Positions 1 through 64,000 of a DNA stretch of 64,000 bases are shown here, piece after piece. The position numbers and the translations under genes were made by a program. The stretch is taken from contig OY820579.1 in the NCBI GenBank assembly GCA_963681965.1, forward strand, positions 3,968,001 through 4,032,000. Direction: 5' to 3'. Positions within the stretch are counted from its first letter, which is position 1, and every line of letters starts with the position of its first letter. The notes under the pieces are model-generated. The model was not told the DNA's origin and did no database searches. It was given only the letters and a program-made list of their open reading frames with translations. This DNA is from a bacterium. Lineage in GTDB: Bacteria; Electryoneota; JAOADG01.

Positions 1-1805
1 GAACTTGGCAGGGTTTCGATCGCTGGTTCGGAAATGAATGCCGATTCTGAAGTAGCTGCACTAGCCTCGGATGATCCCGTAACCGGTTCATCGGGCTCCG
101 GAGGCAAATCCGGTGCAAGTGCAGTGGAACCGACATCGGCATTCGCTAAGCCAAGTTCCGGTTCGAACGAATGTCTCCGGATGTAGGCGATGATTGCAAT
201 GAGCAATGGGATAATTAACAGACCGGCAGCGATTCCACCGGTTAATTGGAAATATAGATTCTGACTGCGGAGCATCAGGAACGCCGTGTACAACGCATCA
301 ACGGAATAGTGCCAAACCAAACAGGCAAGAATTCCGAACCGCAGCATGATGATCCCGACAATGATACCGCCAATACCGACTTCGACACCGCGAATCCACC
401 ACGGTTCATTCGGATAAGCGGCATGTCCGAAACCCCAGATAATCGCCGGGATAAATATTGCCAACCAATTGAACCTCCCTTTAAACAGTTTCTGCAGGAA
501 GGGGATCGAGAACATTCGGCTCATAAATTCTTCGGAGACTGCCGGGAAGAATCCCATCATCAACACGGCTGCCCACGGGAAAGAGGTCTTTAACAGGTCG
601 TCGTAGGGTACATCGGCAGGGCTCCAAGCCCCGAATTTACCGGCAATGAGATAGTAGGCAATCTGATAGGAAAAGAAGAATGCCGTCATTGAGATGCCGA
701 GCAGAATGCTCTTGAAAGTGGATTTGGTGCGCAATGCTCTAACCGAGAACATGCGACCGAGCGCCATTGCGTTGGGATAGCGCTCGCGATACATCGTCTC
801 GGCGGAGGCGGTCAGGAGCAGTATTCCGACGCCAGCCATAAGCGCCATGAAAATGTTTCCGCCGATCGTCTTGATGAGAAATCCCGACCAAGGGTCGGTC
901 GTATTATAATAGACGAAACCAGCAGTCAGATTGTTCATCGAATTGAGGAATGCGAGAATCGTTGCGACAATACCGAACCAGACCGCGGTTCGCCACTGAA
1001 TATCCTTCTTCCGGATCCGGATGATGAGAATGATACCGATCGCGAGTGCCGTCAAAATCATCCCGATACCATCAACCGATCCTGCAGCATTGTTATAACT
1101 GCGCATCTTGGTGTACTTCGCACTCCACGCCTCGGGAACAAACAACTCCTCGCGGTACTGCGAAATCTTACCGCATTGAACCCGGACATAATAGCGGTAA
1201 TCGGAGCCAGAAACCGGTTGAATCGAGGAATCGCGATAGGTAAAATCCCAATCGGTACGGTTAGGGCGACCGAGTTTACTGGTTTCGAAGAACTTTACCC
1301 GGGTCGAGTCAAGTGCACGGGTTTTATAGATGTACTCATTCGCCACTTGGATCGCTTCGGCTTCGGTGGGTGACGGTCCCGAAGCTTCTTCCGGAATCGC
1401 ATGAAAGAAACCAACCATCCGCCCATCGGGTGAGATATGTACGGAGAACTCTTCTTTCGTTGATGGCTTAAACCAGCGATGCCACCAGTACCAAATTGAG
1501 ATTGGCTTTCCATAGTAGGCTTGCGCTTTGGTGTTACCGAGTTCCTTCTCGAGGTAGGTCTTCGACCAACCATTGTAATCGAATGCGCTACCGTGGATGT
1601 ATCCGGGTGGTACGGTCACTTGGTGATCAGTCAGGACTGTTTGCGCCAGTGCCTGCGAACCGTCGCGATCATACTTGAAATCGATCGAAGCTTCCGGGAA
1701 GGCATCGCGAAAAAATGCGCGACTAAACAGGAAGCCACCGATTAGTATTGCACAACAGATAACGATAAAAATCCAATCAGAGCGGTTAAGGCGATTAGTA
1801 TTCAT
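1..1805 (-). CDS. Large CPBP-family (Abi/CAAX) intramembrane glutamic endopeptidase with extracytoplasmic domain; partial, 3' end beyond window start
   Basis: Not in the ORF track. Segments translated by hand from ATG at 1805: MNTNRLNRSDWIFIVICCAILIGGFLF...WYWWHRWFKP. In the same frame near 300-540 are the three CPBP motifs SEEFMSR (EExxxR), WGFGH and WHYSVD. Confidence 0.85.
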   Translation of the reverse strand, partial: MNTNRLNRSDWIFIVICCAILIGGFLFSRAFFRDAFPEASIDFKYDRDGSQALAQTVLTDHQVTVPPGYIHGSAFDYNGWSKTYLEKELGNTKAQAYYGKPISIWYWWHRWFKPSTKEEFSVHISPDGRMVGFFHAIPEEASGPSPTEAEAIQVANEYIYKTRALDSTRVKFFETSKLGRPNRTDWDFTYRDSSIQPVSGSDYRYYVRVQCGKISQYREELFVPEAWSAKYTKMRSYNNAAGSVDGIGMILTALAIGIILIIRIRKKDIQWRTAVWFGIVATILAFLNSMNNLTAGFVYYNTTDPWSGFLIKTIGGNIFMALMAGVGILLLTASAETMYRERYPNAMALGRMFSVRALRTKSTFKSILLGISMTAFFFSYQIAYYLIAGKFGAWSPADVPYDDLLKTSFPWAAVLMMGFFPAVSEEFMSRMFSIPFLQKLFKGRFNWLAIFIPAIIWGFGHAAYPNEPWWIRGVEVGIGGIIVGIIMLRFGILACLVWHYSVDALYTAFLMLRSQNLYFQLTGGIAAGLLIIPLLIAIIAYIRRHSFEPELGLANADVGSTALAPDLPPEPDEPVTGSSEASAATSESAFISEPAIETLPS

Positions 1806-2076
1806 GATGGATCCTCGATCAAGGCGTTGTAGCGGATGGTAATAATCTATAGATAATACAATATTTTTAAATTTATTTCAACGATTTGGTGGTTTCCGGA
1901 ACTTTTTTGGTCTTCAGGTAAACGTTCGGCTTTTAGGGTTATCGGCGTTAACTCGAGATTTCATCTCAAGTTCGGTCGATGATCGTGAAAATTTGCCCTC
2001 TAGAGTACTAAAATCTTTATAAAAGTAGTGTTCGACAGTGTATTTTGTCTTGAATATTTCGTACGTTATTGTACTT

Positions 2077-5000
2077 ATGCCAAACACCGATTCGCGCCCC
2101 CGGCTCCGGCGCTTACTACCGATCAAACTAGCAATTCCGGGAATCGGAATCGTTTTGTTCGCGATTCTGCTATTCGTCTCGCTTTCCATTGCAGCCGAAC
2201 CCCCGGTTCGAATACTCCACCGCGCCAAACAACTGCATTCACAGGGTCTGTTGATCGAGGCAAGCGATCAATACGCCAGCTATCTTCGGGTTGCTCCCGA
2301 CGATTTGGATACCCGTTGGCTGCTGGTGGAATTGCTGGTCTTTCTTAAACGTTACGAAGCGGCTCAATCAAATTTGGAATTCCTCCGGGCGAAATCGCCG
2401 AATGATCCCCGGCTAAAACTGTTCAAACTGGATAAATACACGAAACGCGAAAAGAAACGAGTTCCGTTCGATCATCGCACCGAAAAAGAGTTTGAAGAAA
2501 TCATCGCCAAAGGGAATCCTAAACCGGAAATCCTACTCGACTATGCTCGATATTTGACTTCGACCAATCATCTTCCGCGAGCAATCGAAATCTATCGGAT
2601 GTACCTCAAACAACGCCCTGAAGATGTTACCTCGCGCCTGAATCTGGCAAAAATTTTTTCATGGACGAAAGGGTTCGATGCCGGGCGAGCGGAATGCCAG
2701 ATTCTCTTGAAACAGAATCCGAAAAATGCCGATGCATTGGGTGTTCTGGGCGATATTTATGCTTGGAGTAGTCAGGAAGAAACCGCCATAACCTATTACC
2801 GGCAGGCACAGCAATTTGCTTCCAATCCCGGTTTCTATGCAGAGAAAATAAAACGTTTGCTTGCGACCCCGGGTTATAAAGAAATCGATATGATGAGTCG
2901 CGCGAAGAAGGATCATACTGGTAAAGTCGCCTTGGAGCTGGCAAAACTATTACTCGATCAAGGTCGCGAAGACGAAGCCGATTCGCTGGTACAAGTTCGA
3001 CTGGAATATACCTCGCAGGATTCCGAAGCAATCAATTTATCCGAAACGATTAAAGTGCATCGCGAGAAACGACTCACGGAGAATCGCATTCGACTCAACG
3101 AGCGGCTTCTCACCAATCCGAAAGATACACTTGCCTTGCTGGGTCTCGCACAGACGCTTTATCAATATCCCGATTCGATTATGGTCGCATCGCGGATTTA
3201 TGTTCGGTATCTCAATCTCCGCCCCTCGGACAATCAGGCACGATTGGAATACGCCAACACCCTGTTGTGGGCAGGACGGTGGGAGGAAGCGGAAAAAGAG
3301 CTACGGTCGTTAAGCATCGTAATGAAGGACAATCTCGATGTGCAGTTGGGATTGGCTGATGCGATGCTGCGTAGTTCGCACGATCCTTCCGCATCGGAGC
3401 GGATCTACCGCTTGGCATTGATGAAGAAACCGGACGATATCACGATCAAAACCGGATTAGGCGAAGCGCTGCGGATGCAGGGTCGGTATAACGAAGCGCG
3501 TCAGATTTTTTCGGAAGTATTGGAAGCCGACTCCACCAATAAGTGGATCAGTTTTATTCTCGGTTACATGGATGAAGATTACGGACCCCTGATTCATGCT
3601 GCTGAGAAAGCCGTCGAAGCTGCACCCGACGATCCCGATGCGATCAAACGTCTAGCAGAATATTATTTGAAGTCGAAGCGGTATCGCGATGCCGAAACCA
3701 GTTATCGAAGATTGTTGAATATCGAGCCGAATAATCCGATTGCACTCGAAATCGTACATAATCTCGAACGTCGAAAACTCGGCTGGCAATTCGAGCAATT
3801 CAACAACACGATGTTCGAGATGGGAACGAATCCCGAGAGTGCCGAATCGCATTTATTACTCGCCGATTTCTTGATCAGCGAAGAAAATTATCCGGAGGCG
3901 ATCGAACAGTATAAAACGGTACATCAGATGAAACCGGACGATCGCGACATTGAGTTGCAGCTAGCCGATTTATACGAATCCAATAAACAACTAAGTGAAG
4001 CGATTGAAATCTATCGTCGGTTGGCAACCGATTTCCCGAACAATTACGAATATCGCTATCGATTGGCGCAAGCCTTGTTGGAACGTGGCGACAACACAGC
4101 AGCTCTGCAGGCATTTGAAACTGCCAATACGATGAATCCGGATGCCGTCGAAACCCTCTTGGGAATCGCCGAATTGTATCAATTAAAAAACGAAACGGAA
4201 CTAGCGATCGAGAAGTATCTCGCGATTCTATCCGCACATCCGGAAAACGAACCGGCTAAAACGGCATTGTCGGACATCAAAGGTTCGGTTATTCGCGGTA
4301 TTCAGTTCTCCGCGAATCAGGAATCCGACAACGGCGACTACTCGACTCAAGCGCAAGAAGCGACGATCGATCTCGGACTATCCATCCGTAATGCTTACCG
4401 CATCGGCTACGGTCAGTTGAAGATCAAACAGAAATCGGTTGAGTACAAAGCGTGGCAAATTTTCGCAGAAACAGATATCCGGTTGGCGAAAAACTTCTGG
4501 AATTCCAGCTCGTATCACCAATATCAGTGGGAAGAGAGTTATTCGCCATCCTATCGAACCGAATTCCGTTATCTCTGGTCAGATGACAAATTGGGTTCTA
4601 ACGCCGAATTACGTGTATCGGGTTCGAAACAGGACGCGATCTTCGATATTGGCAGTGAAGATTCCTTGCGAAGTATGTCAAAAGGGCTCAGCTCGGTCGT
4701 GGGCGGTGTCCATGGACTGTTTTCTTACTGGCGGTTTGGATTGGAAGGGGATTATACCTACACCGATATCTCGGATAACAATCACCGGGATTGGTCGTGG
4801 GGTGAATTGGGTTATCGTCTGAATCCCTATCTAACGGTGGGTGCGCGCCGGGAAAGCTTGCGGTTCACCAATCCTTCGCAGCTCTATTGGTCATCGAAAA
4901 TTTACGACACGTTCGGCGGATGGGCTCAGATAAAACGGTCATCGACCAAATTGGACTTTTCCGCTAAGGGAATTGTCACAAAAGTATTTCACACCAATTC

Positions 5001-5148
5001 TACCGAGCGAACCGTGGAAGCAGAGCTTGAGTATAAATTGAAAGAGTGGATTTCGATCGGGGGAAGTTACAACGCGATTGCAACTCAACACGAAACCGGC
5101 AAGTACACGTCGCAAGGATTTACCGTAACGCTCAATACTAGTTGGTAA
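2077..5148 (+). CDS. TPR-repeat protein with C-terminal outer-membrane beta-barrel (PgaA/PelB/BcsC-like architecture)
   Basis: N-terminal signal/TM segment, ~700 aa of TPR-like helices, then ~290 aa of alternating beta-strand pattern ending FTVTLNTSW (terminal aromatic). ATG 2077 preferred over the ORF-track start 2038. Confidence 0.75.
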   Translation: MPNTDSRPRLRRLLPIKLAIPGIGIVLFAILLFVSLSIAAEPPVRILHRAKQLHSQGLLIEASDQYASYLRVAPDDLDTRWLLVELLVFLKRYEAAQSNLEFLRAKSPNDPRLKLFKLDKYTKREKKRVPFDHRTEKEFEEIIAKGNPKPEILLDYARYLTSTNHLPRAIEIYRMYLKQRPEDVTSRLNLAKIFSWTKGFDAGRAECQILLKQNPKNADALGVLGDIYAWSSQEETAITYYRQAQQFASNPGFYAEKIKRLLATPGYKEIDMMSRAKKDHTGKVALELAKLLLDQGREDEADSLVQVRLEYTSQDSEAINLSETIKVHREKRLTENRIRLNERLLTNPKDTLALLGLAQTLYQYPDSIMVASRIYVRYLNLRPSDNQARLEYANTLLWAGRWEEAEKELRSLSIVMKDNLDVQLGLADAMLRSSHDPSASERIYRLALMKKPDDITIKTGLGEALRMQGRYNEARQIFSEVLEADSTNKWISFILGYMDEDYGPLIHAAEKAVEAAPDDPDAIKRLAEYYLKSKRYRDAETSYRRLLNIEPNNPIALEIVHNLERRKLGWQFEQFNNTMFEMGTNPESAESHLLLADFLISEENYPEAIEQYKTVHQMKPDDRDIELQLADLYESNKQLSEAIEIYRRLATDFPNNYEYRYRLAQALLERGDNTAALQAFETANTMNPDAVETLLGIAELYQLKNETELAIEKYLAILSAHPENEPAKTALSDIKGSVIRGIQFSANQESDNGDYSTQAQEATIDLGLSIRNAYRIGYGQLKIKQKSVEYKAWQIFAETDIRLAKNFWNSSSYHQYQWEESYSPSYRTEFRYLWSDDKLGSNAELRVSGSKQDAIFDIGSEDSLRSMSKGLSSVVGGVHGLFSYWRFGLEGDYTYTDISDNNHRDWSWGELGYRLNPYLTVGARRESLRFTNPSQLYWSSKIYDTFGGWAQIKRSSTKLDFSAKGIVTKVFHTNSTERTVEAELEYKLKEWISIGGSYNAIATQHETGKYTSQGFTVTLNTSW

Positions 5149-5172
5149 TATTACATAATCGGGGATTTCATT

Positions 5173-7008
5173 TTGAAACATATCCATAAATTTCTTTTCA
5201 GTCTGATCACGATCCTCCTGGTATCGAATGGATATGCCTTTACCTCGTTGCTTCCCCGTCCCGATCCGATTCGGGTATTGGTAATTTCACCTGCCGAATC
5301 CGACTGGTACGAAATGGGTACTAATCGCATTCACGGACCGAATCCATTTCATAATTACCGTCCCGAAGCAACCGTCGATAGTGTTTTCGAATTCGATTTT
5401 ACGACCGAAACCAACTTCGATAAATTAGCACGCGATTACAATGTTATCGTTGCGAATAACACCGCATTTCTTTCGAAACGGCAAGCGAAGATATTGTCCG
5501 ATTTTACAGCCAAGGGTGGTGGTCTGCTGCTAGCTGGTGAAGTATCCTGCTACGACCGGAATCGCAAATTCACCGATTACGACTATATTTCGAAAATGAT
5601 TGGCGACGAACCGGCGCGCACCGAGATGGTTCGTCATGTCCCTGCCGCGTTGCGGATTCGTTTTGGCGCTCCCGGCACACTGAATTTGGCACCTGGTTTG
5701 ATGCTGGGTTTTTCACCCACGAAAAAAGTACTCTACCTGAAATCATTGAATAATAGCCAGCCGATTGGCTATTGGGCGGAAGACGAATACACCGAATCCG
5801 ATCCGCTCTCGATACCGCGGTTAATCGGAATGGCAGCACGATCGTATAAGAATGGTCGGGTCGTCTGGTATGGCGGCGATCTACAAGATTTTTACGACGA
5901 CGAAGCGAATAAACGGTTTGTACAGATTCTCAATCGTGATCTGCTCTATTGGTTAGCCGGTCGCGCCAACGCGAGTATCGCTCCTTGGCCCGATGGAAAA
6001 AAGACGGCGATTCTGATTCACGGCGATATCGAAGATCAATTCGAGAAAGTCATGAATTTGATGCCGGTACTCAAAAAATATAAAATTCGCTCGACTTTCA
6101 ATATCCTAATGGATGTCGGCGATAAATTTCCCGAAGTGATCGTCGCGATGCGCGAGACCGGAGCCGAACTTGGTATTCACGGCGATGTTCACGACGCGTT
6201 TGGCGGTCAACCATTCGAACTGCAAAAACAGCGCATCACCACCGTACAAGATTTCGTCGAACGATTTGGACCGCGTCCGAAGGGTCTCCGCCCTCCGACG
6301 ATTTCATACGATGCGAATACTCTTCGTGCCGCTAAGGACTGCGGTCTGATTTACGTAGCCGCCGACGAGGATCCCGATCGGTACTATCCCCGACTCGTGC
6401 CCTATTTCGCCGAAGATACCACTGCGGGGTATGTAGTAGTCTATCCCAAATGCGAGTTGGATGACTACGATTTGATGGTCCGATTCGGACTGCTGGACAA
6501 CAATCAGATTGTCGAGATGTGCCTTACCGACTATGACCTGATCGACGATTGCGGTGGATTATATAAATTCAATTACCACAGTCAGTACCTAGCGAAAAAA
6601 GAATTCATGCCGTCGATCGACAATTTATTCGCAAAGATCACCAAGGAAGATCACTGGATTGCACCACTCGTCGATATCTCGACCTGGATTCTGAAACGGG
6701 CGTATCTGAATGTTCAATCGACCCAATCCGACAGCGCCTTCACGGTCCTTGTGAAAAACTACGGCACCGAAACGGTGAATGGTGCATCGTTAGTCGTTTC
6801 ACCACCAGCTACCTTCCCACTGAAAGAGATCCATGTCGTAGCCGACAATCAACGATGCTACACGAAAATCGACAATGGAAACCTGATTTTTTCGCTTCCT
6901 ACTATCAGTCCCGGACAAGAGACATTGGTTCAAGTCATTCTTCCCGGGCAACCCGGATACGATCTGAAAACATCGTACCTCGAATCATCCGGTCGTACCG
7001 ACCGATAA
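5173..7008 (+). CDS. Secreted polysaccharide deacetylase (CE4/NodB-like) with N-terminal class I glutamine-amidotransferase-like (ThuA-like) domain
   Basis: Signal peptide. NodB-type motifs IHGDIED, ELGIHGDVH, GLRPP, FNYH. N-terminal FTAKGGGLLLAG and GRVVWYG are typical of the GATase-like fold. Confidence 0.75.
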   Translation: MKHIHKFLFSLITILLVSNGYAFTSLLPRPDPIRVLVISPAESDWYEMGTNRIHGPNPFHNYRPEATVDSVFEFDFTTETNFDKLARDYNVIVANNTAFLSKRQAKILSDFTAKGGGLLLAGEVSCYDRNRKFTDYDYISKMIGDEPARTEMVRHVPAALRIRFGAPGTLNLAPGLMLGFSPTKKVLYLKSLNNSQPIGYWAEDEYTESDPLSIPRLIGMAARSYKNGRVVWYGGDLQDFYDDEANKRFVQILNRDLLYWLAGRANASIAPWPDGKKTAILIHGDIEDQFEKVMNLMPVLKKYKIRSTFNILMDVGDKFPEVIVAMRETGAELGIHGDVHDAFGGQPFELQKQRITTVQDFVERFGPRPKGLRPPTISYDANTLRAAKDCGLIYVAADEDPDRYYPRLVPYFAEDTTAGYVVVYPKCELDDYDLMVRFGLLDNNQIVEMCLTDYDLIDDCGGLYKFNYHSQYLAKKEFMPSIDNLFAKITKEDHWIAPLVDISTWILKRAYLNVQSTQSDSAFTVLVKNYGTETVNGASLVVSPPATFPLKEIHVVADNQRCYTKIDNGNLIFSLPTISPGQETLVQVILPGQPGYDLKTSYLESSGRTDR

Positions 7009-7041
7009 ATTGTGTCATATTTTCGATTGCGAGAGGCGAAA

Positions 7042-10000
7042 GTGAGCACTTTCAAATTTGATTTACGAGCATTTGCTTTGCCGAGCTTGCTATATCTTTT
7101 GCTGGTGGTGGCAGTGTGCTTTCCACTACAGTCGTTTGCAGTTCGCGATTGGACTGCTAATGACGATGCAATCATCGGGATACCCTCTGCCGAAGAGATG
7201 CCGTTGACCTATCGGACGCTGGATAACGGACAGTACGCCTTTCGATTCGAACGCCCAGTGCTGAAGCGAGAACTTGTTCAAGCGAACGGAAGCGCATGGA
7301 CGTTGCTCTCAATCGATGGTGAAACGAAACGATGGGAAATTGGCAAACCATCGTTACCACTGGTCGTTCGAAGTATCCTCCTCCCCAATAAAGGAAATAT
7401 CGAAGTAAAGATCGTCTCGTCGAAATTTGAAGAATTCAACAATATCGATGTGCTGCCGCAGCAACCGATGACTCTGGACAAAGTACCGTTTGTAACCGAT
7501 GAAAAAATTTATCGAACCGACCAGTGGTTTCCGGAAAACATCGTCGAAATCTGTCCTCCGGCAATCATGCGCGATGCGCGTGTAGCGCCGTTGGCGTATT
7601 CACCAGTTCAGTACAATCCTGTAACCAGAAAACTTCGGATCTATACCGAAGTGAATGTTGAAATCATTCCTAGTGGTGGGCAGGGCATTAACGAATTGAC
7701 TTCTTTACCTCGACCGGCACCCAGTTTTGCCTCGCTGTACCGGAACATCATCGGTGCCGATGAGTTGACTGAAATCAATCAACAAGCCACTCCCGGTCAA
7801 ATTCTGATGATTGCGCGCAATCAAACTACAGTAACGACAGCACTGAATTATTTGATTGAATGGAAGAAATTGAGTGGACACCCGACTCAACTTGTAACGG
7901 TAGATGCGAATGCCACTGCCGATCAGATTCATCAAATTATTGCCACCGCTTATGCATCCTACAATCCACCATTGGAGTATGTGATACTAGTCGGTGAAGG
8001 CGGTACTACCGGCACGATGCTCCCCTCGTATTTTCAATACACCGAGTGGTCCGATCACCCGTATATGGAAATTGTCGGCAACGACCGACTCGCCGATGTT
8101 TGTGTTTCCCGCTTCTCGTTTTCGCAGATGACCGAATTGCAAACGATGGTGAATCGCTCGGTCATTTACGAAAAGACCCCGCCAACCACCGATACTACGT
8201 GGTTCACGAAAGGGTGGGGTTATGCGGGGTATTCACACGATGTGTATTCTATTCCTCCGGCAATCCGATTTTGTATTTCGATGATGAATCAGCGTGGGAT
8301 CAATACTGTCCCGTATGACGAACACAACGGTCGGGTCGATGCCGGATTGATCAGTACCCGGTTATCGCCCGGAGCGACCTTCTGGGCGCATCGTCCGGCA
8401 TGGATTGGCGAAATTCTGCCAGCCGATTTTCAGAATTTGAATAATGTCGGCAAGCCGTTCGTCGCATTCAATTTGACTTGCGAGAGCGGAGCGTGGTATG
8501 GTGAAACCGTCACTGGTGTACATGAGGCACTGACACGACTGGGAACACCATCGCAACCGAAAGGCGCAATTGCCGCGATGGCTACCGAAACAAGTCACAC
8601 TCACCCCTCGCCGAACAACTGCGTGATCACCGGTGGTTTTCAAGCACTCGGTATCAACAACGCAATTCACCCCTCGGAAATGTATCTGGCAGGCAAGTAC
8701 CAACTCTGGCGTAATTTCTCAGCCTATTCACCAGCAGTCGTCGATAGTTTTTCGAGTTGGAACAATATCATGGGCGACGCTTCCACAATCATGTGGACTG
8801 CCGCTCCGCGCACGCTTTTGGCAGTGATGCCGCAACAACTTGGCATCGGCGACAATCGGTTTGGCGTATCGGTCACAGTGCGCGGCAATCCGGCACCGAA
8901 TGCATTAGTGACGGCATGGAAGCGAAACGGTAGCGGCGTGAATGAGACCTATACTTCGGTTCGAACCGATGAATTGGGCAATGCACTACTCACTTTGACC
9001 AACGCGACTGCCGGAAATATGTATGTCTCGGTTACTTCGGGTGAATCGGGTCTGAATTACAAAGCGTTCCTCGATACCGTAGTGATCGCGCAAGCGACTG
9101 CTGATTTGGCGTTATCGAGTGTCACCGTAAACGATACTCCGGGCGGTGGAATTATCGGTAACAGCGATACCCAAGCAAATCCCGGTGAAACGGTCGAATT
9201 GCAAATCCGACTAACCAATGTCAGCGCGACATCGGTGACGGGCATAAGCGGTACACTGCTCTCGCTCGACTCGCGGATCGCGGTAGTCTCCAATACTGCG
9301 AGCTGGCAGGATCTGGCGAGCGGCGCATCGATCGTCAACACCGGCTCGCTGCGCGTACAGATGCATCCAGCCTTGCATGACAATGAGATTATACCGCTCC
9401 GACTGAATGTGAATTCAACGGAAGGGTCGCTCTCGTTAACCGTACCGTTGCTGATCAGATCATTGGCATCGGCGTTTGTTTCCGATACGACAATCGGCTC
9501 GGCTAGACTCAATCCCGGTGCGACAGCTCAACTAGCGGTGACACTGAAAAATAATGGTGGATTGGCTCTCTCGACTCCGACCACAGCGACACTAACCTCA
9601 CTCAATCGATTTGTAACGGTGGGAAGTGCGACTGCAAGTTTTTCCTCAATTCCTTCTAATGGAATCTTTTCCAATCTTGGTGGAGTCACTTGGACGGTTA
9701 GTGCAAGCAGTGCCGCAGTACCCGGCACTCAGGCGAGTTTTCAAATCGTTCTTGCGAATGGTGCTGTTCGCGACACCTTATTTTTTACCAAGACAATTGG
9801 AACGGTTCGAACAGTCGATCCGACTGGTCCCGACGGTTACGGTTATCGTGTGTTCGACGATACCGATACCGAATACAACCAGATGCCAACCTATCAGTGG
9901 GTCGAACTCCGTCCCGACCTTGGTGGCAGTGGCACGCGATTGAATATTCCCGATATCCAAGTGGAACACGATACATCACTCGTTATCCGGTTGCCATTCA

Positions 10001-12288
10001 CAATCCAGTTTTACGGAATCCGATACGATACACTTTCTGTCTGCTCCAATGGCTGGGCGGCATTCGGCAATCAACCGTTATATAACAATTTCCGCAACTG
10101 GCGGCTTCCGGCAAATGAAGGTCCGCGCAATATTCTTGCAATCATGTGGGACGATCTGAGTTTCGATACGACTCAGCATCAAGGTGTTTACTACTATTAC
10201 GACAATGCCAACCATCGCTTAATTCTGACGTGGTGGGCACGCACGAATACTGCCGATTTGGATCCCAATGAATTCCAGATGATTCTGTACGATCAGCAAT
10301 ACTGGCGAACACCGACCAACGATGCACCGATCGTGTATCAATACAAGACGCTGAATAATGTCAATGAATTCGATCCGCTGGAACCGAATTACGGCACCAT
10401 CGGGATTGCCGATGCGAATTACCGGAATGCGCTGGAATATTCGTATTACGGTCGGTTCTCTACCGGTAGTTCGACGCTCGCAAATGGAACGAATGTAAAT
10501 CGCGCAATTAAGTTCACAACTTGTTATGCCGATTCGATGCTGCACTTGATCGCACCGACATCGACCGATTCGCTGTTGATTGGATATCCCGCTCAAATTC
10601 TTTGGAGTGGTCGACCAACGCTGGGAACCATCAATATCGAAATCGATCGTAACTATCCCTCCGGCACTTGGGAACCGATCCTGACGGGAACTCCGAACGA
10701 TGGATTCGAACTCTGGACGGTAACCGGCACTGCGACAAACAATGCCCGGTTTAGAATTCTCTCGACCAATTCGACTGACGGCGACACGTCATTGAAATCG
10801 ATCACGATGATGATGCCGCAACCGTTTCTCGATCTTTCGGTTCCGAACGGTGGCGAACTCTGGACGGAAACGACAGAGCAACTGATACTATGGAATCACC
10901 CGCCGATGATCGGAACGGCAAAGATTGAATTGAATCGGGAATATCCCTCGGGAAATTGGGAGACGATCGTCGATTCAATCGATGTAAACTCCGGTGTTTA
11001 TGGGTGGACTGTCTCAGGTCCCAGTACGACCAGTGGTCGCGTACGGATCTCTTCCAATGCATTTGTCGGGGTTGGCGACACTTCCAATAGTGAATTTGGT
11101 ATCGTCTCACCGTCACATCTGAGTTTCTCGCCTTCGCCGAATATTATCCACCTCTTTCCGGCTGATACTTTCCGTCAGAGCGTTTCACTCAGCAATAGCG
11201 GGGGATCGGCATTTACCGGAACCCTGACGCCAACTCTGGGAATTGAAGGGTACGGATATCTTGAGAATGGCGATCCGGGTGGACCGACATACCGCTGGGT
11301 CGAAATCAGCGAAGAAGGCGATTGGATGGAATGGGGCGACGATAATGTTTCCGACGTGATCAATTTACCCTTCACATTTCCATTTTACGGAGAACAATTT
11401 ACGACTGCCTATATGTGCACGAACGGGTGGGTCTCATTCAGCGATCCCGATGGGATCGGATCGCACATGAATCGAGTCCTCCCCTATTTCGAATTCGGCG
11501 CATTTGTACCGGTTTATTGGGATCATGTCATTGTTCCAGAAGGTGGCAATATCTACTACTCCGACACGATCAATCATCGGGCGATCTTCGAATGGAAAAA
11601 TTGCTGGGTGGCACGCGATACCACAGCGCGATTGACCTTCGAATTGATCATTTATCCCAACGGAACTATTGATTACGTCTATTCCCAATTGTCGGTGGGA
11701 CGTGCAGATCAAACGATCGGTCTGCAAGGTCCCGGTGCCACGCCGGTATTCAATATTTATCAACATCAGCAGATTACGACTCCGCACATCATTCGATTCT
11801 CGAATATGCATGCTTGGGGAACACCGAGCACTACGACACTCTCGGTACCGGCGGGTGGAATTCAGTATTTATCGATTTTGTGGGATTCACACGGGTTTGC
11901 CCTCAATAATGTTTTGAATGGTTCGGTAACGATTGCGGGATTTGCCGACAACACACCGTATGTGATCCCGATGACCATGAATCTCGATGGCAATGCCGTC
12001 GGCGACGATCCAGTAGCGCTCCCGACCACGACGAAATTGTTGCAGAATTATCCCAACCCATTCAATCCCGAAACCGAAATTCGGTTCCAGTTAAATCAGA
12101 CGAATGAAGTTCGACTCGTAGTCTTCGATATTCTCGGACAACCGGTACAAACGCTGGTAAACCGTTCGTTAACTCCCGGCGAGCACCGCTACCGATTCGA
12201 TGGTTCGAAGGTTGCTGCCGGGGTTTACTTCTACCGGTTACAGGCAGGAAACTTCACGCAGACACGGAAAATGGTACTCGTGAAGTAA
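7042..12288 (+). CDS. Peptidase C25 (gingipain)-like protein: propeptide, C25 domain, Ig-like domains, T9SS type-A C-terminal sorting domain
   Basis: Propeptide motifs GKPSLP and PVQYNP; YVILVGE; SDHPY; NLTC; C-terminal NYPNPFNP...GVYFYRL...KMVLVK. GTG 7042 follows a GAGG RBS (ORF-track start is 7012). Confidence 0.8.
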   Translation: MSTFKFDLRAFALPSLLYLLLVVAVCFPLQSFAVRDWTANDDAIIGIPSAEEMPLTYRTLDNGQYAFRFERPVLKRELVQANGSAWTLLSIDGETKRWEIGKPSLPLVVRSILLPNKGNIEVKIVSSKFEEFNNIDVLPQQPMTLDKVPFVTDEKIYRTDQWFPENIVEICPPAIMRDARVAPLAYSPVQYNPVTRKLRIYTEVNVEIIPSGGQGINELTSLPRPAPSFASLYRNIIGADELTEINQQATPGQILMIARNQTTVTTALNYLIEWKKLSGHPTQLVTVDANATADQIHQIIATAYASYNPPLEYVILVGEGGTTGTMLPSYFQYTEWSDHPYMEIVGNDRLADVCVSRFSFSQMTELQTMVNRSVIYEKTPPTTDTTWFTKGWGYAGYSHDVYSIPPAIRFCISMMNQRGINTVPYDEHNGRVDAGLISTRLSPGATFWAHRPAWIGEILPADFQNLNNVGKPFVAFNLTCESGAWYGETVTGVHEALTRLGTPSQPKGAIAAMATETSHTHPSPNNCVITGGFQALGINNAIHPSEMYLAGKYQLWRNFSAYSPAVVDSFSSWNNIMGDASTIMWTAAPRTLLAVMPQQLGIGDNRFGVSVTVRGNPAPNALVTAWKRNGSGVNETYTSVRTDELGNALLTLTNATAGNMYVSVTSGESGLNYKAFLDTVVIAQATADLALSSVTVNDTPGGGIIGNSDTQANPGETVELQIRLTNVSATSVTGISGTLLSLDSRIAVVSNTASWQDLASGASIVNTGSLRVQMHPALHDNEIIPLRLNVNSTEGSLSLTVPLLIRSLASAFVSDTTIGSARLNPGATAQLAVTLKNNGGLALSTPTTATLTSLNRFVTVGSATASFSSIPSNGIFSNLGGVTWTVSASSAAVPGTQASFQIVLANGAVRDTLFFTKTIGTVRTVDPTGPDGYGYRVFDDTDTEYNQMPTYQWVELRPDLGGSGTRLNIPDIQVEHDTSLVIRLPFTIQFYGIRYDTLSVCSNGWAAFGNQPLYNNFRNWRLPANEGPRNILAIMWDDLSFDTTQHQGVYYYYDNANHRLILTWWARTNTADLDPNEFQMILYDQQYWRTPTNDAPIVYQYKTLNNVNEFDPLEPNYGTIGIADANYRNALEYSYYGRFSTGSSTLANGTNVNRAIKFTTCYADSMLHLIAPTSTDSLLIGYPAQILWSGRPTLGTINIEIDRNYPSGTWEPILTGTPNDGFELWTVTGTATNNARFRILSTNSTDGDTSLKSITMMMPQPFLDLSVPNGGELWTETTEQLILWNHPPMIGTAKIELNREYPSGNWETIVDSIDVNSGVYGWTVSGPSTTSGRVRISSNAFVGVGDTSNSEFGIVSPSHLSFSPSPNIIHLFPADTFRQSVSLSNSGGSAFTGTLTPTLGIEGYGYLENGDPGGPTYRWVEISEEGDWMEWGDDNVSDVINLPFTFPFYGEQFTTAYMCTNGWVSFSDPDGIGSHMNRVLPYFEFGAFVPVYWDHVIVPEGGNIYYSDTINHRAIFEWKNCWVARDTTARLTFELIIYPNGTIDYVYSQLSVGRADQTIGLQGPGATPVFNIYQHQQITTPHIIRFSNMHAWGTPSTTTLSVPAGGIQYLSILWDSHGFALNNVLNGSVTIAGFADNTPYVIPMTMNLDGNAVGDDPVALPTTTKLLQNYPNPFNPETEIRFQLNQTNEVRLVVFDILGQPVQTLVNRSLTPGEHRYRFDGSKVAAGVYFYRLQAGNFTQTRKMVLVK

Positions 12289-12310
12289 GGCATTTCAAGT
12301 ACTTTTGACG

Positions 12311-12343
12311 ACACTCGATCCGATCACGGGTCGAGTGTTTTTA
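12311..12343 (+). terminator. Intrinsic terminator after the C25 gene
   Basis: ACACTCGATCCG-atca-CGGGTCGAGTGT followed by a T-run. Confidence 0.8.
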
Positions 12344-12394
12344 TTATCATGATACCATTGCCTTGCAACGACTTTGTTTAGGCTGAAATGGTGA

Positions 12395-12525
12395 CTCTTG
12401 AAAATTAGACTCGGTTATCGGCTTGACCAAACATGTACAGACAAGAGTGTCTGTACCTACAAAAGCTACCTGCGGGCGGATACGGGGATCCGCCCCTGCT
12501 ACCGATAACAACTAATTTTCAAGAG
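12395..12525. repeat. TIR-bounded, REP-containing dispersed element, copy A
   Basis: Perfect 14-bp TIR CTCTTGAAAATTAG/CTAATTTTCAAGAG. Encloses two GTAG-type hairpins (12435-12460 and 12474-12502). Right half matches copies B and C. Confidence 0.8.
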
Positions 12526-12785
12526 ATACTCGATAACCCTGAATATCGAGCCGATTCGATTGCATCGGAGCTTCCTCACCCCTACATTTAGCACGTTAGT
12601 GGCGTTCTGAAAGCCGTAAATCCCTTACTACCTATTCCGGTTTCTATGCCATCACAAATGCTGCATCCTTTCGACCCACCACCGCTCGATCCGTGCGGTG
12701 AAGTGATTGCTACCCCCGCTTTCTCCAGCTTGTTACCGACGCTACCACAATCATCGAATTTGTTACTTTTTCCGGGAGTATACGC

Positions 12786-13742
12786 ATGAATGAAGTTGTC
12801 GCTGGTCTCGATATCGGTGGAACCAACAGTGCCATCGGCATTGTCGATCGTTCGGGAAATTGTCTTTCGTCCAGTGTCATACCGACTGCGGCTTTTGCGG
12901 AAGTAGACCAATTTGTCGCAGCGGGCGAGCAAGCGATCCGCGAATTGCTCCACAATAATCCTGAATGGAAATTGGCTGGGATCGGCATCGGCGCTCCGAA
13001 TGGAAATTATTACCGCGGTACGATCGAATTCGCTCCGAATCTCCACTGGAAAGGGATCATTCCACTAGCTGATTTATTCGGTAAACGGTTCGGTGTCAAA
13101 AGTGTCTTAACGAATGATGCGAACGCCGCCGCCATTGGCGAGATGATCTTCGGCGGTGCAAAGGGGATGCGCGATTTCATCATTATTACGCTCGGAACCG
13201 GTGTCGGCAGCGGGATCGTAGTCAATGGCGAGCTTGTATATGGACACGACGGCTTTGCCGGTGAAATCGGTCATACGATTTACGACCCGAACGGACGCGA
13301 CTGCGGTTGCGGACGAAAAGGGTGTCTGGAGACCTATACTTCGGCAGGTGGTATCAAAAGAACGCTGTTCGAATTGATGGGTCAGCGAAACACCAAATCG
13401 AGTTTTCGCGGCAAGAGCTTCGACGAAATCACCGCTGCCGATATTGCGACTGCGGCAACAGCAGGCGATGAACTGGCACTGGAAGCGTTCGATATCACCG
13501 GAAAAATTCTCGGCTTGAAACTGGCGGATAGTGTGGCACATACCAGTCCGGAAGCTATTTTCCTGTTCGGCGGTCTGGCGAAATCCGGGAAGTTGATCTT
13601 CGAACCGACGCAGCGCTATATGGAAGAGAATATGCTCAACATCTTCAAGAATAAAGTGAAACTACTGCCATCGCTGCTGAAGGAGGAGAATGTCGCGATC
13701 CTCGGCGCAGCGGCACTGGCATGGAAAGAGTTGGATAAATAA
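12786..13742 (+). CDS. ROK-family sugar kinase (glucokinase/mannokinase-like)
   Basis: GLDIGGT, NDANAAAIGE, TLGTGVGSG, GEIGH, CGCGRKGCLE. Confidence 0.92.
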   Translation: MNEVVAGLDIGGTNSAIGIVDRSGNCLSSSVIPTAAFAEVDQFVAAGEQAIRELLHNNPEWKLAGIGIGAPNGNYYRGTIEFAPNLHWKGIIPLADLFGKRFGVKSVLTNDANAAAIGEMIFGGAKGMRDFIIITLGTGVGSGIVVNGELVYGHDGFAGEIGHTIYDPNGRDCGCGRKGCLETYTSAGGIKRTLFELMGQRNTKSSFRGKSFDEITAADIATAATAGDELALEAFDITGKILGLKLADSVAHTSPEAIFLFGGLAKSGKLIFEPTQRYMEENMLNIFKNKVKLLPSLLKEENVAILGAAALAWKELDK

Positions 13743-13764
13743 TGTTCATCCGATTGAGGTTGAA

Positions 13765-14931
13765 ATGAAACTGTGGTATCTCCCGATTGCAATATCGTTT
13801 GCCGCGATGGCTTTCGCTCAACCGAATTTCGATCTTGAGCAGACACACTTAGCATCGCTCGACGAAATGCAAACCTATCCCTGTTATAAAACTGATTCAC
13901 CGATCGTGATCGATGGCGATCTTTCCGAACCCACTTGGAAGGAAACACCGTGGAGTCGCGCCTTCATCGATATCGAGGGGAAAGCGAAACCGTTACCGCG
14001 TTTTCAAACCAATATCAAGATGCGGTGGGACGATCAATATTTCTATATCGCTGCAATGCTTCAGGAGCCGCATGTCTGGGGAACCATCACGAAGCGCGAC
14101 GAAGTGATTTTCCGCGATAACGATTTCGAAGTATTTATGGATCCTGACGGCGACAATTTTGAATATGGCGAATTCGAGATCAATGCACTGAATACCGGTT
14201 GGGATTTGTTTCTACCGAAACCGTACAAAGATAACGGTCAGGCGGACAATAGCTGGGATATATCCGGAATTAAGACGGCAGTGAAAATTATCGGTACGAT
14301 CAACGATCCGTCGGATAACGACGTCGGTTGGATGGTAGAGATTGCAATGCCGTGGAAATCGCTGTCAAGAATTTCACATACCGACAAAGCACCAATCGAC
14401 GGTCAGCAATGGCACATCAACTTTTCACGTGTCGAATGGACCACGAATATCGTCGATGGCAAATACGTGAAAGTTGCCAATCGAGCGGAAGACAATTGGG
14501 TCTGGAGTGCTCAGCGCAAGATCAATATGCATCTGCCGGAAATGTGGGGGATTGTTCAATTCTCGACCAAGCCGGTCGGGACCAAATTACGGATAGAGGA
14601 CTGGTATAGCAGCGAACGCGCAACATTGCATTTGTTTTATTATGCTCAGGTTGAATATCAGAAAGAAAACAAAGTTTATGCCGATCAGCTAAAGCAATTG
14701 TCAAGGTCTGAATCGTCGATTTTACACTCTTTTTCGAATCAACCAATTAATCGCAATTCAAAGACACCAATTCAGGAGTATCCATCTCACGATTCGGAAC
14801 TGACGTTGAAAACCAATGCGACAAAGGATCAGTACATTATTACAATGCCGTGCACCGATCGGCAAGGTAATCCGATGCAGGCAAGTATCAATCAAGATTC
14901 GCACTTTACCGTCGAACCGGTTAAAAAGTAA
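13765..14931 (+). CDS. Secreted carbohydrate-binding family 9-like protein
   Basis: Signal peptide from ATG 13765 (MKLWYLPIAISFAAMAFA); IDGDLSEPTW, DNDFEVFMDPDGD, EIAMPW, NFSRVEW. Confidence 0.8.
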   Translation: MKLWYLPIAISFAAMAFAQPNFDLEQTHLASLDEMQTYPCYKTDSPIVIDGDLSEPTWKETPWSRAFIDIEGKAKPLPRFQTNIKMRWDDQYFYIAAMLQEPHVWGTITKRDEVIFRDNDFEVFMDPDGDNFEYGEFEINALNTGWDLFLPKPYKDNGQADNSWDISGIKTAVKIIGTINDPSDNDVGWMVEIAMPWKSLSRISHTDKAPIDGQQWHINFSRVEWTTNIVDGKYVKVANRAEDNWVWSAQRKINMHLPEMWGIVQFSTKPVGTKLRIEDWYSSERATLHLFYYAQVEYQKENKVYADQLKQLSRSESSILHSFSNQPINRNSKTPIQEYPSHDSELTLKTNATKDQYIITMPCTDRQGNPMQASINQDSHFTVEPVKK

Positions 14932-14974
14932 CAACGATTTCATTCACTTCTTTTCGTAACGACATGGAGCAATC

Positions 14975-16225
14975 ATGGAGCAGAAAGGTTACAAATCCGC
15001 CTTTGCCATCATCACCATCATGTTTTTCATGTGGGGCTTTCTCACCTGCCTGAACGACATTCTGGTGCCGCATCTCAAAGCCGTCTTCGATATGAATTAT
15101 ACCAAGACGATGCTGATTCAATTCACGTTTTTCGGCGCCTATCTGCTGATGTCGATTCCCGCAGGAAAAGTGATTGCGCGCGTCGGTTACCAGTTGGGTG
15201 TGGTGATCGGTCTTTGCACCAGTGGTCTCGGAGCACTGCTATTTTATCCGGCAGCCGGACTGCTCTCGTATCCGTTGTTCCTGCTCGGTCTGTTTATTCT
15301 CGCGACCGGTATTACGCTGCTGCAAGTGGCAGCGAATCCATATGCCTCGGTACTCGGTAAACCGGAAACTGCTTCCAGTCGATTGAATCTCGCGCAAGCG
15401 GTGAATTCCTTCGGTCACACCACTGCTCCCTACATCGGCGGAATGCTGATTCTCGGAACGGCATTGACAGCCGATCAGATTGGCGCACTTCCCGCGGCAG
15501 AACAGCACGCTGCGAAAATTGCACAAGCTTCCAGCGTTCAGATGCCGTATCTCGGACTGGCTGCGACCCTCTTTTTGCTCGCCGTCGTGATGAAGTTGTT
15601 CAAGCTGCCGGTGATTGCTACCGTCGAGAGTCACGACACCAAAAAAGTAAAATTGTCCGATGCGTTAAAGTATCGCCATCTGAAATTAGCTGCTCTGGGT
15701 ATTTTCCTCTATGTGGGTGCGGAAGTATCGATCGGCAGTTTTCTGGTGAATTTCTTCGGGCAGCGTGAAATTGGCGGATTGGCTCCAGCCGAAGCCGCGA
15801 AATATGTTTCCTTCTATTGGGGTGCGGCGATGGTGGGTCGATTTATCGGATCAGCCCTGTTACAGAAACTGAAATCACGGTCGGTACTGGCAGTTGCAGC
15901 CAGTTGTGCGGCAATCTTAGTTTTTGCCACCATCTTCCTGACTGGAACACCGGCGATGTGGACGATCCTCGCAGTCGGATTCTTTAATTCAGTGATGTTC
16001 CCGATCATTTTCACGCTCGGGATTGAAGACCTCGGCGTCCTGACCAGTCAGGGTTCCAGCGTGTTGGTCATGGCGATTTTCGGTGGTGCCGTCATTCCGC
16101 AGATTCAAGGATTTCTTGCCGATACGATCGGGATTCAGTTGGCGTTCTTCCTACCGGCGATCTGTTATCTCTATATCATCTACTACGCAGTTAAAGGGTC
16201 GCATCATCCAACTGTAGCGGCATAA
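14975..16225 (+). CDS. GluP/FucP-like MFS sugar:H+ symporter
   Basis: FFMWGF, LQVAANPY, RLNLAQAVNSFG, YVGAEV; about 12 TM segments. Confidence 0.9.
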   Translation: MEQKGYKSAFAIITIMFFMWGFLTCLNDILVPHLKAVFDMNYTKTMLIQFTFFGAYLLMSIPAGKVIARVGYQLGVVIGLCTSGLGALLFYPAAGLLSYPLFLLGLFILATGITLLQVAANPYASVLGKPETASSRLNLAQAVNSFGHTTAPYIGGMLILGTALTADQIGALPAAEQHAAKIAQASSVQMPYLGLAATLFLLAVVMKLFKLPVIATVESHDTKKVKLSDALKYRHLKLAALGIFLYVGAEVSIGSFLVNFFGQREIGGLAPAEAAKYVSFYWGAAMVGRFIGSALLQKLKSRSVLAVAASCAAILVFATIFLTGTPAMWTILAVGFFNSVMFPIIFTLGIEDLGVLTSQGSSVLVMAIFGGAVIPQIQGFLADTIGIQLAFFLPAICYLYIIYYAVKGSHHPTVAA

Positions 16226-16241
16226 CATTATTAGACGATTC

Positions 16242-16278
16242 GGGCGGGCATGAGGTAAATGTCCGCCCCTGTTTTTTT
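16242..16278 (+). terminator. Terminator-like hairpin inside the sugar locus
   Basis: GGGCGGGCAT-7nt-ATGTCCGCCC followed by ctgTTTTTTT. Confidence 0.6.
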
Positions 16279-16295
16279 CTTGGGTTGGAGTTAAA

Positions 16296-19200
16296 ATGTC
16301 ACATCATAAAAAAATCTATCCGTGGTTGGTGCTACTATTCGCGTGCCTTGTAATCGTCGTTCTGGCAGCGGTTGCCGCCGATCCACCGAAAGCCAAAGTC
16401 GATCCGAAACCGGCAACCACCGATCCTCAGAAGACGGTCAAACCTATGGAACCACCCAAGAATACGAAACCGGTTGAAACAGGTAAAGCTGTCAAAGCAC
16501 CCGAGCCAGCGAAGAAACCGGCAACTGCACCGGCGAAAGTAGACGCGAAGCCAGCAATCAAGCGCCCAGTGGAGTTTGTCAATCCGTTCATTGGTACGGA
16601 TGGACACGGTCATACCTATCCCGGTGCAACGGTACCGTTCGGTATGGTGCAACTTAGTCCGAATGGCGGTAAGCGCGGTTGGGACTATTGTTCCGGCTAT
16701 CACTATTCCGATTCGCTGCTGGTCGGATTCAGCCATACCCAGCTTTCCGGTACCGGTTGCGAGGATCTCGGCGATTTTCTTTTTCTTCCGCTACTCGGAT
16801 TACCGAAGCCGGATGTACAGACAAAACTACCCTACAAACATAAAGATGAACACGCTTTCCCGGGCTACTACTGGATCACATTACCCTCGCAGTATATGAC
16901 GGTCGAATTGACGACCACCAAGCGTGCGGGATTTCATCGGTATACCTTTCCGAAATGCGAATCGTCGTGCATCGTGATTGATGGCGGTTACGGACAAGGA
17001 GATACACCCCTCGAATCGTCATTCAAAATCGAAGGACCAAAGCAAATTTCCGGTCGGCGCCTCTCGTCGGGTTGGGCATGGGAACAGGATCTTTATTTCT
17101 ATGCCGAATTCTCGAAACCGTTCACCTCGGCAAAATTCGTCAAAGAAGGGGCATGGTCGAATACAAAAAGCGATGTGAAAGGCAAAACTGCGAAAGCGAT
17201 GCTGCTATTCAAAACTGCAGCGAATGAAAAAATCATGGTGAAGGTCGGAATTTCGGCAGTCTCGGCGGAAAATGCAAAGAAGAATCTCGATTTTGAAATT
17301 CCGAATTGGGCATTCGATTCGATTCGCGTTGCCAGTTATGAGGCGTGGGACAAAGAGTTATCCAAGATCAAGGTTTCGGGAAGCAGTAGTGCCAATCGCG
17401 AGACATTCTACACGGCACTGTATCATACGATGTGCGCACCGACGCTATTCAGCGATGTGAATGGTCAATATCGCGGCGGTGACGGCAAGGTGCACACGAC
17501 CAGTGGTTTTGAGAACTACAGCACCTTCTCGCTGTGGGATACTTATCGCGCGGAACATCCGTTATTCACGATGATGCATCCGGATCGCGTACCGCAAATG
17601 ATCAATGCGATGATCAATTTTCAATCGGAGTATGGCTATCTCCCAGTCTGGCCGCTACAAGGTTACGAAACTCAGTGCATGATCGGATATCACTCGATAC
17701 CGGTCATTACCGACGCCTATCTGAAGGGGATCAAAGGATTCGATATCAACCGCGCTTACGAAGCGATGAAGGTCAGTGCGCTGGCAAATCATAAGGGACT
17801 CGAGTATTACAATCTCGCCCGTCCGGAGTCGATCGAACAGAAGCTTGTTCAACTTCACGCGAAAGATATCGATTCGAAATTCGATTATTCCACGACATTG
17901 CGGGGAACGAATGGAAATTATTTACAAGGATACTCCTCCTCAGTTTCAGGCGAGAAGATCGATTATCATTCTGCCTACCCATATGTGAAACGAGCACTAC
18001 TGGTTCGCTCTACAACCGGTAAGATGACGATCGAATGGCAGACGGAGTCACTTCCGACCGACTACCGCGCCCCGTATGCGACTTTTATGTGGCTCGCGGG
18101 TCGCTCCGTCAGCAAGGGTTCGCACCTGTTCGATCTGTACGTCAACGATCAAAAATGGTTCACTTACTCCACCGGTCGCGACACCAGCGATAAAGTGTGT
18201 CAGTTGAAACACACCAATAGCGCAGAATTATTCTTCGTACCGACGGTCAAGGATGTTTTCGACGATCAATTCGGCAATATGTTTCTGCGGATACCGACTG
18301 CGTTGTTGAAGCCCGGCGAACCGGTTTCGCTGAAAGTGATTGGTGAAAAGGGAGACAGCTACGACTGGTATATGACGTTCGAATATGCCAACAGTTCCGG
18401 TAATCGGGTCGAACAGCAATACGCGTTTGCGCGGGAACATAGCACGAATTACCAATTTGCTCAACTGATGATCGAACACACCTCCGAACCAATACCGGCA
18501 GTCGTTTCGATCGACGGAAAAGAACTCAAACAACTGAATCTTCAACCCGGATTGAATGTTGTCGACATTCCGATTGCGATCGAAGACAGTGCAAAGACGG
18601 TACAGTTATCGGTGCTCAGCGGCGGTGCGACTTGGGAAATGCCATGTACAGTTAAGCCGATTCGACCCTTGGAATATGTTCCCGCCGACAAGGAGCGCGA
18701 ATCGGTCTCGAAGACATTGGAATATGCATTCGACGACTGGTGCATTGCGCGGATCGCGAAAGAACTCGGAAAAACCGACGAATATAAACTATTCACGAAA
18801 CGGTCGGAATATTGGAAGAACCTGTACGATGCTTCGTCAGGATTCATGCGCGGTAAAAATTACGATGGTAGTTGGGTGACACCGTTCAATCCCCGCAATT
18901 CGACTTCACTGCAGCCGGAATACACCGAAGGTAACTCGTGGCAATGGACTTGGTCGGTGCAGCACGATATCCCCGGATTAATTCAAACGATGGGCGGGAA
19001 GATAGCGACCAGTATCAAACTCGACTCGCTGTTCGGTCAGAGTTCCGATCTAACGGGAACGGGATCGCCACCGGACGTAAGCGGTCTGATCGGGATGTAT
19101 GCACACGGCAACGAGCCAAGTCATCATGTCAGTTATCTGTATGACTTTGTCGATCAGCCGTGGAAGACCCAGGAAATAGTCCGTCGAATCATGCGCGAGT

Positions 19201-19592
19201 TCTATTCCAACAAACCGGATGGTTTGTGCGGCAACGAGGATTGCGGGCAGATGTCGGCATGGTTCGTACTCAGTGCGCTCGGCTTCTATCCCGTCAATCC
19301 GGCAGATGGATCCTATCAACTCGGTTCGCCGTTGTTCGATAAAATTGAAATGAAGTTGGGTTCGGGTAAAACCTTTACCGTTGATGTGAAGAATGGATCG
19401 GAAAAGAATATATATGTGAAGTCGGTGACATTGAATGGCAAGCCGTTGACAATTCCTATGATCACCCATCGCGATCTGCTAGATGGTGCGACGTTGTCAT
19501 TTGAAATGGATGCCAATCCACATCCCGAATGCTATTCGCGATCGCTTCCGATAAAAAAAATTGAATCACACACAGAGCCGGGTGAACGATGA
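16296..19592 (+). CDS. GH92 alpha-mannosidase with Pro/Lys-rich linker and a ~286-aa internal insertion
   Basis: VNPFIGT, PGATVPFGMVQLSP, FSLWDTYR, SKTLEYAFDDW, EGNSWQW, HGNEPSHH, GNEDCGQMSAW. Confidence 0.92.
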   Translation: MSHHKKIYPWLVLLFACLVIVVLAAVAADPPKAKVDPKPATTDPQKTVKPMEPPKNTKPVETGKAVKAPEPAKKPATAPAKVDAKPAIKRPVEFVNPFIGTDGHGHTYPGATVPFGMVQLSPNGGKRGWDYCSGYHYSDSLLVGFSHTQLSGTGCEDLGDFLFLPLLGLPKPDVQTKLPYKHKDEHAFPGYYWITLPSQYMTVELTTTKRAGFHRYTFPKCESSCIVIDGGYGQGDTPLESSFKIEGPKQISGRRLSSGWAWEQDLYFYAEFSKPFTSAKFVKEGAWSNTKSDVKGKTAKAMLLFKTAANEKIMVKVGISAVSAENAKKNLDFEIPNWAFDSIRVASYEAWDKELSKIKVSGSSSANRETFYTALYHTMCAPTLFSDVNGQYRGGDGKVHTTSGFENYSTFSLWDTYRAEHPLFTMMHPDRVPQMINAMINFQSEYGYLPVWPLQGYETQCMIGYHSIPVITDAYLKGIKGFDINRAYEAMKVSALANHKGLEYYNLARPESIEQKLVQLHAKDIDSKFDYSTTLRGTNGNYLQGYSSSVSGEKIDYHSAYPYVKRALLVRSTTGKMTIEWQTESLPTDYRAPYATFMWLAGRSVSKGSHLFDLYVNDQKWFTYSTGRDTSDKVCQLKHTNSAELFFVPTVKDVFDDQFGNMFLRIPTALLKPGEPVSLKVIGEKGDSYDWYMTFEYANSSGNRVEQQYAFAREHSTNYQFAQLMIEHTSEPIPAVVSIDGKELKQLNLQPGLNVVDIPIAIEDSAKTVQLSVLSGGATWEMPCTVKPIRPLEYVPADKERESVSKTLEYAFDDWCIARIAKELGKTDEYKLFTKRSEYWKNLYDASSGFMRGKNYDGSWVTPFNPRNSTSLQPEYTEGNSWQWTWSVQHDIPGLIQTMGGKIATSIKLDSLFGQSSDLTGTGSPPDVSGLIGMYAHGNEPSHHVSYLYDFVDQPWKTQEIVRRIMREFYSNKPDGLCGNEDCGQMSAWFVLSALGFYPVNPADGSYQLGSPLFDKIEMKLGSGKTFTVDVKNGSEKNIYVKSVTLNGKPLTIPMITHRDLLDGATLSFEMDANPHPECYSRSLPIKKIESHTEPGER

Positions 19593-20497
19593 GAAAATTA
19601 CGCTTTGCCATGCTTGCTTGGTGCATGTTGATCGCAGTGAATATCGCGATGGCACGACCCGATCGCTCAGCGCCGATTCGGGTAATGACTTACAATCTCC
19701 GGTACGACAATCCGGATGACGGTCAGGACAACTGGAAATTTCGGAAGGAATTTATTCTCTCCACTTTTCGATTCTACAAAGTCGATCTCATCGGAATTCA
19801 GGAAGGGCTTTCGCATCAGGTAAAATATCTCTCCGATTCACTTCCCGATTTCGACTGGTGCGGTGTCGGTCGCGACGACGGCAAGACTGCTGGTGAATAC
19901 AGCGCGATCTTCTTTAACAAGCATCGATTCGAATTGATCGATCACGGAAACTTCTGGCTCTCGCCAACGCCGGACGTACCGTCGAAAGGGTGGGATGCCG
20001 CGTGTATTCGAATTGCCACCTGGGCGAAACTTCATGATCGGAAATCGAATACTACTTTTCTGTATGTCAATACGCACTTCGATCATATCGGTGGCGTCGC
20101 GCGCGAAAATAGTGCGAAATTGATTCGGTCCAAGATTACCTCACTCACTTCCGACAGGATGCCGGTCATGCTTTCAGGCGATTTCAATTCGTGCGATACC
20201 GACTCAAGCTACATCACACTCGTTCGTACCGATCTGAATGATTCGCGCTACCTGATCGATTCCAAATCGCTTTCGGCTACCGGTCATCACGGACCACTCG
20301 CAACATTCTGCGGGTTCGATGTAATAAAGAACTACAACAAAGAACGCATCGATTTCATTTTTGTTTCACCCGGAATTGCAGTGAAGTCCCACGGCACATT
20401 GACCGATTTTAAAGACAATCTGCATTTTCCGTCGGATCATCTCCCGGTGTTGGCAGAAGTGGTTTTACCCTGTTTCGTAACGAAATTCGAATACTAA
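19589..20497 (+). CDS. Secreted endonuclease/exonuclease/phosphatase-family protein
   Basis: MTYNLR, GIQE, NTHFDH, GDFN, IDFIF, SDHLPV; ATGA overlap with GH92. Confidence 0.88.
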   Translation: MRKLRFAMLAWCMLIAVNIAMARPDRSAPIRVMTYNLRYDNPDDGQDNWKFRKEFILSTFRFYKVDLIGIQEGLSHQVKYLSDSLPDFDWCGVGRDDGKTAGEYSAIFFNKHRFELIDHGNFWLSPTPDVPSKGWDAACIRIATWAKLHDRKSNTTFLYVNTHFDHIGGVARENSAKLIRSKITSLTSDRMPVMLSGDFNSCDTDSSYITLVRTDLNDSRYLIDSKSLSATGHHGPLATFCGFDVIKNYNKERIDFIFVSPGIAVKSHGTLTDFKDNLHFPSDHLPVLAEVVLPCFVTKFEY

Positions 20498-20516
20498 GTT
20501 TTCGATTAGGAACAAC

Positions 20517-22463
20517 ATGAATCTCAATTTCTTCGACTGGCTCATCGTCATTATCTCGATTACGGGATTAATAGCGGTAGTCAATATCAGCAAGCGGTAT
20601 ATGCGCAGCGTTGCCGATTTTTTGTCGGCGGGTCGTTCGGCGGGGCGGTATCTGATCAGTGTCTCGCAAGGGATGTCGGCGCTCGGATCGATCACGATCG
20701 TCGGTATGTGGGAGATGAATTACATCGCGGGGTTCTCACTCCGCTGGTGGGAATTCACCATGGGCGTCGTATTGCTCATCATCACGGTATCGGGGTGGGT
20801 GATTTATCGCTTCCGGCAGACGCGCGCATTGACGATGGCGCAATTTTTCGAAATTCGCTATAGCCGGAATTTCCGGATCTTTGCCGGACTACTCGCATTC
20901 ACTTCGGGAATTGTTAATTTCGGCATCTTTCCCGCGGTTGGAGCACGATTCTTTATCTACTTCTGTGGCTTGCCGCAAACGTTTACGCTGCTGGGGTTGG
21001 CGATTCCGATGTTTCCCGCAGTGATGGCGATCTTTCTGGCGATTGCAATCTATTTTCTCTTTGCTGGTGGACAGATTGCCGTCATCATCACCGAATTTAT
21101 CCAGGGCATTTTCGTCAATACGGTGTTCATCATTATCGTGATCTACTTCCTGACTACCATTGACTGGAATCAAATTTTCATCGGACTGACCGCGGCACCA
21201 CCGGATGCATCGCTGATCAATCCCTACCATACGAGCAAGGTGAAGGATTTCAATCTTTGGTACTTCCTGATCGGCGTGGTCGGTGTGATCTACGGAAAGA
21301 TGTCGTGGCAAGGAACGCAAGGCTACAACTCATCGGCAAAGAGCGCGCACGAAGCGAAGATGGGCGAAGTGCTTGGCAATCTGCGCGACATTCCCAAATG
21401 GTTGATGTTGATCTTTGTGCCGATCGTAGCCTATACCGTGATGCACAATAAAGATTTCTCGGTTGTCGCACAGAGTGTAACCGGTATTCTGAACGGCGTC
21501 GATTCGAAAGCGCTGCAGACACAACTCACCGTGCCGCTCGTGCTATCGAAATTATTACCCTTCGGATTGATGGGTGCTCTCACGACGGTGATGCTGATGG
21601 CGACCATCGGCACGCACGACAGCTATCTCCATTCGTGGGGTAGCATCTTCATTCAAGATGTCATCATGCCGTTCCGCAAGAAAGCGTTCGAACCGGAACA
21701 ACACCTCCGTGTACTGCGACTGGCGATCCTCGGGGTCTGTATTTTCATCTTCTGTTTCAGTATCATCTTCAATCAGAGTGAATATATTTTCCTGTTCTTC
21801 GCGATAACCGGCGCGATTTTTACCGGTGGTAGCGGGGCTGTGATCATCGGTGGATTATACTGGAAACGCGGCACGACCGCAGCGGCGTGGAGCGCGCTGA
21901 TCACTGGTTCGGTGATTGCGGTCGGCGGAATTATTCTGCAGCAGATCGACAAGGATTTCCCGATCAACGGTCAGGAGTTTTGGGGTCTCGCAATGGGCTG
22001 CTCATCGATCGTCTATATCGTGGTTTCGCTACTGAATAAGAATAAAGCATTCGATATGGATCGATTGCTGCATCGCGGTCAGTATGCGATTCAGGGCGAA
22101 TTGAAAGTCGTGGACGAAGTTCCGGTGAAGGGGTGGAAGATGCTCGGCATGGGGCGCGAATTCACCCGTGGCGACAAATTGATTTACATCATCGCCTATG
22201 GCTGGGTGATTGCGTGGACGATCGCATTTCTGATCGGCACCTTCTTCAATCTGACCGGGACAGTGAGCGATTCCTCGTGGATGAGTTTCTGGAAGATCTT
22301 CCTGACGGTCAATGTGATTGCATCGATTATCATCATCATCTGGTTCTCGATCGGTGGAATGCGCGATTTGAAAGACATGTTGCATCGGTTACGCACGAAT
22401 ATCCGCAATCATCAGGACAGCGGTTTCGTCGATCGTCCCGGGAGCGAGGAGCCGAAATCATGA
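20517..22463 (+). CDS. Sodium:solute symporter (SSS family)
   Basis: DFLSAGRS, TMAQFFEIRYS, GLYWKRGT; many TM segments. Confidence 0.88.
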   Translation: MNLNFFDWLIVIISITGLIAVVNISKRYMRSVADFLSAGRSAGRYLISVSQGMSALGSITIVGMWEMNYIAGFSLRWWEFTMGVVLLIITVSGWVIYRFRQTRALTMAQFFEIRYSRNFRIFAGLLAFTSGIVNFGIFPAVGARFFIYFCGLPQTFTLLGLAIPMFPAVMAIFLAIAIYFLFAGGQIAVIITEFIQGIFVNTVFIIIVIYFLTTIDWNQIFIGLTAAPPDASLINPYHTSKVKDFNLWYFLIGVVGVIYGKMSWQGTQGYNSSAKSAHEAKMGEVLGNLRDIPKWLMLIFVPIVAYTVMHNKDFSVVAQSVTGILNGVDSKALQTQLTVPLVLSKLLPFGLMGALTTVMLMATIGTHDSYLHSWGSIFIQDVIMPFRKKAFEPEQHLRVLRLAILGVCIFIFCFSIIFNQSEYIFLFFAITGAIFTGGSGAVIIGGLYWKRGTTAAAWSALITGSVIAVGGIILQQIDKDFPINGQEFWGLAMGCSSIVYIVVSLLNKNKAFDMDRLLHRGQYAIQGELKVVDEVPVKGWKMLGMGREFTRGDKLIYIIAYGWVIAWTIAFLIGTFFNLTGTVSDSSWMSFWKIFLTVNVIASIIIIIWFSIGGMRDLKDMLHRLRTNIRNHQDSGFVDRPGSEEPKS

Positions 22464-23416
22464 AACGACACTCCGCGAATCCGATTATCACGCGCTCCGA
22501 TATTCCGAATATTCCACCCGATTTGATCGATGTAACGTCGGTTTTCAATCCCGGCGCGATTCAGGTGAATGGCGAAACAATTCTCATTTTACGCGTGCAG
22601 AATCGCGGACGAGAAACCTCGTTCGTCGTGGCACGCAGTTCCGATGGTATCCTCTTCCAATGTGCGAAGAAAGCGGTTACACTGCACGGCATCGAATCGG
22701 TAAACGAAACGATCTATCATTGCTACGATGCCCGGATTACACGGCTGGACGATACTTTCTACGTCATGTTTGCCATGGATATGGATCACGGTTGCAGTCT
22801 CGGGTTAGCGAAAACTGCTGATTTCGATCATTTCGAATTTCTCGGGATCGCTTCGACCGGCGATATTCGCAATGGTGTGATCTTCCCGGAAAAATTCGAT
22901 GGAAAATATCTGCGACTCGATCGTCCGAACGATCTTCAGCTCGATGGCGGACCGACTTCCGGCACGGTGATTTGTCTTTCGGAATCCGACGATCTGTTGC
23001 ACTGGCAACGCACCGCACACATCATGCAGGGGCGGTTCCATTATTGGGATGAATTGATTGGACCGGGCGCTGTACCGATTAAGACGCGCCACGGCTGGCT
23101 CTGTCTTTATCACGGAGTGGCGACACATTTCGGCAGTGCGAATATTTATCAGGCGGGTGTCTTCCTGCTCGACCTGCACGACCCGAGCAAATTGCTCGGG
23201 CGCAGCCGGTTCAATATTCTGGAACCACGCGAGTTGTACGAACTCGCTGGACAAGTACCGAATGTAGTGTTCCCGAGTGGCGCTGTCGTGCAATCGGTCG
23301 ATGCCGACGGTTTCGCGACAGACGATAGTGAAGTCTATGTGTACTATGGTGCAGCGGATACCTGTGTCGGGTTGGCGGTGACGACGGTAAGAATGTTAGT
23401 AGAAGCGACCATTTAA
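22460..23416 (+). CDS. GH130 beta-mannoside phosphorylase/hydrolase
   Basis: ATG 22460 overlaps the SSS stop. NPII, VFNPGA, YDARIT, RNGVIFPEK, YHGV, VPNVVFP, YYGAADT. Confidence 0.9.
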   Translation: MKRHSANPIITRSDIPNIPPDLIDVTSVFNPGAIQVNGETILILRVQNRGRETSFVVARSSDGILFQCAKKAVTLHGIESVNETIYHCYDARITRLDDTFYVMFAMDMDHGCSLGLAKTADFDHFEFLGIASTGDIRNGVIFPEKFDGKYLRLDRPNDLQLDGGPTSGTVICLSESDDLLHWQRTAHIMQGRFHYWDELIGPGAVPIKTRHGWLCLYHGVATHFGSANIYQAGVFLLDLHDPSKLLGRSRFNILEPRELYELAGQVPNVVFPSGAVVQSVDADGFATDDSEVYVYYGAADTCVGLAVTTVRMLVEATI

Positions 23417-23447
23417 GTATTTAGATAATAATAACAATCACTATTTT

Positions 23448-23470
23448 ATGAGATCATATTGTGATCTCAT
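23448..23470. promoter_or_regulatory. Perfect 9-bp inverted repeat, possible operator
   Basis: ATGAGATCA-tattg-TGATCTCAT in the AT-rich gap upstream of the LVIVD gene. Confidence 0.35.
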
Positions 23471-23515
23471 TCTATATCAGTTATTTTTTATTCTGTATTC
23501 CTATCTCCCACATCT

Positions 23516-25876
23516 ATGGCAATGTACACACTTGAATTGGAGTCGTCGATGCCAAAGAGAATCCTCTGTTTGATTAATACTTTCCTCATTTTGATCGTAA
23601 GCTTGTCGATCTTCGATTCGATGGTATTGGCTCAGGATAGTTCGGGCGTACGTTGTATTCAGCGAATAGTCAATAACAGGTCGGTTAACTTAATAGCTAG
23701 CAATGGCAATTATCTCTGTGCTTTAGTCAATAATCAAGTAAAGATTTTCGATATATCCATTCCGAACCACCCACACGAGATATCTTCGATTCCAATTATT
23801 GGTGACGTAAAAAAATTTATCTTAACATCGAACCGACTTTATCTTGCAAATGATTTCGATGGTATCCGGATTTACAGTCTTACCGATCCATATAACCCTG
23901 CATTGATTACTACCTATCGATTACCAGATACTGCGATAGACATGGCTCTTCAAAACGATCATTTGTATCTAAATATCCATGAACACGGTCTATTAATTAT
24001 CGACGTTGGAGATTCCCAGAATCTTAGATTGTTGGGTAGCTTGGATAGTATCAATTTTGCATATTTTGTGGTGTCAGGTAGATATCTTTATGGAGTTGGA
24101 TGCTGTCTTTGGACTTATGATATCTCAAATCCCGACAGTATACAGCTCATGTCGGAATATGAACTTCCCTACACTTGGGTTTTGGTATCCATCACAAAAG
24201 TCGGATCAAACGTCTATTTAGGGGGTCAAGGAACAGCTTGGTATACTTGTTTCGGCATCTTGATCGGCATCGATGTTTCCGATCCAACTAATCCTGTTGA
24301 GCGCGGTCGTTTTTATGAACCAGCTCAAGGCTCAAGAGAGCAATTGAATTCATATAGTAACATCAACCAAGTAACAAACATTGGAAATAACGTTGTCGTT
24401 TCGGCAGAAATATCCGAACGACAGTACAATGGTTCCTTCAGAACTTCCAATATTGTACAGATCTTGGATATTACAAATCCAGACAGCATCGAATCGAGTT
24501 GGGGAGTGACTTTATACTCCGACACGACATACTACCGGAGTAGAGCTGTTCGTGAGTTATCGGTAACCGAAAGCACTATCTATTGTGCCGAAGGCGAACT
24601 TGGACTCGCGAGTATTCCCACAAGAACAAATTCCTATTCTACGAGTGTACTCTCTTTTCAACCTCGATTGATCACTCACATCGGAAATTATCTCGTTGCT
24701 TCCACCAATAACCAAATCAGCATCTCCGATATCTCTGATCCGGCTCATGCAAGTTTGGATGCTCTCATCGATGTATCGGATTCGATCGAATTTTTGGGAT
24801 CCTTCAACAATACATTACTACTTGGAACGGCACATCGTGATTCTTTATCTGCGATAAATCATGAGATGGTGTTGTATAACTTATCCAACATCAATACACC
24901 GGTCCACCTGAGTAATTGTGAGGTTCCAGCACAAATACAGGATATCGCAATCGACGGCGCTTATGCATATGTTGCCACTGGTGATTCTGGAATGAAAATC
25001 GTAAATATTGCCAACCCACAATCGATACAGATTACTGGATCCATGCCGGTACCAACCGATCAGCTTGAAATCAGTGATCACTATTTATTCGCATTGAACA
25101 AGCATCAATTCCGGAGTTATCGATTGACGGATCCGATTCATCCCGAACTTATCAGCGAATTTTCGGATACGTCGCTGGTTTTTCGTAATCTTGCTGTGAT
25201 CGGCAACCGGCTCTATTATTGCGAGGCAAGTTCCATTTATCATCCCGACCAGAATTACTATAACTCTCAAGCGTTTATTAGAGAATTTAACATCTCCGAT
25301 CCAACCCATCTTGTTCCGATGCGAAGTTATATGTTGGCGGAGTATAATTCAGCCTATCACGCTTTTCTGAATGCCAGATTTCTTATCCCAGCGAGCACAC
25401 ACTTATTCTATCAATCCGATTTTTTGGGAACGATAAATATATTAGATCTTACCCGACCCGATAGCATCAGACGATGTGGTTATTATCATACAAACGGATA
25501 TGGTTCCACTGTGATTGGTAACAATATTTTCTTGACGAGAGATTATTCTATTGACCTCTTTGACTGTTCCCAAGCACTCGGCGTAGTCGATCACCGATCC
25601 GAATCTATTCCGACCACCTTCGCACTCAAACCGAATAACCCGAACCCTTTCAACGCCACAACTGAGATTCACTACACGATTCCAGCGACCGCAAAAGTCG
25701 AGTTAAAAGTATTCGATCTGACCGGGCGCGAGGTTGCAAAGTTAGTCGATTTCAATCAGAATCCGGGCGAGTACACTTACCATTTCGACGGCAAAGCGCT
25801 TGCCTCCGGCACCTATTTTGTGAGGTTGAAAGTAGGTGCTTTCATGCAAACGCAGAAAATAATTTTATTGAAGTAA
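23516..25876 (+). CDS. LVIVD-repeat secreted protein with T9SS type-A C-terminal sorting domain
   Basis: Repeated (I/V)xD(I/V)S(N/D)P units (GLLIIDVGD, GMKIVNIANP); C-terminal PNPFNA...SGTYFVRL...KIILLK. Start may instead be ATG 23549. Confidence 0.82.
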   Translation: MAMYTLELESSMPKRILCLINTFLILIVSLSIFDSMVLAQDSSGVRCIQRIVNNRSVNLIASNGNYLCALVNNQVKIFDISIPNHPHEISSIPIIGDVKKFILTSNRLYLANDFDGIRIYSLTDPYNPALITTYRLPDTAIDMALQNDHLYLNIHEHGLLIIDVGDSQNLRLLGSLDSINFAYFVVSGRYLYGVGCCLWTYDISNPDSIQLMSEYELPYTWVLVSITKVGSNVYLGGQGTAWYTCFGILIGIDVSDPTNPVERGRFYEPAQGSREQLNSYSNINQVTNIGNNVVVSAEISERQYNGSFRTSNIVQILDITNPDSIESSWGVTLYSDTTYYRSRAVRELSVTESTIYCAEGELGLASIPTRTNSYSTSVLSFQPRLITHIGNYLVASTNNQISISDISDPAHASLDALIDVSDSIEFLGSFNNTLLLGTAHRDSLSAINHEMVLYNLSNINTPVHLSNCEVPAQIQDIAIDGAYAYVATGDSGMKIVNIANPQSIQITGSMPVPTDQLEISDHYLFALNKHQFRSYRLTDPIHPELISEFSDTSLVFRNLAVIGNRLYYCEASSIYHPDQNYYNSQAFIREFNISDPTHLVPMRSYMLAEYNSAYHAFLNARFLIPASTHLFYQSDFLGTINILDLTRPDSIRRCGYYHTNGYGSTVIGNNIFLTRDYSIDLFDCSQALGVVDHRSESIPTTFALKPNNPNPFNATTEIHYTIPATAKVELKVFDLTGREVAKLVDFNQNPGEYTYHFDGKALASGTYFVRLKVGAFMQTQKIILLK

Positions 25877-25909
25877 TTCACAGTTTAAATTTTTCTACGA
25901 GTTTGACAA

Positions 25910-26266
25910 ATGGCTTCAGCATTTCTAGTATTATTCTCAATTATTCTCACGGTCGCGATCAAACTCGGCATCGTGTGGGCTTCCATTCTGTGGGGCGTTC
26001 AGGATAACAAACTGGAATTCAAGCATATTGTCTACATCGCGTTGGTCGTGTATCTCCCGGCAGCAATGATCGCTGGATTATTAGAAAAAACCATCGGTGA
26101 AGTGCCTGCGATGCTCCTTGAATTTGTCCTGCGCACGTTGGCACTCTATCTGGCAACGATGAATATGTATTCGCGCGACGCCGTCCTTAAAATCATCATC
26201 GCATTTGTACCACTGACGATCGTCGCGAAGCTATTTTTTAGTGCGATCAAATATTTTATCGGATAA
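25910..26266 (+). CDS. Hypothetical membrane protein (~4 TM)
   Basis: 118-aa hydrophobic ORF filling the gap before the convergent hairpin. Confidence 0.65.
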   Translation: MASAFLVLFSIILTVAIKLGIVWASILWGVQDNKLEFKHIVYIALVVYLPAAMIAGLLEKTIGEVPAMLLEFVLRTLALYLATMNMYSRDAVLKIIIAFVPLTIVAKLFFSAIKYFIG

Positions 26267-26298
26267 GAAAAACGGGAGACTGCGATGAGCCTCCCGTT
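26267..26298 (-). terminator. Hairpin between convergent genes, probable terminator of the Mgl operon
   Basis: AACGGGAG-12nt-CTCCCGTT with an adjacent A-run (T-run on the minus strand). Confidence 0.55.
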
Positions 26299-26355
26299 GA
26301 AACAAGCAAATGCATGATAAGAACGATTGGTAAACCACGCCAACCGGAGAACGGA

Positions 26356-27609
26356 TTAATCGTCGATAAAAAACTGGCGCGACGATTTCATCACTTTATC
26401 CCACAAGAATGTACCACGCTCGATTCCGAAAATGAATAGATAATTGTCGATGTGGACGCGTGCCGACTTCCACGAAGTCAGTTGCGCCACTTTATTTACC
26501 CAATTATCGTACTCCGCCTCATTGCGCGTTCGCAACGCCATCATCAACGCTTTTCGATTCGTCTGATCGAGGAATGTCTCTTTCCACGTCCCCTTCGGTT
26601 CGAAGACTGCGCCTACTTTCGGTGCTGCCGGTGCTGCCGGAGCAGTTGGTGCTTGTGGTGGAGTTGCCGCTACCGGAGCGGGTTTCGGTGGTTCCGGCAC
26701 GGGTGCTGCCGGTTTCGGAGCCATGGCTGGAGGTGGTGTCATCGCCGGTGGCTTCACTGCCGGAGTTGCCACTGGTGCCGGTCGCGGTGGTGGCGGTGGC
26801 GGCGGAACCGGACGTGTTGGTGTGGAAACACCTAATCCAAACGCATCATCTTCATCGATCTTGGCTGGCTCTGGCGGCTTCGCTGTCATCGGTGGCGGTG
26901 TCTGCGCTGGTGCCGGTCGTGCCGCTGGTGCAGGTGCCTGTGCAGGTGCTGCCGGCATTACCGATTCCAGCGGTTCTTCGGTCGTCGTGCTCAGGTCGTG
27001 GAACGAACCACCCGAAATCATCTTGCGGGTGACAACGTAATCTTTCCGCAATGCATTATAGCGCGCCATAATCAGCGCGAGATCGTCGACACCGATCGCA
27101 TTCATTCCGAGCGATTCTTCCAACCGCACCACATCGGCAAGCACTTTCACTTCCGACATATTCAACACGGTGGCGATCACACCGGGTTCCAGCGTCGTTC
27201 CACTGAAACCAAGACCAGTCGCGCGTTCGAAGACCTGTTTTGCCAAATCGATCGAATCGGCTTCCAACCCGCGCAAATCGATCGGGTTGTCCGACCAGGT
27301 TGTACGCACTTGATCGAATGACTTTCCAACCGCTTCCTGCAATTCATTTTGCGAAAAGGTGAACGCATTGAGAATCGCTTCGACGACTGCTTCACGCGTT
27401 TTGGCATCGACCAATGCAACATCGAATTGCGGGAGTGTCAGCAAGCGATCGATTTCGGCTTCTACCGACTCTTTCGCTTTCGCCGACAGTCGGTCGCGCA
27501 CCTCAGGCGACTTGTTCCATTGCGTCAATTCGCGGTACGGAAGACTCGCTCTCCCTTTCAGTAAATCGTCGATCCAGCCGGCAGGTACGGTTTGTTGTGA
27601 CACGCCCAT
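26356..27609 (-). CDS. Hypothetical protein: helical N-domain, Pro/Ala-rich linker, small helical C-domain
   Basis: GGAGG RBS upstream; last gene of the Mgl operon; long PAPA/PPPP-type linker. Confidence 0.8.
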   Translation of the reverse strand: MGVSQQTVPAGWIDDLLKGRASLPYRELTQWNKSPEVRDRLSAKAKESVEAEIDRLLTLPQFDVALVDAKTREAVVEAILNAFTFSQNELQEAVGKSFDQVRTTWSDNPIDLRGLEADSIDLAKQVFERATGLGFSGTTLEPGVIATVLNMSEVKVLADVVRLEESLGMNAIGVDDLALIMARYNALRKDYVVTRKMISGGSFHDLSTTTEEPLESVMPAAPAQAPAPAARPAPAQTPPPMTAKPPEPAKIDEDDAFGLGVSTPTRPVPPPPPPPRPAPVATPAVKPPAMTPPPAMAPKPAAPVPEPPKPAPVAATPPQAPTAPAAPAAPKVGAVFEPKGTWKETFLDQTNRKALMMALRTRNEAEYDNWVNKVAQLTSWKSARVHIDNYLFIFGIERGTFLWDKVMKSSRQFFIDD

Positions 27610-27631
27610 AGATTTGTCCTCCTAATCGCTA

Positions 27632-29560
27632 CTACGAATTCGGATGTTTAGTTTGATATTTATCGCGAATTGATTCTAATTGAAGTATGTCTAGATGATC
27701 GACGCCGACATAAGCCACGATCTCGACCCCTTGCGCGACTTCCTTCTCATTGACCCCTTTCAGGATCTGCATCACGCATTCGATCGGAACTTGCGTCTCC
27801 GGCATTCCCATCTCGAGAATGAATCCTTCCAACCGGCGGAATTGTCGGATCACCAATTCCCAGCGGCGTTTGATCGGCATTCCGTCGATATATTCCATAA
27901 AAGACGATTTGAGATTGGCATCGGAATAACCGGTCTGAATGGTTTGCGAAAGAATCGTCCGAAATTCCGGATCGATCTGATCGCGGGTAATAATTTCGTG
28001 CAATGCAGCTTCGATCGATTGATAGTTCGTTAATCGATTGCAGAACGCTGTCAATGTCGGTAATGGTTCCAGAACCAGTCCGATTTCCAATGCAATCGCG
28101 CGCCGAACGAGTTCCATCCATTCCCGTTTCGTTACCATCCGCTTCTTCGCCAGATGATTGCGCAACTGCATCAGGATCGATCTGCTCTCTTCGTCATGCA
28201 GATCGAAGGCATGCGTCAATTTTCCGATCGTGCCGTCGACATCTTCGGTCATCATCAAAACGACCCAGCTCCCAATTCGCGGAGGTATTTTCGCCATCGG
28301 AATTTTATCGATCGGAAGCGATTCGACTTTATCCTGCCAACTCTCCTTGGCAAGGTCGTGCATCTTGACAAATAGCTCGGCAATTCGCTCGGTCGTTCGA
28401 AAATCCTGCATCTCCTCGCGATGTTCGCGTACTTCCGGTTTATTTGCCGGACGTTCCGCTACTGCCGGCGGGGGGGTACGCGGTTGCATAACCGGTTGCG
28501 GTGCCGGTTGAGCTGCGGGTTGCGGCATCGGATGCACCGGCGGCGGAGTGGGAGCGGAAACCGGCATCGGTTGGCGCGCGGTTTTCGATTGAATCGTTTC
28601 CGCCGACAACGGCGCTGCGAACGAGAAGCGTTTGGATTCCGAAACTGGTTCCTGCAATTCCTGCGGAGCAATTTCATCGAGTGCCGAAAAGGTCTCGATC
28701 GGCGGTGTCGTCACTTCGGGTTTTCGATACGGCGTGTTGATCGACGTCTTCTTGATACTGGTAACCGGTTCGATGAATTCGATGTCGTTGTTTTCGATGT
28801 CGTCTTCACCGAGTAATTCATCGGAAGCACTCGCTTCGTCCGATACGCGCGCCGCATCGATGACCAGCGTTTGCCATTGCTTGCCGATCGTCTTTTGGGT
28901 GCGGACATACGGACCGACCGTAAATTTTCCGCCGGGCCATTGAAACATTTCGTAGAAGGCATCGACACCGACATTCGCAACCGTTTTCGCGTGGATGATG
29001 ATACCATTGTCGATTGCGATGATTCCTTCATTGCGACCGGAATTCACTTTCAACGTAGATTTTCGACCGCTGATTCCGAGTAGCTGAATCACCTCCGCCA
29101 TGTGCAGTTGTCCGACAATCCCCTCGAATCCACTCTTATCCTTATCGGAAAGAATGTTGGTTACTTCGCGTCGCAGCAATTCGAAATCGAATGGTTTCTC
29201 GATATAGTGTACTGCGCCGAGTCCGTAACTTCGGGTACGCAACTCGGGGCTGGAGAATCCGGTCATGACGATGAATTTGATATTGGGATGTTCTTGCTGC
29301 ACCCGCACCATTAAATCCAAACCGGACAGATTCGGCATTCGGATATCGGTGATAATTACTTCGACTTCAGGATTTTCCCGAATGATACTCTCGACTTCCA
29401 ACGGGTCGGTAGAATAAAGCGTCTCGATATTTTCGTCGATCGAGTCGAATAGTCCCCGCAACGCGAGTACGATATCCTCCTCGTCGTCGACGACGATAAT
29501 TTTATGGAGGGGAACGTCTTGATCGTTCGGGTCCGGAATTTTTCTCAGTCGATTTGGCAT
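27632..29560 (-). CDS. Response regulator: REC + DUF4388/PATAN-like + Pro-rich linker + helical C-domain
   Basis: IIVVDD...IITDIRMP...MTG...EKPF (intact REC); GFEGIVGQLHMAEVIQL...GIIIHA...GVDAFYEMFQWPGGKF (DUF4388 pattern); TAATG overlap with mglB. Confidence 0.85.
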   Translation of the reverse strand: MPNRLRKIPDPNDQDVPLHKIIVVDDEEDIVLALRGLFDSIDENIETLYSTDPLEVESIIRENPEVEVIITDIRMPNLSGLDLMVRVQQEHPNIKFIVMTGFSSPELRTRSYGLGAVHYIEKPFDFELLRREVTNILSDKDKSGFEGIVGQLHMAEVIQLLGISGRKSTLKVNSGRNEGIIAIDNGIIIHAKTVANVGVDAFYEMFQWPGGKFTVGPYVRTQKTIGKQWQTLVIDAARVSDEASASDELLGEDDIENNDIEFIEPVTSIKKTSINTPYRKPEVTTPPIETFSALDEIAPQELQEPVSESKRFSFAAPLSAETIQSKTARQPMPVSAPTPPPVHPMPQPAAQPAPQPVMQPRTPPPAVAERPANKPEVREHREEMQDFRTTERIAELFVKMHDLAKESWQDKVESLPIDKIPMAKIPPRIGSWVVLMMTEDVDGTIGKLTHAFDLHDEESRSILMQLRNHLAKKRMVTKREWMELVRRAIALEIGLVLEPLPTLTAFCNRLTNYQSIEAALHEIITRDQIDPEFRTILSQTIQTGYSDANLKSSFMEYIDGMPIKRRWELVIRQFRRLEGFILEMGMPETQVPIECVMQILKGVNEKEVAQGVEIVAYVGVDHLDILQLESIRDKYQTKHPNS

Positions 29561-30057
29561 TAAAGATCCAGCGGCTCGTCACCGCCCCCCCGTATGGCGT
29601 CGACAATATCCTTCCACTTTCCCTTCTGAGGATCGATATCGGCGTCAGCCTGTTGACTTCGTTCAGTAATGATTTCGCCGATTTGCAGCGCAATCTTCTC
29701 CGAATACATTTTCACCATTCCCAATGTGGTTGCTTCATTGAAGATCGCAACCAGCAGATGATCGGTAGTCAATTTTACGACAAATATTCCGTTCTTTTCC
29801 CCTTTCCAGAACGTCGATTCGAAATTCGTTTCGCCGGCAACTTTCGCCGTTTCCTTGGCGGCGCCGAACGAAGCGGCGATCAGGGTTGCCAATCCGATCG
29901 GATCGGTCAGCTCGCTCGAACCGACTCGGGCATAGATATAGCCATCCTCACCGATCAACAGCGCCGTCGAAGCTTGTGCCTCTTCGATCAGTACCGTGAG
30001 ACAGGTGGTTATGACTACAAGAGTCGATTCGTCGATGGTCGTGTCGCGGATAATCAC
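29560..30057 (-). CDS. mglB: Roadblock/LC7 protein, MglB-like GTPase-activating protein
   Basis: ALLIGEDG, LATLIAASFGAAKETAKVAGE, LLVAIFNEATTLGMVK; directly downstream of mglA. Confidence 0.8.
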   Translation of the reverse strand: MIIRDTTIDESTLVVITTCLTVLIEEAQASTALLIGEDGYIYARVGSSELTDPIGLATLIAASFGAAKETAKVAGETNFESTFWKGEKNGIFVVKLTTDHLLVAIFNEATTLGMVKMYSEKIALQIGEIITERSQQADADIDPQKGKWKDIVDAIRGGGDEPLDL

Positions 30058-30059
30058 GG

Positions 30060-30827
30060 TTACTTGCCCTTACCGAATAACCGACCAAGCCATGCGAACA
30101 TGCCGGGTTTCTTAGCCGGAGCTGCCGCTTTTTCTTCCGGTTTGGCTGCCGGTGCACTCTTCGGTTTTCCGATCGTGGTCGATGGTGTCGGCGGCACTTC
30201 GGGTGCTGGTGCCGATGCTGCAGCAGCATCGACTTCGGCGAAAATTGTTCGTTTGAAATCTTCAATCACACAGGTAGTGATCGCTTTCAACGTATCGAAT
30301 ACCCCTTGTCCGGTCAGCGCTACCGCCTCGACAAACGGCAATCCCTTCGAATTCAATTCGATATTAAGAATATCGAGTGGAATTACGCCTGGGATGTCAC
30401 GCTTGTTGAATTGAAACACGAGTGGAATCGTATCGGGATTCATTTTCAGTTCGCGCAAGTTCGCCATCAAATTTTCGAGACTCTCTTTGTTCTCGGCGAT
30501 TTTTCCATGCTGCGAATCGGCAACGAAAACGATGCCGTCTGCACCCTGCAACACGAGTTTCCGCGACTGGTTGTAATAAACCTGACCCGGAACGGTGAAG
30601 AGTTGCATGCGCAACGAAAATCCCTTCACTTTTCCGATTTCCAGTGGAAGTAAGTCGAAGAACAACGTGCGATCCTGCTGGGTTGCAACTGAAGACAATT
30701 CGCCTCGTTTATCGGCGGGTAGCATTCGATGAATCGTCTGAAGATTCGTGGTTTTACCGCATAGCCCCGGTCCGTAATAAACGATTTTACATTCTAATTC
30801 GCGTTTTGCATAATTGATGGTTGCCAT
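30060..30827 (-). CDS. mglA: MglA small Ras-like GTPase with C-terminal extension
   Basis: INYAKRELECKIVYYGPGLCGKTTNL, DRTLFFD, TVPGQ, FNKRD, EAVA; ATG 30827 follows an AGAGG RBS. Confidence 0.93.
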   Translation of the reverse strand: MATINYAKRELECKIVYYGPGLCGKTTNLQTIHRMLPADKRGELSSVATQQDRTLFFDLLPLEIGKVKGFSLRMQLFTVPGQVYYNQSRKLVLQGADGIVFVADSQHGKIAENKESLENLMANLRELKMNPDTIPLVFQFNKRDIPGVIPLDILNIELNSKGLPFVEAVALTGQGVFDTLKAITTCVIEDFKRTIFAEVDAAAASAPAPEVPPTPSTTIGKPKSAPAAKPEEKAAAPAKKPGMFAWLGRLFGKGK

Positions 30828-30858
30828 ATCGGATCCTCTGCAAGATCGGTTGAGTTGC

Positions 30859-31212
30859 TTACTCTCGTGAATAATTGCCAATACTATCCAATCGCGTTTG
30901 AAGCGAACCGGCAAGTGCCAGTAGCTGACCGTAATTGGCGTTGGGTTCGGTTATTGCCGTTAGCAGCACCGAACCGCCATCGACGGTCACGACCGTTCGA
31001 TCGTCCAACGTCAGCAGCATCGTGCGGTAGTTGTCGTCGTCGATCTGCGCCAATGCGGTTCGCAAATCGTTGGCATAATTCGCCAGCCGCGGACCCAAGT
31101 GGTCGGTCTTCGATTCCGGAAAATGCTCGATCACAATTCCATCCCGGTCGATTAACTCGACTTCAAGGATGCCGTCCGCTGTAATAAAACTATTGAAAAA
31201 AGAATTCTTCAT
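30859..31212 (-). CDS. Roadblock/LC7 protein (second copy)
   Basis: DGILEVELIDRDGIVI...LLTAITEPNANYGQL roadblock pattern. Confidence 0.72.
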   Translation of the reverse strand: MKNSFFNSFITADGILEVELIDRDGIVIEHFPESKTDHLGPRLANYANDLRTALAQIDDDNYRTMLLTLDDRTVVTVDGGSVLLTAITEPNANYGQLLALAGSLQTRLDSIGNYSRE

Positions 31213-31221
31213 ACCCTTAAC

Positions 31222-31596
31222 TCATAATTTGATGAGTGGTAGTAAAAAACGTGCCGTCTGCTGGCTCAGTTTCCAGGAATGATCCACTTCCGTATTCCAG
31301 CAATAGACAATCAGGTATTCGCGATAAACCAAACAATGCAATTGCGTCGATGGAAGCGATACCGAGAATTGATCGAACGCTTTCTCGGAATGCTCACTCG
31401 CGGTTCGCAATACCCGTAAGTACCGGATCGCTTGTCCGGCGACCGTCAGCTGTTCCTGACGCTCCATCGATCCGCATTGAAGAACCGGAAGTCCTACCGC
31501 CGAAACGATCATCACATGACGCATTCCCGGTTTTCCGGTAATCGTCGCAAGCACCGATTCCAGCGATTTGGGCGGAAAGAGGCGCCAGTACCACAT
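31222..31596 (-). CDS. Divergent roadblock/LC7-like protein (third copy)
   Basis: LESVLATITGKPGMRHVMIVSAVGLPVL; ATG 31596 lies 1 nt after the upstream stop. Confidence 0.6.
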   Translation of the reverse strand: MWYWRLFPPKSLESVLATITGKPGMRHVMIVSAVGLPVLQCGSMERQEQLTVAGQAIRYLRVLRTASEHSEKAFDQFSVSLPSTQLHCLVYREYLIVYCWNTEVDHSWKLSQQTARFLLPLIKL

Positions 31597-31597
31597 T

Positions 31598-32467
31598 TTA
31601 TAAGCCTTCCAGGAAATTGGTAAAGCTGCTGACTTCTTGTTCTGCCAATTGCGCAATGTCTTCAGCCTTCGTCAGCAATCCTTCCTTGTTCATCAGATGC
31701 AATCGCTCGATCGCTTTCAACCATTCGTCACCGGTTAACGATTCGCCGCGAAGTTTCGCTTCCACATTGATCGCGTGAACATAACCGCCTAATCCGCGAT
31801 CGGTCAACATTTCCGCGATATCTGTCGATATAAATTTTCCGTCCCACTCTTTATCGCGTGCAAGCAACGTGGAAATGTCGCGGACAATTTCCTTGATTCC
31901 ATTCAATGGTTGCGCTGCATACGATTTCTCGACGGCATTCGAAATCGATACTTGAAATTCCCGTCGCGAGAGTTTCAGTTGCGGTGAATCCTGCAAGAAC
32001 ATCGCGACTTGACGAAATGCCGGCACTGCCAGTCGTTCCCAATTCGACAAATATTTCAAAATGACATTCAGCGCATTTGCCGCCAATTCTCGCTTGATCA
32101 ACGTGTTTTCGCGGCGATCGAACAGCAGCTTGGTTGTCTCTTCAACCGGAGTCCAAGTAAACCGATAATAGAAATTGTAGGCTTCCCGATAAATTTTCTG
32201 CACATCTTCGAATTTCAACGGCCACGGTCGTGTCAGATGGTACTGAAGCTGCGCCATCGACTCTTGCGGACTGTCGGAATTCATCATGATCTTCACGGGA
32301 CCGAGTGCAATCTCGCCACCGAACAGTGGAGAAAACAGGATATACAGATAACTGCGGATAGTGCCGTGTGTTCGGTTGACAACGTCTTTCAGTTCCTGCT
32401 TCCCATCCTGTTGAATAATCGATCGGGTATCCTGCAGGGAAATATGTTCAATAATGCCGCTATCCAT
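31598..32467 (-). CDS. Hypothetical all-helical protein
   Basis: 289 aa, GGAG RBS, tightly packed in the operon. Confidence 0.75.
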   Translation of the reverse strand: MDSGIIEHISLQDTRSIIQQDGKQELKDVVNRTHGTIRSYLYILFSPLFGGEIALGPVKIMMNSDSPQESMAQLQYHLTRPWPLKFEDVQKIYREAYNFYYRFTWTPVEETTKLLFDRRENTLIKRELAANALNVILKYLSNWERLAVPAFRQVAMFLQDSPQLKLSRREFQVSISNAVEKSYAAQPLNGIKEIVRDISTLLARDKEWDGKFISTDIAEMLTDRGLGGYVHAINVEAKLRGESLTGDEWLKAIERLHLMNKEGLLTKAEDIAQLAEQEVSSFTNFLEGL

Positions 32468-32476
32468 AAATTCTCC

Positions 32477-32833
32477 TTACTGACGGTGCTTGCGATTTCG
32501 TTCGATTTCGAGTTGTTTTTCGATTTTCGAATGCAAATAACCGAGTTCGATCGGTCGATTATATTTGGCGGTAATCCAATCACCATTGGTGCGAATCGCC
32601 ACAAGAATACTCTGCTCACCTTCGAGATATACCGCACAATCGGCTTTTTCCGGAAACAACGGGTGATGACCGAATGCCGCACAAACTTTTCCAATCCCTT
32701 TGCTGTCAGTCGCTGCCGCATCGGCTGCGGAAACAACCGTACTCCCCTCGCAACCGGTCAACGTCTCGAGATACTTTCTCCAGAAAGTCACTCGGGGATT
32801 GGGATTGCGATTTTCAGGTTCGTCACTCATCAT
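32477..32833 (-). CDS. Hypothetical protein (118 aa)
   Basis: ATG 32833 follows the kinase stop and the ORF fills the operon gap. Confidence 0.6.
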   Translation of the reverse strand: MMSDEPENRNPNPRVTFWRKYLETLTGCEGSTVVSAADAAATDSKGIGKVCAAFGHHPLFPEKADCAVYLEGEQSILVAIRTNGDWITAKYNRPIELGYLHSKIEKQLEIERNRKHRQ

Positions 32834-32846
32834 CGACTCGGAAACA

Positions 32847-34754
32847 CTATTCTTCAATATTGATCGGGATACTTGGTAACAGGAACGAAATACGATTCCA
32901 TGGCTCGTTGCGATAGGGAACAATCACTCCGCCATTCTTCTGAATCAAGCGTTGCACGGCGAACAAACCGATGTCGGTACCGCCTGCTTCGGCACGGAAG
33001 AATGGGTCGAACAAGCGCGCGAGAATTTCCGGCGACGACTTGGGACCGTTGTCGTTGAACCGGATGACGGTACCACCGCCTAAATAATTCTGGCGAATCG
33101 ATTCCAATGTAAAGACTTGCTCCGGTTCGGTCAATGCCAAACCTTCCAACGGTGCCGCTTCGATCAGGATTTCACCACCCTGATCGACACTGTCGATCGC
33201 ATGAACGAGCAGATTCAACATCGTCTGTAAAATCTGGTCGGGATTGACAAATACTTTGATATCTTGCGCTGTTTCGACATACTTCACGGAAATCTTTTTC
33301 GCGGCGATTTTACTCGACATTAATTCGAATGTTTGCGTGTGTATGCCCGATACCGAGATCAATTCGGGTTGTTCACGACTGACCCGGATTGCGGCAAAGA
33401 ACGACTGGAACAGCCGATTCAAGCGATGCACCTGACTGTTGGTTCGGTGCAGCATCTCGACCGCGGGATGATCCTTCTCCAATTTCAATTCGATCAATTG
33501 CGTCATGCCGGAAATACTAGCCAGCGGATTGCGAATATCGTGCGCGAGCGCAGATGCCAAAATTTCCATCGAAGCAAGTTGTTCCAACCGGATGCGTTCT
33601 TCCTGCATGTGCTTGATCAGCGAGATATCGCGGAAATGAATCACCGTACCGACTTTACGACCCAAGCGATTGGTCCGCGTAGTGACCGAATAGCCGATCT
33701 GAATTCGATTATAATTGATATCCACCGACAATTCGTATGTCTGCCACGGTTTATCTTCGCTCGCATGCTGCATAATCTCTTGGGCGATATTGTCGCCAAA
33801 CAGCGAACCGAGCGTCGATCCGAACACGACATCGTTATTCAAACCGATAATTTCGCGTGCCGCTTTATTCATGAATTCGAGACGACCGTTCAGATCGACG
33901 GTGATGACACCGGAATACAGCGAATCTAGAATACTGCGGCTGAACATGTGCACAGCTTCTTCCAATCGGTGCAATTGCGTAAGGTCGTGAAATACGATCG
34001 TGCGACCGCAAACGGAGCCATTTTCGTTCCGTAATTCGGTCAGCGAACATTCGATTACCATCGGACCGCGCGGTGTTTCGATATGCAGCTCGCGCGAAAG
34101 TAGAAAACTGGTGATTGGGGAATTCAGAATCAACTCTTCCGCTTCTTTTCCGAAGAGCTTGTGGAGCGGAGTATTCTGAACTTCAGTCGACTCTAGTCCG
34201 AGAGAGATAATTGCCGAACGATTGACAAAATAAACGCGACCGTTTTCCAGCACCGAGAGAATACCGATGCCGATCGAATCGATAATACTTTTTGCGTTGG
34301 TGGAGATATCGAAGGCGATCGGTTCATCCTGGGTAGAGGAGTCTGCCGTAGCCAGATCGGTTTTTCGGTCGGAGGTCGATTCCAGAGAATTGATGATATC
34401 AAGCAGCAGTTTCATCGATACGGGTCGCCGGAGCAGAAAAGAAGCACCGGTAAGATTCAAAAATTCGCGGGAATTGCGTTCGCTGTCTTCGGTAATCGCA
34501 ATCCAACTGACTGCTCCATCCGAGGGGAGACCGACTTTTTTCCGGTAAGCCCGGAGAATTTCGGTGTAGCTCATCTCGGAGGGGGGATCGTTTAAAACTA
34601 GCAGCGAAAATCGATGGCGGTTGGAAATTCCTTTCAACATCGTACCGGGAGTAGGGAAAGCACTAACGCTCCGCCCGGCATGTTCGAGGGAGCGTGCATA
34701 TTTTTCCCGTAGTTTCTCGTCTGGTTCGACTAATACAATTGAATCGATTTTCAC
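32847..34754 (-). CDS. Atypical sensor histidine kinase: pseudo-REC + 2 PAS + HisKA + degenerate HATPase
   Basis: H-box LAHDIRNPL; two PAS-like segments; altered N/G boxes NLLVHA, DNGPK, GTDIG; no TM segments seen. Confidence 0.85.
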   Translation of the reverse strand: MKIDSIVLVEPDEKLREKYARSLEHAGRSVSAFPTPGTMLKGISNRHRFSLLVLNDPPSEMSYTEILRAYRKKVGLPSDGAVSWIAITEDSERNSREFLNLTGASFLLRRPVSMKLLLDIINSLESTSDRKTDLATADSSTQDEPIAFDISTNAKSIIDSIGIGILSVLENGRVYFVNRSAIISLGLESTEVQNTPLHKLFGKEAEELILNSPITSFLLSRELHIETPRGPMVIECSLTELRNENGSVCGRTIVFHDLTQLHRLEEAVHMFSRSILDSLYSGVITVDLNGRLEFMNKAAREIIGLNNDVVFGSTLGSLFGDNIAQEIMQHASEDKPWQTYELSVDINYNRIQIGYSVTTRTNRLGRKVGTVIHFRDISLIKHMQEERIRLEQLASMEILASALAHDIRNPLASISGMTQLIELKLEKDHPAVEMLHRTNSQVHRLNRLFQSFFAAIRVSREQPELISVSGIHTQTFELMSSKIAAKKISVKYVETAQDIKVFVNPDQILQTMLNLLVHAIDSVDQGGEILIEAAPLEGLALTEPEQVFTLESIRQNYLGGGTVIRFNDNGPKSSPEILARLFDPFFRAEAGGTDIGLFAVQRLIQKNGGVIVPYRNEPWNRISFLLPSIPINIEE

Positions 34755-35376
34755 CGACTAACCGCCTATTCTGCGAAGACTTAAAAAGAACAAAATGATA
34801 CTTAGCGAAAAACTGAAAGACTAAATTTGCAGTAAGAAGTACGGAACAATGAAGCGAAGCGAGCACTCTCAAGTCGTATGAACGCAATATATTTGTTATC
34901 CAACGCCCTAGACAAGCTTTTTATCGACATTTATGAACTAGAATTGACCACCATCACTTCATTTCACTCGGATACATCAGCTAACTGATCGTTTTCAAAC
35001 CGACCCGGATTCTCATTGAAACGGTAGCGATTTTGTAAAACATTATAAAATTGCTTCAATCGGATGCAAACTTCAACTGAATTGTGTATTTTAAGATCGA
35101 AAGCAATATCCAACCGGCTGACTGATAAATTGGTATTTTGTAAAATCACACGTCGTTAGAAACCTAACATCAATTTAATCAATCCTCGAAGAGGAATAAC
35201 AACACACAGATCCTGATAATAAACGATTTTATTTATTTTCGATTTATTAGTTATACGATAAAAATAAAATATCTTTCGGGAAAAAGTAGCGACGACTAGC
35301 GTAAGTAAATTAATTTATTTAATTTCATTAAGATGCATTTATTTATCGGTGTGTTTTGAAGGAATAAGGAAGTATC

Positions 35377-36261
35377 GTGTCTGAATCCGAATCAGCAGCC
35401 AATCGTCTTGATCAAATCTCCAATCTGCCCACTATTCCCGGAATTCTGGTTGAAATCCTCGGATCGTTGCAGGATCCCAATATTGGCTTCGATTCCTTAA
35501 AAAAAATTGTCTACAAAGATCCGCCACTCGCCGCACGGATTTTACGGATTGCCAATAGCGCTTATTTCGGAAGATCGAATCCGACCAATTCACTGGAGAC
35601 GGCTTTTTTAACGATCGGCATCAATGAATTAATCATGATTATCTCTAGCATTGGTGTCGTCAATTCGTTTGCGCAATTCGGCAATCGCTCGTTCGATCGT
35701 CGCATCCTTTGGAAACACAGCTTAATGACCGGTCTGGTTGCCCGTTATATCAGTCAAAAATTGAATCTCGGGCAGCGAACCAATAACGACGAATTCATCG
35801 CCGGACTGTTGCACGATCTGGGTCATATCATCATTTCGCACTATTTTCCAAAAGAATTCGTTCGCATTCAGGATAGTGCGAAACAAGGACTCGATCCTTT
35901 GGAAATCGAACGCTCAGAACTTGGCAACGACCATTCGGAGATCTCGGCGTTGATTGCTACCCGTTGGCGGTTCTCCGAGACGTTAGTAAATATTCTGCGG
36001 TTCCACCACACTCCTGAGCAGTTCCCCGGCGACCGAACACTGGTACGATTGATCCACTTTTCCGATCGCATTTGCAGTTGGCGACCGAGCGATGAAAAAC
36101 CGATCCCGGTAGAAAATTTGATACTGGATCCGGAATTATTGAAAATAGCATTTCCCGATGCGATACCTGAACGCCTCATTCAGTATTCATTGGCGATTCG
36201 GGAATTGCCTAAAGAAATGGAACGATTTAACGATTTAGCATCGACGATGGATATCTCGTAA
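35377..36261 (+). CDS. Stand-alone HDOD-domain protein
   Basis: LPTIP, DPPLAARILRIANSAYF, WKHS, AGLLHDLG, HSEIS, RFHH. Confidence 0.88.
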   Translation: MSESESAANRLDQISNLPTIPGILVEILGSLQDPNIGFDSLKKIVYKDPPLAARILRIANSAYFGRSNPTNSLETAFLTIGINELIMIISSIGVVNSFAQFGNRSFDRRILWKHSLMTGLVARYISQKLNLGQRTNNDEFIAGLLHDLGHIIISHYFPKEFVRIQDSAKQGLDPLEIERSELGNDHSEISALIATRWRFSETLVNILRFHHTPEQFPGDRTLVRLIHFSDRICSWRPSDEKPIPVENLILDPELLKIAFPDAIPERLIQYSLAIRELPKEMERFNDLASTMDIS

Positions 36262-36298
36262 CACGAATTCCATCTCGAGCAAATCAATTGGGTGAAAT

Positions 36299-37408
36299 AT
36301 GAATGGCACTCCCGCACGAATACTAGTAGTTGACGATGAACCGAATTTGCGCGATTTGCTCGAATCATTCTTAGTACAATTGGGTTACGAAGTTGAAACT
36401 GCTAGAGACGGTATCGAAGCGTTAGCCAAGATCGACCTCGATTTCGATTTAATGTTCCTCGATCTGATCATGCCCGGCATGGATGGCTACGAAGTCATTC
36501 AACGCGTCCGCGAAAATCCCAGCGGGATCGACCTGCCGATTATTGTGTGTACCGGTTTAACCGGTTCCGATCATCGATTGCAAGCGATCGAAATGGGTGC
36601 CAACGATATCGTGTTGAAGCCATTCGATTTCACCGAGATCCGCATCCGAGCAGCCGTACAACTCCGCGTCAAATCCGCTTTCAACGACTTGCGCCGAAAG
36701 AAAGACGATCTCGAAGCAGTAGTAACGAAACGAACGCAAGCCCTCCGCAAATCGCTGGACGACGTCGTCAATGCCGAACGGAAAGTTCGCGAAGCCTATA
36801 TCGAATCAATCTATCGACTGGTCATTGCGACGGAATATTCCGATTCCAACACCGGCTTTCATATTCAGCGGATGAGCAAATACAGTGCGCTGATCGGTCG
36901 CACTGTCGGGCTTTCGCCGGGTGACGTTGAAACCATACTCCACGCCAGCCCGATGCACGATATTGGAAAGATTGGTACTCCACAGGAAATCCTCTCGAAG
37001 CCGGGCAAACTTACCGATTCCGAGCGAAGAGTGATTCAACAGCACACGATGATCGGTTCCCAGATCCTCATTAATTCATCGGCGGCATTGCTGCAAGCCG
37101 GTTCGGAAATCGCTTTGAGTCACCACGAACGGTGGGATGGTAAAGGATACCCGCATCGTCTAGCCGGCGAAGAAATTCCGGTATTTGCACGAATTAGCGC
37201 AGTAGCCGACGTATTCGATGCACTGACGACCGAACGTCCCTATAAACCGGCAATCTCCAACGATGCCGCACTGATGCTGATGAAAAACGAACGAGGACAC
37301 CACTTCGATCCGGTCATGGTCGATGCCTTTCTGGACAATTTCGATGAAGTCGAGCATATTCAACGAACGGTTATGAACAATATTTCACCGATATTTATGT
37401 TCGAATAA
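36299..37408 (+). CDS. REC + HD-GYP cyclic-dinucleotide phosphodiesterase (RpfG-like)
   Basis: ILVVDD, FLDLIMP, KPF; MHDIGKIG, HHERWDGKGYP, VADVFDAL, RPYK. Confidence 0.92.
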   Translation: MNGTPARILVVDDEPNLRDLLESFLVQLGYEVETARDGIEALAKIDLDFDLMFLDLIMPGMDGYEVIQRVRENPSGIDLPIIVCTGLTGSDHRLQAIEMGANDIVLKPFDFTEIRIRAAVQLRVKSAFNDLRRKKDDLEAVVTKRTQALRKSLDDVVNAERKVREAYIESIYRLVIATEYSDSNTGFHIQRMSKYSALIGRTVGLSPGDVETILHASPMHDIGKIGTPQEILSKPGKLTDSERRVIQQHTMIGSQILINSSAALLQAGSEIALSHHERWDGKGYPHRLAGEEIPVFARISAVADVFDALTTERPYKPAISNDAALMLMKNERGHHFDPVMVDAFLDNFDEVEHIQRTVMNNISPIFMFE

Positions 37409-37596
37409 TCCAGCATATGGCAGTTCATTTGATTTAAATAAGATCTGATCGATTTCATCCCCGGTTTGCCGAACCGAGTGATTTTTCCGTATTTTGTAAA
37501 TCTTGGTTGGCATAACCAGCAACGGCAAATACGTCTGTTTAAGTTTGCCGCTAAACAGTTTTCACATAGTCTCGCCTTCAGTTTAGGAGTTCGATC

Positions 37597-38331
37597 ATGA
37601 AGGGTATCGTTCTAGCCGGCGGAACCGGAAGCCGTCTCTTTCCCCTGACCAAAGTCACCAATAAGCATTTACTCCCAGTCGGTCTCGCCCCGATGATATT
37701 TCATCCAATCTGGAAGTTGGTCGAAGCGGGTATTGAAGAGATCATGATTGTTACCGGTGTCGAACATGTCGGTGCTGTGGTTAATCTGCTGGGTTCCGGT
37801 CGCGAGTACAATGCCCGGTTCACTTACCGTGTCCAGGACGAAGCTGGCGGGATTGCACAGGCGTTAGGATTAGCAGAAAACTTTGTACACGGCGACCGCA
37901 TGGTCGTGATTCTAGGCGATAATATTTTCGAAGACAGCCTTGTCGATACCGTGAAGAACTTCGCGGTACAACGTCGAGGCGCCCGCATTTTATTGAAACA
38001 AGTTCCCGATCCGCAACGCTACGGTGTTGCCGAAGTTATCGACGGCAAAGTACTGAACATCGAAGAAAAACCGAAGCAACCGAAAAGCGATTGGGCAGTT
38101 ACCGGGATCTATTGTTACGATTCCGAAGTATTTAATATTGTAAAAACCTTGAAACCGTCGGCTCGAAACGAATTAGAAATCACCGATGTCAACAATTATT
38201 ACTTGCAACTCGGGGAATTGGAAGCGGATTACTTCAAAGGATGGTGGACCGACGCCGGCACCTTCGATTCCCTTCGCGTTGCCGATGATTTAGCACGAAG
38301 TGTCGCGGCACCGTTCGGGTCGAAAAAATAG
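37597..38331 (+). CDS. Sugar-phosphate nucleotidyltransferase (short RmlA/SpsI-like glucose-1-phosphate thymidylyltransferase)
   Basis: GIVLAGGTGSRL, NKHLLP, LGDN, EEKP, ELEITD, WTDAGT. Confidence 0.88.
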   Translation: MKGIVLAGGTGSRLFPLTKVTNKHLLPVGLAPMIFHPIWKLVEAGIEEIMIVTGVEHVGAVVNLLGSGREYNARFTYRVQDEAGGIAQALGLAENFVHGDRMVVILGDNIFEDSLVDTVKNFAVQRRGARILLKQVPDPQRYGVAEVIDGKVLNIEEKPKQPKSDWAVTGIYCYDSEVFNIVKTLKPSARNELEITDVNNYYLQLGELEADYFKGWWTDAGTFDSLRVADDLARSVAAPFGSKK

Positions 38332-38386
38332 TAATGTATCATCTACGCGACATAAGTCGCACCAGTGAGTCAATAAGGAGAACTAT

Positions 38387-39712
38387 ATGAAGTTAGCCGT
38401 TGTCGGTACCGGATATGTCGGTCTTGTTGCCGGTGCATGCTTAGCCGAGACCGGTCACACCGTCATTTGCGTCGACAAAGACCAGTCGAAAATCGATATT
38501 CTGCTGAAAGGCGAACTCCCAATCTACGAACCGGGTCTGCTGGAAATCGTCGAACATGCCGTGAAAAAAGAACGCTTGATTTTTTCGACCGATCTACCGA
38601 GTGCTGTCCGCGAATCGCAAGTCATCTTTATCGCCGTCGGAACGCCATCGGATGAAGACGGTTCCGCCGATCTGCAACACGTTCTCGCAGTTGCAAAAGA
38701 AATCGGTACTTCGATGAACGGTTACAAAGTAATCGTCGACAAGTCAACGGTACCAGTCGGTACGGCTTTGAAAGTACACGCCGAAGTCGCGAAATATACC
38801 CAACACGAATTCGACGTCGTATCCAATCCCGAATTCTTGAAAGAAGGCGCAGCCGTAGAAGACTTTTTACGTCCCGATCGCGTAGTGATCGGTGCCGACA
38901 GCGACCGTGCCCGCGAAGTCATGCAGGATCTGTATGCACCATTCGTACGACAGGGTCATCCGGTCATGGTGATGGATGTTAAATCTGCCGAAGTGACGAA
39001 ATATTCCGCCAATGCGTTCCTCGCCGTGAAAATTTCGTTCATCAACGAACTAGCGAATTTCTGCGAAGAAGTTGGTGCCGACGTGACCAAAGTGCGGATT
39101 GGTATGGGCAGCGATCGTCGAATTGGTACCGCGTTCCTTTATCCCGGTGTCGGTTATGGCGGATCGTGCTTCCCGAAGGATGTCAAAGCATTGCTCAAGA
39201 CTGCCCGCGACAACAACATGCCGTTGAAAGTCGTGGAAGCCGCCTCTAACGTCAACTACGAACAACGTCATCGTTTTCTCGCGAAGATCTACAAGCATTT
39301 CGGCGAAGATCTGACCGGTAAGCGATTCGCAATGTGGGGCTTGTCGTTCAAACCGCGTACCGACGATATGCGTGAAGCGCCAGCTTTGACGATTATCGAT
39401 GAACTGACCAATCGTGGTGCACAAATCGACGCCTACGATCCAGTTGCCTTGGAAGAAGCCGCTCGTCGATTGACCAATCACCCCCATCGCAACCAAGTGA
39501 ATTTGTGCGAAAATCAGTACGACGCACTGAAGGGCGCCGACGCATTGTTGGTCATCACCGAATGGAACGATTTCCGCGATCCCGATTTCGATCGAATGAA
39601 AGAGTTGCTGAAGACTCCGCAAATCATTTTCGACGGTCGCAATCTTTGGGAAGCCAGTAAGATTCGTCCCTACGGCTTTAAGTACATTTCGATCGGTCGC
39701 GCTGCGATCTAA
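38387..39712 (+). CDS. ugd: UDP-glucose 6-dehydrogenase
   Basis: GTGYVG, KSTVPVGT, SNPEFLKEG, GYGGSCFPKD, FKPRTDDMRE, DGRN. Confidence 0.92.
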   Translation: MKLAVVGTGYVGLVAGACLAETGHTVICVDKDQSKIDILLKGELPIYEPGLLEIVEHAVKKERLIFSTDLPSAVRESQVIFIAVGTPSDEDGSADLQHVLAVAKEIGTSMNGYKVIVDKSTVPVGTALKVHAEVAKYTQHEFDVVSNPEFLKEGAAVEDFLRPDRVVIGADSDRAREVMQDLYAPFVRQGHPVMVMDVKSAEVTKYSANAFLAVKISFINELANFCEEVGADVTKVRIGMGSDRRIGTAFLYPGVGYGGSCFPKDVKALLKTARDNNMPLKVVEAASNVNYEQRHRFLAKIYKHFGEDLTGKRFAMWGLSFKPRTDDMREAPALTIIDELTNRGAQIDAYDPVALEEAARRLTNHPHRNQVNLCENQYDALKGADALLVITEWNDFRDPDFDRMKELLKTPQIIFDGRNLWEASKIRPYGFKYISIGRAAI

Positions 39713-39728
39713 CTAGAGATGCTTCGAT

Positions 39729-39764
39729 AAAAAAACACCCCCGGTTTCGGGGGTGTTTTTTTTT
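39729..39764. terminator. Bidirectional intrinsic terminator after ugd
   Basis: A7-CACCCCCG-gttt-CGGGGGTG-T9. Confidence 0.88.
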
Positions 39765-39772
39765 AACGAGGT

Positions 39773-39874
39773 TCTTAAAAAATAAGTTGTCACGATTCGG
39801 TGTCAAGCCTTGCCTGACCTGCGGGCGGACGCGGGGGTCCGCCCCTACTAACGATAACAGCTTATTTTCAAGAG
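39773..39874. repeat. TIR-bounded, REP-containing dispersed element, copy B
   Basis: TCTTAAAAAATAAGTTGTCA...TAACAGCTTATTTTCAAGA; internal GGGCGGAC...GTCCGCCCCTAC hairpin; colinear with the reverse complement of copy C. Confidence 0.82.
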
Positions 39875-39887
39875 ATATTGATACTTA

Positions 39888-39912
39888 TCGGGCGGATTAA
39901 TCATCCGCCCGA
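39888..39912 (-). terminator. Hairpin just after the stop of the giant C25 gene
   Basis: TCGGGCGGAT-taatc-ATCCGCCCGA; weak U-tract. Confidence 0.5.
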
Positions 39913-39923
39913 AAGATACTTAT

Positions 39924-42900
39924 TTACTTTTGGAAATTATTACGCTGCGATTCCGCACGTGGTAATCCGGTTGATGAATGCGAAGCAGTACCGAGATCGA
40001 TGATTTCGACAATTACTCTCCCGGTACCTTTTACGGTAATACCATCGTTTCGTCGAATACTACGATCCACGTTACCTTTTTCATCGACCGTTACCGATGC
40101 ATTGACATTGATCGGCAGAATCGAAAGTGTCGGCGCGACCGAACCGCGATTCGCATCGGAAACGATTCTGCCATGACCTCGTCGGATCTGACGTACTGAC
40201 GGACTTACCGTAGTCTTGCGCTGAGTTGTCGGTATTACTTTCGGCACACTGCGGGAAACAGCGGTTACCGGAGAGATCGACAAATCGGTGCTTCCGCGGT
40301 TCTCACCCTCGGCATGTACCGAACTCGTCGAAGCGCTGCTCGAATTAATCGAGATGTGATGATACGCTGTAATACGATAATACTTGGCTGGCAACGACGA
40401 CGTATCGGTCCAAGAGGTCGATTCATTTCCAATTGTCGCAACCAAATTCGATTTACTCACAGTATCGATCGCAAAGTAACCGGTTGTTCCACGATAGACC
40501 TCATACCCGTCGAAGGTTCCGGCAGCTGCCGACCAGCTTAAAACCGATTGACGATTGTCGAGAACAATTTGCAAATTCGATGGTGAGCTGAACGGTTCAA
40601 TACCAAATCCGGATACCACGAAAGTAAATGGATTGCGTAATAAATCGTTGTTCTCAATCGAAATCGTGCCCGACGACAATCCTGCCGATGTTGGCGTGAA
40701 TCGAATGACGAAGATCGACAAACTTCCGCCGGCAATCACGGAATCGGGTTGGGTTTGAACAGAATAAGAACCAGTCGCAGTTACACGTGGCGAACCAGTT
40801 AACTGTAGCGGCGATTCACCATAATTGTAAATCTTGTATGAGATGTCGCGATACAATCCTACGAAGGTGGTATCGGTCGGAACCGACCCGCCATTTGCGA
40901 TCGCGATCAATCCTCGTCGTAATCCAATTACAGGCGCAGAAGTATTCCCCATTACTTGGAACGTGAATGGCGTATTCAACAGATCAGAACTCGGAATGAC
41001 AACTGTTCCGTACGAGACACCGTACACTGACGGTGTAAAGCGAATCGTGAACGTCGTACTTTCTCCCGGTTGAAGGATACTGGCAGATGGATACGAAGCG
41101 ATCGCAAAATCACCGGTAACAGTAACTGCCGGCGATCCCGTTAAATTCAACTCGAAATCACCGGTATTGCTGATAGTGAAGATCTCATCGACACTGTGAC
41201 CCAACGCGGTAGAATCGACAGCGACCGTCGATTCCGACGGAATTGGTACGCCACCGATCGACAGCGAGATTTGCGGGGAAAGTGCAATACAGGTCACACC
41301 AAATTCAAACGGAGAATTCAATGAATCCGAACAATTGAAACTGATTGTTCCCGATGATATACCTGCTACAGTGGGTGTAAAATGGACGTAGAATTCTGTC
41401 AGTTCACCAGGATTGACGGTATTCGCCGGTTGCAGGGAGATAGTGAAATTACCCGTCGTCGTGACAATTGGACTACCACTCAGATCCAAATGATGGTTGC
41501 CGATATTGCGAATATAGATCGGTAACTCGATCGTTTCACCGAGCAACGTCGTATCGAAAGAAACAGTTGAAAGATGATTGACAATCGTTTGCGACCCGTA
41601 CAAGACTTCAACGACCGGCGTCGCGACATATGCCGAGAGATTGAAAGTATAAGTCGGATTGAGCGTATCGTTACTAGCGATTGTCACCGATCCGGTGGCG
41701 GCACCCATCTCAGTAGGTGTAAATCGAACAACGAAATTGGCGCTTCCATTCGCACTAATCGGCGAAGTCGGTTGCGTAACCACCGAGAAGTTACCGGTCG
41801 TATGAACGGCGGGAGTTCCGGTGAGATTCAACGGCATATTACCAGTATTTCTAATCGACAAGGTAACATCGATCGGACGCCAAATCTGAGTCGTATCGAA
41901 TACCACCCGACCAGTGGATGTCGGTACTTCGGTTGTTCCCGAATACACTTCAATCGATGGTGCTCGCACATACCCCGTGACATTAAATGTATAAGGATTA
42001 TGCGTCGAATCGCTGTTAGCGATAGTAACCGTACCCGAGATATCACCCAATGCCGGCGGTGTAAACCGGATTGTCATAGTGGTACTTCCTCCGGCAACGA
42101 TCGAGGTCGTCGGTAAAGAAGTAATCCGGTATCCCGTTGGCACTGTTACTAGCGGTGTACCCGTTAAATTCAAGGTTCGGTTACCGGTGTTGAAAATCGA
42201 GAAAGTCAAATCGACATTTCGCAAAAACGTGGTTGTGTCGTAGACGACAGTTGACGATCCACTCGGAATTGCCGTTGCTCCAAGGCGCACTGCCATTACC
42301 GGTGCGGCAACATAACCCGCAAGAGTGAATGTAAACGGAGACCGAAGCGAGTCGTTGCTCAAAATTGTCGCTGTACCGTAGTTCATTCCGATGGTAGTTG
42401 GGGTAAATCGCAGAATAAATGTCGACGATCCCGCTGCTGCGATATTGATGGCAGGACGCGTAAACAGCGAGAAGTTGCCAGTAGTCGACACCAGCGGATT
42501 CCCGGTCATAGTCAATGTTTGATTACCGCCATTGAACAGACTGAGTGGCAAATCTACTGAGTGCGATAACGAAGTGGTATCGAACAGTGCTGTATCGTTT
42601 CGAGCGATATTCAGCGCGCCATCGCGCACAGAAATTTGAGGACCGTTGGCGAATCCGGTCAAATTAATCTGATACGGACTGTGCAGTGTATCGGTATTGA
42701 GAATTGATAAGGTTCCAGAATTGATTCCTGTCAATCCCGGAGTAAAGCGTACAGTAAATGTAGTCGTTCCTCCAACCGCGATCGTTGTTGCCGGTTGCGT
42801 CACTACCGAGAAACTGCCAGTTGTCGTGACAATCGGGGTTCCAGTTAAATTGAGTGCGAAATTACCGGTATTGGCAATAGTAAGTACCTGATCGACACTC

Positions 42901-45900
42901 CGTCCGACATTACAAGTATCGAAGGTCACGGTACCTGATCCCGAAGCGATATCGGTCGTTCCACGACGTATGACCATATTCGGATTTCGACCAAATCCAG
43001 TCAAAGCGAAATTGTACGGATTCTTCGTCGCATCGTTGTTCGCAATCGAAATCGTACCGGTCTTTGCACCGGCAGATTGGGGTGAGAATCGAACAGTGAA
43101 GGTAGTACTACCGTTCACAGCCACGGGTGTAGTCGGTTGCGAGGTCACGGTGAAGTCACCAGTAGTTGCGACAATTGGAGTGCCTGTCAAGTTGAGGACT
43201 CCCGGACCGGCATTCGAAATCGTGAAAACGACATCGCTGTTTTGCATCACCCGAGTGGTATCGAAGGCAGTCGTTCCGGTATTATCGGCAATCGTTACCG
43301 TTCCTCGTTTGACCGTCATACTCGGTAATGGACTCACACGCATGGTCATCGGAACATTGTAGGGGGAATTCGATGCGTTACCGGTAAACGTTAACGTACC
43401 TACCGATGAATCACCTGTGACTCGATTGCGACCATCGAATAGCATCGAGAATGCTTGATTCGATCGACTTGGAATCGTGAAACTGGTTGTACTGGGTATC
43501 GCCCACTGAGCCGCATTCTGGAACCGAATAGCATAATTCGAAGACGGGAATGCCGCATTGTAATTCACTTGGATATACTGCGATCGATCGGCATTCTGTA
43601 CACCAATCGTTTGGCTATTTCTCGTCAAACTGGTGATCGTGCCGTATTCAAAGAAAATACGACCGTCGTTATAGAGGATAACCTCGAATGTGGCGTAAAT
43701 CGTTCCTGCGGCAGAACCGACTCGAACACCATTCCAAGCAAAAATTGCTCGATTGTTCGTTGGATCCATCAATATTTTTGTAGTGGCGGTACCATTGACG
43801 TATAAATCATCGAAATAAGGTGCAATGATCGACATAATGTTACTGTACGATCCCGCAATCGGAAAAGCGGTATTGTTGTAATCGGTAGCAGTTGTCGAAT
43901 TGAACGTTATCCAACCGTTCGTACACATCCATACCTGATTGTAAGTAGTACCATAAAATGGGAATGAGAACGGCAGCGTAAATGGACCCGAGATTGCATC
44001 GTCACCAATCGGTCCGTCAGTTCCCGTTGAGGCGTCCACCCATGAATAAGTCGGACCACCGGTTTGTGCCGAGGTAGTATATCCGAATGTTCCAAGGTAA
44101 CTACTTGAAGTCAGAGTACCGGAGAATGCTGCATCCCCGGTATTCGACAATGTGTACGTAACACGCGTCGTATCGCTGGGCGCAACATACTGAACAATCG
44201 GATTCGTCGACAAACTAATCGTTGCTGGACCGGAAACAGTGAAATTGGCATTCGAAGTATCGCCGACTGTCGGAATTAAATCGGACATCACGCGAATTCG
44301 CGCGGTCGATGACGATGGCGATGTTGGAATCCAACCGACCGTGCCGGTATTCGAAATACCTGAGAATAGTGTTTCCCAGACTCCCGAAGGGTAACTACGA
44401 TTCAATTGAACGGTAACAGTACCCGTAACCATCGAAGAAGCCCAATTGATATTGAGTGGCGTAACTCCTGACCAAGTTTCACCGCCGTTGGGTGATGACA
44501 TGATCAGTCGTGGAGATCCGATGATTGCATTGCCTTTCATCGTATCGCCTTCTGCACCGGATGGCGAGGTTACGCGGAAACGAGCCGTGTTGGAAGTTGG
44601 TGCAGTGATTGTCCAATTGATCGCTCCAGTATTCGGAGTATTGATCAGAATCCGTTCCCACGATCCTGATGGGTAACTGCGATTCAAATCGATGTTCACA
44701 TTGCTGGTGCCGAGACGACCACGCCACTGCAGCAGTGTACTCTTACCGATAGCAAGTGAATCGCCACTGACCGGTGATAGGAAATGGAACGCCGAGTCGA
44801 TTGGTGCGGTGGTTATTAACATCGCGTGATTCGATCCGGTTCCGGTCGGAATGCTACTGCTACCTGATGAGTAAGTATTCCACCAGCAATATTCCAATCC
44901 CCGGGTGTACGTACCGTCGCAGATTCCGATCGTACAGTAACTAACACCGGTTTCTCCTCCCGAGTAGACTGTCGGATTGAAGGTCTTATACTGCAATAGC
45001 ATTGGTGCATCGCCAGTCGGAGTCTGGTAATAATGCGAATCGTAGATAATGATCTGACACTCGTTCGCAGTCGGCGTCCAGAGTGTCGTGGTTTTCCAAG
45101 TAATAATGAACCGATGATTGGTCACATCCGAATAAGTATACACTCCCTCATTGGTTCCGGAATTCGTCATATCGCACCAATTCACTGCGACCATATTCCG
45201 TGGACCTTCGAAGGTCGGCAGTCGCCAGTTGCGCGAGAAATTAAAATTCGCTTGCGATCCGAACGCCAACCAATCGTTCGTACAGATTGTCACATTTGAA
45301 AAGTCGGTACCGTAGTATTTCACACCAAACGGTAGATTTACTACCACCGAAGAGTCGGTGTACTCATTGATATCGTTCATTCCCAAGCGCGTACCGGGAC
45401 CACCAAGCGCCGGAATAATTTCCACCCAACTATAGGTCGGAGCATTCGCGTAATTCAAATCGGCATCGTCGTAGATGTAATAACCGTATGCATCCGGACC
45501 AGTAGGATCGGTGGCACGTTTCGAACCGACTGTAACGTTGAATGTGATCGTATCGTAAACCGATCCGTTGGAAAATACTGCCATAAATGGTACTTGAGTT
45601 CCCGGCAGCACTTGTGAGTTGGCAAAGATCGTCCATGGCGAACTGGCATTGTTGACGTTTACTTCGATGGGTAGTGTCGCATATTGACTAGTAGCGCTCG
45701 TGACCGACACACCACTCAGCAGCGAAGTCAAAATCGCCGTGGTCGGTGTCGTTATCGCCAGACCGCTGTCGTTGTCCACCGTTACAGTTAATTGCACCGA
45801 TGTGCCGGGGATCCAAGTGCTCGAGGTAGTTGAAGAGATGTAACTCAAATCGAGCGATCGAACGATCAATGGGACGGTCACCGTACGTGACCCTTGATCG

Positions 45901-48299
45901 GTGACAATGTCCAATTGCATCGGAATCGTGTCGCAATCCTTCAATCCGCTCAACAATTGTAATCGGTACGGGGCGTTGCTTGCGATCGTGCTATTGCTAG
46001 CGATTGCCACCCACGATTGCAACGGATTGGTAACAACTACTCGCGAATCGGTACTGGTTAACGTTCCTCGAACGTTGGTGGCAGACGTTGTACCACGGTT
46101 GATTAGCGATACTGTCAGGTCTAGAGTTTCACCCGGATTGGCAATACCATCCAGGTTTCCAATACGTCCACTGTTGTTATCGTCGGCAATCGTAGTCGAT
46201 GCGAAACAGAGATCCGTGGAAGCTTGAGTGATTGCAATTGTATCGATGATTGGAATGACGTTCAGACCGACTTTATTGCCGGTAATCGTAACAAACATAC
46301 TTCCAGAGGTAACATTCGATAAGGTCAGTAATACATTTCCATTCGAAGTCGTCATATACCGATCGTAGGTTTCATATACGCCACTGACATTCTTTTTCCA
46401 AGCAGTGACCAATGCGCCTTCGAGTGGGGTTGTTCCTTGAAGTACTTGGAACGACAACCGGTTCTGTCCGATCGCAAGTGTTTGTGGAATATTAGCAGTA
46501 ATTGCCCGAGGAACCCCAGTCCAAATATTGACGGAAAGATCACCCATTGCATTGTTCCAAAAGATAAAATTAGAACGATTTGGTTCATCCGAAGCCGGGT
46601 AATTCCGCCACATTTGATACTTGCCTTCGTAATACATCGGTCCAGGCTGTCGCAAGTTTTTTACGCCGAAACCGTAGAAAGTTCCTGCCGAAATAACATT
46701 ATTGTGTCCGGGATTGGTACCAGTTGTAGAGGTTGCGAAGCCAGTGATTGCACCACGCGGTTGCGTCGGCGTTCCTAATTTGGTGATACCTTCCTGAAGT
46801 CCGTTCGTCGCACCATACCAGTCACCGGATCCACACGTCACATTCAACGAGATAAAAGGTTTGTTGTAATTATTGATATTGGTAAAATCGCTTGTCGACA
46901 TTTCGCCAACCCACGATTCGCGATTCGCCCAAAAAATAGCACCGGGGGTTAATCGGCTGGCAATCAGCGTTGCACTGAATGGAGTTCCGGTACTGTTATA
47001 CTCGTCATATACGGTATTAGTGATACCACGGGCATTCATCATCGAAAGGCAGTAGCGGACATTCGGACGATTGGAATACACATCGTGATTCGTTCCAGCG
47101 TAACCCCATCCATAAGTATACCATGTGGTATCCGAACCGGTAGAACCCATGTAGGGTGTTCGTTCGTAATTCATCGATTTATTGATTTGAGTCTGCAATT
47201 CCTGTGCGGTGGTGCAGCTAACGCGACCGACCCATGCGTCGGCAATCGTATCATTTCCGGCGATCATCGCAAACCCGTGATCGCTGGCAGTATTCCAAGT
47301 ACTCAACGTATAGGAGGGAAGATAATAGTCACCGGAAGTACCACCATCACCGATCAGTAGGACTGTTTCAAGAGGTGGATCCCAAGTATTGTATGCCGTG
47401 TTAATGATTGGCTGAAGATCAGAGGTCGCGGAACCGGTGCCATTCGGAACGATAATCTGGCAGGGACGACCCGAAGCAGTTTTCCAATTTGCCCACGGTT
47501 GCAATGTTGCAACTAGATTGGTGCGAGCGATCATCAGGATTTGACCGGGCAATGCGCGTTGCGATTCATTCTGGAGATCTTCCGCGCCGATGATATCGCT
47601 ATATATTGCCGCAAAACTTGGAACCGCATGGGATCGGGTTGTTAACAATTCATTGATACCCATACCACCGGTGGGAACGCTTTCGATTTGAATCGACTTG
47701 TACACCCGCAAGATTTTGCGTACCGGATTATATTGAACCGGTAGAACGCCTAATACCGATGTTCGCGCATCGCGAATCAGTGCAGGTGTAGATAACCACG
47801 CGAGATGTTCGGGAAACCACGCATCGGTTTTGTATTGCGTTTCGTCAAAAGAGAATTCCTCCGGAACCAGCGTGTTTCCCTTCTTCACCAGATTTGTCGA
47901 TTGCTGTGGCATGATATCCACATTGTAATATTCGACAAAGTCGCCCGGAGTGACTTTTAATTCTACATTGCCCCGATTCGGTAAGCGGATGGCACGCGGA
48001 ATCATTGGCAATGCCGGCTTGCCAACTTCCCATAGACGCGATTCACCATCGATCGTCACCAATGTCCATTCGCGATTATTGGCGGAAACCTGTTCCATCT
48101 TGATCGCCGGATCGCGAAAGGCGATTTGGAGGTGCCCGATACCGAATTCTTTATGATCGACTGTTACATTCTGATCGGTTGGGATACCGGATATCGCATC
48201 GTCGACCGGTTCCCAAGGGCGAGCGGCAAAAAGTTGAGTCGTAACTAGTAGCATAAAAATGGCGATAGTTGCCATTCGAGCATTGCGGAAAAAAGTCAT
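39924..48299 (-). CDS. Giant secreted C25 (gingipain)-like protein with 8 choice-of-anchor-D (ASH-like Ig) repeats and an FN3-like domain; no T9SS type-A CTD
   Basis: Signal peptide; colinear with 7042..12288 over most of that protein's length (GKPALP, PVQYNP, DPTGPDAYGY); eight ~113-aa NxG..L.LTG.P...RF.P repeats; GGAG RBS. Confidence 0.82.
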   Translation of the reverse strand: MTFFRNARMATIAIFMLLVTTQLFAARPWEPVDDAISGIPTDQNVTVDHKEFGIGHLQIAFRDPAIKMEQVSANNREWTLVTIDGESRLWEVGKPALPMIPRAIRLPNRGNVELKVTPGDFVEYYNVDIMPQQSTNLVKKGNTLVPEEFSFDETQYKTDAWFPEHLAWLSTPALIRDARTSVLGVLPVQYNPVRKILRVYKSIQIESVPTGGMGINELLTTRSHAVPSFAAIYSDIIGAEDLQNESQRALPGQILMIARTNLVATLQPWANWKTASGRPCQIIVPNGTGSATSDLQPIINTAYNTWDPPLETVLLIGDGGTSGDYYLPSYTLSTWNTASDHGFAMIAGNDTIADAWVGRVSCTTAQELQTQINKSMNYERTPYMGSTGSDTTWYTYGWGYAGTNHDVYSNRPNVRYCLSMMNARGITNTVYDEYNSTGTPFSATLIASRLTPGAIFWANRESWVGEMSTSDFTNINNYNKPFISLNVTCGSGDWYGATNGLQEGITKLGTPTQPRGAITGFATSTTGTNPGHNNVISAGTFYGFGVKNLRQPGPMYYEGKYQMWRNYPASDEPNRSNFIFWNNAMGDLSVNIWTGVPRAITANIPQTLAIGQNRLSFQVLQGTTPLEGALVTAWKKNVSGVYETYDRYMTTSNGNVLLTLSNVTSGSMFVTITGNKVGLNVIPIIDTIAITQASTDLCFASTTIADDNNSGRIGNLDGIANPGETLDLTVSLINRGTTSATNVRGTLTSTDSRVVVTNPLQSWVAIASNSTIASNAPYRLQLLSGLKDCDTIPMQLDIVTDQGSRTVTVPLIVRSLDLSYISSTTSSTWIPGTSVQLTVTVDNDSGLAITTPTTAILTSLLSGVSVTSATSQYATLPIEVNVNNASSPWTIFANSQVLPGTQVPFMAVFSNGSVYDTITFNVTVGSKRATDPTGPDAYGYYIYDDADLNYANAPTYSWVEIIPALGGPGTRLGMNDINEYTDSSVVVNLPFGVKYYGTDFSNVTICTNDWLAFGSQANFNFSRNWRLPTFEGPRNMVAVNWCDMTNSGTNEGVYTYSDVTNHRFIITWKTTTLWTPTANECQIIIYDSHYYQTPTGDAPMLLQYKTFNPTVYSGGETGVSYCTIGICDGTYTRGLEYCWWNTYSSGSSSIPTGTGSNHAMLITTAPIDSAFHFLSPVSGDSLAIGKSTLLQWRGRLGTSNVNIDLNRSYPSGSWERILINTPNTGAINWTITAPTSNTARFRVTSPSGAEGDTMKGNAIIGSPRLIMSSPNGGETWSGVTPLNINWASSMVTGTVTVQLNRSYPSGVWETLFSGISNTGTVGWIPTSPSSSTARIRVMSDLIPTVGDTSNANFTVSGPATISLSTNPIVQYVAPSDTTRVTYTLSNTGDAAFSGTLTSSSYLGTFGYTTSAQTGGPTYSWVDASTGTDGPIGDDAISGPFTLPFSFPFYGTTYNQVWMCTNGWITFNSTTATDYNNTAFPIAGSYSNIMSIIAPYFDDLYVNGTATTKILMDPTNNRAIFAWNGVRVGSAAGTIYATFEVILYNDGRIFFEYGTITSLTRNSQTIGVQNADRSQYIQVNYNAAFPSSNYAIRFQNAAQWAIPSTTSFTIPSRSNQAFSMLFDGRNRVTGDSSVGTLTFTGNASNSPYNVPMTMRVSPLPSMTVKRGTVTIADNTGTTAFDTTRVMQNSDVVFTISNAGPGVLNLTGTPIVATTGDFTVTSQPTTPVAVNGSTTFTVRFSPQSAGAKTGTISIANNDATKNPYNFALTGFGRNPNMVIRRGTTDIASGSGTVTFDTCNVGRSVDQVLTIANTGNFALNLTGTPIVTTTGSFSVVTQPATTIAVGGTTTFTVRFTPGLTGINSGTLSILNTDTLHSPYQINLTGFANGPQISVRDGALNIARNDTALFDTTSLSHSVDLPLSLFNGGNQTLTMTGNPLVSTTGNFSLFTRPAINIAAAGSSTFILRFTPTTIGMNYGTATILSNDSLRSPFTFTLAGYVAAPVMAVRLGATAIPSGSSTVVYDTTTFLRNVDLTFSIFNTGNRTLNLTGTPLVTVPTGYRITSLPTTSIVAGGSTTMTIRFTPPALGDISGTVTIANSDSTHNPYTFNVTGYVRAPSIEVYSGTTEVPTSTGRVVFDTTQIWRPIDVTLSIRNTGNMPLNLTGTPAVHTTGNFSVVTQPTSPISANGSANFVVRFTPTEMGAATGSVTIASNDTLNPTYTFNLSAYVATPVVEVLYGSQTIVNHLSTVSFDTTLLGETIELPIYIRNIGNHHLDLSGSPIVTTTGNFTISLQPANTVNPGELTEFYVHFTPTVAGISSGTISFNCSDSLNSPFEFGVTCIALSPQISLSIGGVPIPSESTVAVDSTALGHSVDEIFTISNTGDFELNLTGSPAVTVTGDFAIASYPSASILQPGESTTFTIRFTPSVYGVSYGTVVIPSSDLLNTPFTFQVMGNTSAPVIGLRRGLIAIANGGSVPTDTTFVGLYRDISYKIYNYGESPLQLTGSPRVTATGSYSVQTQPDSVIAGGSLSIFVIRFTPTSAGLSSGTISIENNDLLRNPFTFVVSGFGIEPFSSPSNLQIVLDNRQSVLSWSAAAGTFDGYEVYRGTTGYFAIDTVSKSNLVATIGNESTSWTDTSSLPAKYYRITAYHHISINSSSASTSSVHAEGENRGSTDLSISPVTAVSRSVPKVIPTTQRKTTVSPSVRQIRRGHGRIVSDANRGSVAPTLSILPINVNASVTVDEKGNVDRSIRRNDGITVKGTGRVIVEIIDLGTASHSSTGLPRAESQRNNFQK
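40600..43330 (-). repeat. Eight tandem intragenic ~340-bp Ig-like domain repeats (diverged)
   Basis: Counted in the translation; each has a DT/DS..., NxG..L.LTG.P, RFTP and NP(Y/F).F-like pattern. Confidence 0.8.
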
Positions 48300-48785
48300 A
48301 GAGATCTCCTGTACAAACGTTCACTGCTTCGTCAGTCCTTAACGAAATTGAAGATCTCGAGAAATTGATATGCTGATATCGATACGGCGAGAATCAGCCA
48401 GCTTTAAAATCAATGCTGCAATTCACGAGAGGAGACAAGACGATGTTTTTGTTATAGTTCTATAACTCAAACAATGTAAAGTAAGGTCTGTCAAATGCTC
48501 AGACAAATAGACTACTACTCGCGTTTAATATGTGATCTAGACCCTGTTTGAATTGAAATATTGCATTTATTCCATCATAATTATTATAAATACTGAACAT
48601 AAACCTATATCAATGACACCATCGAAATGGATTTTCGTGACGATTATTTATGTAATAAAATCATCTTTACAATAAACCCTATAGAACGGTTTGAAACCAA
48701 TTATTTTGTTCTTTCAGTGAAGCAGTTATATTGAATCTAATCTTCTTCGTTTAACTGACTTGGGTATTTTTCTGGTTTTCTCGCC

Positions 48786-50003
48786 GTGAACTCACAAGTA
48801 AAACACATCGTCCGTGCCTTCGATCACCGCAATTACCGCCTGTTTTGGGCAGGTCAATCGGTTTCGTTAATCGGTACATGGATGCAGTCATTAGCACAAG
48901 GATGGCTGGTTTGGCGTCTTTCGCATGACGCTTTTCTACTTGGTGTTGTCGGAGCGGTATCGCAAATTCCATCCCTGCTGTTCGGATCGATCGGAGGTGT
49001 CATTGTCGATCGAACCGTAAAGCGAAAAGTCCTCTTCATCACTCAAGCCGGGATGGCGCTATCCGCACTTCTGCTCGCAATCGTAACCTACACGAACATT
49101 GTCACCGTCGAGTATGTACTCATCATTGCCACGATTTCCGGTATTTTCGGGGCAATCGACGCACCGGCGCGGCAGGCATTTATTCACGATCTGGTTGGCA
49201 GAGACGATCTCGGAAACGCGGTAGCACTGAATGCAACAACGTTCAATGGCGCAAGGTTAATCGGACCGTCGATTGCCGGACTGATGGTGCCGATCATCGG
49301 TGAAGCCGGTTGTTTTACATTCAACGCACTTTCGTACTGCGCTTTGATCGTCACTTTAACGATGATGACCAACCTCCCGGAGCCAATTACAACCCAACGA
49401 AAACCGATCGGACATGAGTGGAAAGAAGCATTCTCATATATCCGAAAAACACCCTTGCCGCGCGCACTCATCCTGAACACGATCGTGTATAGCGCTTTCG
49501 GATTCGCGTATACGGTGTTGATGCCGGTGTTTGCCGATAAAATTCTCGATGTCGGCGTTCGCGGGATGGGGATGTTGATGGGTGCAGTCGGTGCCGGAGC
49601 GCTGATTGGCGGCGTATGGATGGCATCGTTTCCAACCGGTTCCAAACGCGGAATGATGGTCATCTTCGGGGCGATGGGATTTGCGATCGGTGCGATTGGA
49701 TTTTCGTTATCGACATATGTGCCACTATCACTTCTTTTGCTGGCGATGATCGGTTTCTCGAGCATCACAATGCTCTCTTCGACCAACACACTCCTGCAAA
49801 TGCATGCGCCGGATCAATTACGCGGGCGCGTCCTTGGCTTTTATACAACCAGCTTTATGGGAACAGCACCGATCGGGAATTTTCTGGTTGGTGTGTTAGC
49901 CGCCAAAATCGGTTCGCAGTGGGCACTCACCAGCATCAGTGTATTCTGTCTGGTGATCGCACTGCAGACTGTAGTAGTGAACAAACACGTTCGTGCCGTT
50001 TAA
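48786..50003 (+). CDS. MFS transporter (DHA3/macrolide-efflux/EntS-like)
   Basis: NYRLFWAGQSVSLIGTWMQ, DAPARQA, ARLIGPSIAG, LRGRV. Confidence 0.88.
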   Translation: MNSQVKHIVRAFDHRNYRLFWAGQSVSLIGTWMQSLAQGWLVWRLSHDAFLLGVVGAVSQIPSLLFGSIGGVIVDRTVKRKVLFITQAGMALSALLLAIVTYTNIVTVEYVLIIATISGIFGAIDAPARQAFIHDLVGRDDLGNAVALNATTFNGARLIGPSIAGLMVPIIGEAGCFTFNALSYCALIVTLTMMTNLPEPITTQRKPIGHEWKEAFSYIRKTPLPRALILNTIVYSAFGFAYTVLMPVFADKILDVGVRGMGMLMGAVGAGALIGGVWMASFPTGSKRGMMVIFGAMGFAIGAIGFSLSTYVPLSLLLLAMIGFSSITMLSSTNTLLQMHAPDQLRGRVLGFYTTSFMGTAPIGNFLVGVLAAKIGSQWALTSISVFCLVIALQTVVVNKHVRAV

Positions 50004-50078
50004 ATAATTCAACGCGCTAAAGTAAAAAACTGGTATACTATTCGTGTACCAGTTTTCTGTTCGAGCCTTCGTATTCTG

Positions 50079-53000
50079 CTATTCACCGATATCGGATTGC
50101 CGGATCGAGCCGTGTTTGTTAATCTCATGCTCCTTCATCAATGCAAAGATTACCGGTGTCACGAGCAGCACGTGGATCGCCGAGGTCAGCAGACCACCCA
50201 CCATCGGTGTTGCAATCGGTTTCATCAAATCGGCACCGGTACCGTGGGACCACATGATCGGGAGCAATCCCAGCATCGAGGTTCCAACCGTCATTAATTT
50301 CGGACGCAACCGCAACACACTTCCGGCTTCGATTGCTTGGTACAAACCAACACGATCGACTGGACCCAGTTTAATCCTTCGATTCAGTGCCTCATGCAAA
50401 TACACCACCATCACCACACCGGTTTCGACGGCAACTCCATAGAGTCCGATGAAACCGACCCAAACAGCAACACTGAAATTGTATCCGAGAAACACCATCA
50501 GCAGCGCACCGCCCGTCAGCGAAAACGGAACGGACAACATCACCAATCCGGCTTCGGAAAAGCTCTTGAAGGTCAAGTACAACAGCAGGAAGATCGTAAT
50601 AAAGACGATCGGCATGATGATCAACAAGCGGTGTTTGGCGCGTACCTGATGTTCCCACTGTCCCGACCATTCCAGATAATAACCGGGAGGTAATTTCAAA
50701 TCGCGATCCAATACTGATTTTGCTTCGTTGACAAACCCGCCCAAATCGCGGTTGCGAACATTCAAGTAGACGATGCTCCGCAAATAGGAATTTTCCGAAG
50801 CAATCATTGGTGCACCACTACGCAAATTAATTGCAGCAAGCTGAGATAACGGGATTTGCGCACCACTCATCGTCGTAATCACGATATCGCGCAAAGCTTC
50901 CGGCGAATCCCGCAGATCGTGTTGATACCGTACCTGCACGCCATAGCGCTCGCGCCCTTCGACGGTTTCGGTAACGACCATTCCTCCAGTTGCCGCTTCG
51001 ACGGTTTTCAGAACCTCTTCCATCGACAGACCGTAGCGCGCAATTGCTTCACGATCCGGTTTGACATCGAGGTAATTGCCGCCAATTACCCGTTCGGCGA
51101 ACACATCTGCCGAACCGGGAACCTTCTTCAGCAGTTGTTCGGCTTGAATGGCGAGTCGTTCCAATTCCACCAAATCGTTACCCATGATCTTGACACCGAG
51201 ATCGGTCCGGACACCCGTTGCAAGCATGTTGATCCGGTTGATGATCGGTTGCGTCCAACCATTCGAAACGCCGGGTATCTGCAATTTCGCATCCAACTCC
51301 GAAATGATATCGTCGCGAGTGATCCCTTTTCGCCATTGGGTGTGGGGCTTCAGAAGAATGATTGTTTCAATCATACTGACCGGCGCCGGATCGGTCGCAG
51401 TTTCTGCACGCCCTACTTTCCCCAGCACCAGCGATACTTCAGGGTGCGCTGCGATGATTTTATCCTGAACCTGTAGAATTCGTTTCGCCTCAATGATCGA
51501 CACATTCGGCAAAGTAGTCGGCATGAACAGCAGGCTCCCCTCATCCAATGCCGGCATAAATTCGCTGCCAATACGGGTCATTAACAGAATAGTAATCACT
51601 AGTACAGCGATATTGATCAGTAACGTTGTCCATTTGTACTTCAGTGCCAATTGCAGAATCGGTCGGTACATCCGGTTCAACCAGCGCGAGAGAAAATTAT
51701 CGTCTTCGTGCCGCAATTTACCCCGCAGCAATAACGTGCACAGTACCGGTGTGAGGGTGATCGCCAGAATTGCCGATGCCAGCATCGCCAGTGTTTTCGT
51801 CAGTGCCAATGGGAAAAACAGTTTCCCCTCCTGCCCTTCCAACATGAAGACCGGGAGGAACGAGAGCACGATAATCGCCAACGAGAAAAAGATCGGTCGC
51901 CCGACAGTACGACACGCAGAGAGGACCGTTACTAAAATATTTTTGCGGTCATCGTCGGTTCCCTCGGATAGCCGCCGGTAAGCGTTTTCGACAACGATGA
52001 TGCCGGCATCGACCATCACCCCGATGGCAATCGCGATTCCCGAAAGCGACATTAAATTCGACGTTACCCGCGCATAGTACATCCCGATGAATGCGGCAAA
52101 AATGCTAAGCGGAAGTGCAATGACGACGACAACCGCGCTTCGGAAATGAAACAGGAACATCAACACGATAATCGAGACAATAATCGTTTCTTCGAAGAGC
52201 GATTGACGTAAGGTATTCAATGCATTCTCGATCAACTCACTGCGATCGTAAGCCATCTCGGTGTGAACGCCTTGCGGTAATCCTGTTTTTAGAGTTTCTA
52301 ATCGTTCCTTTACGCGATCGATCACATCCTTCGCATTGGCTCCGTAGCGCATCACAACAATGCCGCCGACGACTTCGCCGTTGCCATTCTTGTCAAGCAA
52401 TCCGCGCCGTGGCGCGCCACCTAACTGCACCGTTGCAACATCGCCGATATGTACCGGAACCCCATTCGGCGGCGTCATCACAATGGCTTGTTCAAGATCT
52501 CGCGGCGAATCGATGTAACCCAACCCGCGAATCATGTACTCCATCGATGAGCGTTCCATCAGCCCACCGCCGACATCGAGATTGGATTTCTTCACCGCAT
52601 CCATCACCATCATCGTCGAAACGCCGTACAACCGAAGTTTGTTTTGATCGAGCATCACCTGATACTGCTTGACGAAGCCTCCGATACTGGCAACTTCCGC
52701 CACACCATCGACTGCGGATAGTGCCGGTTTCAGATACCAATCCTGCACCGATCGAAGTTTCGCCAAGTCGTAACCGGCACCCTCGACGGTGTACCAATAC
52801 ACGTGTCCGACGCCGGTACCGTCCGGTCCAATCATCGTCATGGCATCGCTTGGCAGTGCATTGCGAAGTTGATTCAACCGTTCCAGAATTCGCGTACGTG
52901 CCCAATAGATGTCGGCATTGTCCTCGAAGATCACATAGATCATCGAGACTCCGAACATCGATTGACCGCGAACCGCCTTCACTTTCGGCATTCCCCGGAA

Positions 53001-53216
53001 TCCCGCTTCCAGTGGATAGGTGATCTGGTTCTCGACCAATTCCGGAGCACGACCCATCCAATCGGTCATCACGATGACTTGATTGTCCGATAGATCCGGT
53101 ATCGCATCGACCGGTGTCTGCTTTAACGCCCAGAATCCCCACAGTGCCAGAAACAATACCGCAATCAGAACGAATACCCGATTATGGAGACTTGCCGCGA
53201 TAATTTTCTCAATCAT
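50079..53216 (-). CDS. cusA: CusA/CzcA-family heavy-metal efflux RND permease
   Basis: DAIPDLSDNQVIV, SLSGIAIAIGVMVDA, GSEFMPALDEG, RLRPKLMT. Confidence 0.9.
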   Translation of the reverse strand: MIEKIIAASLHNRVFVLIAVLFLALWGFWALKQTPVDAIPDLSDNQVIVMTDWMGRAPELVENQITYPLEAGFRGMPKVKAVRGQSMFGVSMIYVIFEDNADIYWARTRILERLNQLRNALPSDAMTMIGPDGTGVGHVYWYTVEGAGYDLAKLRSVQDWYLKPALSAVDGVAEVASIGGFVKQYQVMLDQNKLRLYGVSTMMVMDAVKKSNLDVGGGLMERSSMEYMIRGLGYIDSPRDLEQAIVMTPPNGVPVHIGDVATVQLGGAPRRGLLDKNGNGEVVGGIVVMRYGANAKDVIDRVKERLETLKTGLPQGVHTEMAYDRSELIENALNTLRQSLFEETIIVSIIVLMFLFHFRSAVVVVIALPLSIFAAFIGMYYARVTSNLMSLSGIAIAIGVMVDAGIIVVENAYRRLSEGTDDDRKNILVTVLSACRTVGRPIFFSLAIIVLSFLPVFMLEGQEGKLFFPLALTKTLAMLASAILAITLTPVLCTLLLRGKLRHEDDNFLSRWLNRMYRPILQLALKYKWTTLLINIAVLVITILLMTRIGSEFMPALDEGSLLFMPTTLPNVSIIEAKRILQVQDKIIAAHPEVSLVLGKVGRAETATDPAPVSMIETIILLKPHTQWRKGITRDDIISELDAKLQIPGVSNGWTQPIINRINMLATGVRTDLGVKIMGNDLVELERLAIQAEQLLKKVPGSADVFAERVIGGNYLDVKPDREAIARYGLSMEEVLKTVEAATGGMVVTETVEGRERYGVQVRYQHDLRDSPEALRDIVITTMSGAQIPLSQLAAINLRSGAPMIASENSYLRSIVYLNVRNRDLGGFVNEAKSVLDRDLKLPPGYYLEWSGQWEHQVRAKHRLLIIMPIVFITIFLLLYLTFKSFSEAGLVMLSVPFSLTGGALLMVFLGYNFSVAVWVGFIGLYGVAVETGVVMVVYLHEALNRRIKLGPVDRVGLYQAIEAGSVLRLRPKLMTVGTSMLGLLPIMWSHGTGADLMKPIATPMVGGLLTSAIHVLLVTPVIFALMKEHEINKHGSIRQSDIGE

Positions 53217-53220
53217 CGTG

Positions 53221-54651
53221 TTACTCCTTCAATTCGAGATTCATACCGCATTTCGGACATTTCCCGGGATGATCGCTCACGATCTCGGGATCCATCGGGC
53301 AAGTGTAAATTTCTTTCGCTGGTTTCGCTGCCTCTTTTTGAGTTGTTTTCGCTGGTGTCTTTTCACTCTTCTGATCTGAGGTTTTCGCGGTAGAAGACAC
53401 AGTCGAGGGTGGTGACTGCAACACAGCACTTCCGATGTTTTTCATTTGGGATTCGGCATCGATCAAATATGCACCAGTCACAGCGATTTCGTCATCGGTA
53501 CCGATCCCCGAAATGATCGCTACACGTCCATCGGCACGCGATCCGGTAACAACGATTTTCGGAACGAATTTTCCGTCGCTACTCTTGCACCAGACCCGAT
53601 CCCTGGCACCAGTTTGCAAAACCGCTTCCTCGGGAACCGACAGGTACTCTTGTGTCTTGCCGCTTTTCCACTCGACTTCGACGGACATACCCGGTTTCCA
53701 TTTTAAATCGGAATTGCGCAGTTCCGCACGAACCGGAAGCGTTCGCGACATCATATCCAATTCGACTCCGATCGATTGCACAATCGCAGTGGAAGACTCG
53801 GTATCGTATCGAACTGCTAGTTTATCGCCGCGCTTCACCGCGAAGGCATCGCGTTCCAGAAATGCGGCTTCCACCCATACCGTTTCCAAATCGATAAAAT
53901 CGAGCAGCGTCATATTGCTCATTGTCCACTCGCCGATTTTGCCCATCCGTTCCATCAAGACACCACGCTGTTTTGCACGGAAAGTAAATCGGGTGTGCGG
54001 TTTACCAGATGATTTCAATTCATCGATCTGATCGGCATCCAATCCCATCGCCAGCAATTTCGCTTCGGCTGAAGCGATCACAGTTGCAGAATTCTTACCA
54101 CTAACTGCCGATAAGAATTCCGATTCAATCGAACTCAATTCGGGGCTATACACTGTCACTAGTCGATCGCCCGGTTTTACCACTGTCCCCGGTTCGGTAA
54201 TGAATATGGAATCGATCCGACCCATTGTTCGCAAAGAAAATTTCCATTGCGATTCCTGCTTCGCAGCAATTTTTCCGGTGACACGGGTTGCCGCTTGAAA
54301 CGGCAACAACTCCGGCTTTTCAGTCTTGACATTCGCCAGCACTTCTTGCGATGGCGACAAGTGCACCGCTTCGGCAACCGTTCCCGAATTTTCACCGGTG
54401 GCTACCGACGATTTCTTCACCAATTTCATACCGCAAATCGGACAATCGATCGCATGATCGCTCGTTACCTGAGGATGCATCGGGCAGACATATACTTCGG
54501 CAACTCCTGCAACGTTATCCTCGTGCTTGGTTGCCGGTCGCAGCCAGAGCCAGAGGTTAACTCCGATGCTCAACACTAAAATCAGACCCAGGATCGGCAA
54601 CCACGAATTTTTCGAATTCTTAACTTCAGGATTGTTCAATTGCTCGTTCAT
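53221..54651 (-). CDS. cusB: CusB-like periplasmic adaptor with N- and C-terminal heavy-metal-binding domains
   Basis: ATG 54651 overlaps the TolC stop; YVCPMHP..CPICGM and YTCPMDP..CPKCGM; YSPEL; LIDAES. Confidence 0.85.
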   Translation of the reverse strand: MNEQLNNPEVKNSKNSWLPILGLILVLSIGVNLWLWLRPATKHEDNVAGVAEVYVCPMHPQVTSDHAIDCPICGMKLVKKSSVATGENSGTVAEAVHLSPSQEVLANVKTEKPELLPFQAATRVTGKIAAKQESQWKFSLRTMGRIDSIFITEPGTVVKPGDRLVTVYSPELSSIESEFLSAVSGKNSATVIASAEAKLLAMGLDADQIDELKSSGKPHTRFTFRAKQRGVLMERMGKIGEWTMSNMTLLDFIDLETVWVEAAFLERDAFAVKRGDKLAVRYDTESSTAIVQSIGVELDMMSRTLPVRAELRNSDLKWKPGMSVEVEWKSGKTQEYLSVPEEAVLQTGARDRVWCKSSDGKFVPKIVVTGSRADGRVAIISGIGTDDEIAVTGAYLIDAESQMKNIGSAVLQSPPSTVSSTAKTSDQKSEKTPAKTTQKEAAKPAKEIYTCPMDPEIVSDHPGKCPKCGMNLELKE

Positions 54652-55964
54652 GGTTCGATCCTTCCCTGTAAATTGCCGGTTCTTGCCCAGCATTCCGCCA
54701 TCGACATCCGTTCTTCCATCTTCGCCATGATCAATTTCATCATCGCTTCCGATACCGCCATCAGTGGCACACGACCGCTGCGATATCCTGCCAGCGACGC
54801 AGTCCACGCTTGTTCGCGCGCCGGAATAATTTCCGTTTGATACCGGTGGATCGACATCCGCAAGCGTTCGATTTCCGCCTGTTCGGAGCGCACCATTTTT
54901 TCGAACTCGCGTTCCGCCGTGGCAAGCTTCTGCCGGTTCGACTCCAGCATCGCCCGTTCTTCGCCGATCATCGCTTTCTGATTGCTGTTCGCAAACAACG
55001 GGATCGGAAAGGTGACACCGAGCGATAACATCGGATCCTGATAGATAGTTTCATCCATCGACGATTTGACTCCATTGTGATCGACCGAGGTTGTGGTCAT
55101 TTTCAACGGTAGTCGATAGCCATAGATAAACATCAAATCGAGATCGGGATACCAGTTGTGTTGCGCCAATTGCAATGAACTCTGCGACACCTTCAGTTGT
55201 TGTCGAGCTGCGACCAGTTTCGGGGTGTTATCGCGATCGCCCGAACTGATTGCAGCATCACTCGACTCTGACGGTAACTGCAACGGCAATGAGGAAACCG
55301 CAAGTGAATCAGTCTCGCTGTTCCCGATCAATTGTCGCAATTCGGCTCTCCGTTTGGCAATCAGCGCTTCGTTTTCATCGCATTTCCGTTGCCAGTCCGC
55401 AGTCTCGGCTTCGACGTTGTAAATATCCGCCGCACTCCCCATTCCGGAAGAATTCATGGCAAGAGCCGCATCTTTCATCAACCGCAACAGAGTGACTCCG
55501 GAATCCAGTAATCCCACCATCGATTTTGTGGCAGCTAAATCGTAGTACGCCATCCGTACCATTGCTTCCATCTCGCGGGTTTCGACTTCCAATTCGGCAA
55601 CGATTGCATCAGCCTTGGCATCACCCAGCTTGCGCTGTAATCCCGTTTTTCCCGGAAATGGGATGCGCTGCATCAAACCGAATTGAATCATCGTCATCGG
55701 ATCGGCATCCAGTTTCAATTTCGGGTACGGGACATTCATCGCACCGACAGAAAACATCGGATTCATCCAACCGGAGTTCATCGCAGTACGGTTTTTTTGC
55801 GCGGCAATCATTGCCCGCATCGATTTTAAATCGGGGTAATTCGCACGCATGGTGGAAATCGCTTTACTTAGATTCGCATCGTCATCTCGCGCGAATGAAA
55901 TTCCCGGAAGCAATACCACATTTATTAAGAAACCAATGAATAAAATTCGAACAGTAGTTCGCAT
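54648..55964 (-). CDS. TolC-family outer-membrane factor (CusC-like)
   Basis: Signal peptide, Met-rich, QRIPFPGK, YPDLDL, PIPLF; first structural gene of the RND operon. Confidence 0.82.
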   Translation of the reverse strand: MRTTVRILFIGFLINVVLLPGISFARDDDANLSKAISTMRANYPDLKSMRAMIAAQKNRTAMNSGWMNPMFSVGAMNVPYPKLKLDADPMTMIQFGLMQRIPFPGKTGLQRKLGDAKADAIVAELEVETREMEAMVRMAYYDLAATKSMVGLLDSGVTLLRLMKDAALAMNSSGMGSAADIYNVEAETADWQRKCDENEALIAKRRAELRQLIGNSETDSLAVSSLPLQLPSESSDAAISSGDRDNTPKLVAARQQLKVSQSSLQLAQHNWYPDLDLMFIYGYRLPLKMTTTSVDHNGVKSSMDETIYQDPMLSLGVTFPIPLFANSNQKAMIGEERAMLESNRQKLATAEREFEKMVRSEQAEIERLRMSIHRYQTEIIPAREQAWTASLAGYRSGRVPLMAVSEAMMKLIMAKMEERMSMAECWARTGNLQGRIEP

Positions 55965-56035
55965 GGGTCACTCCAATCAATACCTTGATCGACTACAGAG
56001 TAAATTCTGCAATCACAAACAGATGGAGTTTATTA

Positions 56036-56473
56036 TCAGGAAAGTAAAGGTAGAGTACGGGCGTGTGAAGATGGAGGTGCCAGTTGATCGAGTACTTGCC
56101 AATCAACGAAAAGCGCATTCTGATCGATCGGATTGGCGAATTCGATCATTTCCCAAACGATTGCAGTCAGGCTGGGAGGATCGAGTTGGAAACCGGAGTC
56201 GACAATCCCCTGATTGATGCGCTCACTGGTGTGTTGGCATTGGATTGGGGATTTGTTGCTCTCTTTCGGTACTGGCGGTGGAGCCGGCGATTCATCTTCC
56301 GCTTGACAGGCACAGCAAGTCCGCTTGGGGGTTTCGATAGATGTATTCGGTGTGGAAGTCGCGCTCGTTTCCATCATCTCCCGTGGACAGAGACAGGGAA
56401 TCACTGCTCCCGTCACCAACCAAAAGAGGGTGGTGATCAGAAAAAGCAGATTAGCGAAGCGAGTTCGGCGCAT
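56036..56473 (-). CDS. Small Cys-rich hypothetical protein upstream of the efflux operon
   Basis: Hydrophobic N-terminus, CLC and CCAC motifs, C-terminal APP. Confidence 0.55.
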   Translation of the reverse strand: MRRTRFANLLFLITTLFWLVTGAVIPCLCPREMMETSATSTPNTSIETPKRTCCACQAEDESPAPPPVPKESNKSPIQCQHTSERINQGIVDSGFQLDPPSLTAIVWEMIEFANPIDQNALFVDWQVLDQLAPPSSHARTLPLLS

Positions 56474-56575
56474 TTCTTCCTAACAAAGTTATCTATTTAA
56501 AAGTACGAGAATAAAGATCAAAACAAGATAATATCCAAAATTAGACCCAGTTTGATCATCATCAAAAAAAAATGA

Positions 56576-56674
56576 TTATTTCATGTTTTTCAAGAAGATA
56601 ACCATACAATAACTGGTCATTCCGAGGATGATGCCCCAACTGATCACCATCATGACCCATCCACCAACTGTCAT
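56576..56674 (-). CDS. 32-aa single-TM protein, MetS-like small subunit of an NSS transporter
   Basis: GGAGG RBS; MTVGGWVMMVISWGIILGMTSYCMVIFLKNMK directly after the NSS gene. Confidence 0.7.
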   Translation of the reverse strand: MTVGGWVMMVISWGIILGMTSYCMVIFLKNMK

Positions 56675-56688
56675 GTTAGTTCCTCCAA

Positions 56689-58263
56689 TTAACTCGGATC
56701 GGTTTCGTCGTCGAGCTTCTTGATATTTCCGTAATGCTTGCCTGCGAAATAGATCGCGATCAACAATGCAACACCTAATAGAATCATTCCCGCGCGGGTA
56801 TATAGCGTTGCCCACCAGACTTTCGGATCGGTGATCGCCGACATGGTGATCATCGGGATATTTTTCCGCGCCCAAAGCACGAGCATGATCAATAGGTAGA
56901 TCGGAGTGACATATTTAATGATGTATTCGAAAATCTTCGGGATCTTAATCAGACTCCCGCGATTCAATTCCTCGAGACCTTGTCGTGCCCCGAAAACCCA
57001 ACCGAAGATCCAGATCATCACCAACCCGCTGACGACGGGTAGGAAAGTACCGCCCCAGAAATCGAGTTCATCCAGCGTACCCAACGCCAAAGTTGTTTTC
57101 ACTCCCAGTGCTACGGCTAGCGTTACACCACCGACCAACAGTGTTGCTTTCTGACGGGTCAAGTTCAATTCGTCCTGCAAGAATGTCAGGATCGGCTGGA
57201 TCAGCGACACGGACGAAGTCAATCCGGCAAGGAAGAGGAGGAAGAACCACGAAAAACCAATCAGCGGGCTAAGCGGTAGCTTGTTGAAGATCAACGGCAT
57301 CGTCACGAAACCAAGATTGAATGATCCACTCTGCGCCACTTCCTGTGCGCCGACAGCGCCGAGAAAGATGAAGGCTGCGGGAATAATGATCGAGCCGCCC
57401 AACACGACTTCAGCGAGTTCATTCGTCGCCGAAGACGAGAGCGCAGAATGCGCAACATCGTCGTTCTTTTTCAGATAGCTGGAATATGCGAGAATTGCTC
57501 CCATCCCTACCGAGAGTGTGAAAAAGATTTGACCGGCAGCGGCAATCCAGACATCGACATTTGCCAGTTTACTAAAATCGGGGTTCCAAAGAAATCCCAA
57601 TCCATTCACCACATTTTGATCGGGCAGTGACGGATTCGGCGTACCGAGCGACAATACCCGGACGGTGAGGAAAATTGCCAATACGAGTAACAGCGGCATA
57701 CAGATTTTATTCAATCGTTCGATACCGGCGACAATTCCCCGCGAGACAATCCAGTAATTGATTAAAAATGCGACCAGAAAGAAGATGAGTGACCATGGAA
57801 TGCTACCCAATTGGCGGGTAGGATTGATCCCTTGGAATTCCAGAAGCACATCTTTCATGTCGGAGGGATTGGTAATGTTGTTCAACCACCCCAGTAGACT
57901 GAATCCGGAATAGGCAAGACACCACGATTCGATAATCAGATAGTAGAAGTTGATAACCAGCGGTACGAACAATCCGAAGATACCGAGGTATTTCGCCCAA
58001 CTGGAGCGCGATACGACATAAAACACACCTGGTGCGGAACCGCGACCGTATTGTCCGCCGTAGCGACCAAGGGTCCATTCAGCAAAGGCGATCGGTATCC
58101 CCAAAAATAAGAAGGCGATAAAGTAGGGGATCATGAATGCCCCCCCGCCATTGGCAACTACTTGTGTCGGGAATCGTAAGAAATTCCCGAGACCGACCGC
58201 ACTTCCCGCCACAGCGAGGATGATGCCGATGCGACTACCCCAATTTTCTCTTGAACCAGCCAT
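56689..58263 (-). CDS. Sodium-dependent transporter, NSS/SNF family
   Basis: RENWGSR, AGSAVGLGNFLRFP, NGGGAFMIPY, GQIFFTLSVG; alternative start GTG 58269. Confidence 0.92.
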   Translation of the reverse strand: MAGSRENWGSRIGIILAVAGSAVGLGNFLRFPTQVVANGGGAFMIPYFIAFLFLGIPIAFAEWTLGRYGGQYGRGSAPGVFYVVSRSSWAKYLGIFGLFVPLVINFYYLIIESWCLAYSGFSLLGWLNNITNPSDMKDVLLEFQGINPTRQLGSIPWSLIFFLVAFLINYWIVSRGIVAGIERLNKICMPLLLVLAIFLTVRVLSLGTPNPSLPDQNVVNGLGFLWNPDFSKLANVDVWIAAAGQIFFTLSVGMGAILAYSSYLKKNDDVAHSALSSSATNELAEVVLGGSIIIPAAFIFLGAVGAQEVAQSGSFNLGFVTMPLIFNKLPLSPLIGFSWFFLLFLAGLTSSVSLIQPILTFLQDELNLTRQKATLLVGGVTLAVALGVKTTLALGTLDELDFWGGTFLPVVSGLVMIWIFGWVFGARQGLEELNRGSLIKIPKIFEYIIKYVTPIYLLIMLVLWARKNIPMITMSAITDPKVWWATLYTRAGMILLGVALLIAIYFAGKHYGNIKKLDDETDPS

Positions 58264-58299
58264 AGTCACCTTTTCTTATCTGTTGTAGTTGAATGGAGG

Positions 58300-58328
58300 A
58301 GTTTAGCACGATCTGTGATTTGAATCAA
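58300..58328 (-). promoter_or_regulatory. Putative sigma70 promoter of the NSS gene
   Basis: Minus strand TTGATT-17 bp-TAAACT with a TG extended -10. The -35 overlaps an FNR-like TTGAT-N4-ATCAC. Confidence 0.45.
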
Positions 58329-58470
58329 GTCATTTGGTTGCCAATTGGTTATTTTTTCGCTTGAATGACAAAATAAGACTCGCTGAAATAGTGGATCTGA
58401 AAGAATCGTGTCGAGTGAACTGATATCCTATTTATCGAACACGTTACAGATTAATTAGCGACGATAATAT

Positions 58471-58574
58471 CTCTTGAAAATAAGTTGTTATCGGTAGTAG
58501 TAGGGGCGGCTCCCCGCGGCCGCCCGCAGATCAAGAGAAGCCTGACACCAAATCATGACAAATTATTTTCAAGA
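58471..58574. repeat. TIR-bounded, REP-containing dispersed element, copy C (inverted)
   Basis: Perfect 12-bp TIR TCTTGAAAATAA/TTATTTTCAAGA; GTAGGGGCGGC...GCCGCCC hairpin. Confidence 0.82.
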
Positions 58575-58640
58575 ATCACAATTTTGCATTCCTGTTTAGT
58601 AGAAAATAACGTGAAATCCGCTAACTCCATTCCGATAAAG

Positions 58641-58670
58641 AAAAATTGGGGCGTTCTGATACGCCCCAAT
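58641..58670 (-). terminator. Intrinsic terminator of the YCF48-like gene
   Basis: ATTGGGGCGT-6nt-ACGCCCCAAT followed by a T-run on the minus strand. Confidence 0.75.
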
Positions 58671-58731
58671 CCAATTCCAAAGTCACAATTAATTTCTCAT
58701 TGACTAAGCACGACGCATAGAGCTCCATTTG

Positions 58732-60960
58732 TTACTTCAGCAACACGATCTTCCGGGTTTGGACCGAAGTACCCGCCTGCAAACGGACGAAGTAAGTGCC
58801 GGAAGCGTGTGCACTGCCATCAAACGTGGCGCGGTAACTGCCAGCTTGCTGATACCCGCGATACATCGTCTGCACTTCCCTTCCCTGCAGATCGAAAATC
58901 TTCAGTTCGATGTTGCTTGCGCGCGGCAACTCATACGAGATAGTCGTAGTCGCATTGAAGGGATTGGGATAACTGGTGTAGAGAATAAACTGATCGGGTA
59001 TACTCTTCGATTGATTTTCCTGAACAAAAGTAGAACCACCATCCGTAGTACGCAAAATGGATCCGCCCATGCCAACGACCCATGCAACCGAGGCATTTGC
59101 GGCAGCGATGTCATTTTTTTCTAATAGGTCGTTATTCGATTGTTCGATCCAAGTAGCTCCACCGTCTGTCGTTTTGCACAAATATTCTCCCACACCCCAA
59201 CCGATATTTCGATCGACGAATTTTACTTTTTTGAAGGAAGTTGGCAATTCAATCCGCGACCATGTTCCACCACCATTTGTGGTGCGAACTAATAAAATGG
59301 TGTATCCATAAGGATCAGCGCTACTCGCCCAACCATATTGGGTGTCGACAAATTGTATTCGACTTAACAGATCACTTGCTGAACTATACTGCTGTTGCCA
59401 ATGGCTGCCGCCATCGGTTGTATGATGGATCGTATGTTGCGTGATCGACGAAACAGTACGATTTCCGATACACCAGCCATTGTTGGCATCGAGAAATTGA
59501 CTATTGCCAATCCCAATTGTTGTGTCGATTGACAAATTACGCCAGACAACTCCACCATTCGTTGTTCGATAGATCCGACGGTTCCCGGAAACCCAGCCAT
59601 TGTTGGCATCGATAAAAGATAAACCACTGATATAAGTTGGACTGGATAGACGTTGCCAGGTATTCCCGCCATCGGTAGTGTGGATAAATACTGCACTCAG
59701 CATGACGACTGCCCAACCCGAGTTGGCGTTCACGAAGGTTACATAATTGTATTGAGCTGTTGGAAGATTCGTCCCCTGGACATGCCAGGAAGTCCCACCG
59801 TCGGACGTGTGAAAGATCGCTCCCGCATTGGCTGCTGTATCGACATTCCCGGTACCAACCGCCCAGGCATTGTTCGTATCGATACATGCGACGCTCGTCA
59901 ACCAATCGGCGTATCCTTTCGTCTGCAATTTCCAAGAACTTCCACCATTGGTTGTGGTTAGGATGGTCCCGTACATCGAAACAACACAGCCATTGTTTAA
60001 ATTAGCGATCGAGAAACTTGCCAAATCGAACGAAAAACGTGAGTTGCCAGTTTGAGAATATTGAGTTTGCCAGCTCCCTCCTCCATTCGTAGTATGCAAA
60101 ATAACGCTGTTATAATCTTGTTCGCCAATTGCCCAACCGTTATCATGATCGATAAATTGGATATGATAAAAGCTGTTATGGGTGTCGGCATACTGTCTAA
60201 TCCAATTCGTACCGCTATTGGTCGTATGCCTCAGAAAGGAGCCGGGAACTCCGTAATCTTGTCCGGAACACCAGCCTTCGCCCGAACTGAGCACAGAAAT
60301 CGAAAAGAACACACACTCTTCAAAAATTTGCCGTTGCCAGGTGTGTCCACCATCGATTGTTCGAAAGATATAACTATATGGATGATCATCGGTCAGATGC
60401 GTGCTGTAACCAATAATCCATCCGTTATTATTGTCGATAAATTGAATTTGTCTGAAATAAGTACTATCGACTGGTTGGGTTTCCCAATTGATTCCGCCAT
60501 CATCGGTAAAATACACCCGGGAATACCACGTGGTTGACGAAGAATACACGGTTCCAATCAACCAGCCATGAGTTTGATCTGTAAAAAAGAGGTCGCTAGG
60601 GATATCGAACACAGGCGTATTTCGTTGCTGCCAATTCAAACCACCATCCTCGGTGGCTAGAAAAATATGATCACCGGCAATCCAACCTTGATTTGAATCG
60701 ATAAAAGAAACCTGGTAGAGATCAGCCACTCGACCACTGCTCTGAAAAGTCCAACTAATACCACCGTTGATCGTATGAAGAATCGTGCCACCATTTCCAA
60801 CAGCCCATCCGGTCGTCGAGTTGATAAATTTTACATCATTCAGACGCTGACCGGTAGGTTTTGGATTCTGCCACTCCCACCCTTGGGCAAATACCGAGAT
60901 TGGGAGCATTACGATGAATAGTAGAAGACCGAAAGAAGAAAGTGATGAGCTGGATTTCAT
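58732..60960 (-). CDS. YCF48/BNR (Asp-box)-repeat beta-propeller protein with T9SS type-A CTD
   Basis: More than 12 T(T/S)(D/N)GG.(S/T)W repeats with F.D.N.GW; C-terminal YPNPFNA...SGTYFVRL...KIVLLK; ATG 60960 follows GGAG. Confidence 0.87.
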   Translation of the reverse strand: MKSSSSLSSFGLLLFIVMLPISVFAQGWEWQNPKPTGQRLNDVKFINSTTGWAVGNGGTILHTINGGISWTFQSSGRVADLYQVSFIDSNQGWIAGDHIFLATEDGGLNWQQRNTPVFDIPSDLFFTDQTHGWLIGTVYSSSTTWYSRVYFTDDGGINWETQPVDSTYFRQIQFIDNNNGWIIGYSTHLTDDHPYSYIFRTIDGGHTWQRQIFEECVFFSISVLSSGEGWCSGQDYGVPGSFLRHTTNSGTNWIRQYADTHNSFYHIQFIDHDNGWAIGEQDYNSVILHTTNGGGSWQTQYSQTGNSRFSFDLASFSIANLNNGCVVSMYGTILTTTNGGSSWKLQTKGYADWLTSVACIDTNNAWAVGTGNVDTAANAGAIFHTSDGGTSWHVQGTNLPTAQYNYVTFVNANSGWAVVMLSAVFIHTTDGGNTWQRLSSPTYISGLSFIDANNGWVSGNRRIYRTTNGGVVWRNLSIDTTIGIGNSQFLDANNGWCIGNRTVSSITQHTIHHTTDGGSHWQQQYSSASDLLSRIQFVDTQYGWASSADPYGYTILLVRTTNGGGTWSRIELPTSFKKVKFVDRNIGWGVGEYLCKTTDGGATWIEQSNNDLLEKNDIAAANASVAWVVGMGGSILRTTDGGSTFVQENQSKSIPDQFILYTSYPNPFNATTTISYELPRASNIELKIFDLQGREVQTMYRGYQQAGSYRATFDGSAHASGTYFVRLQAGTSVQTRKIVLLK

Positions 60961-61218
60961 GAGCGACTCCTGCAACGTTGAGCGATCCAACACAAAAAAG
61001 AAAGCAAGCAGAAAGAACGGAAAGAATGATTTGATATATACTACTTAATTCATTTGCAAAATTCAATCAATATTGTCAGCTTTGGAAAATATTTTGCTCA
61101 TTTTCGTTTATCCGAGTTGGATATCATTCTCGATGGCTTTGGGCGAATCGCGCCATAACTTCTGAAAATTATTGATCGAATTCGCCCTTCACTCGTTTGA
61201 TCCTTGTCTGTCTAAAGG

Positions 61219-62070
61219 TTACACTTTCGTCTTCGCCTCGTTCCAAAGTCGATCCAGTTCCGGTAATCCGACTTTGCTCAACAGGTCGCCGCGTGTCTTT
61301 ACGGTATCCTCGATGTATTCAAACCGCCGCTGGAATTTATTGATCGTCGAGCGCAGCGCATCTTCCGGATTGACACCATATTTCCGTGCAAGATTGACTA
61401 CTGTGAACAGCACATCGCCAAGCTCCTCTTCCCAGTGCCGTTTGGCGAGATCGCGTTCGGCATCGGAGCCATTGGTCGAATCAGTATGTTCCTGTGCCGC
61501 TTCATTCAATTCACGGAGTTCTTCTTCCAATTTCTCATAGACATCTTCCGGTTTCTCCCAATCGAAACCGACATTTGCCGCTTTCTCTTGTACCCGGTAG
61601 GCACGCAACAACGCCGGCAATTCGCGCGGCACCCCTTCCAAGACCCGACGCCCTTCGCGCTGCTTACTCGCCTCCCAATTTGCCAGCCCCTCTTTCGCGG
61701 TTTGTGCCGTCACATCACCAAACACGTGTGGGTGACGCGACAACAGCTTCTCCACAATCCCATTCACTACATCGGTGTAAGTGAATTTGCCCGCTTCCTC
61801 GGTCAACCGGCAGTGAAATACGACCTGCAACAGTAAATCGCCTAACTCCTTCTTCAATTCGGCATCGTCATCGTCGTCCAGCGCCATCAGCACTTCGTAA
61901 GTCTCTTCGAGTAAATAGGGTCGCAACGACCGGTGATCCATCGATCGATCCCAGGGGCAACCATCGTCGGAGCGGAGTCGCGCCATCACTGCTGCCAATC
62001 GTTCACTAGCTTCGCCCACTCCCGCCGGGGGAATCCCTAACCGCTCGTCTTTATCCCAACGTTTCGACAC
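61219..62070 (-). CDS. mazG: Nucleoside triphosphate pyrophosphohydrolase MazG
   Basis: LRSDDGCPWDR, EETYE, ELGDLLLQVVFH, RHPHVF, GFDW, EELGD, KFQRRF. Confidence 0.92.
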   Translation of the reverse strand: MSKRWDKDERLGIPPAGVGEASERLAAVMARLRSDDGCPWDRSMDHRSLRPYLLEETYEVLMALDDDDDAELKKELGDLLLQVVFHCRLTEEAGKFTYTDVVNGIVEKLLSRHPHVFGDVTAQTAKEGLANWEASKQREGRRVLEGVPRELPALLRAYRVQEKAANVGFDWEKPEDVYEKLEEELRELNEAAQEHTDSTNGSDAERDLAKRHWEEELGDVLFTVVNLARKYGVNPEDALRSTINKFQRRFEYIEDTVKTRGDLLSKVGLPELDRLWNEAKTKV

Positions 62071-62093
62071 AAATACCTCGATTATTTTGATCG

Positions 62094-62822
62094 TTAGATT
62101 GCCCAGCCACCCGATACTACCAAATTCGTACCGGTAACATACCGGTTTTCATCGGCTAACAGAAACTGAACGGCGTGATTGATATCCTCGGGTGTTCCAC
62201 ACCGCTTTGCCGGTACCCCAACCGCCAATTCGTACTCCATATCAATCGACATCTTGCCATTCTGCATCAATCCCGGTGAAATCATATTCACTCGCACACC
62301 GTTGGGGGCTTCGGTCCGGGCGAGGGTTTTCATCATCACCAACAGCGCGGTCTTCGCCGCTGAATACGGCATGGTCTGGGATTGACTATGGAGCTGATCG
62401 GCATGTGCCACACCAAAAAAGAGCAGTGAACCGGTGGTTTCCCGGAGATACGGAATCGTTTCCCGAGCCAGGAAATAGTTGGCATCGACATTATTCGCAA
62501 AGAGGGTATGCCATTCGGCATCGGAATAGTTCAGTGGCGATTTCATCAGGAATGCACCTTGCAGTGCAATAACCGCATCAATTTGGTTAAAGAGTTCTTT
62601 CGCATAACGAATAGTCAGCGCGACGACAACTGAATCGGTAGCGTCAAGCTGTTTGATCGTTACAGCGATACCCAGTTGTTCAGCTTCCTGTTTCCACGCG
62701 TCTGCGGATGCTGCGTCGTGATAATAGGTTAGCAAGACCCGATCGAAACCGAGTGCCGCTAATGGGTGCATCAATGATCGACCTAACCCCGAGGTGCCAA
62801 CGAGAATTGCAGTTTTTCCCAT
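62094..62822 (-). CDS. Short-chain dehydrogenase/reductase (SDR)
   Basis: GTSGLG, YSAAK, RVNMISPG, YVTG..L.VSGG. Confidence 0.87.
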   Translation of the reverse strand: MGKTAILVGTSGLGRSLMHPLAALGFDRVLLTYYHDAASADAWKQEAEQLGIAVTIKQLDATDSVVVALTIRYAKELFNQIDAVIALQGAFLMKSPLNYSDAEWHTLFANNVDANYFLARETIPYLRETTGSLLFFGVAHADQLHSQSQTMPYSAAKTALLVMMKTLARTEAPNGVRVNMISPGLMQNGKMSIDMEYELAVGVPAKRCGTPEDINHAVQFLLADENRYVTGTNLVVSGGWAI

Positions 62823-63003
62823 GAAACAGTTCTCCAGTTGTTTGAATCTAAGACAAGAACTCCTTATTTTGAAAGTTATGCATGGATAGTATTATCAGAG
62901 CCATTGTGATAGAATGATTTCCAGTAATTCGAGTAGTACGCTCAAGCTGTGATCCGGCGTCAATATTTTGCCGGGTAGTCCACCAACCATAGGATTGAAA
63001 TCG

Positions 63004-63825
63004 ATGCGCTGCCCCAAATGTAAAGGTTCGGTTCCCGACAAGTTAACCGTCATAACGTGTCCCTGTTGTGGTGCACCCGTTCGCCGTATTCCGCTAACCA
63101 CCGACTTCCGGTTTGCCCTTCAAGTAATGGCGGAACGAAATGGCTGGATCTTTTGGTCGATTTGCGCCATGTTCTTCTGGATATTTTACGCCATGTTCGG
63201 CGTCATTTTCACCAAGGGAACGACAGCACGCCTCTTCGACGACCATATCGTCATCTTCTTTGCACACTGCTTCTTTACCGGTCTACTGATGGATTTGTTC
63301 ATGAAAGTGAATGCGTTCACCATGCGGATTGCCGAGAAAGAGACCTTGAAACGGGCGCCATTGCAAGTTCGACGGTTTCGACTTGGTACCAATATCGCCA
63401 TCGGTGTTGCAATCGTCGCATCGCTTGCGTCTGCCGATGCTGGACGGTTCGAACACTTTTCCAATATCAATCTGGTAATCGAGCATTCGTTCTATCTGGG
63501 TATCTATTACCCGTTCTTCGGTACATTGCTGGGAATTTTATTGATCGGAATCTGGTGGGCATGGTTTCCGTATATGATCGCGCTCGAAGATTTCGACGAT
63601 CGGCGGATCGTAGCGTTCTTTTACGAATTCCATTGCGACGATTTGGGTCGCTGGCGCCGGATGTCGATTTGGGTCATGTTGGTTTACATCTTTGGCGGAA
63701 TGATTGCCGCATATATGCTTGCCAGCCCGGGTGCATACAAGTGGTTGACCGAATCGGAATTCATCCAGTTCATGGTCAGTCGCATCGGCATGATGTTCTA
63801 CTGGGTACCCGATTTCTTCAAATAG
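63004..63825 (+). CDS. Hypothetical multi-TM membrane protein with N-terminal Zn-ribbon
   Basis: MRCPKC...CPCC, then about 5-6 hydrophobic segments; AGGA before ATG 63004; terminator follows. Confidence 0.7.
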   Translation: MRCPKCKGSVPDKLTVITCPCCGAPVRRIPLTTDFRFALQVMAERNGWIFWSICAMFFWIFYAMFGVIFTKGTTARLFDDHIVIFFAHCFFTGLLMDLFMKVNAFTMRIAEKETLKRAPLQVRRFRLGTNIAIGVAIVASLASADAGRFEHFSNINLVIEHSFYLGIYYPFFGTLLGILLIGIWWAWFPYMIALEDFDDRRIVAFFYEFHCDDLGRWRRMSIWVMLVYIFGGMIAAYMLASPGAYKWLTESEFIQFMVSRIGMMFYWVPDFFK

Positions 63826-63844
63826 AGTTACCGATTTCAGAAAT

Positions 63845-63873
63845 AAGGCGGGACGATTTGTCCCGCCTTTTTT
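63845..63873 (+). terminator. Intrinsic terminator
   Basis: AAGGCGGGAC-gattt-GTCCCGCCTT followed by TTTT. Confidence 0.82.
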
Positions 63874-63894
63874 CTTGTCACGGCACTATTTTGT

Positions 63895-63923
63895 TTGTAA
63901 ACAGACATGACCGTTGTTATACT
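63895..63923 (+). promoter_or_regulatory. Putative sigma70 promoter
   Basis: TTGTAA-17 bp-TATACT with a TG extended -10. Confidence 0.55.
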
Positions 63924-63952
63924 ATTGAACTACCTGTCCGACCGGAGACGCC

Positions 63953-64000
63953 ATGAATTTCCGCCATCGCAGATTTCCACAATCAATGATCGTTTTCGCG
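63953..64000 (+). CDS. 5' end of a CDS running off the window (MNFRHRRFPQSMIVFA...)
   Basis: GGAG RBS and upstream promoter; basic N-terminus compatible with a signal peptide. Confidence 0.55.
   Translation, partial: MNFRHRRFPQSMIVFA

Follow-up and report, generated by a model that had tools for sequence, protein, structure and literature searches.

We identify a nine-gene operon that is real, conserved and built around the Ras-like polarity switch MglA, lying within the 64,000-nucleotide stretch of DNA analysed here (the window). MglA is the textbook bacterial switch of this kind, described as small, soluble and served by one GAP. The class represented by this operon differs: the switch carries what is predicted to be its own membrane anchor, its gene precedes that of the GAP, and three additional Roadblock proteins accompany it. 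The operon of this phylum also has a helical domain, unassigned to any family, in two proteins and probably in a third. Nine minus-strand open reading frames, each open throughout, occupy the whole of positions 26356–34754. From g1 to g9 they are separated by 13, 9, 1, 9, 31 and 2 nt, a 1-nt overlap and 22 nt, as computed with internal ATG starts that we infer for g2 (32833), g4 (31596) and MglA (30827). The map agrees with the tight, co-oriented packing reported in a preliminary description of the locus (gaps of 1–31 nt plus the one 1-nt overlap). Pfam assigns no family to four of the nine genes (g2, g3, g4 and g9). In-frame codon-usage scores place eight genes inside the range of the long ORFs of the genome; g4 scores low, at 0.016 where the 5th percentile is 0.075, with its own frame still scoring best. 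The features are as follows.

35042..35070, minus strand: promoter-like site upstream of g1 (10/12 hexamer matches; a consensus match only, in a lineage whose promoter type may differ)
32847..34754, minus strand: g1, soluble sensor histidine kinase, 635 aa (Pfam: two PAS, HisKA, HATPase_c)
32477..32833, minus strand: g2, Roadblock-fold protein (118 aa), diverged within the ~154-aa family at that position in relatives
31598..32467, minus strand: g3, all-helical protein of 289 aa that consists of the g3-like domain on its own
31222..31596, minus strand: g4, Roadblock protein (124 aa), diverged within a ~133-aa family
30859..31212, minus strand: g5, Roadblock protein (117 aa), encoded immediately 5' of mglA
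30249..30827, minus strand: g6, MglA G domain (residues 1–193), colinear with solved M. xanthus MglA (E 1.3e-66)
30060..30248, minus strand: g6, MglA tail (residues 194–255 plus stop), a Pro/Ala-rich linker followed by the terminal GMFAWLGRLFGKGK
30063..30104, minus strand: putative MinD-like motif GMFAWLGRLFGKGK, the last 14 codons of g6, resembling the membrane-targeting end of MinD
29560..30057, minus strand: g7, MglB, 165 aa, downstream of mglA
29162..29500, minus strand: g8, receiver domain (residues 21–133; Pfam Response_reg, 70.9 bits)
28832..29122, minus strand: g8, PATAN/DUF4388 domain (residues 147–243; Pfam DUF4388, 52.2 bits, cut-off 25)
27632..28330, minus strand: g8, C-terminal g3-like helical domain (about residues 411–642), after a Pro-rich linker
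26356..27609, minus strand: g9, 417 aa, with a probable g3-like domain (~5–204), a Pro-rich region (~215–335) and a conserved C-terminal domain of ~85 aa
26271..26298, minus strand: terminator-like hairpin just 3' of g9 (11-bp stem, 6 G-C pairs, T-rich tail; a consensus match only)

This arrangement is not a product of chance, because the identical order recurs at 12 loci of other genomes. Within a sample of the phylum comprising 79 genomes from 9 families, all genes but the kinase (8/9) are found again in other families with their order unchanged; the order is kept across four families, including loci that were left out of profile building (L103–L106). A tailed MglA is encoded in 13/79 genomes. 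At the relatives' loci, g5 and g4 are each present at 11/12, g2 at 10 of the 11 that are readable, MglB at 11/11, g8 at 9/10, g3 at 6/12 and g9 at 6/9, and one locus (L016) keeps g3, MglA, MglB, g8 and g9 without g2, g4 and g5. The preliminary description was to fall if the accessory genes proved not to be conserved next to mglA in relatives; they are kept there at the 12 loci, so that reading survives. Its picture of a self-contained module in a non-myxobacterial, FCB-like lineage likewise holds, since the genome encodes one MglA and a single PATAN/DUF4388 match (g8), its Roadblock matches are confined to the operon's own, and type IX secretion sorting domains lie nearby.

Such sorting domains or substrates flank the module both in the window and in relatives. 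An HDOD gene adjoins it in the window (35377–36261) and at one further locus (L014), these two loci only, and a REC–HD-GYP gene adjoins it in the window.

By sequence, g6 is a bona fide group-1-type MglA. Its first 193 residues align to residues 1–193 of the solved M. xanthus protein, Pfam recognizes Arf (25.0 bits, cut-off 22.3), and the P-loop, R53, T78-V-P-G-Q82 and NKRD are all conserved. These give the group-1 signature of P-loop, intrinsic arginine, threonine (T78) replacing the aspartate of DxxG, Q82 and NKxD, in which we take R53 to be the intrinsic Arg and Q82 the catalytic Gln. The threonine at position 78 is described as an MglA signature (PMC3000849).

The protein departs from a single-domain, soluble MglA of about 195 aa in its length of 255 aa, which includes a 62-residue tail. 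The tail ends in GMFAWLGRLFGKGK in the window and in GFLKRLFGNK or GFFKRLFGLK in relatives, compared with KKGFLKRLFGG in E. coli MinD, whose C-terminal helix is described as a membrane-targeting sequence that binds too weakly as a single copy (PMC8155659). The motif LF[GKR], defined only after the sequences had been seen, lies within the last 10 residues of 12/32 tailed MglAs, 0/59 short MglAs and 11/1844 long frames of the genome; in four Planctomycetota relatives, a hydrophobic, transmembrane-like 19-mer ends the tail instead. The terminal motif does not stand out by its helical hydrophobic moment, which 12/200 shuffles reach in the window and 127/200 in L040 and which is unremarkable in many relatives' MglA ends. 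A rule of >=4 hydrophobic residues and net charge >=+2 was discarded as unspecific (passed by 19/32 tailed and 22/59 short MglAs). All 23 MglAs with mglB downstream carry tails, of 48–450 aa, and 54/55 of those with only an upstream Roadblock gene have a tail of <=28 aa. On a quick IQ-TREE tree, which contains two very long branches (L022 and L021), 3 changes of state account for which MglAs are tailed and which are short, where shuffled labels need 26.6 on average (0/500 shuffles as low), and the tailed MglAs of Fibrobacterota form a separate group, so that the window's phylum is probably not this one. Our search of the open-access literature for a membrane-anchored or tailed MglA returned no paper describing such a tail.

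The operon encodes four Roadblock-fold proteins (g2, g4, g5 and g7), where three had been counted; the fourth is g2, the 118-aa protein previously listed as of no known type. The AF2 model of g2 (pLDDT 77.6) has the topology a-b-a-b-b-b-a, set against a-b-b-a-b-b-b(-a) for the Roadblock fold; the second strand appears as a short helix in a region of low pLDDT. Its top Foldseek matches are all Roadblock/LAMTOR (prob 1.0, TM about 0.5, E 3e-3), and VIA places an Asgard Roadblock protein first (Z 9.0, rmsd 3.6, 98 aligned), followed by a Streptomyces Roadblock protein and MglB. In hhalign the g2 family matches a Roadblock profile at 95.8 % (E 7.7e-9); PDB sequences searched with the g2-family profile gave no match. 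The window's g2 is barely alignable pairwise with its own-family counterpart, and a two-sequence alignment reached only 18 % against the 154-aa family, before larger alignments settled the matter.

The earlier assignment of g4 as a roadblock protein stands; it lacks a Pfam match, but its family profile (A3) matches dynein Roadblock LC7b over the full length (E 1.4e-6) and 8 more Roadblock chains at E<=0.003. It also aligns to the Roadblock domain of an Ignavibacteriota/Zixibacteria 'X-Rb' protein (hhalign 92.4 %, E 5.3e-7); a two-sequence alignment gave 71 % against the 133-aa family, and larger alignments settled membership. Both Robl_LC7 (27.0 bits, cut-off 23) and MAPKK1_Int (31.4 bits, cut-off 25) recognize g5, whose family aligns (97.5 %, E 7.6e-12) to the Roadblock gene that, in other phyla, precedes tailed mglA. 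Judged from its profile matches, g7 is an MglB-type Roadblock protein (Robl_LC7 29.6 bits, cut-off 23; solved MglB chains, E 3e-11), scoring 57.3 bits against the Thermus-type NCBIfam MglB equivalog, under the cut-off of 200.

The helical proteins, formerly read as scaffolds of the module, are not unrelated to one another. Profile comparison makes g3 and the C-terminus of g8 clear homologues (hhalign 97.8 %, E 1.3e-12, 253 columns, with hmmsearch domain matches too), and the N-terminus of g9 is a probable g3-like domain (67 %, E 5.2e-5, 197 columns); proteins of 420–520 aa match the g3 profile at their N-termini. Neither Pfam nor NCBIfam has a match for g3, and Pfam has none for g9 even at E 5. 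The AF2 model of g3 (pLDDT 84.8, pTM 0.80) has no clear solved relative by Foldseek, where EF-hand proteins come best (E 0.04–0.3, TM about 0.2), or by VIA, where the best match is to an unrelated helical domain (Z 7.4). The family is rare: a profile search of 1.84 billion representatives gave 42 clusters at E<=1e-3, reaching further than a search with the single sequence (3 proteins only). A protein-atlas search gave nothing usable for g3 and only nameless clusters for g9. A complex prediction of the MglA G domain with g3 scored 0.14, against a mark of 0.32, and is informative neither way.

The fused form, g8, runs from REC through PATAN and the Pro-rich linker to the g3-like domain, and the acidic pocket and acceptor Asp of its receiver are visible by eye in the translation. 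REC precedes PATAN, in contrast to the PatA-type order of an N-terminal PATAN and then REC. The N-terminus of g1 is receiver-like and degenerate, its first 130 aa matching Response_reg over the full length at a sub-threshold score (E 0.12, 13 bits). A two-component input had been proposed for the module, and kinase and receiver are indeed both present; however, among the 11 relatives' loci with a readable upstream side the kinase occurs at two (L013 and L106), both of the window's own family, which places this input outside the conserved core.

No pil genes were found beside the module in the window or at the 12 relatives' loci. The output, first described as unknown, is not wholly so, because two other phyla have a homologous array that adjoins pilB-pilT-pilC. 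At 6/6 Ignavibacteriota/Zixibacteria loci, all from MAGs (L027, L031, L038, L040, L062 and L066), genes for PATAN, three Roadblock-domain proteins, tailed MglA and MglB are followed directly by PilB, with PilT and PilC next at the 5/5 loci reaching far enough. The Roadblock and PATAN proteins of this array align to g2, g4, g5 and g8 at hhalign probabilities of 91–97 %. Synechocystis PATAN domains are reported to bind PilB1 and the N-terminus of PilC (preprint 10.1101/2021.06.11.447907). The genome of the window has a complete set of type IV pilus genes away from the operon, encoding PilD, PilC, PilB, secretin, PilO, PilM, PilT and a pilin-type protein at 0.355–0.376 Mb. PilB or PilT falls inside the fetched flanks of 8/32 tailed-MglA loci only. 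The PilT family is over cut-off in 78/79 genomes of the phylum against 13/79 for tailed MglA; pili therefore need no module, and co-occurrence is uninformative.

Our favoured reading, to which we give a little less than an even chance, is a membrane-leashed MglA switch that uses PATAN to act on the pilus motor and receives a two-component input specific to the lineage. The flexible tail and MinD-like terminal helix would keep MglA near the inner membrane; as a lone helix of this type binds weakly, stable membrane binding probably needs clustering. MglB dimers, as the GAP, would turn MglA off, and g2, g4 and g5 may pair into additional dimers which, like Myxococcus MglC, position or modulate either MglA or its GAP. 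The g3-like domains of g3, g8 and g9 could then join the parts into one assembly. In the window's family, the soluble PAS kinase g1 would phosphorylate the g8 receiver, upon which the g8 PATAN would engage the type IV pilus extension motor (PilB/PilC) and so set where or when pili are made. The binding, GAP and phosphotransfer steps are ones that we infer throughout.

It is possible, if rather unlikely, that the same switch has another target (type IX secretion/gliding, polysaccharide export, division-site choice or pole identity) and that type IV pili play no part. The module never adjoins pil genes in this phylum and is patchy where pili are universal, type IX secretion substrates flank it in the window and relatives, and the literature covered has Myxococcus MglA driving non-pilus gliding too; however, the homologous array has no direct genomic link other than that to pilB-pilT-pilC, no different machinery recurs beside the module in the loci examined, and PilB1 and PilC are the only experimental PATAN partners in the literature covered. 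We regard as improbable a conservon-like unit in which GTPase and Roadblock proteins regulate the kinase/response regulator, with second-messenger turnover via HDOD and REC–HD-GYP and no machine positioned. In its favour, one operon does combine a small GTPase with Roadblock proteins and a kinase, as described for the actinobacterial conservon (PMC4316618), and HDOD (window and L014) and REC–HD-GYP (window) genes adjoin the module, but the kinase is limited to the window's own family (2/11 readable loci), the GTPase is group-1 MglA-like rather than conservon-type, no DUF742/CvnC-type protein is among the nine, and HDOD adjacency is seen in two loci only. That the genes are chance neighbours or a decaying remnant, with g2 and g4 not real genes, is already disfavoured and very improbable, the weak codon-usage score of g4 and the poor pairwise alignment of g2 being set against open frames throughout, an order kept across four families even at loci outside profile building, and family profiles and Roadblock-fold support for both genes.

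If the membrane-leashed switch is correct, many little-studied phyla would operate MglA at the membrane, much as Ras, Rab and Rag operate in eukaryotes. The genome is complete and its host may be culturable, in which case the nine genes would form a compact set for studying how Roadblock multimers and a PATAN adaptor join a G-protein to type IV pili.

Several known systems bear comparison with the operon. MglA, one or two MglB genes and PATAN have been recorded side by side (for example, <PATAN<MglA<MglB<MglB in Chloroflexus; Wuichet and Sogaard-Andersen 2014, Table S2, which also cites Makarova et al. 2006 for such neighbourhoods), as has a 313-aa Fibrobacter succinogenes MglA with mglB downstream. 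The table in question gives MglB/PATAN neighbours and GTPase length only, and the covered parts of that paper do not discuss the tail, the membrane motif, the g3-like domain or the eight-gene order. The term 'undescribed' in the preliminary description thus applies to the exact gene set, for which an open-access literature search on MglA with PATAN/DUF4388 gave no paper, and not to MglA/MglB/PATAN neighbourhoods as such.

The Myxococcus xanthus and Thermus thermophilus MglA–MglB modules share the colinear G domain (R53, T78, Q82) and an MglB-type partner, and Myxococcus also has a Roadblock paralogue in MglC, as the operon has extra ones. Unlike those modules, the operon combines a tailed MglA with a putative membrane-targeting end and four Roadblock proteins; mglB, which precedes mglA in Myxococcus, comes after it here, and the receiver is fused to PATAN and to a helical domain that matches no known family. 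The g8 receiver and Pro-rich linker presumably resemble, in architecture, RomR, a receiver with a Pro-rich and Glu-rich C-terminus; at that level of comparison, no counterpart of RomX or RomY was identified in the operon. The C-terminus of MinD resembles that of the window's MglA in sequence; here the putative targeting motif follows a disordered linker and belongs to a GTPase from a different superfamily.

The Ignavibacteriota/Zixibacteria array (PATAN, TPR-Roadblock, X-Roadblock, Roadblock, tailed MglA, MglB, PilB, PilT, PilC) keeps the order in which three Roadblock-domain proteins come before tailed MglA and then MglB, again with a PATAN protein, and has the same MinD-like MglA end. Unlike the operon, it is joined to pilus motor genes and ComEC, two of its Roadblock proteins have N-terminal extensions (one TPR), its PATAN protein lacks a receiver, and it contains no g3-like domain and no g9. 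Cyanobacterial PatA-type regulators (PixG, PixE, LsiR) also unite PATAN and receiver in one protein, with PATAN reported as the output that binds PilB1 and PilC (10.1101/2021.06.11.447907); in g8 the two stand in reverse order, with a Pro-rich linker and a g3-like domain after them, and it is encoded with MglA, whereas PatA-type genes go with a chemotaxis-type system. The conservon (CvnA–CvnD) is described as likewise grouping a histidine kinase, a Roadblock protein and an MglA-family GTPase (PMC4316618); in the operon, the kinase is not a conserved member, the GTPase is group-1-like and, by Pfam, none of the nine proteins is CvnC/DUF742.

A last comparison is with Rag–Ragulator. Here the predicted anchor is on the GTPase rather than on a LAMTOR1-like subunit, and the GTPase is MglA and not Rag. 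The likeness is that a small GTPase would work on a membrane together with several Roadblock-fold subunits; g5 scores over the Pfam cut-off for MAPKK1_Int (LAMTOR3), and the predicted model of g2 matches MP1–p14 and Ragulator chains. We consider it unlikely, as a bolder reading, that the four Roadblock proteins stack as heterodimers under a leashed MglA, joined by the new helical domain of three subunits, which would make the operon a bacterial counterpart of Rag–Ragulator and a membrane-bound hub of G-protein signalling for varied inputs (here a kinase) and outputs (elsewhere pili).

Nine minus-strand reading frames fill positions 26356–34754 of the window sequence, packed and co-oriented as first described, with gaps of 1–31 nt and a single 1-nt overlap (13, 9, 1, 9, 31 and 2 nt, the 1-nt overlap and 22 nt, given internal ATG starts picked by inference for g2 at 32833, g4 at 31596 and the MglA gene at 30827). 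Eight frames are backed by codon-usage score; g4 scores weakly, yet its own frame scores best. Consensus matches place a promoter-like site upstream of g1 and a terminator-like hairpin at 26298–26271, 3′ of g9. Pfam assigns families to five of the nine genes.

34754 down to 26356, minus strand, in transcription order:
g1, PAS kinase; Pfam two PAS, HisKA and HATPase_c
g2, Roadblock-fold protein; no match in Pfam or NCBIfam
g3, helical protein; no match in Pfam or NCBIfam
g4, Roadblock-fold protein; no match in Pfam or NCBIfam
g5, Roadblock-fold protein; Pfam Robl_LC7 and MAPKK1_Int, both passed
g6, MglA; Pfam Arf passed
g7, MglB; Pfam Robl_LC7 passed
g8, REC-PATAN protein; Pfam Response_reg and DUF4388 (PATAN domain, residues 147–243)
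g9, 417-aa protein; no match in Pfam or NCBIfam

The window's genome is a single contig of 4.24 Mb, in which a genome search finds one MglA and one PATAN protein, with Pfam-level Roadblock matches only at g5 and g7. Proline-rich linkers are present in MglA, g8 and g9. Elsewhere in the window lie:

16296–25876, plus strand: mannoside-type utilisation cluster (GH92, endonuclease/exonuclease/phosphatase-family protein, sodium:solute symporter, GH130), then an LVIVD β-propeller protein carrying a type IX secretion sorting domain
35377–37408, plus strand: HDOD protein and REC-HD-GYP (RpfG-like) protein, divergent from the operon
39924–48299, minus strand: 2791-aa protein with C25 peptidase propeptide and catalytic domain, then many ASH/HYDIN-type Ig-like repeats, DUF1573
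50079–55964, minus strand: RND efflux set of AcrB-family pump, CusB/HlyD-type adaptor (heavy-metal-binding repeats at its C-terminus) and outer-membrane factor

An HDOD gene follows the g9-like gene in locus L014 (12120–13124) and in no other locus examined.

Where the preliminary description counted three Roadblock proteins and a 118-aa unknown, we find four, the 118-aa g2 included. A profile of g4 and its ~133-aa counterparts has a full-length match to dynein Roadblock LC7b (E 1.4e-6); eight further Roadblock chains are matched at E ≤0.003. For the g2 family, whose proteins measure ~154 aa in most relatives, PDB sequences give no profile match; the AlphaFold2 model of g2 itself (pLDDT 77.6) has Roadblock topology save for the second strand, modelled as a short helix. 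Top Foldseek matches of this model are exclusively Roadblock, MP1-p14 and Ragulator chains (probability 1.0, TM ~0.5, E ~3e-3), and the independent VIA-align ranks an Asgard Roadblock first (Z 9.0, r.m.s.d. 3.6, 98 aligned), followed by Streptomyces Roadblock (Z 7.9) and Myxococcus xanthus MglB (Z 7.6). Profile–profile comparison relates the family to a Roadblock family of other phyla (95.8%, E 7.7e-9). These profile, model and fold-search matches make g2, g4, g5 and g7 all Roadblock-fold proteins.

The helical unknowns had been listed as separate proteins. That g3 belongs to no known family stands; its separateness does not, because its domain recurs in the C-terminal ~240 residues of REC-PATAN proteins such as g8 (hhalign 97.8%, E 1.3e-12, 253 columns) and, with less certainty, in the g9 family across ~200 N-terminal residues (67%, E 5.2e-5). 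The domain is rare: among 1.84 billion representatives the g3 profile matches only 42 clusters at E ≤0.001 and 19 at 1e-30, including g3-sized proteins, proteins of 420–520 aa matched N-terminally and proteins of 553–679 aa matched C-terminally. For g3, structure prediction gave a confident all-helical model (pLDDT 84.8, pTM 0.80) that also has six short strands; neither Foldseek (weak EF-hand matches, E 0.04–0.3, TM ~0.2) nor VIA-align (best Z 7.4) finds it a clear solved relative.

The operon is real and conserved. Across the phylum's 79 species genomes in the set searched, from 9 families, a tailed MglA (G domain plus C-terminal extension) occurs in 13, all within four families (f1–f4), and the g3 profile matches 13, seven of them strong and full-length and two partial at contig ends.

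Module genes in 12 relatives' loci (present/readable), counted with profiles mostly built from these same loci
MglB: 11/11
g5: 11/12
g4: 11/12
g2: 10/11
g8: 9/10
g9: 6/9
g3: 6/12
Kinase g1: 2/11

Gene order matches in four loci kept out of profile building (L103–L106), of which L106, a same-genus contig, reads kinase–g2–g3 before its contig end. One locus, L016, lacks g2, g4 and g5. The module takes two forms, one with g3 and g9, and one, in family f2, without both and with an MglB of 490–577 aa bearing an acidic tail. Such long MglBs lie at L018 2147–3619, L020 5210–6796 and L104 6446–8179; in the L104 sequence, a normal Roadblock domain is extended by several hundred residues of highly acidic, Glu-rich tail. 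The idea of a self-contained module wiring a two-component input to MglA thus survives in its conserved gene set but not in its kinase, which, present in only 2 of 11 readable loci, is a family-specific input outside the core; in the window's family g1 would provide an extra input to the module.

Residues 1–193 of g6 align residue for residue with solved M. xanthus MglA (E 1.3e-66), including the DRTLFFD and TVPGQ stretches, and g7 matches solved MglB chains (E 3e-11). Unlike described MglA, g6 carries a further 62 residues (194–255), Pro/Ala-rich and ending GMFAWLGRLFGKGK. Every module-type MglA of the phylum has a tail; a second, canonical mglB–mglA pair in L021 (G009:C4) encodes an MglA without one. 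This pair (6654–7736, 193-aa MglA) adjoins another PATAN-type protein, and L021 also holds a tailed module. The comparison set of 91 MglAs was made up of the window's own, those from 10 loci of its phylum and 80 from GTDB species genomes, the best among at least 596 matches. With mglB downstream of mglA, tails of 48–450 aa are found in 23 of 23; with only an upstream Roadblock gene, the tail is ≤28 aa in 54 of 55, the single exception being truncated by a contig end. On a maximum-likelihood tree from a quick search, with two very long branches, the tailed/short label requires 3 changes against a shuffled mean of 26.6 (0 of 500 shuffles as low).

In FCB-group relatives the tails finish with motifs like GFLKRLFGNK and GFFKRLFGLK, resembling the C-terminal end of Escherichia coli MinD, KKGFLKRLFGG. 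PMC8155659 describes the MinD end as an amphipathic membrane-targeting sequence, one copy of which binds too weakly for stable attachment. LF[GKR] within the last ten residues, a motif picked post hoc after inspecting the sequences, occurs in 12 of 32 tailed and 0 of 59 short MglAs, with a background of 11 in 1844 long frames of the window's genome. Two results count against tethering: the helical hydrophobic moment of the terminal motif is not exceptional, and a cruder sequence rule for the MglA end is not specific. On these sequence grounds, g6 is likely tethered to the membrane via its tail. In four Planctomycetota MAG contigs (L026, L036, L044 and L077), tailed MglAs end in a ~19-residue hydrophobic, transmembrane-like stretch without the MinD-like motif; these would be tail-anchored small GTPases.

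As the module's output we tentatively favour the type IV pilus motor, the most likely candidate. Six loci (Zixibacteria MAGs L027, L031 and L062, Ignavibacteriota MAGs L040 and L066, unassigned MAG L038) share an array ordered ComEC, PATAN, small protein, TPR-Roadblock, second extended Roadblock, Roadblock, tailed MglA, MglB, PilB; ComEC is undetected in L038, and the small protein is undetected by sequence in L038 and L066. PilB directly follows MglB in all six, PilT and PilC come next in the five reaching far enough, and the array's Roadblock and PATAN families match g2, g4, g5 and g8 at 91–97% in profile–profile comparison. According to a preprint (10.1101/2021.06.11.447907), PilB1 and the PilC N-terminus are bound in Synechocystis by the PATAN domain, which serves as the output; its authors remark that genes for MglA/MglB homologues are regular neighbours of PATAN genes. 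The main rival, somewhat less likely, is that the module acts on another envelope or polar target. Several counts tell against the pilus: loci of the window's phylum have no pil gene beside the module, PilT occurs in 78 of 79 genomes against 13 with the module, and PilB or PilT lies within the fetched flanks of only 8 of 32 tailed-MglA loci. The window's genome encodes PilD, PilC, PilB, secretin, PilO, PilM, PilT and a pilin-type protein at 0.355–0.376 Mb, far from the module at 3.994–4.003 Mb. The PilB gene of this set spans G000 357848–359554, and its product has an N-terminal MshEN region. A second PilB/GspE-, PilT- and PilC/GspF-like set, which may encode either another pilus or a type II secretion system, lies at G000:C1 ~3782316–3798366, ~200 kb from the module.

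The preliminary description proposed an undescribed system. Our search of the open-access literature found no account of a membrane-anchored MglA, this gene set or the g3-like domain; MglA/MglB/PATAN neighbourhoods, however, are already published. The closest paper (Wuichet and Sogaard-Andersen 2014, PMC4316618) states that MglA genes of groups 1 and 5 lie close to PATAN genes on occasion. Its tabulated neighbourhoods include <PATAN<MglA<MglB<MglB, Fibrobacter succinogenes is listed with a 313-aa MglA followed by mglB, and the passages covered here make no comment on MglA tails. In seven Gemmatimonadota-labelled or unassigned MAG contigs (L030, L032–L034, L042, L043 and L061), canonical short MglAs have PATAN and TPR-Roadblock-like proteins as neighbours, so the PATAN and Roadblock expansion is not confined to the tailed type. 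The operon is a variant of the known MglA/MglB/PATAN kind, set apart by four Roadblock proteins, a predicted self-anchoring MglA ahead of its putative GAP and an apparently triplicated helical domain.

Follow-up and report, generated by a model that had tools for sequence, protein, structure and literature searches.

The partners known for bacterial Ras-like GTPases have mostly been found in Myxococcus, Bdellovibrio, Thermus and Streptomyces. In the 64,000-nucleotide stretch of contig OY820579.1 analyzed here (the window), which derives from a bacterium assigned to Electryoneota, an MglA GTPase gene and roadblock genes lie among the genes of three proteins, P1, P2 and P3 (Table 1). An initial annotation, made by eye, had proposed that these three share one uncharacterised helical domain and that they could form a hetero-oligomeric scaffold or effector for MglA. 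What is this domain, and what might it do beside the GTPase? Our main reading, to which we give a probability of about 50%, is that it is a calcium-free pseudo-EF-hand scaffold that serves a Group 1 MglA module.

Table 1. Features of the gene run and its surroundings, in window positions.
Feature	Positions	Strand	Basis
P3, 289 aa, stand-alone copy of the shared domain	31598..32467	-	AF2 and 20 representatives at E<=1e-3
P2, 642 aa: receiver, DUF4388/PATAN, acidic and Pro-rich linker, shared domain	27632..29560	-	
P1, 417 aa: two-lobe shared domain, Pro/Ala linker, five-helix C-terminal domain	26356..27609	-	
P2C, residues 386-642, three-lobe copy of the shared domain without acidic tail	27635..28405	-	HHalign, lobe-by-lobe match
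P1N, residues 1-197, lobes 1 and 3 of the shared domain, lobe 2 absent	27019..27609	-	
P1C, unnamed five-helix domain, residues 342-411	26359..26604	-	HHalign, AF2
P3 lobe 3 (block 2), predicted dimerisation surface, Glu236 and Arg255 invariant	31685..31909	-	
P3 acidic C-terminal helix, Glu278 and Phe285 invariant	31604..31678	-	
Group 1 MglA GTPase	30060..30827	-	Arg53, TVPGQ at 78-82
MglB roadblock protein	29560..30057	-	PF03259 E 6e-7
RB1, second roadblock protein	30859..31212	-	PF03259 and PF08923 above cut-off
RB2, divergent roadblock-like protein, 124 aa	31222..31596	-	PF03259 E 0.1 (weak); counterparts in L001, L003
Gene X, tentatively assigned as roadblock-like; start not certain (ATG 32833 is an alternative)	32477..32923	-	
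Soluble PAS-PAS histidine kinase, upstream	32847..34754	-	
Terminator-like hairpin, 11 pairs and T run, 58 nt past P1 stop	26271..26298	-	

The MglB stop codon overlaps the start codon of P2, and the RB2 start lies 1 nt past the P3 stop. The terminator-like hairpin marks the end of the gene run by consensus match only, as 14 such sites were found against 11.1 expected in shuffles. An Rfam search of the window gave no match.

Direct pairwise alignment of the three regions gave scores at the level of chance (local z of 1.1, -1.1 and 0.04, with 1000 shuffles each), and identity in a joint alignment was as low as had been cautioned (9.2, 9.7 and 13.4% across the three pairs). The similarity became significant once homologues were included as family profiles. 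HHalign comparison of the orthologue families, the check proposed at the outset, aligned P3 with P2C over 239 columns (probability 98.0, E 2.7e-13), P3 with P1N (80.6, E 1.3e-5) and P2C with P1N (75.0, E 2.5e-5); the control domain P1C reached at most 0.3 against all three families. Both sequence blocks on which the proposal had been built were in register in the joint alignment, the open reading frames lay where it had placed them, and the module was indeed present alone (P3), fused to a receiver (P2) and fused to a Pro-rich linker (P1).

A P3-family profile of 19 proteins, from which P0008 (a fragment) and P0018 (with an unrelated N-terminal half) were excluded, was used to rank 159 window reading frames and 4 reversed controls. 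P2 came second (13.7 bits) and P1 third (5.2 bits), with the best unrelated frame at 1.3 bits. In other genomes the profile scored two P2 orthologues at 59.0 and 36.2 bits and two P1 orthologues at 27.4 and 16.4 bits, the best unrelated ORF scoring 3.0; the P1 orthologue of L002 was not among the matches listed (-1.8 bits). The link to P1N was the weaker one, a P1N profile exceeding the shuffle maximum in 3 of 20 P3 and 2 of 4 P2C sequences. A tree of 177 columns resolved three subfamily clades (bootstrap support 100, 96 and 99), each of which mixed window and other-genome members. The lobes corresponded by position across the proteins (1-1, 2-2, 3-3), although P2 lobe 1 against P1 lobe 1 scored only 1.9% in the profile comparison of lobes, and the P1N copy is shorter (about 195 aa, versus about 260 aa for three-lobe copies) because the middle lobe is absent. 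From these sequence comparisons, P3, P2C and P1N are almost certainly paralogues with one common domain. Chance resemblance among helical proteins would account for the pairwise scores, but it is extremely improbable given profile E values as low as 3e-13, lobes that match by position and controls (shuffled, reversed and P1C) that stayed clean; for P3 and P2C it is refuted.

The description of the domain as uncharacterised held for the window proteins, for which Pfam and NCBIfam have no family covering it. Pfam returned no family for P3 at E<=1, and the shared-domain families drew scattered single weak matches at most from Pfam and NCBIfam. Word-index homologue searches recovered only 2, 1 and 1 relatives beyond the query, a PDB sequence search with P3 returned nothing, and a plasmid tblastn search with P3 gave no match. 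The only PDB match of the P3-family profile, to ScdA (E 0.12-0.24), was taken as chance. No fourth copy of the domain was found in the window and three related loci (next score 4.2 bits), and P1C was rejected as a candidate, having no profile match to the shared domain. The domain was not described in the literature searched, which consisted of titles and abstract openings, with most subscription journals outside its scope.

Beyond the shared domain, P2 contains a receiver (residues 21-133; PF00072, E 1e-19) in which Asp72, Thr100 and Lys122 are present, and a DUF4388/PATAN domain (residues 147-243; PF14332, E 7.9e-14). The apparent splitting of P2 in L003 is due to an assembly gap of Ns. P1C, unrelated to the shared domain by HHalign, had a weak PAH-like structural match (SIN3B, Z 5.3, rmsd 2.2, 57 aligned). 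Pfam gave no match in 4 P1C sequences, plasmid tblastn with P1C gave a single match at E 1, and a plant methyltransferase from the PDB sequence search (E 0.018 or worse) was taken as chance. The DUF4388/PATAN domain of P2, the separate C-terminal domain and missing lobe of P1, and the EF-hand-like lobes described below had not been reported in the initial annotation.

The AF2 model of P3 (pLDDT 89.6, pTM 0.82) consisted of three EF-hand-pair-like lobes (residues 3-105, with a beta-hairpin insert, 107-185 and 187-261), followed by an acidic helix (residues 264-288) that is absent from P1N and P2C. The last 25 aa of P3 had a net charge of -3 to -11 in all 20 sequences. The P1 model, built from 5 orthologues and predicted separately, likewise had tandem four-helix lobes with the same helix-strand-helix pattern, and in both predictions paired helix-loop-helix motifs were accompanied by a short two-strand scaffold. 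The internal repeat rests on the models because the lobes within one protein hardly match one another in sequence (best 11%, 20 columns); a value of 31.7% for P2 lobes 2 and 3 was discarded as a repeat signal, as it arose from overlapping slices.

The best matches to solved EF-hand lobes were at Z 6.2 (rmsd 2.7, 67 aligned) and Z 6.4 (rmsd 3.1, 69 aligned), the latter, for P1, being apo calbindin D9k, the top match among the Foldseek candidates. Calmodulin-type lobes were among the best structural matches, although weak (Z about 6), and no match reached Z 8 or Foldseek E 0.001. Proteins that we take to be EF-hand proteins from their entry names made up 45 of 49 and 42 of 46 Foldseek matches listed, in lists that were redundant. 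VIA returned the same chains for the P3 and P1 models in 15 of 50 listed matches, 11 of which fell on the last lobe, which is homologous in the two. A calcium-binding EF-hand loop has 12 residues, with ligands at positions 1, 3, 5, 7, 9 and 12 (PMC3997525). Scanning whole domain sequences with a PROSITE-like pattern identified no canonical calcium loop (0/34), and Pfam EF-hand models at E<=1 matched none of 19 P3 and 5 P1 sequences, nor P2. Loop-position tallies, made on P3 sequences only, showed positions 1, 3 and 5 to be mostly non-acidic; position 12 was acidic in loop 2 (17/19) and loop 4 (15/20), position 9 of loop 4 was Ser, Asp or Thr in 17/20, and an Asp was kept in loop 5 in 17/20. 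Judged from the models, the shared domain is probably EF-hand-like in fold.

Two other views of the lobes were weighed against this one. They may be another four-helix repeat, of the capsid CA-CTD/Arc-like or ScpA-like type, with no descent from EF-hands and possibly forming a lattice or filament. Non-EF-hand folds were indeed equal at the top of the structural matches, as VIA matched P3 to the ScpA N-domain (Z 6.7, rmsd 3.1, 80 aligned), to the capsid domains of Copia (Z 5.8) and Ty1 (Z 5.5) and to Arc lobes (Arc/Gag capsid lobes, Z 5-6), and the lack of Pfam EF-hand matches in the P3 (0/19) and P1 (0/5) sequences points the same way. However, the short paired strands that typify EF-hand pairs occur in both models, P3 loops 2 and 4 retain the exit half of an EF loop, and EF-hand proteins dominate the Foldseek matches listed; we consider this view rather unlikely. 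A Ca2+/Mg2+ sensor with non-canonical loops, coupling ion levels to MglA, would explain the Asp of P3 loop 5 and the acidic loop of the window copy, which resembles a canonical one. Against such a sensor are the complete absence of the canonical pattern, the mostly non-acidic positions 1, 3 and 5, and the apo form of the calbindin D9k matched by P1, and we regard it as quite improbable.

Prediction of the P1-P3 complex gave a score of 0.69, versus 0.00 for the best of 3 controls; 116 of 157 solved complexes reached the mark used for this score, as did 2 of 215 mismatched pairs. The runs had 16% or more of their contacts in common, an agreement that may be no higher than this bound, and partner pLDDT was at least 83. 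The predicted contact is made via the homologous last lobes, with 19 of 21 P1 last-lobe interface residues mapping onto P3 interface residues, and this pseudo-symmetry makes it possibly a homodimer surface. Glu236 and Arg255 of P3 (Glu164 and Arg183 in P1) were invariant in 20/20 P3 and 5/5 P1 sequences, a conservation noticed prior to the complex result; the interface columns had no significant excess conservation overall (p 0.08). At the two key sites P2 sequences have Val/Val/Asp/Glu and Lys/Lys/Ser/Arg, and the interface surface is largely lost. The suggestion of a hetero-oligomer is supported by prediction for P1 and P3 only, and from the modeled complex we lean towards P1 and P3 binding one another. 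Such last-lobe dimerisation would resemble that of S100 and penta-EF-hand dimers.

Group 1 MglA proteins have a TVPGQ G3 motif and an intrinsic arginine beside the G2 threonine (PMC4316618). The window MglA has both, with the MglB gene adjoining; it also carries a Pro/Ala linker, and its C-terminal helix is basic and amphipathic. MglB scored under the cut-off of NF052242 (E 2e-15) and above that of PF03259, and RB1 matched the MglB family at 89% by HHalign. The positional counterpart of gene X in L003 matched PF03259 at E 0.03, and its profile link to the window gene X was not significant. The PAS-PAS histidine kinase is a possible phosphodonor in the window genome; it is absent at the same position in L001 and L003. 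Genomic context was compared over four loci, the window, L001, L002 and L003. The P3 and P1 genes stand in the same order with mglA, mglB and additional roadblock genes in L001 and L003 (2 of 3 related loci); L002, a short contig, has adjacent P3 and P1 genes, with mgl genes absent. P3 proteins of the other loci that keep the order are only about 24% identical to that of the window. Atlas look-alikes of a P1 orthologue were unnamed proteins of 417-530 aa (feature scores 0.90-0.91, N-domain TM 0.42-0.50), mainly from Bacteroidota, Rhodothermota and Calditrichota.

These results bear on two further alternatives. Each paralogue may homodimerise via lobe 3, the heterodimer prediction merely reusing a symmetric surface. 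The pseudo-symmetric mapping of interface positions fits this idea, and the Glu/Arg pair would suit a homodimer equally well; yet P1 and P3 are about 10% identical, distant cousins passed the complex test in 0 of 84 cases, and P3-P1 adjacency is kept in L002 without intervening genes, so that we find it somewhat unlikely. Alternatively, P1 and P3 may have a role that is separate from, older and wider than the Mgl module, their shared operon reflecting co-regulation or local history. The L002 locus, with no mgl genes between P3 and P1, and the phyla of most P1-orthologue look-alikes are consistent with this. Nevertheless, the full gene order was found in 3 of 4 loci despite the low P3 identity, and one copy is fused to a receiver and PATAN, a domain reported near mglA/mglB (PMC4316618; bioRxiv 10.1101/2021.06.11.447907). 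We judge a separate role unlikely.

The predicted four-helix lobes, paired short strands and remnant loop-exit residues are features in common with EF-hand proteins such as calmodulin, centrin, calbindin D9k, S100, penta-EF-hand proteins and bacterial calerythrin. Differences are the lack of a canonical calcium loop or Pfam EF-hand match in the sequences scanned, Z values of only 5-6.4, the presence of three lobes, and fusion to two-component domains. As in the Myxococcus MglA/MglB-RomR-MglC-RomY module (PMC3441718, PMC10329633), a Group 1 MglA occurs with MglB and additional roadblock proteins. RomR has a receiver, an unstructured linker and a helical C-terminal region (PMC3441718), an arrangement like that of P2, and its acidic C-terminal helix contacts MglC (PMC10329633), by analogy with which the P3 acidic helix could bind a roadblock protein. 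In contrast to Myxococcus, all the window parts are within one gene run, and the window MglA has its linker and amphipathic tail. RomR-C is short and Glu-rich with invariant Trp and Pro, whereas P2 carries DUF4388 and a 257-aa domain that is five times longer and a P3-family member, and the acidic helix sits on a separate protein, P3. P2 is at most RomR-like in its working, and we do not assign it as RomR.

PATAN genes have been reported near mglA and mglB (PMC4316618; bioRxiv 10.1101/2021.06.11.447907). Like PatA-type PATAN/DUF4388 regulators, P2 combines DUF4388 with a receiver; unlike cyanobacterial PatA, in which an N-terminal PATAN is followed by the receiver (bioRxiv 10.1101/2021.06.11.447907), it has the reverse order and an additional C-terminal domain. 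No pilus genes were found among the window proteins scanned. The locus also resembles the actinobacterial conservon, an operon that combines a kinase, a roadblock protein, an unknown protein and a small GTPase, a Group 2 MglA (PMC4316618). However, the conservon GTPase has a GTPGQ G3 motif and no arginine, in contrast to the Group 1 GTPase of the window, and the window kinase is a soluble protein whose presence at the locus is not conserved.

Returning to the calcium-free scaffold, we propose that the three copies go back to a single ancestral gene, which encoded an EF-hand-like helical domain of three lobes and was triplicated before the lineages sampled here diverged. The lobes would have retained the EF-hand-pair shape without the calcium ligands, and may therefore be constitutive protein-binding modules. 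P1 and P3 are predicted to stand back to back via their last lobes with reciprocal Glu-Arg contacts, and this dimer would be the scaffold for the co-encoded MglA module. By analogy only, the P3 acidic tail could be offered to a roadblock dimer as the RomR C-terminal helix is to MglC, and the linker and C-terminal domain of P1 may reach an additional partner. The P2 receiver would bring in phosphorylation, with PATAN as output domain, and the amphipathic tail of MglA would keep the GTPase at the membrane. Spatial control of MglA-GTP would be the likely result, serving cell polarity or the positioning of a surface machine. Computation provides the lobe architecture, the absent canonical calcium loops and the conserved gene order; roadblock binding, any effect on MglA and a polarity role are what we infer by analogy.

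The locus supplies a complete set of candidate parts from a lineage that has not been studied, the set being built on a domain without a Pfam or NCBIfam model, and the two residue pairs of the predicted interface allow the scaffold idea to be tested directly on soluble proteins. The predicted P1-P3 pairing beside MglA suggests a new kind of scaffold for positioning a GTPase. A bolder view, which we consider doubtful, is that an FCB lineage has a self-contained eukaryote-like platform: a membrane-anchored MglA, up to four roadblock proteins (Ragulator-like) and a calcium-free calmodulin-related hetero-oligomer of three paralogues that would couple two-component phosphorylation to the GTPase, its domain being a deep bacterial EF-hand branch, widespread and unnamed across FCB phyla. 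If the lobes do descend from EF-hands, bacteria would have put the fold to new use next to a small GTPase, as a scaffold of several lobes that is free of calcium.

Profile comparisons of the orthologue families confirmed the by-eye alignment of the initial annotation, which had proposed one helical domain common to the 289-aa P3, the C-terminus of the 642-aa receiver regulator P2 (P2C) and the N-terminus of the 417-aa P1 (P1N). Pairwise HHalign, the check proposed with that alignment, matched P3 to P2C at 98.0% (E 2.7e-13, 239 columns), P3 to P1N at 80.6% (E 1.3e-5) and P2C to P1N at 75.0% (E 2.5e-5), and the separate C-terminal domain of P1 (P1C), used as a control, gave at most 0.3%. The two blocks first aligned by eye were in register in the joint alignment. 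Pairwise local alignments of the three regions were at chance (z of 1.1, -1.1 and 0.04).

Orthologues were taken from three loci in other genomes (L001-L003) found by one genome scan. When a P3 profile made from three sequences was used for a full HMMER search, 20 P3-family representatives were returned at E<=0.001; the family alignment held 19 sequences, P3 included. Run against 159 window frames and four reversed controls, the P3-family profile ranked P2 (13.7 bits) and P1 (5.2 bits) next after P3, with the following frame at 1.3. Relative to the best shuffled or reversed control, the P3 profile scored higher on P2C (4/4) and P1N (4/5), that of P2C on P3 (17/20) and P1N (3/5), and that of P1N on P3 (3/20) and P2C (2/4); P1C controls did so in 0/5 and 0/20. 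A tree of 28 sequences (177 shared columns, fragment P0005 omitted) resolved three clades with support of 100, 96 and 99, indicating that the triplication is older than the split of the sampled lineages. One P3-profile match, P0018 (404 aa), joined the C-terminal two-thirds of the domain to an N-terminal half that is unrelated and apparently secreted; it is probably a chimera produced in assembly or gene calling.

The P3 model (pLDDT 89.6, pTM 0.82) comprised three helix-short strand-helix-helix-short strand-helix units, then a C-terminal helix. For P1, the model rested on five P1 orthologues only (mean pLDDT 68, mostly 74-89 in folded parts) and had two helix-strand units like those of P3 and, after a disordered linker, a domain of five helices. 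The lobe profiles of P3 and P2 matched in order (1-1 95%, 2-2 52%, 3-3 43%). Lobe 1 of P1 matched that of P3 at 32% and that of P2 at only 1.9%; the second lobe of P1 paired with lobe 3 of P3 (72%) and P2 (92%), and P1 thus lacks lobe 2. Foldseek with the P3 and P1 models gave no match at E<=0.001; among the redundant matches listed, 45 of 49 for P3 and 42 of 46 for P1 carried entry names that we take to denote EF-hand proteins. VIA-align Z values were 5-6.7, short of the level at which the tool is to be trusted, and ScpA and capsid-like lobes shared the leading ranks; 15 of 50 chains were in the wide lists of both P3 and P1, 11 of them on the homologous last lobe. The canonical EF-loop pattern occurred in 0 of 34 domain sequences, and loop-exit residues of the EF loop were retained in P3 loops 2, 4 and 5. 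From models and sequence, we read the shared domain as having an EF-hand-like topology without calcium sites; the odds that it descended from EF-hands are about even. P1C bears a weak resemblance to PAH domains and is predicted to make some contacts with P3.

The window operon is a closely spaced run of minus-strand genes from the kinase to P1, followed by a terminator-like hairpin. P1 and P3 matched no Pfam or NCBIfam family.

Features of the window and the related loci
Feature	Locus	Coordinates	Strand	Remarks
PAS-PAS histidine kinase	window	32847-34754	-	first gene of run; receiver-like N-terminus without Pfam match; ATP-binding boxes divergent (by eye)
X	window	32477-32923	-	tentative roadblock gene
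P3	window	31598-32467	-	shared domain
RB2	window	31222-31596	-	tentative roadblock gene
RB1	window	30859-31212	-	clear roadblock gene
mglA	window	30060-30827	-	Arg53, TVPGQ
mglB	window	29560-30057	-	clear roadblock gene
P2	window	27632-29560	-	receiver, DUF4388, linker, unknown domain
P1	window	26356-27609	-	shared domain, P1C
P1C	window	26359-26604	-	five-helix; conserved and, like the shared domain, unnamed; Tyr, Ala and Asp-Asn-x-Leu invariant
Terminator-like hairpin	window	26298-26271	-	3' of P1
Up to four roadblock-family genes, single operon	window	29560-32923	-
MglA Pro/Ala linker and basic amphipathic C-terminal helix (3/3 loci)	window	30063-30240	-
Same	L001	11657-12481
Same	L003	11643-12488
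Long ORF over mglA/mglB	window	29554-30414	+	treated as shadow of the real genes
Long ORF over P3	window	32009-32863	+	treated as shadow of the real gene
HDOD and receiver-HD-GYP genes near operon (3/4 loci)	window	35377-37408	+
Same	L002	2188-3054
Same	L001	5315-6361
Ppx/GppA phosphatase-NUDIX fusion	L001	7529-8989		directly upstream of operon
P2 orthologue	L003	13068-15457		no receiver; very long acidic repeat linker replaces Pro-rich one
Large secreted proteins	window	23516-25876, 7012-12288, 39924-48299, 58732-60993

Gene order in L001 and L003 was as in the window (X, P3, RB2, RB1, mglA, mglB, P2, P1), with all four roadblock or candidate roadblock genes conserved in position (orthology of X and RB2 being mainly positional) and the kinase missing at the equivalent position. 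The P2 orthologue of L003 was interrupted by an assembly gap. L002, a 5.7-kb contig of Calditrichaeota bacterium AABM5.125.24, carried HDOD, P3 and P1 without mgl genes; AABM5-125-24 is reported as Ca. Electryoneota, FCB superphylum (PMC9324843). The domain was therefore linked to mglA in three of four loci with context, window included, a proportion from two narrow scan patterns and not a survey figure. The HDOD and HD-GYP relatives shared 34% and 36% identity with the window genes, hinting at a c-di-GMP link; their proximity may be chance, as both families are common. The Atlas entries nearest to a P1 orthologue were unnamed 417-530 aa proteins, mostly of Bacteroidota, Rhodothermota and Calditrichota (0.90-0.91); for the N-domain alone values were 0.80, with TM up to 0.50, and these neighbours are leads only. 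Two of the large secreted proteins had Por secretion-tail matches, one of these being a C25 peptidase; the others included one of 2791 aa and, where GC content is lower (about 43%), a repeat protein. The secretion-tail and C25 peptidase domains suggest that the window comes from a member of the FCB group.

The window MglA has Arg53 and TVPGQ, features reported as marks of Group 1 MglA (PMC4316618). The hydrophobic moment of the MglA C-terminal helix ranked 3/244, 7/263 and 7/270 among the sliding segments of the window, L001 and L003 proteins, respectively. This helix resembles a MinD-type membrane-targeting sequence.

Whole P1 and P3 were chosen for complex prediction because the pair stays adjacent in L002. 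The complex scored 0.69 (runs 0.72, 0.67 and 0.69), and the best of three controls 0.00; of 157 solved complexes 116 had attained the score mark, as had 2 of 215 mismatched pairs, counts that apply only approximately here because own alignments were used. The runs had at least 16% of contacts in common and partner pLDDT of at least 83. Sequence searches found no solved relative, so recall of a like complex by the predictor is unlikely. The predicted interface involved the last-lobe helices of both proteins and some P1C contacts. P1 Glu164 with P3 Arg255 and P1 Arg183 with P3 residues 235 and 255 were part of this interface. Glu236 and Arg255 were invariant in 20/20 P3 sequences and their counterparts in 5/5 P1; overall, interface columns were not significantly more conserved (p 0.08). 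With 19 of the 21 P1 lobe interface positions mapping to P3 interface positions, the surface is pseudo-symmetric, and could be one by which a homodimer forms. The earlier proposal of a hetero-oligomer of all three proteins is thus upheld in part: prediction favors a P1-P3 pair, and a three-way complex through the last-lobe surface is doubtful because P2 has these interface residues replaced in most copies.

In Myxococcus, RomR, described as a receiver, linker and helical region (PMC3441718), is reported to bind the roadblock protein MglC by its acidic C-terminal helix, and MglC to bind MglB (PMC10329633). The window operon similarly combines an acidic P3 tail (C-terminal helix net negative in 20/20 P3 sequences) with four roadblock genes, of which two are clear and two tentative. 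By this analogy, a P1-P3 dimer would serve as a scaffold, bringing roadblock proteins together and perhaps positioning MglA activity, with P2 as a possible phosphorylation input to this module; every step beyond P1-P3 pairing is our inference. Cyanobacterial PATAN domains are reported to bind the pilus motor (bioRxiv 10.1101/2021.06.11.447907), and PATAN genes to lie often near mglAB (bioRxiv 10.1101/2021.06.11.447907; PMC4316618). Flagellar genes are reported in Electryoneota genomes (PMC9324843); no motility genes were among the window proteins scanned, a subset of ORFs.

The shared domain was not found in Pfam or NCBIfam, nor described in the literature searched at title and abstract level. 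It constitutes an EF-hand-like family that has no name and occurs in three copies in a conserved mgl operon; the dimer interface predicted for it is specific and testable. The operon represents a new form of MglA module, one constructed around this unnamed domain.

Follow-up and report, generated by a model that had tools for sequence, protein, structure and literature searches.

A MglA-type GTPase with a spacer and a putative membrane-targeting C-terminus, and its place in a tailed MglA lineage

MglA serves as the model of a Ras-like polarity switch in bacteria. It is regarded as soluble and as dependent on its partners alone for reaching the cell poles, and the question raised by the locus described here is whether an MglA may also be attached to the membrane by a part of its own polypeptide. 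In the 64,000-nucleotide window (the whole stretch of DNA that was analysed), the mglA gene continues well past its G-domain and ends in a short basic peptide rich in phenylalanine and leucine. The initial annotation had proposed that this MglA binds the membrane directly, or else that it takes part in Min-like dynamics; comparison with homologues supports the former proposal, and the latter was left without support. We consider it probable, judging from sequence comparison, that the protein consists of a G-domain, a flexible hypervariable spacer and a membrane anchor, and that it is tethered in the way eukaryotic Ras is.

The mglA gene (30060..30827, minus strand) encodes 255 aa plus a stop codon and was delimited with the help of alignment to PDB chains. 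Its ATG start at 30827 was preferred because the MATINY with which the protein then begins aligns with residue 1 of the M. xanthus MglA and of 21 homologues; a TTG start at 30914 is unlikely. The G-domain, residues 1–193 (30249..30827, minus strand), aligns end to end with M. xanthus MglA (6h17, 5ymx and 6hjh; E 1.3e-66) and matches the T. thermophilus MglA 3t12 with an E-value of 7.8e-64. The P-loop GPGLCGKT (residues 19–26) and the NKRD motif (residues 141–144) are aligned to the M. xanthus protein and invariant in 22 sequences, as are the TVPGQ stretch containing T78 and Q82 and the DRTLFFD stretch containing R53. Thr78, where the G3 motif usually has Asp, is given as a peculiarity of MglA in the abstract of PMC3000849, and a passage of PMC4316618 assigns the roles of the intrinsic arginine finger and the catalytic glutamine to R53 and Q82, respectively. 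The AlphaFold2 model, computed from an alignment of 22 sequences, has a pLDDT of mostly 74–96 over the G-domain. Both Pfam, in which the domain is Ras/Arf-like (Arf, 1.2e-05), and the PDB matches to MglA place the protein apart from ParA-like families, the ATPase domain with a deviant Walker A motif that marks MinD/ParA being absent. The genome, a single contig of 4.24 Mb that is 99.9% complete, contains one MglA match with this query.

The partner gene mglB (29560..30057, minus strand), encoding a Roadblock/LC7 GAP, has its GTG start 2 nt past the mglA stop codon, and its product matches Pfam Robl_LC7 (5.8e-07), PDB chains of MglB (approximately 3e-11) and the NCBIfam MglB model (1.9e-15, below the cut-off of that model). 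The locus therefore holds a G-domain with the catalytic residues of group 1 MglA paired with an MglB encoded 2 nt downstream, and the adjacent Roadblock/LC7 mglB that is expected of group 1 is present in an order reversed relative to that of tail-less loci.

The protein departs from the single-domain plan of group 1 MglA, of approximately 195 aa, by its length of 255 aa and its 62-residue tail. The initial annotation had estimated some 60 residues beyond the G-domain, and an excess of about 62 was found, since the solved MglA chains of M. xanthus comprise 195–203 residues; it had also held that the M. xanthus protein is devoid of such a tail, in agreement with which the MglAs of a Myxococcaceae MAG and of Cystobacter fuscus have 195 aa and end just past the G-domain. 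The C-terminal letters recorded in the initial annotation are those of the ORF translation, which ends ...PAKKPGMFAWLGRLFGKGK, and the range assigned in it to the tail, 30060-30240, corresponds to residues 196–255 and the stop codon. The tail begins, after the last helix of the AlphaFold2 model, which runs to residue 204, with an Ala/Pro/Lys-rich spacer (residues ~205–241; 30105..30215, minus strand), delimited by composition and predicted to be disordered, and finishes with the terminal segment GMFAWLGRLFGKGK (residues 242–255; 30063..30104, minus strand), a putative membrane-targeting amphipathic helix. The 44 residues preceding this segment include 14 Ala, 9 Pro, 6 Lys and 4 Glu, and neither a cysteine nor a CAAX-type prenylation motif was found in residues 194–255. 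AlphaFold2 assigns no secondary structure, and hence no helix, to residues 205–255 (pLDDT 46–65). Membrane-targeting peptides of this kind are regarded as folding only on membranes, and a helix missing from the model would be expected for such a peptide, so that the prediction neither supports nor refutes a helix induced by the membrane.

When drawn on a helical wheel, the large hydrophobic residues of the terminal segment (M, W, L, L, F and F) fall inside an arc of 160 degrees, and G, A, G, R, G and K occupy the other side. This polar face is mostly Gly/Ala, R and K being its sole charged residues. The last 20 residues of the protein carry a net charge of +5. The hydrophobic moment of the stretch MFAWLGRLFGK is 0.59 at a mean hydrophobicity of 0.80, a moment that is only moderately unusual, since shuffling these residues gave at least this value in 472 of 10000 cases. 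The best terminal 11-mer has a summed interfacial free energy of -4.45 kcal/mol, compared to -0.56 kcal/mol for the E. coli MinD 10-mer, and only 41 of the 2580 C-termini of the own genome have an energy as low or lower.

The tail is retained among orthologues of the same phylum, and the check set in the initial annotation, in which a lack of conservation would have counted against the proposal, does not refute it: a basic amphipathic end was present in 11 of 11 complete ORFs found among the 79 genomes searched (E <= 1e-40), a count that leaves out the twelfth orthologue (L006), which is cut by a contig end. The distribution of the gene in the phylum is patchy (12 of the 79 genomes), and neither the genome of the same genus (96% complete) nor that of the same family (100% complete) gave a match, so that mglA has to be regarded as an accessory gene. 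A wider database search, in which 8000 candidates were scored and the best 120 classified by a strict rule, returned 80 amphipathic, 13 transmembrane-like, 7 tail-less and 20 other ends, a hydrophobic stretch no shorter than 19 residues defining the transmembrane-like class. The amphipathic end is more than a chance feature, because 80 of the best 120 homologues satisfy the strict rule, as against 44 of the 2580 ORFs of at least 200 aa in the own genome (1.7%); an earlier, loose rule (net charge of at least +3 and at least four residues from FWLIM) has an own-genome background of 12%.

A second search, made with only the G-domain as query, covered a single representative of each 50%-identity cluster, a clustering that inflates the share of variable-tailed proteins. 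Among the best 150 representatives, all of at least 254 aa, the strict rule assigned 27 to the amphipathic, 19 to the transmembrane-like and 104 to the other class. Several of these "other" ends show GF[FL]xxLF with a few further residues behind it, which the strict rule misses. When 79 amphipathic tails were aligned by the first hydrophobic pair of each, the consensus was K-K-[RK]-G-F-F-[KL]-[RK]-[LR]-F-G-[IL]-K. The spacers in front of it are rich in Pro, Ala and Glu and range from 22 to 237 aa, with a median of 125, and neither their length nor their sequence is conserved among the homologues, in which the end motif is kept. The two closest homologues among the matches listed illustrate this: their G-domains are 86% and 78% identical to that of the protein described here, their linkers 33% and 15%, and their final 14 residues 50% and 57%.

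The tail goes together with a particular gene order. MglA and its neighbors were compared in 80 named loci and in the same-phylum relatives, of which 85 loci were classified and eight dropped, either for failing the P-loop pattern (L009, L013, L039, L043 and L061) or for weak matches (L010-L012). In this comparison, for which the loose tail rule rather than the strict one was used, mglB lies upstream of mglA in 52 of the 55 tail-less loci, an adjacent mglB not having been found in the other three, and downstream in all 17 amphipathic and all three transmembrane-like loci. The 10 loci with other endings comprise nine without an adjacent mglB and one with mglB downstream. The dropped locus L009, when inspected by hand, was found to have an amphipathic end and mglB downstream. 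A maximum-likelihood tree of 86 G-domains contains a group of 26 rows with no tail-less row among them, at a support of 93/83, which is below the starred threshold; it is made up of all 18 amphipathic rows, three transmembrane rows from Planctomycetota (100/98) and five rows with other tails, of which two are truncated at contig ends. The named members of the tailed group belong to Fibrobacterota, Ignavibacteriota, Zixibacteria, one Acidobacteriota MAG and Planctomycetota, and the subgroup from the last of these has a hydrophobic segment in place of the amphipathic end. Such a segment lies at most 15 residues from the C-terminus in 12 of the 13 transmembrane-like proteins of the best-120 set and in 12 of the 19 of the best-150 set. 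The tailed MglAs would accordingly appear, on the strength of tree and gene order, to form a distinct lineage in which amphipathic and transmembrane-anchored forms belong together, and the tie between tail and gene order counts as one or two evolutionary events, not as 70 independent ones. Two genomes of the same phylum (G009 and G019) possess two copies each, one tailed and followed by mglB, the other tail-less and preceded by it, which suggests that tailed and tail-less MglA have different jobs.

The genes from approximately 34754 down to 26356 are co-oriented and closely packed, all on the minus strand. At the head of this row is a PAS sensor histidine kinase (32847..34754, minus strand; Pfam PAS, HisKA and HATPase_c), followed by a 289-aa protein of no known family (31598..32467, minus strand), a possible third Roadblock-like protein of 144 aa (31222..31656, minus strand) and, adjoining mglA on its upstream side, a second Roadblock-fold protein of 117 aa (30859..31212, minus strand), which is Roadblock/LAMTOR3-like (Pfam MAPKK1_Int 1.9e-07 and Robl_LC7 3.7e-06). 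A 148-aa protein of no family lies between the kinase and the 289-aa gene. For the 289-aa protein, which has phmmer matches upstream of mglA in the loci L002-L005, neither a Pfam nor a protein atlas match was obtained, and the database contains only three homologues including itself; its AlphaFold2 model is all-alpha, with a confidence (pLDDT 61.8) too low for comparing its fold with others. The Roadblock assignment of the 144-aa protein is a lead only, as Pfam Robl_LC7 stays below threshold at an E-value of 0.098, and its best protein atlas clusters, scoring 0.93, carry Robl_LC7 on a minority of their members.

Downstream of mglB, the stop codon of which its ATG overlaps by 1 nt, lies a response regulator (27632..29560, minus strand) composed of a receiver (Response_reg 1.3e-19), a DUF4388 (PATAN) domain (7.9e-14), a Pro-rich region and a C-terminal part, and a receiver-DUF4388 regulator occupies this place in the same-phylum loci L002-L005 as well. 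The last co-oriented gene encodes a 417-aa protein (26356-27609, minus strand; ORF), after which a terminator-like hairpin with an 11-bp stem (26271..26298, minus strand) stands out in a consensus scan whose promoter and terminator sites are otherwise no more numerous than in shuffles. Elsewhere, a DUF4388 gene is found directly upstream of the tailed mglA in the Fibrobacterota locus L020, and in the Zixibacteria locus L054 a Roadblock and a TPR-Roadblock gene precede the tailed mglA, with a PilB-type ATPase (447.8 bits) after mglB. A passage of PMC4316618 likewise places genes for PATAN proteins in the vicinity of certain mglA genes of groups 1 and 5. The pilus ATPase genes of the present genome lie away from the mglA module, and since PilT exceeds its cut-off in 78 of the 79 genomes of the phylum, as compared with 12 of 79 for MglA, co-occurrence does not argue for a pilus link in the phylum. 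Judging from gene context, the output of this MglA is probably signaling for cell polarity or for surface- or pilus-based motility.

The proposal that the protein takes part in Min-like dynamics was not sustained by the genome. Searches covering the whole of it returned no match to MinE, no MinC above its cut-off and a best MinD score of 127.4 bits, against a cut-off of 212.9 bits, so that there is no Min system for MglA to join; the best match to the MinD model is a separate ParA-like ORF of 305 aa with an amphipathic-looking end of its own. The same searches, having been made in a nearly complete genome contained in a single contig, would be in keeping with a different proposal, in which membrane binding is switched by the nucleotide, the helix being sequestered in the GDP state and released in the GTP state, or acting multivalently, and in which MglA and MglB make up a pattern generator of the Min or Arco type, e.g. 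for selecting the division site or the pole without MinCDE. A 2026 preprint (10.64898/2026.07.23.738820) reports a Min-like oscillator driven by an archaeal GTPase of the Ras superfamily that has an amphipathic helix, which also speaks in favor of this proposal. We nevertheless hold it to be quite unlikely, given that the tail is detached from the G-domain in the AlphaFold2 model, with no docked state, that a long and variable spacer fits a passive tether better than a nucleotide-coupled switch, that the partner is a Roadblock GAP rather than a membrane-binding analogue of SepF or MinE, and that a gene present in 12 of 79 genomes of its phylum does not resemble a core division-site system.

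An alternative to membrane attachment of any kind is that the terminal motif serves as a docking peptide for a Roadblock protein, the PATAN regulator, or a pilus or cytoskeletal partner, with the spacer as a leash. This agrees with the lack of a predicted helix in the tail and with the endings of some members of the tailed group, which carry non-membrane motifs on similar linkers (an acidic run with ELRPY[IV]PK, or D-F-D/N-P-F-like endings), so that a tail of this type can finish in a docking motif as well. We regard docking as unlikely for the present protein all the same, as the tail consensus is nearly that of the MinD targeting peptide, the motif is kept across phyla in which the neighboring genes differ, and the sister subgroup has instead, at its C-terminus, a hydrophobic stretch no shorter than 19 residues, which argues that the job common to these tails is membrane attachment. 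That the tail is a functionless product of low-complexity read-through or of ORF calling would fit a linker that is low in complexity and poorly conserved, but it is highly improbable in view of a reading frame that stays open to a conserved end motif in all 11 complete orthologues and in many phyla, and of the conserved arrangement in which mglB starts 2 nt past the stop codon.

The reading that we prefer, that of a membrane tether, is inferred from three circumstances: the conserved end resembles the documented membrane-targeting peptide of MinD, the end motif is kept as the spacer drifts in length and sequence, and the same lineage replaces it with a C-terminal hydrophobic segment. In the corresponding model, the last 11–14 residues, with one hydrophobic face, a small/basic face opposite and flanking lysines, would form a short amphipathic helix lying on the cytoplasmic membrane at its anionic inner face, for which the targeting peptides of MinD and FtsA would serve as models. 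The spacer of about 40 residues, rich in Ala, Pro and Lys, would allow the G-domain to reach partners at a distance of some nanometres from the membrane. Tethering would thereby confine the GTPase switch to two dimensions and slow its diffusion, which is the condition under which eukaryotic Ras and Rho form stable membrane patches with soluble regulators. It has to be noted that a monomer with just one short helix may attach to the membrane weakly. Stable membrane binding of the E. coli MinD requires dimerization, and we know of no nucleotide-driven dimerization of MglA that would give cooperative binding in the manner of MinD.

If true, the model would give the hypervariable region and anchor of Ras a natural equivalent in bacteria and provide a simple system in which to study how tethering shapes GTPase patterning, and an anchored lineage would shift the modeling of MglA dynamics from three-dimensional to two-dimensional diffusion. 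A farther-reaching proposal, which we put forward as doubtful, is that a large MglA lineage from phyla of the FCB group, with a transmembrane version in Planctomycetota, either evolved the Ras-type plan independently or had it anciently, and that it forms, together with MglB and extra Roadblock proteins, a membrane-bound self-organizing polarity system that perhaps provides spatial patterning in cells devoid of MinCDE; such a system would be comparable to the Cdc42/Rho patches or to Rag-Ragulator. No description of an MglA with a membrane-targeting or transmembrane tail was met with in the literature, as far as main-text passages go, the supplements (e.g. table S2 of PMC4316618) being places where long forms might be listed, and a membrane-anchored MglA is likewise absent from passages of PMC3718981, PMC3495828, PMC11914678 and PMC10933270. 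According to a passage of PMC4316618, the 2014 survey of MglA left out sequences of over 240 aa, and tailed proteins found here would therefore drop out of it; the shortest tailed protein found has 229 aa. The length cut-off of this standard survey would in that case have hidden a sizeable part of the MglA family.

Among the systems with which the tailed MglA can be compared, the group 1 MglA–MglB pairs of M. xanthus and T. thermophilus share with it the residues of the G-domain and an adjacent mglB of the Roadblock fold. They differ in that their MglA, of about 195 aa, is tail-less, whereas the protein in the window adds a spacer and a putative anchor, and in that their mglB lies upstream of mglA rather than downstream. 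A 2026 preprint terms bacterial MglA "cytosolic". The membrane-targeting peptide of the E. coli MinD, given as KKGFLKRLFGG in the initial annotation and printed as KGFLKRLFGG in a passage of PMC5471200, has RLFG in common with the tail in the window and KRLFG with the tails of its two closest homologues among the matches listed. Like the MinD peptide, the MglA motif is short, is located at the extreme C-terminus and has basic residues ahead of an amphipathic stretch rich in Phe and Leu. The carrier is, by contrast, a Ras-like GTPase of the TRAFAC class and not a ParA/MinD ATPase, the motif follows a spacer that has some 40 aa here and as many as 237 aa in relatives, the segment contains six large hydrophobic residues including a Trp as opposed to four in MinD, and no dimerization switch is known for MglA.

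ArcoA of the archaeal Arco oscillator, as presented in its preprint (10.64898/2026.07.23.738820), resembles the MglA of the window in being a prokaryotic Ras-superfamily GTPase that binds membrane by an amphipathic helix of its own, helix and binding being putative in the present case; the helix of ArcoA is N-terminal and its partner SepF-like, whereas the candidate helix of MglA is C-terminal and its gene is flanked by those of Roadblock, PATAN-receiver and PAS-kinase proteins. A role of ArcoA in the placement of FtsZ was shown by experiment, according to the same preprint. With eukaryotic Ras, Rho and Rab, finally, the tailed MglA would share a G-domain, a disordered and variable linker and a basic C-terminal element for membrane binding, arranged in the same order; its anchor would be a peptide helix, or a transmembrane segment in its relatives, in place of a lipid, and the likeness would be one of mechanism rather than a demonstrated common descent of the tail.

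The MglA family is divided by the position of mglB relative to mglA. Among the 80 named database loci (L018-L097) and the same-phylum relatives' loci (L002-L014) that were read, 52 of the 55 whose mglA lacks a tail have mglB upstream of it, whereas mglB lies downstream of mglA in all 17 loci with an amphipathic tail and in all three with a transmembrane-like tail. The same arrangement is seen within single genomes: two same-phylum genomes, G009 (L004 and L013) and G019 (L008 and L014), each carry both a tailed mglA, followed by mglB, and a tail-less paralogue, preceded by mglB and showing approximately 46% identity. In the window, the TAA stop codon of mglA is separated by 2 nt from the GTG of mglB (30055-30062), and the TAA of mglB overlaps the ATG of the downstream regulator gene by one base (29558-29562), so that the three genes are tightly coupled. 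In two same-phylum relatives, the MglB encoded downstream of the tailed mglA carries at its C-terminus a fused extension that is strongly acidic and very long (L009, 2-1180, minus strand; L007, 2-1306, minus strand), these ORFs being at least 393 aa long, with reading frames that continue past the locus end.

Two further classes of MglA C-terminus were observed. In a third tail class, found in Fibrobacter and others (P0033, P0041, P0060, P0071, P0092, P0095, and P0109; locus L018), a long linker is followed by an acidic run and a C-terminal ELRPY[IV]PK, a sequence which looks like a protein-docking motif rather than a membrane anchor. The fourth class (P0062, P0079, P0100, P0115, P0118, and P0119; loci L062, L070, L072, and L096) has a C-terminal region of approximately 200-300 aa, ending in an alternating hydrophobic/polar, strand-like sequence. 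Its members are mostly from Acidobacteriota and form their own branch, apart, on the tree, and no adjacent mglB is present at their loci.

Divergent from the mglA row, an additional signaling pair, comprising an HDOD-domain protein and a receiver-HD (HD_5) regulator (window 35377-37408, plus strand), may share a common intergenic control region with it. The window also encodes a 2791-aa ORF (39924-48299, minus strand) and a 786-aa protein (23516-25876, plus strand) that has LVIVD repeats and a beta-propeller as well as a C-terminal sorting domain for type IX secretion, which is consistent with an FCB-group organism.

Outside the window, the top match to the MinD model in the organism's own genome, yet one below threshold, is a 305-aa ParA/MinD-like ATPase (C1:1479072-1479989, plus strand; locus L015). 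Its own C-terminal end is basic and amphipathic-looking, and the protein may therefore be a membrane ATPase of the FlhG/MinD type.
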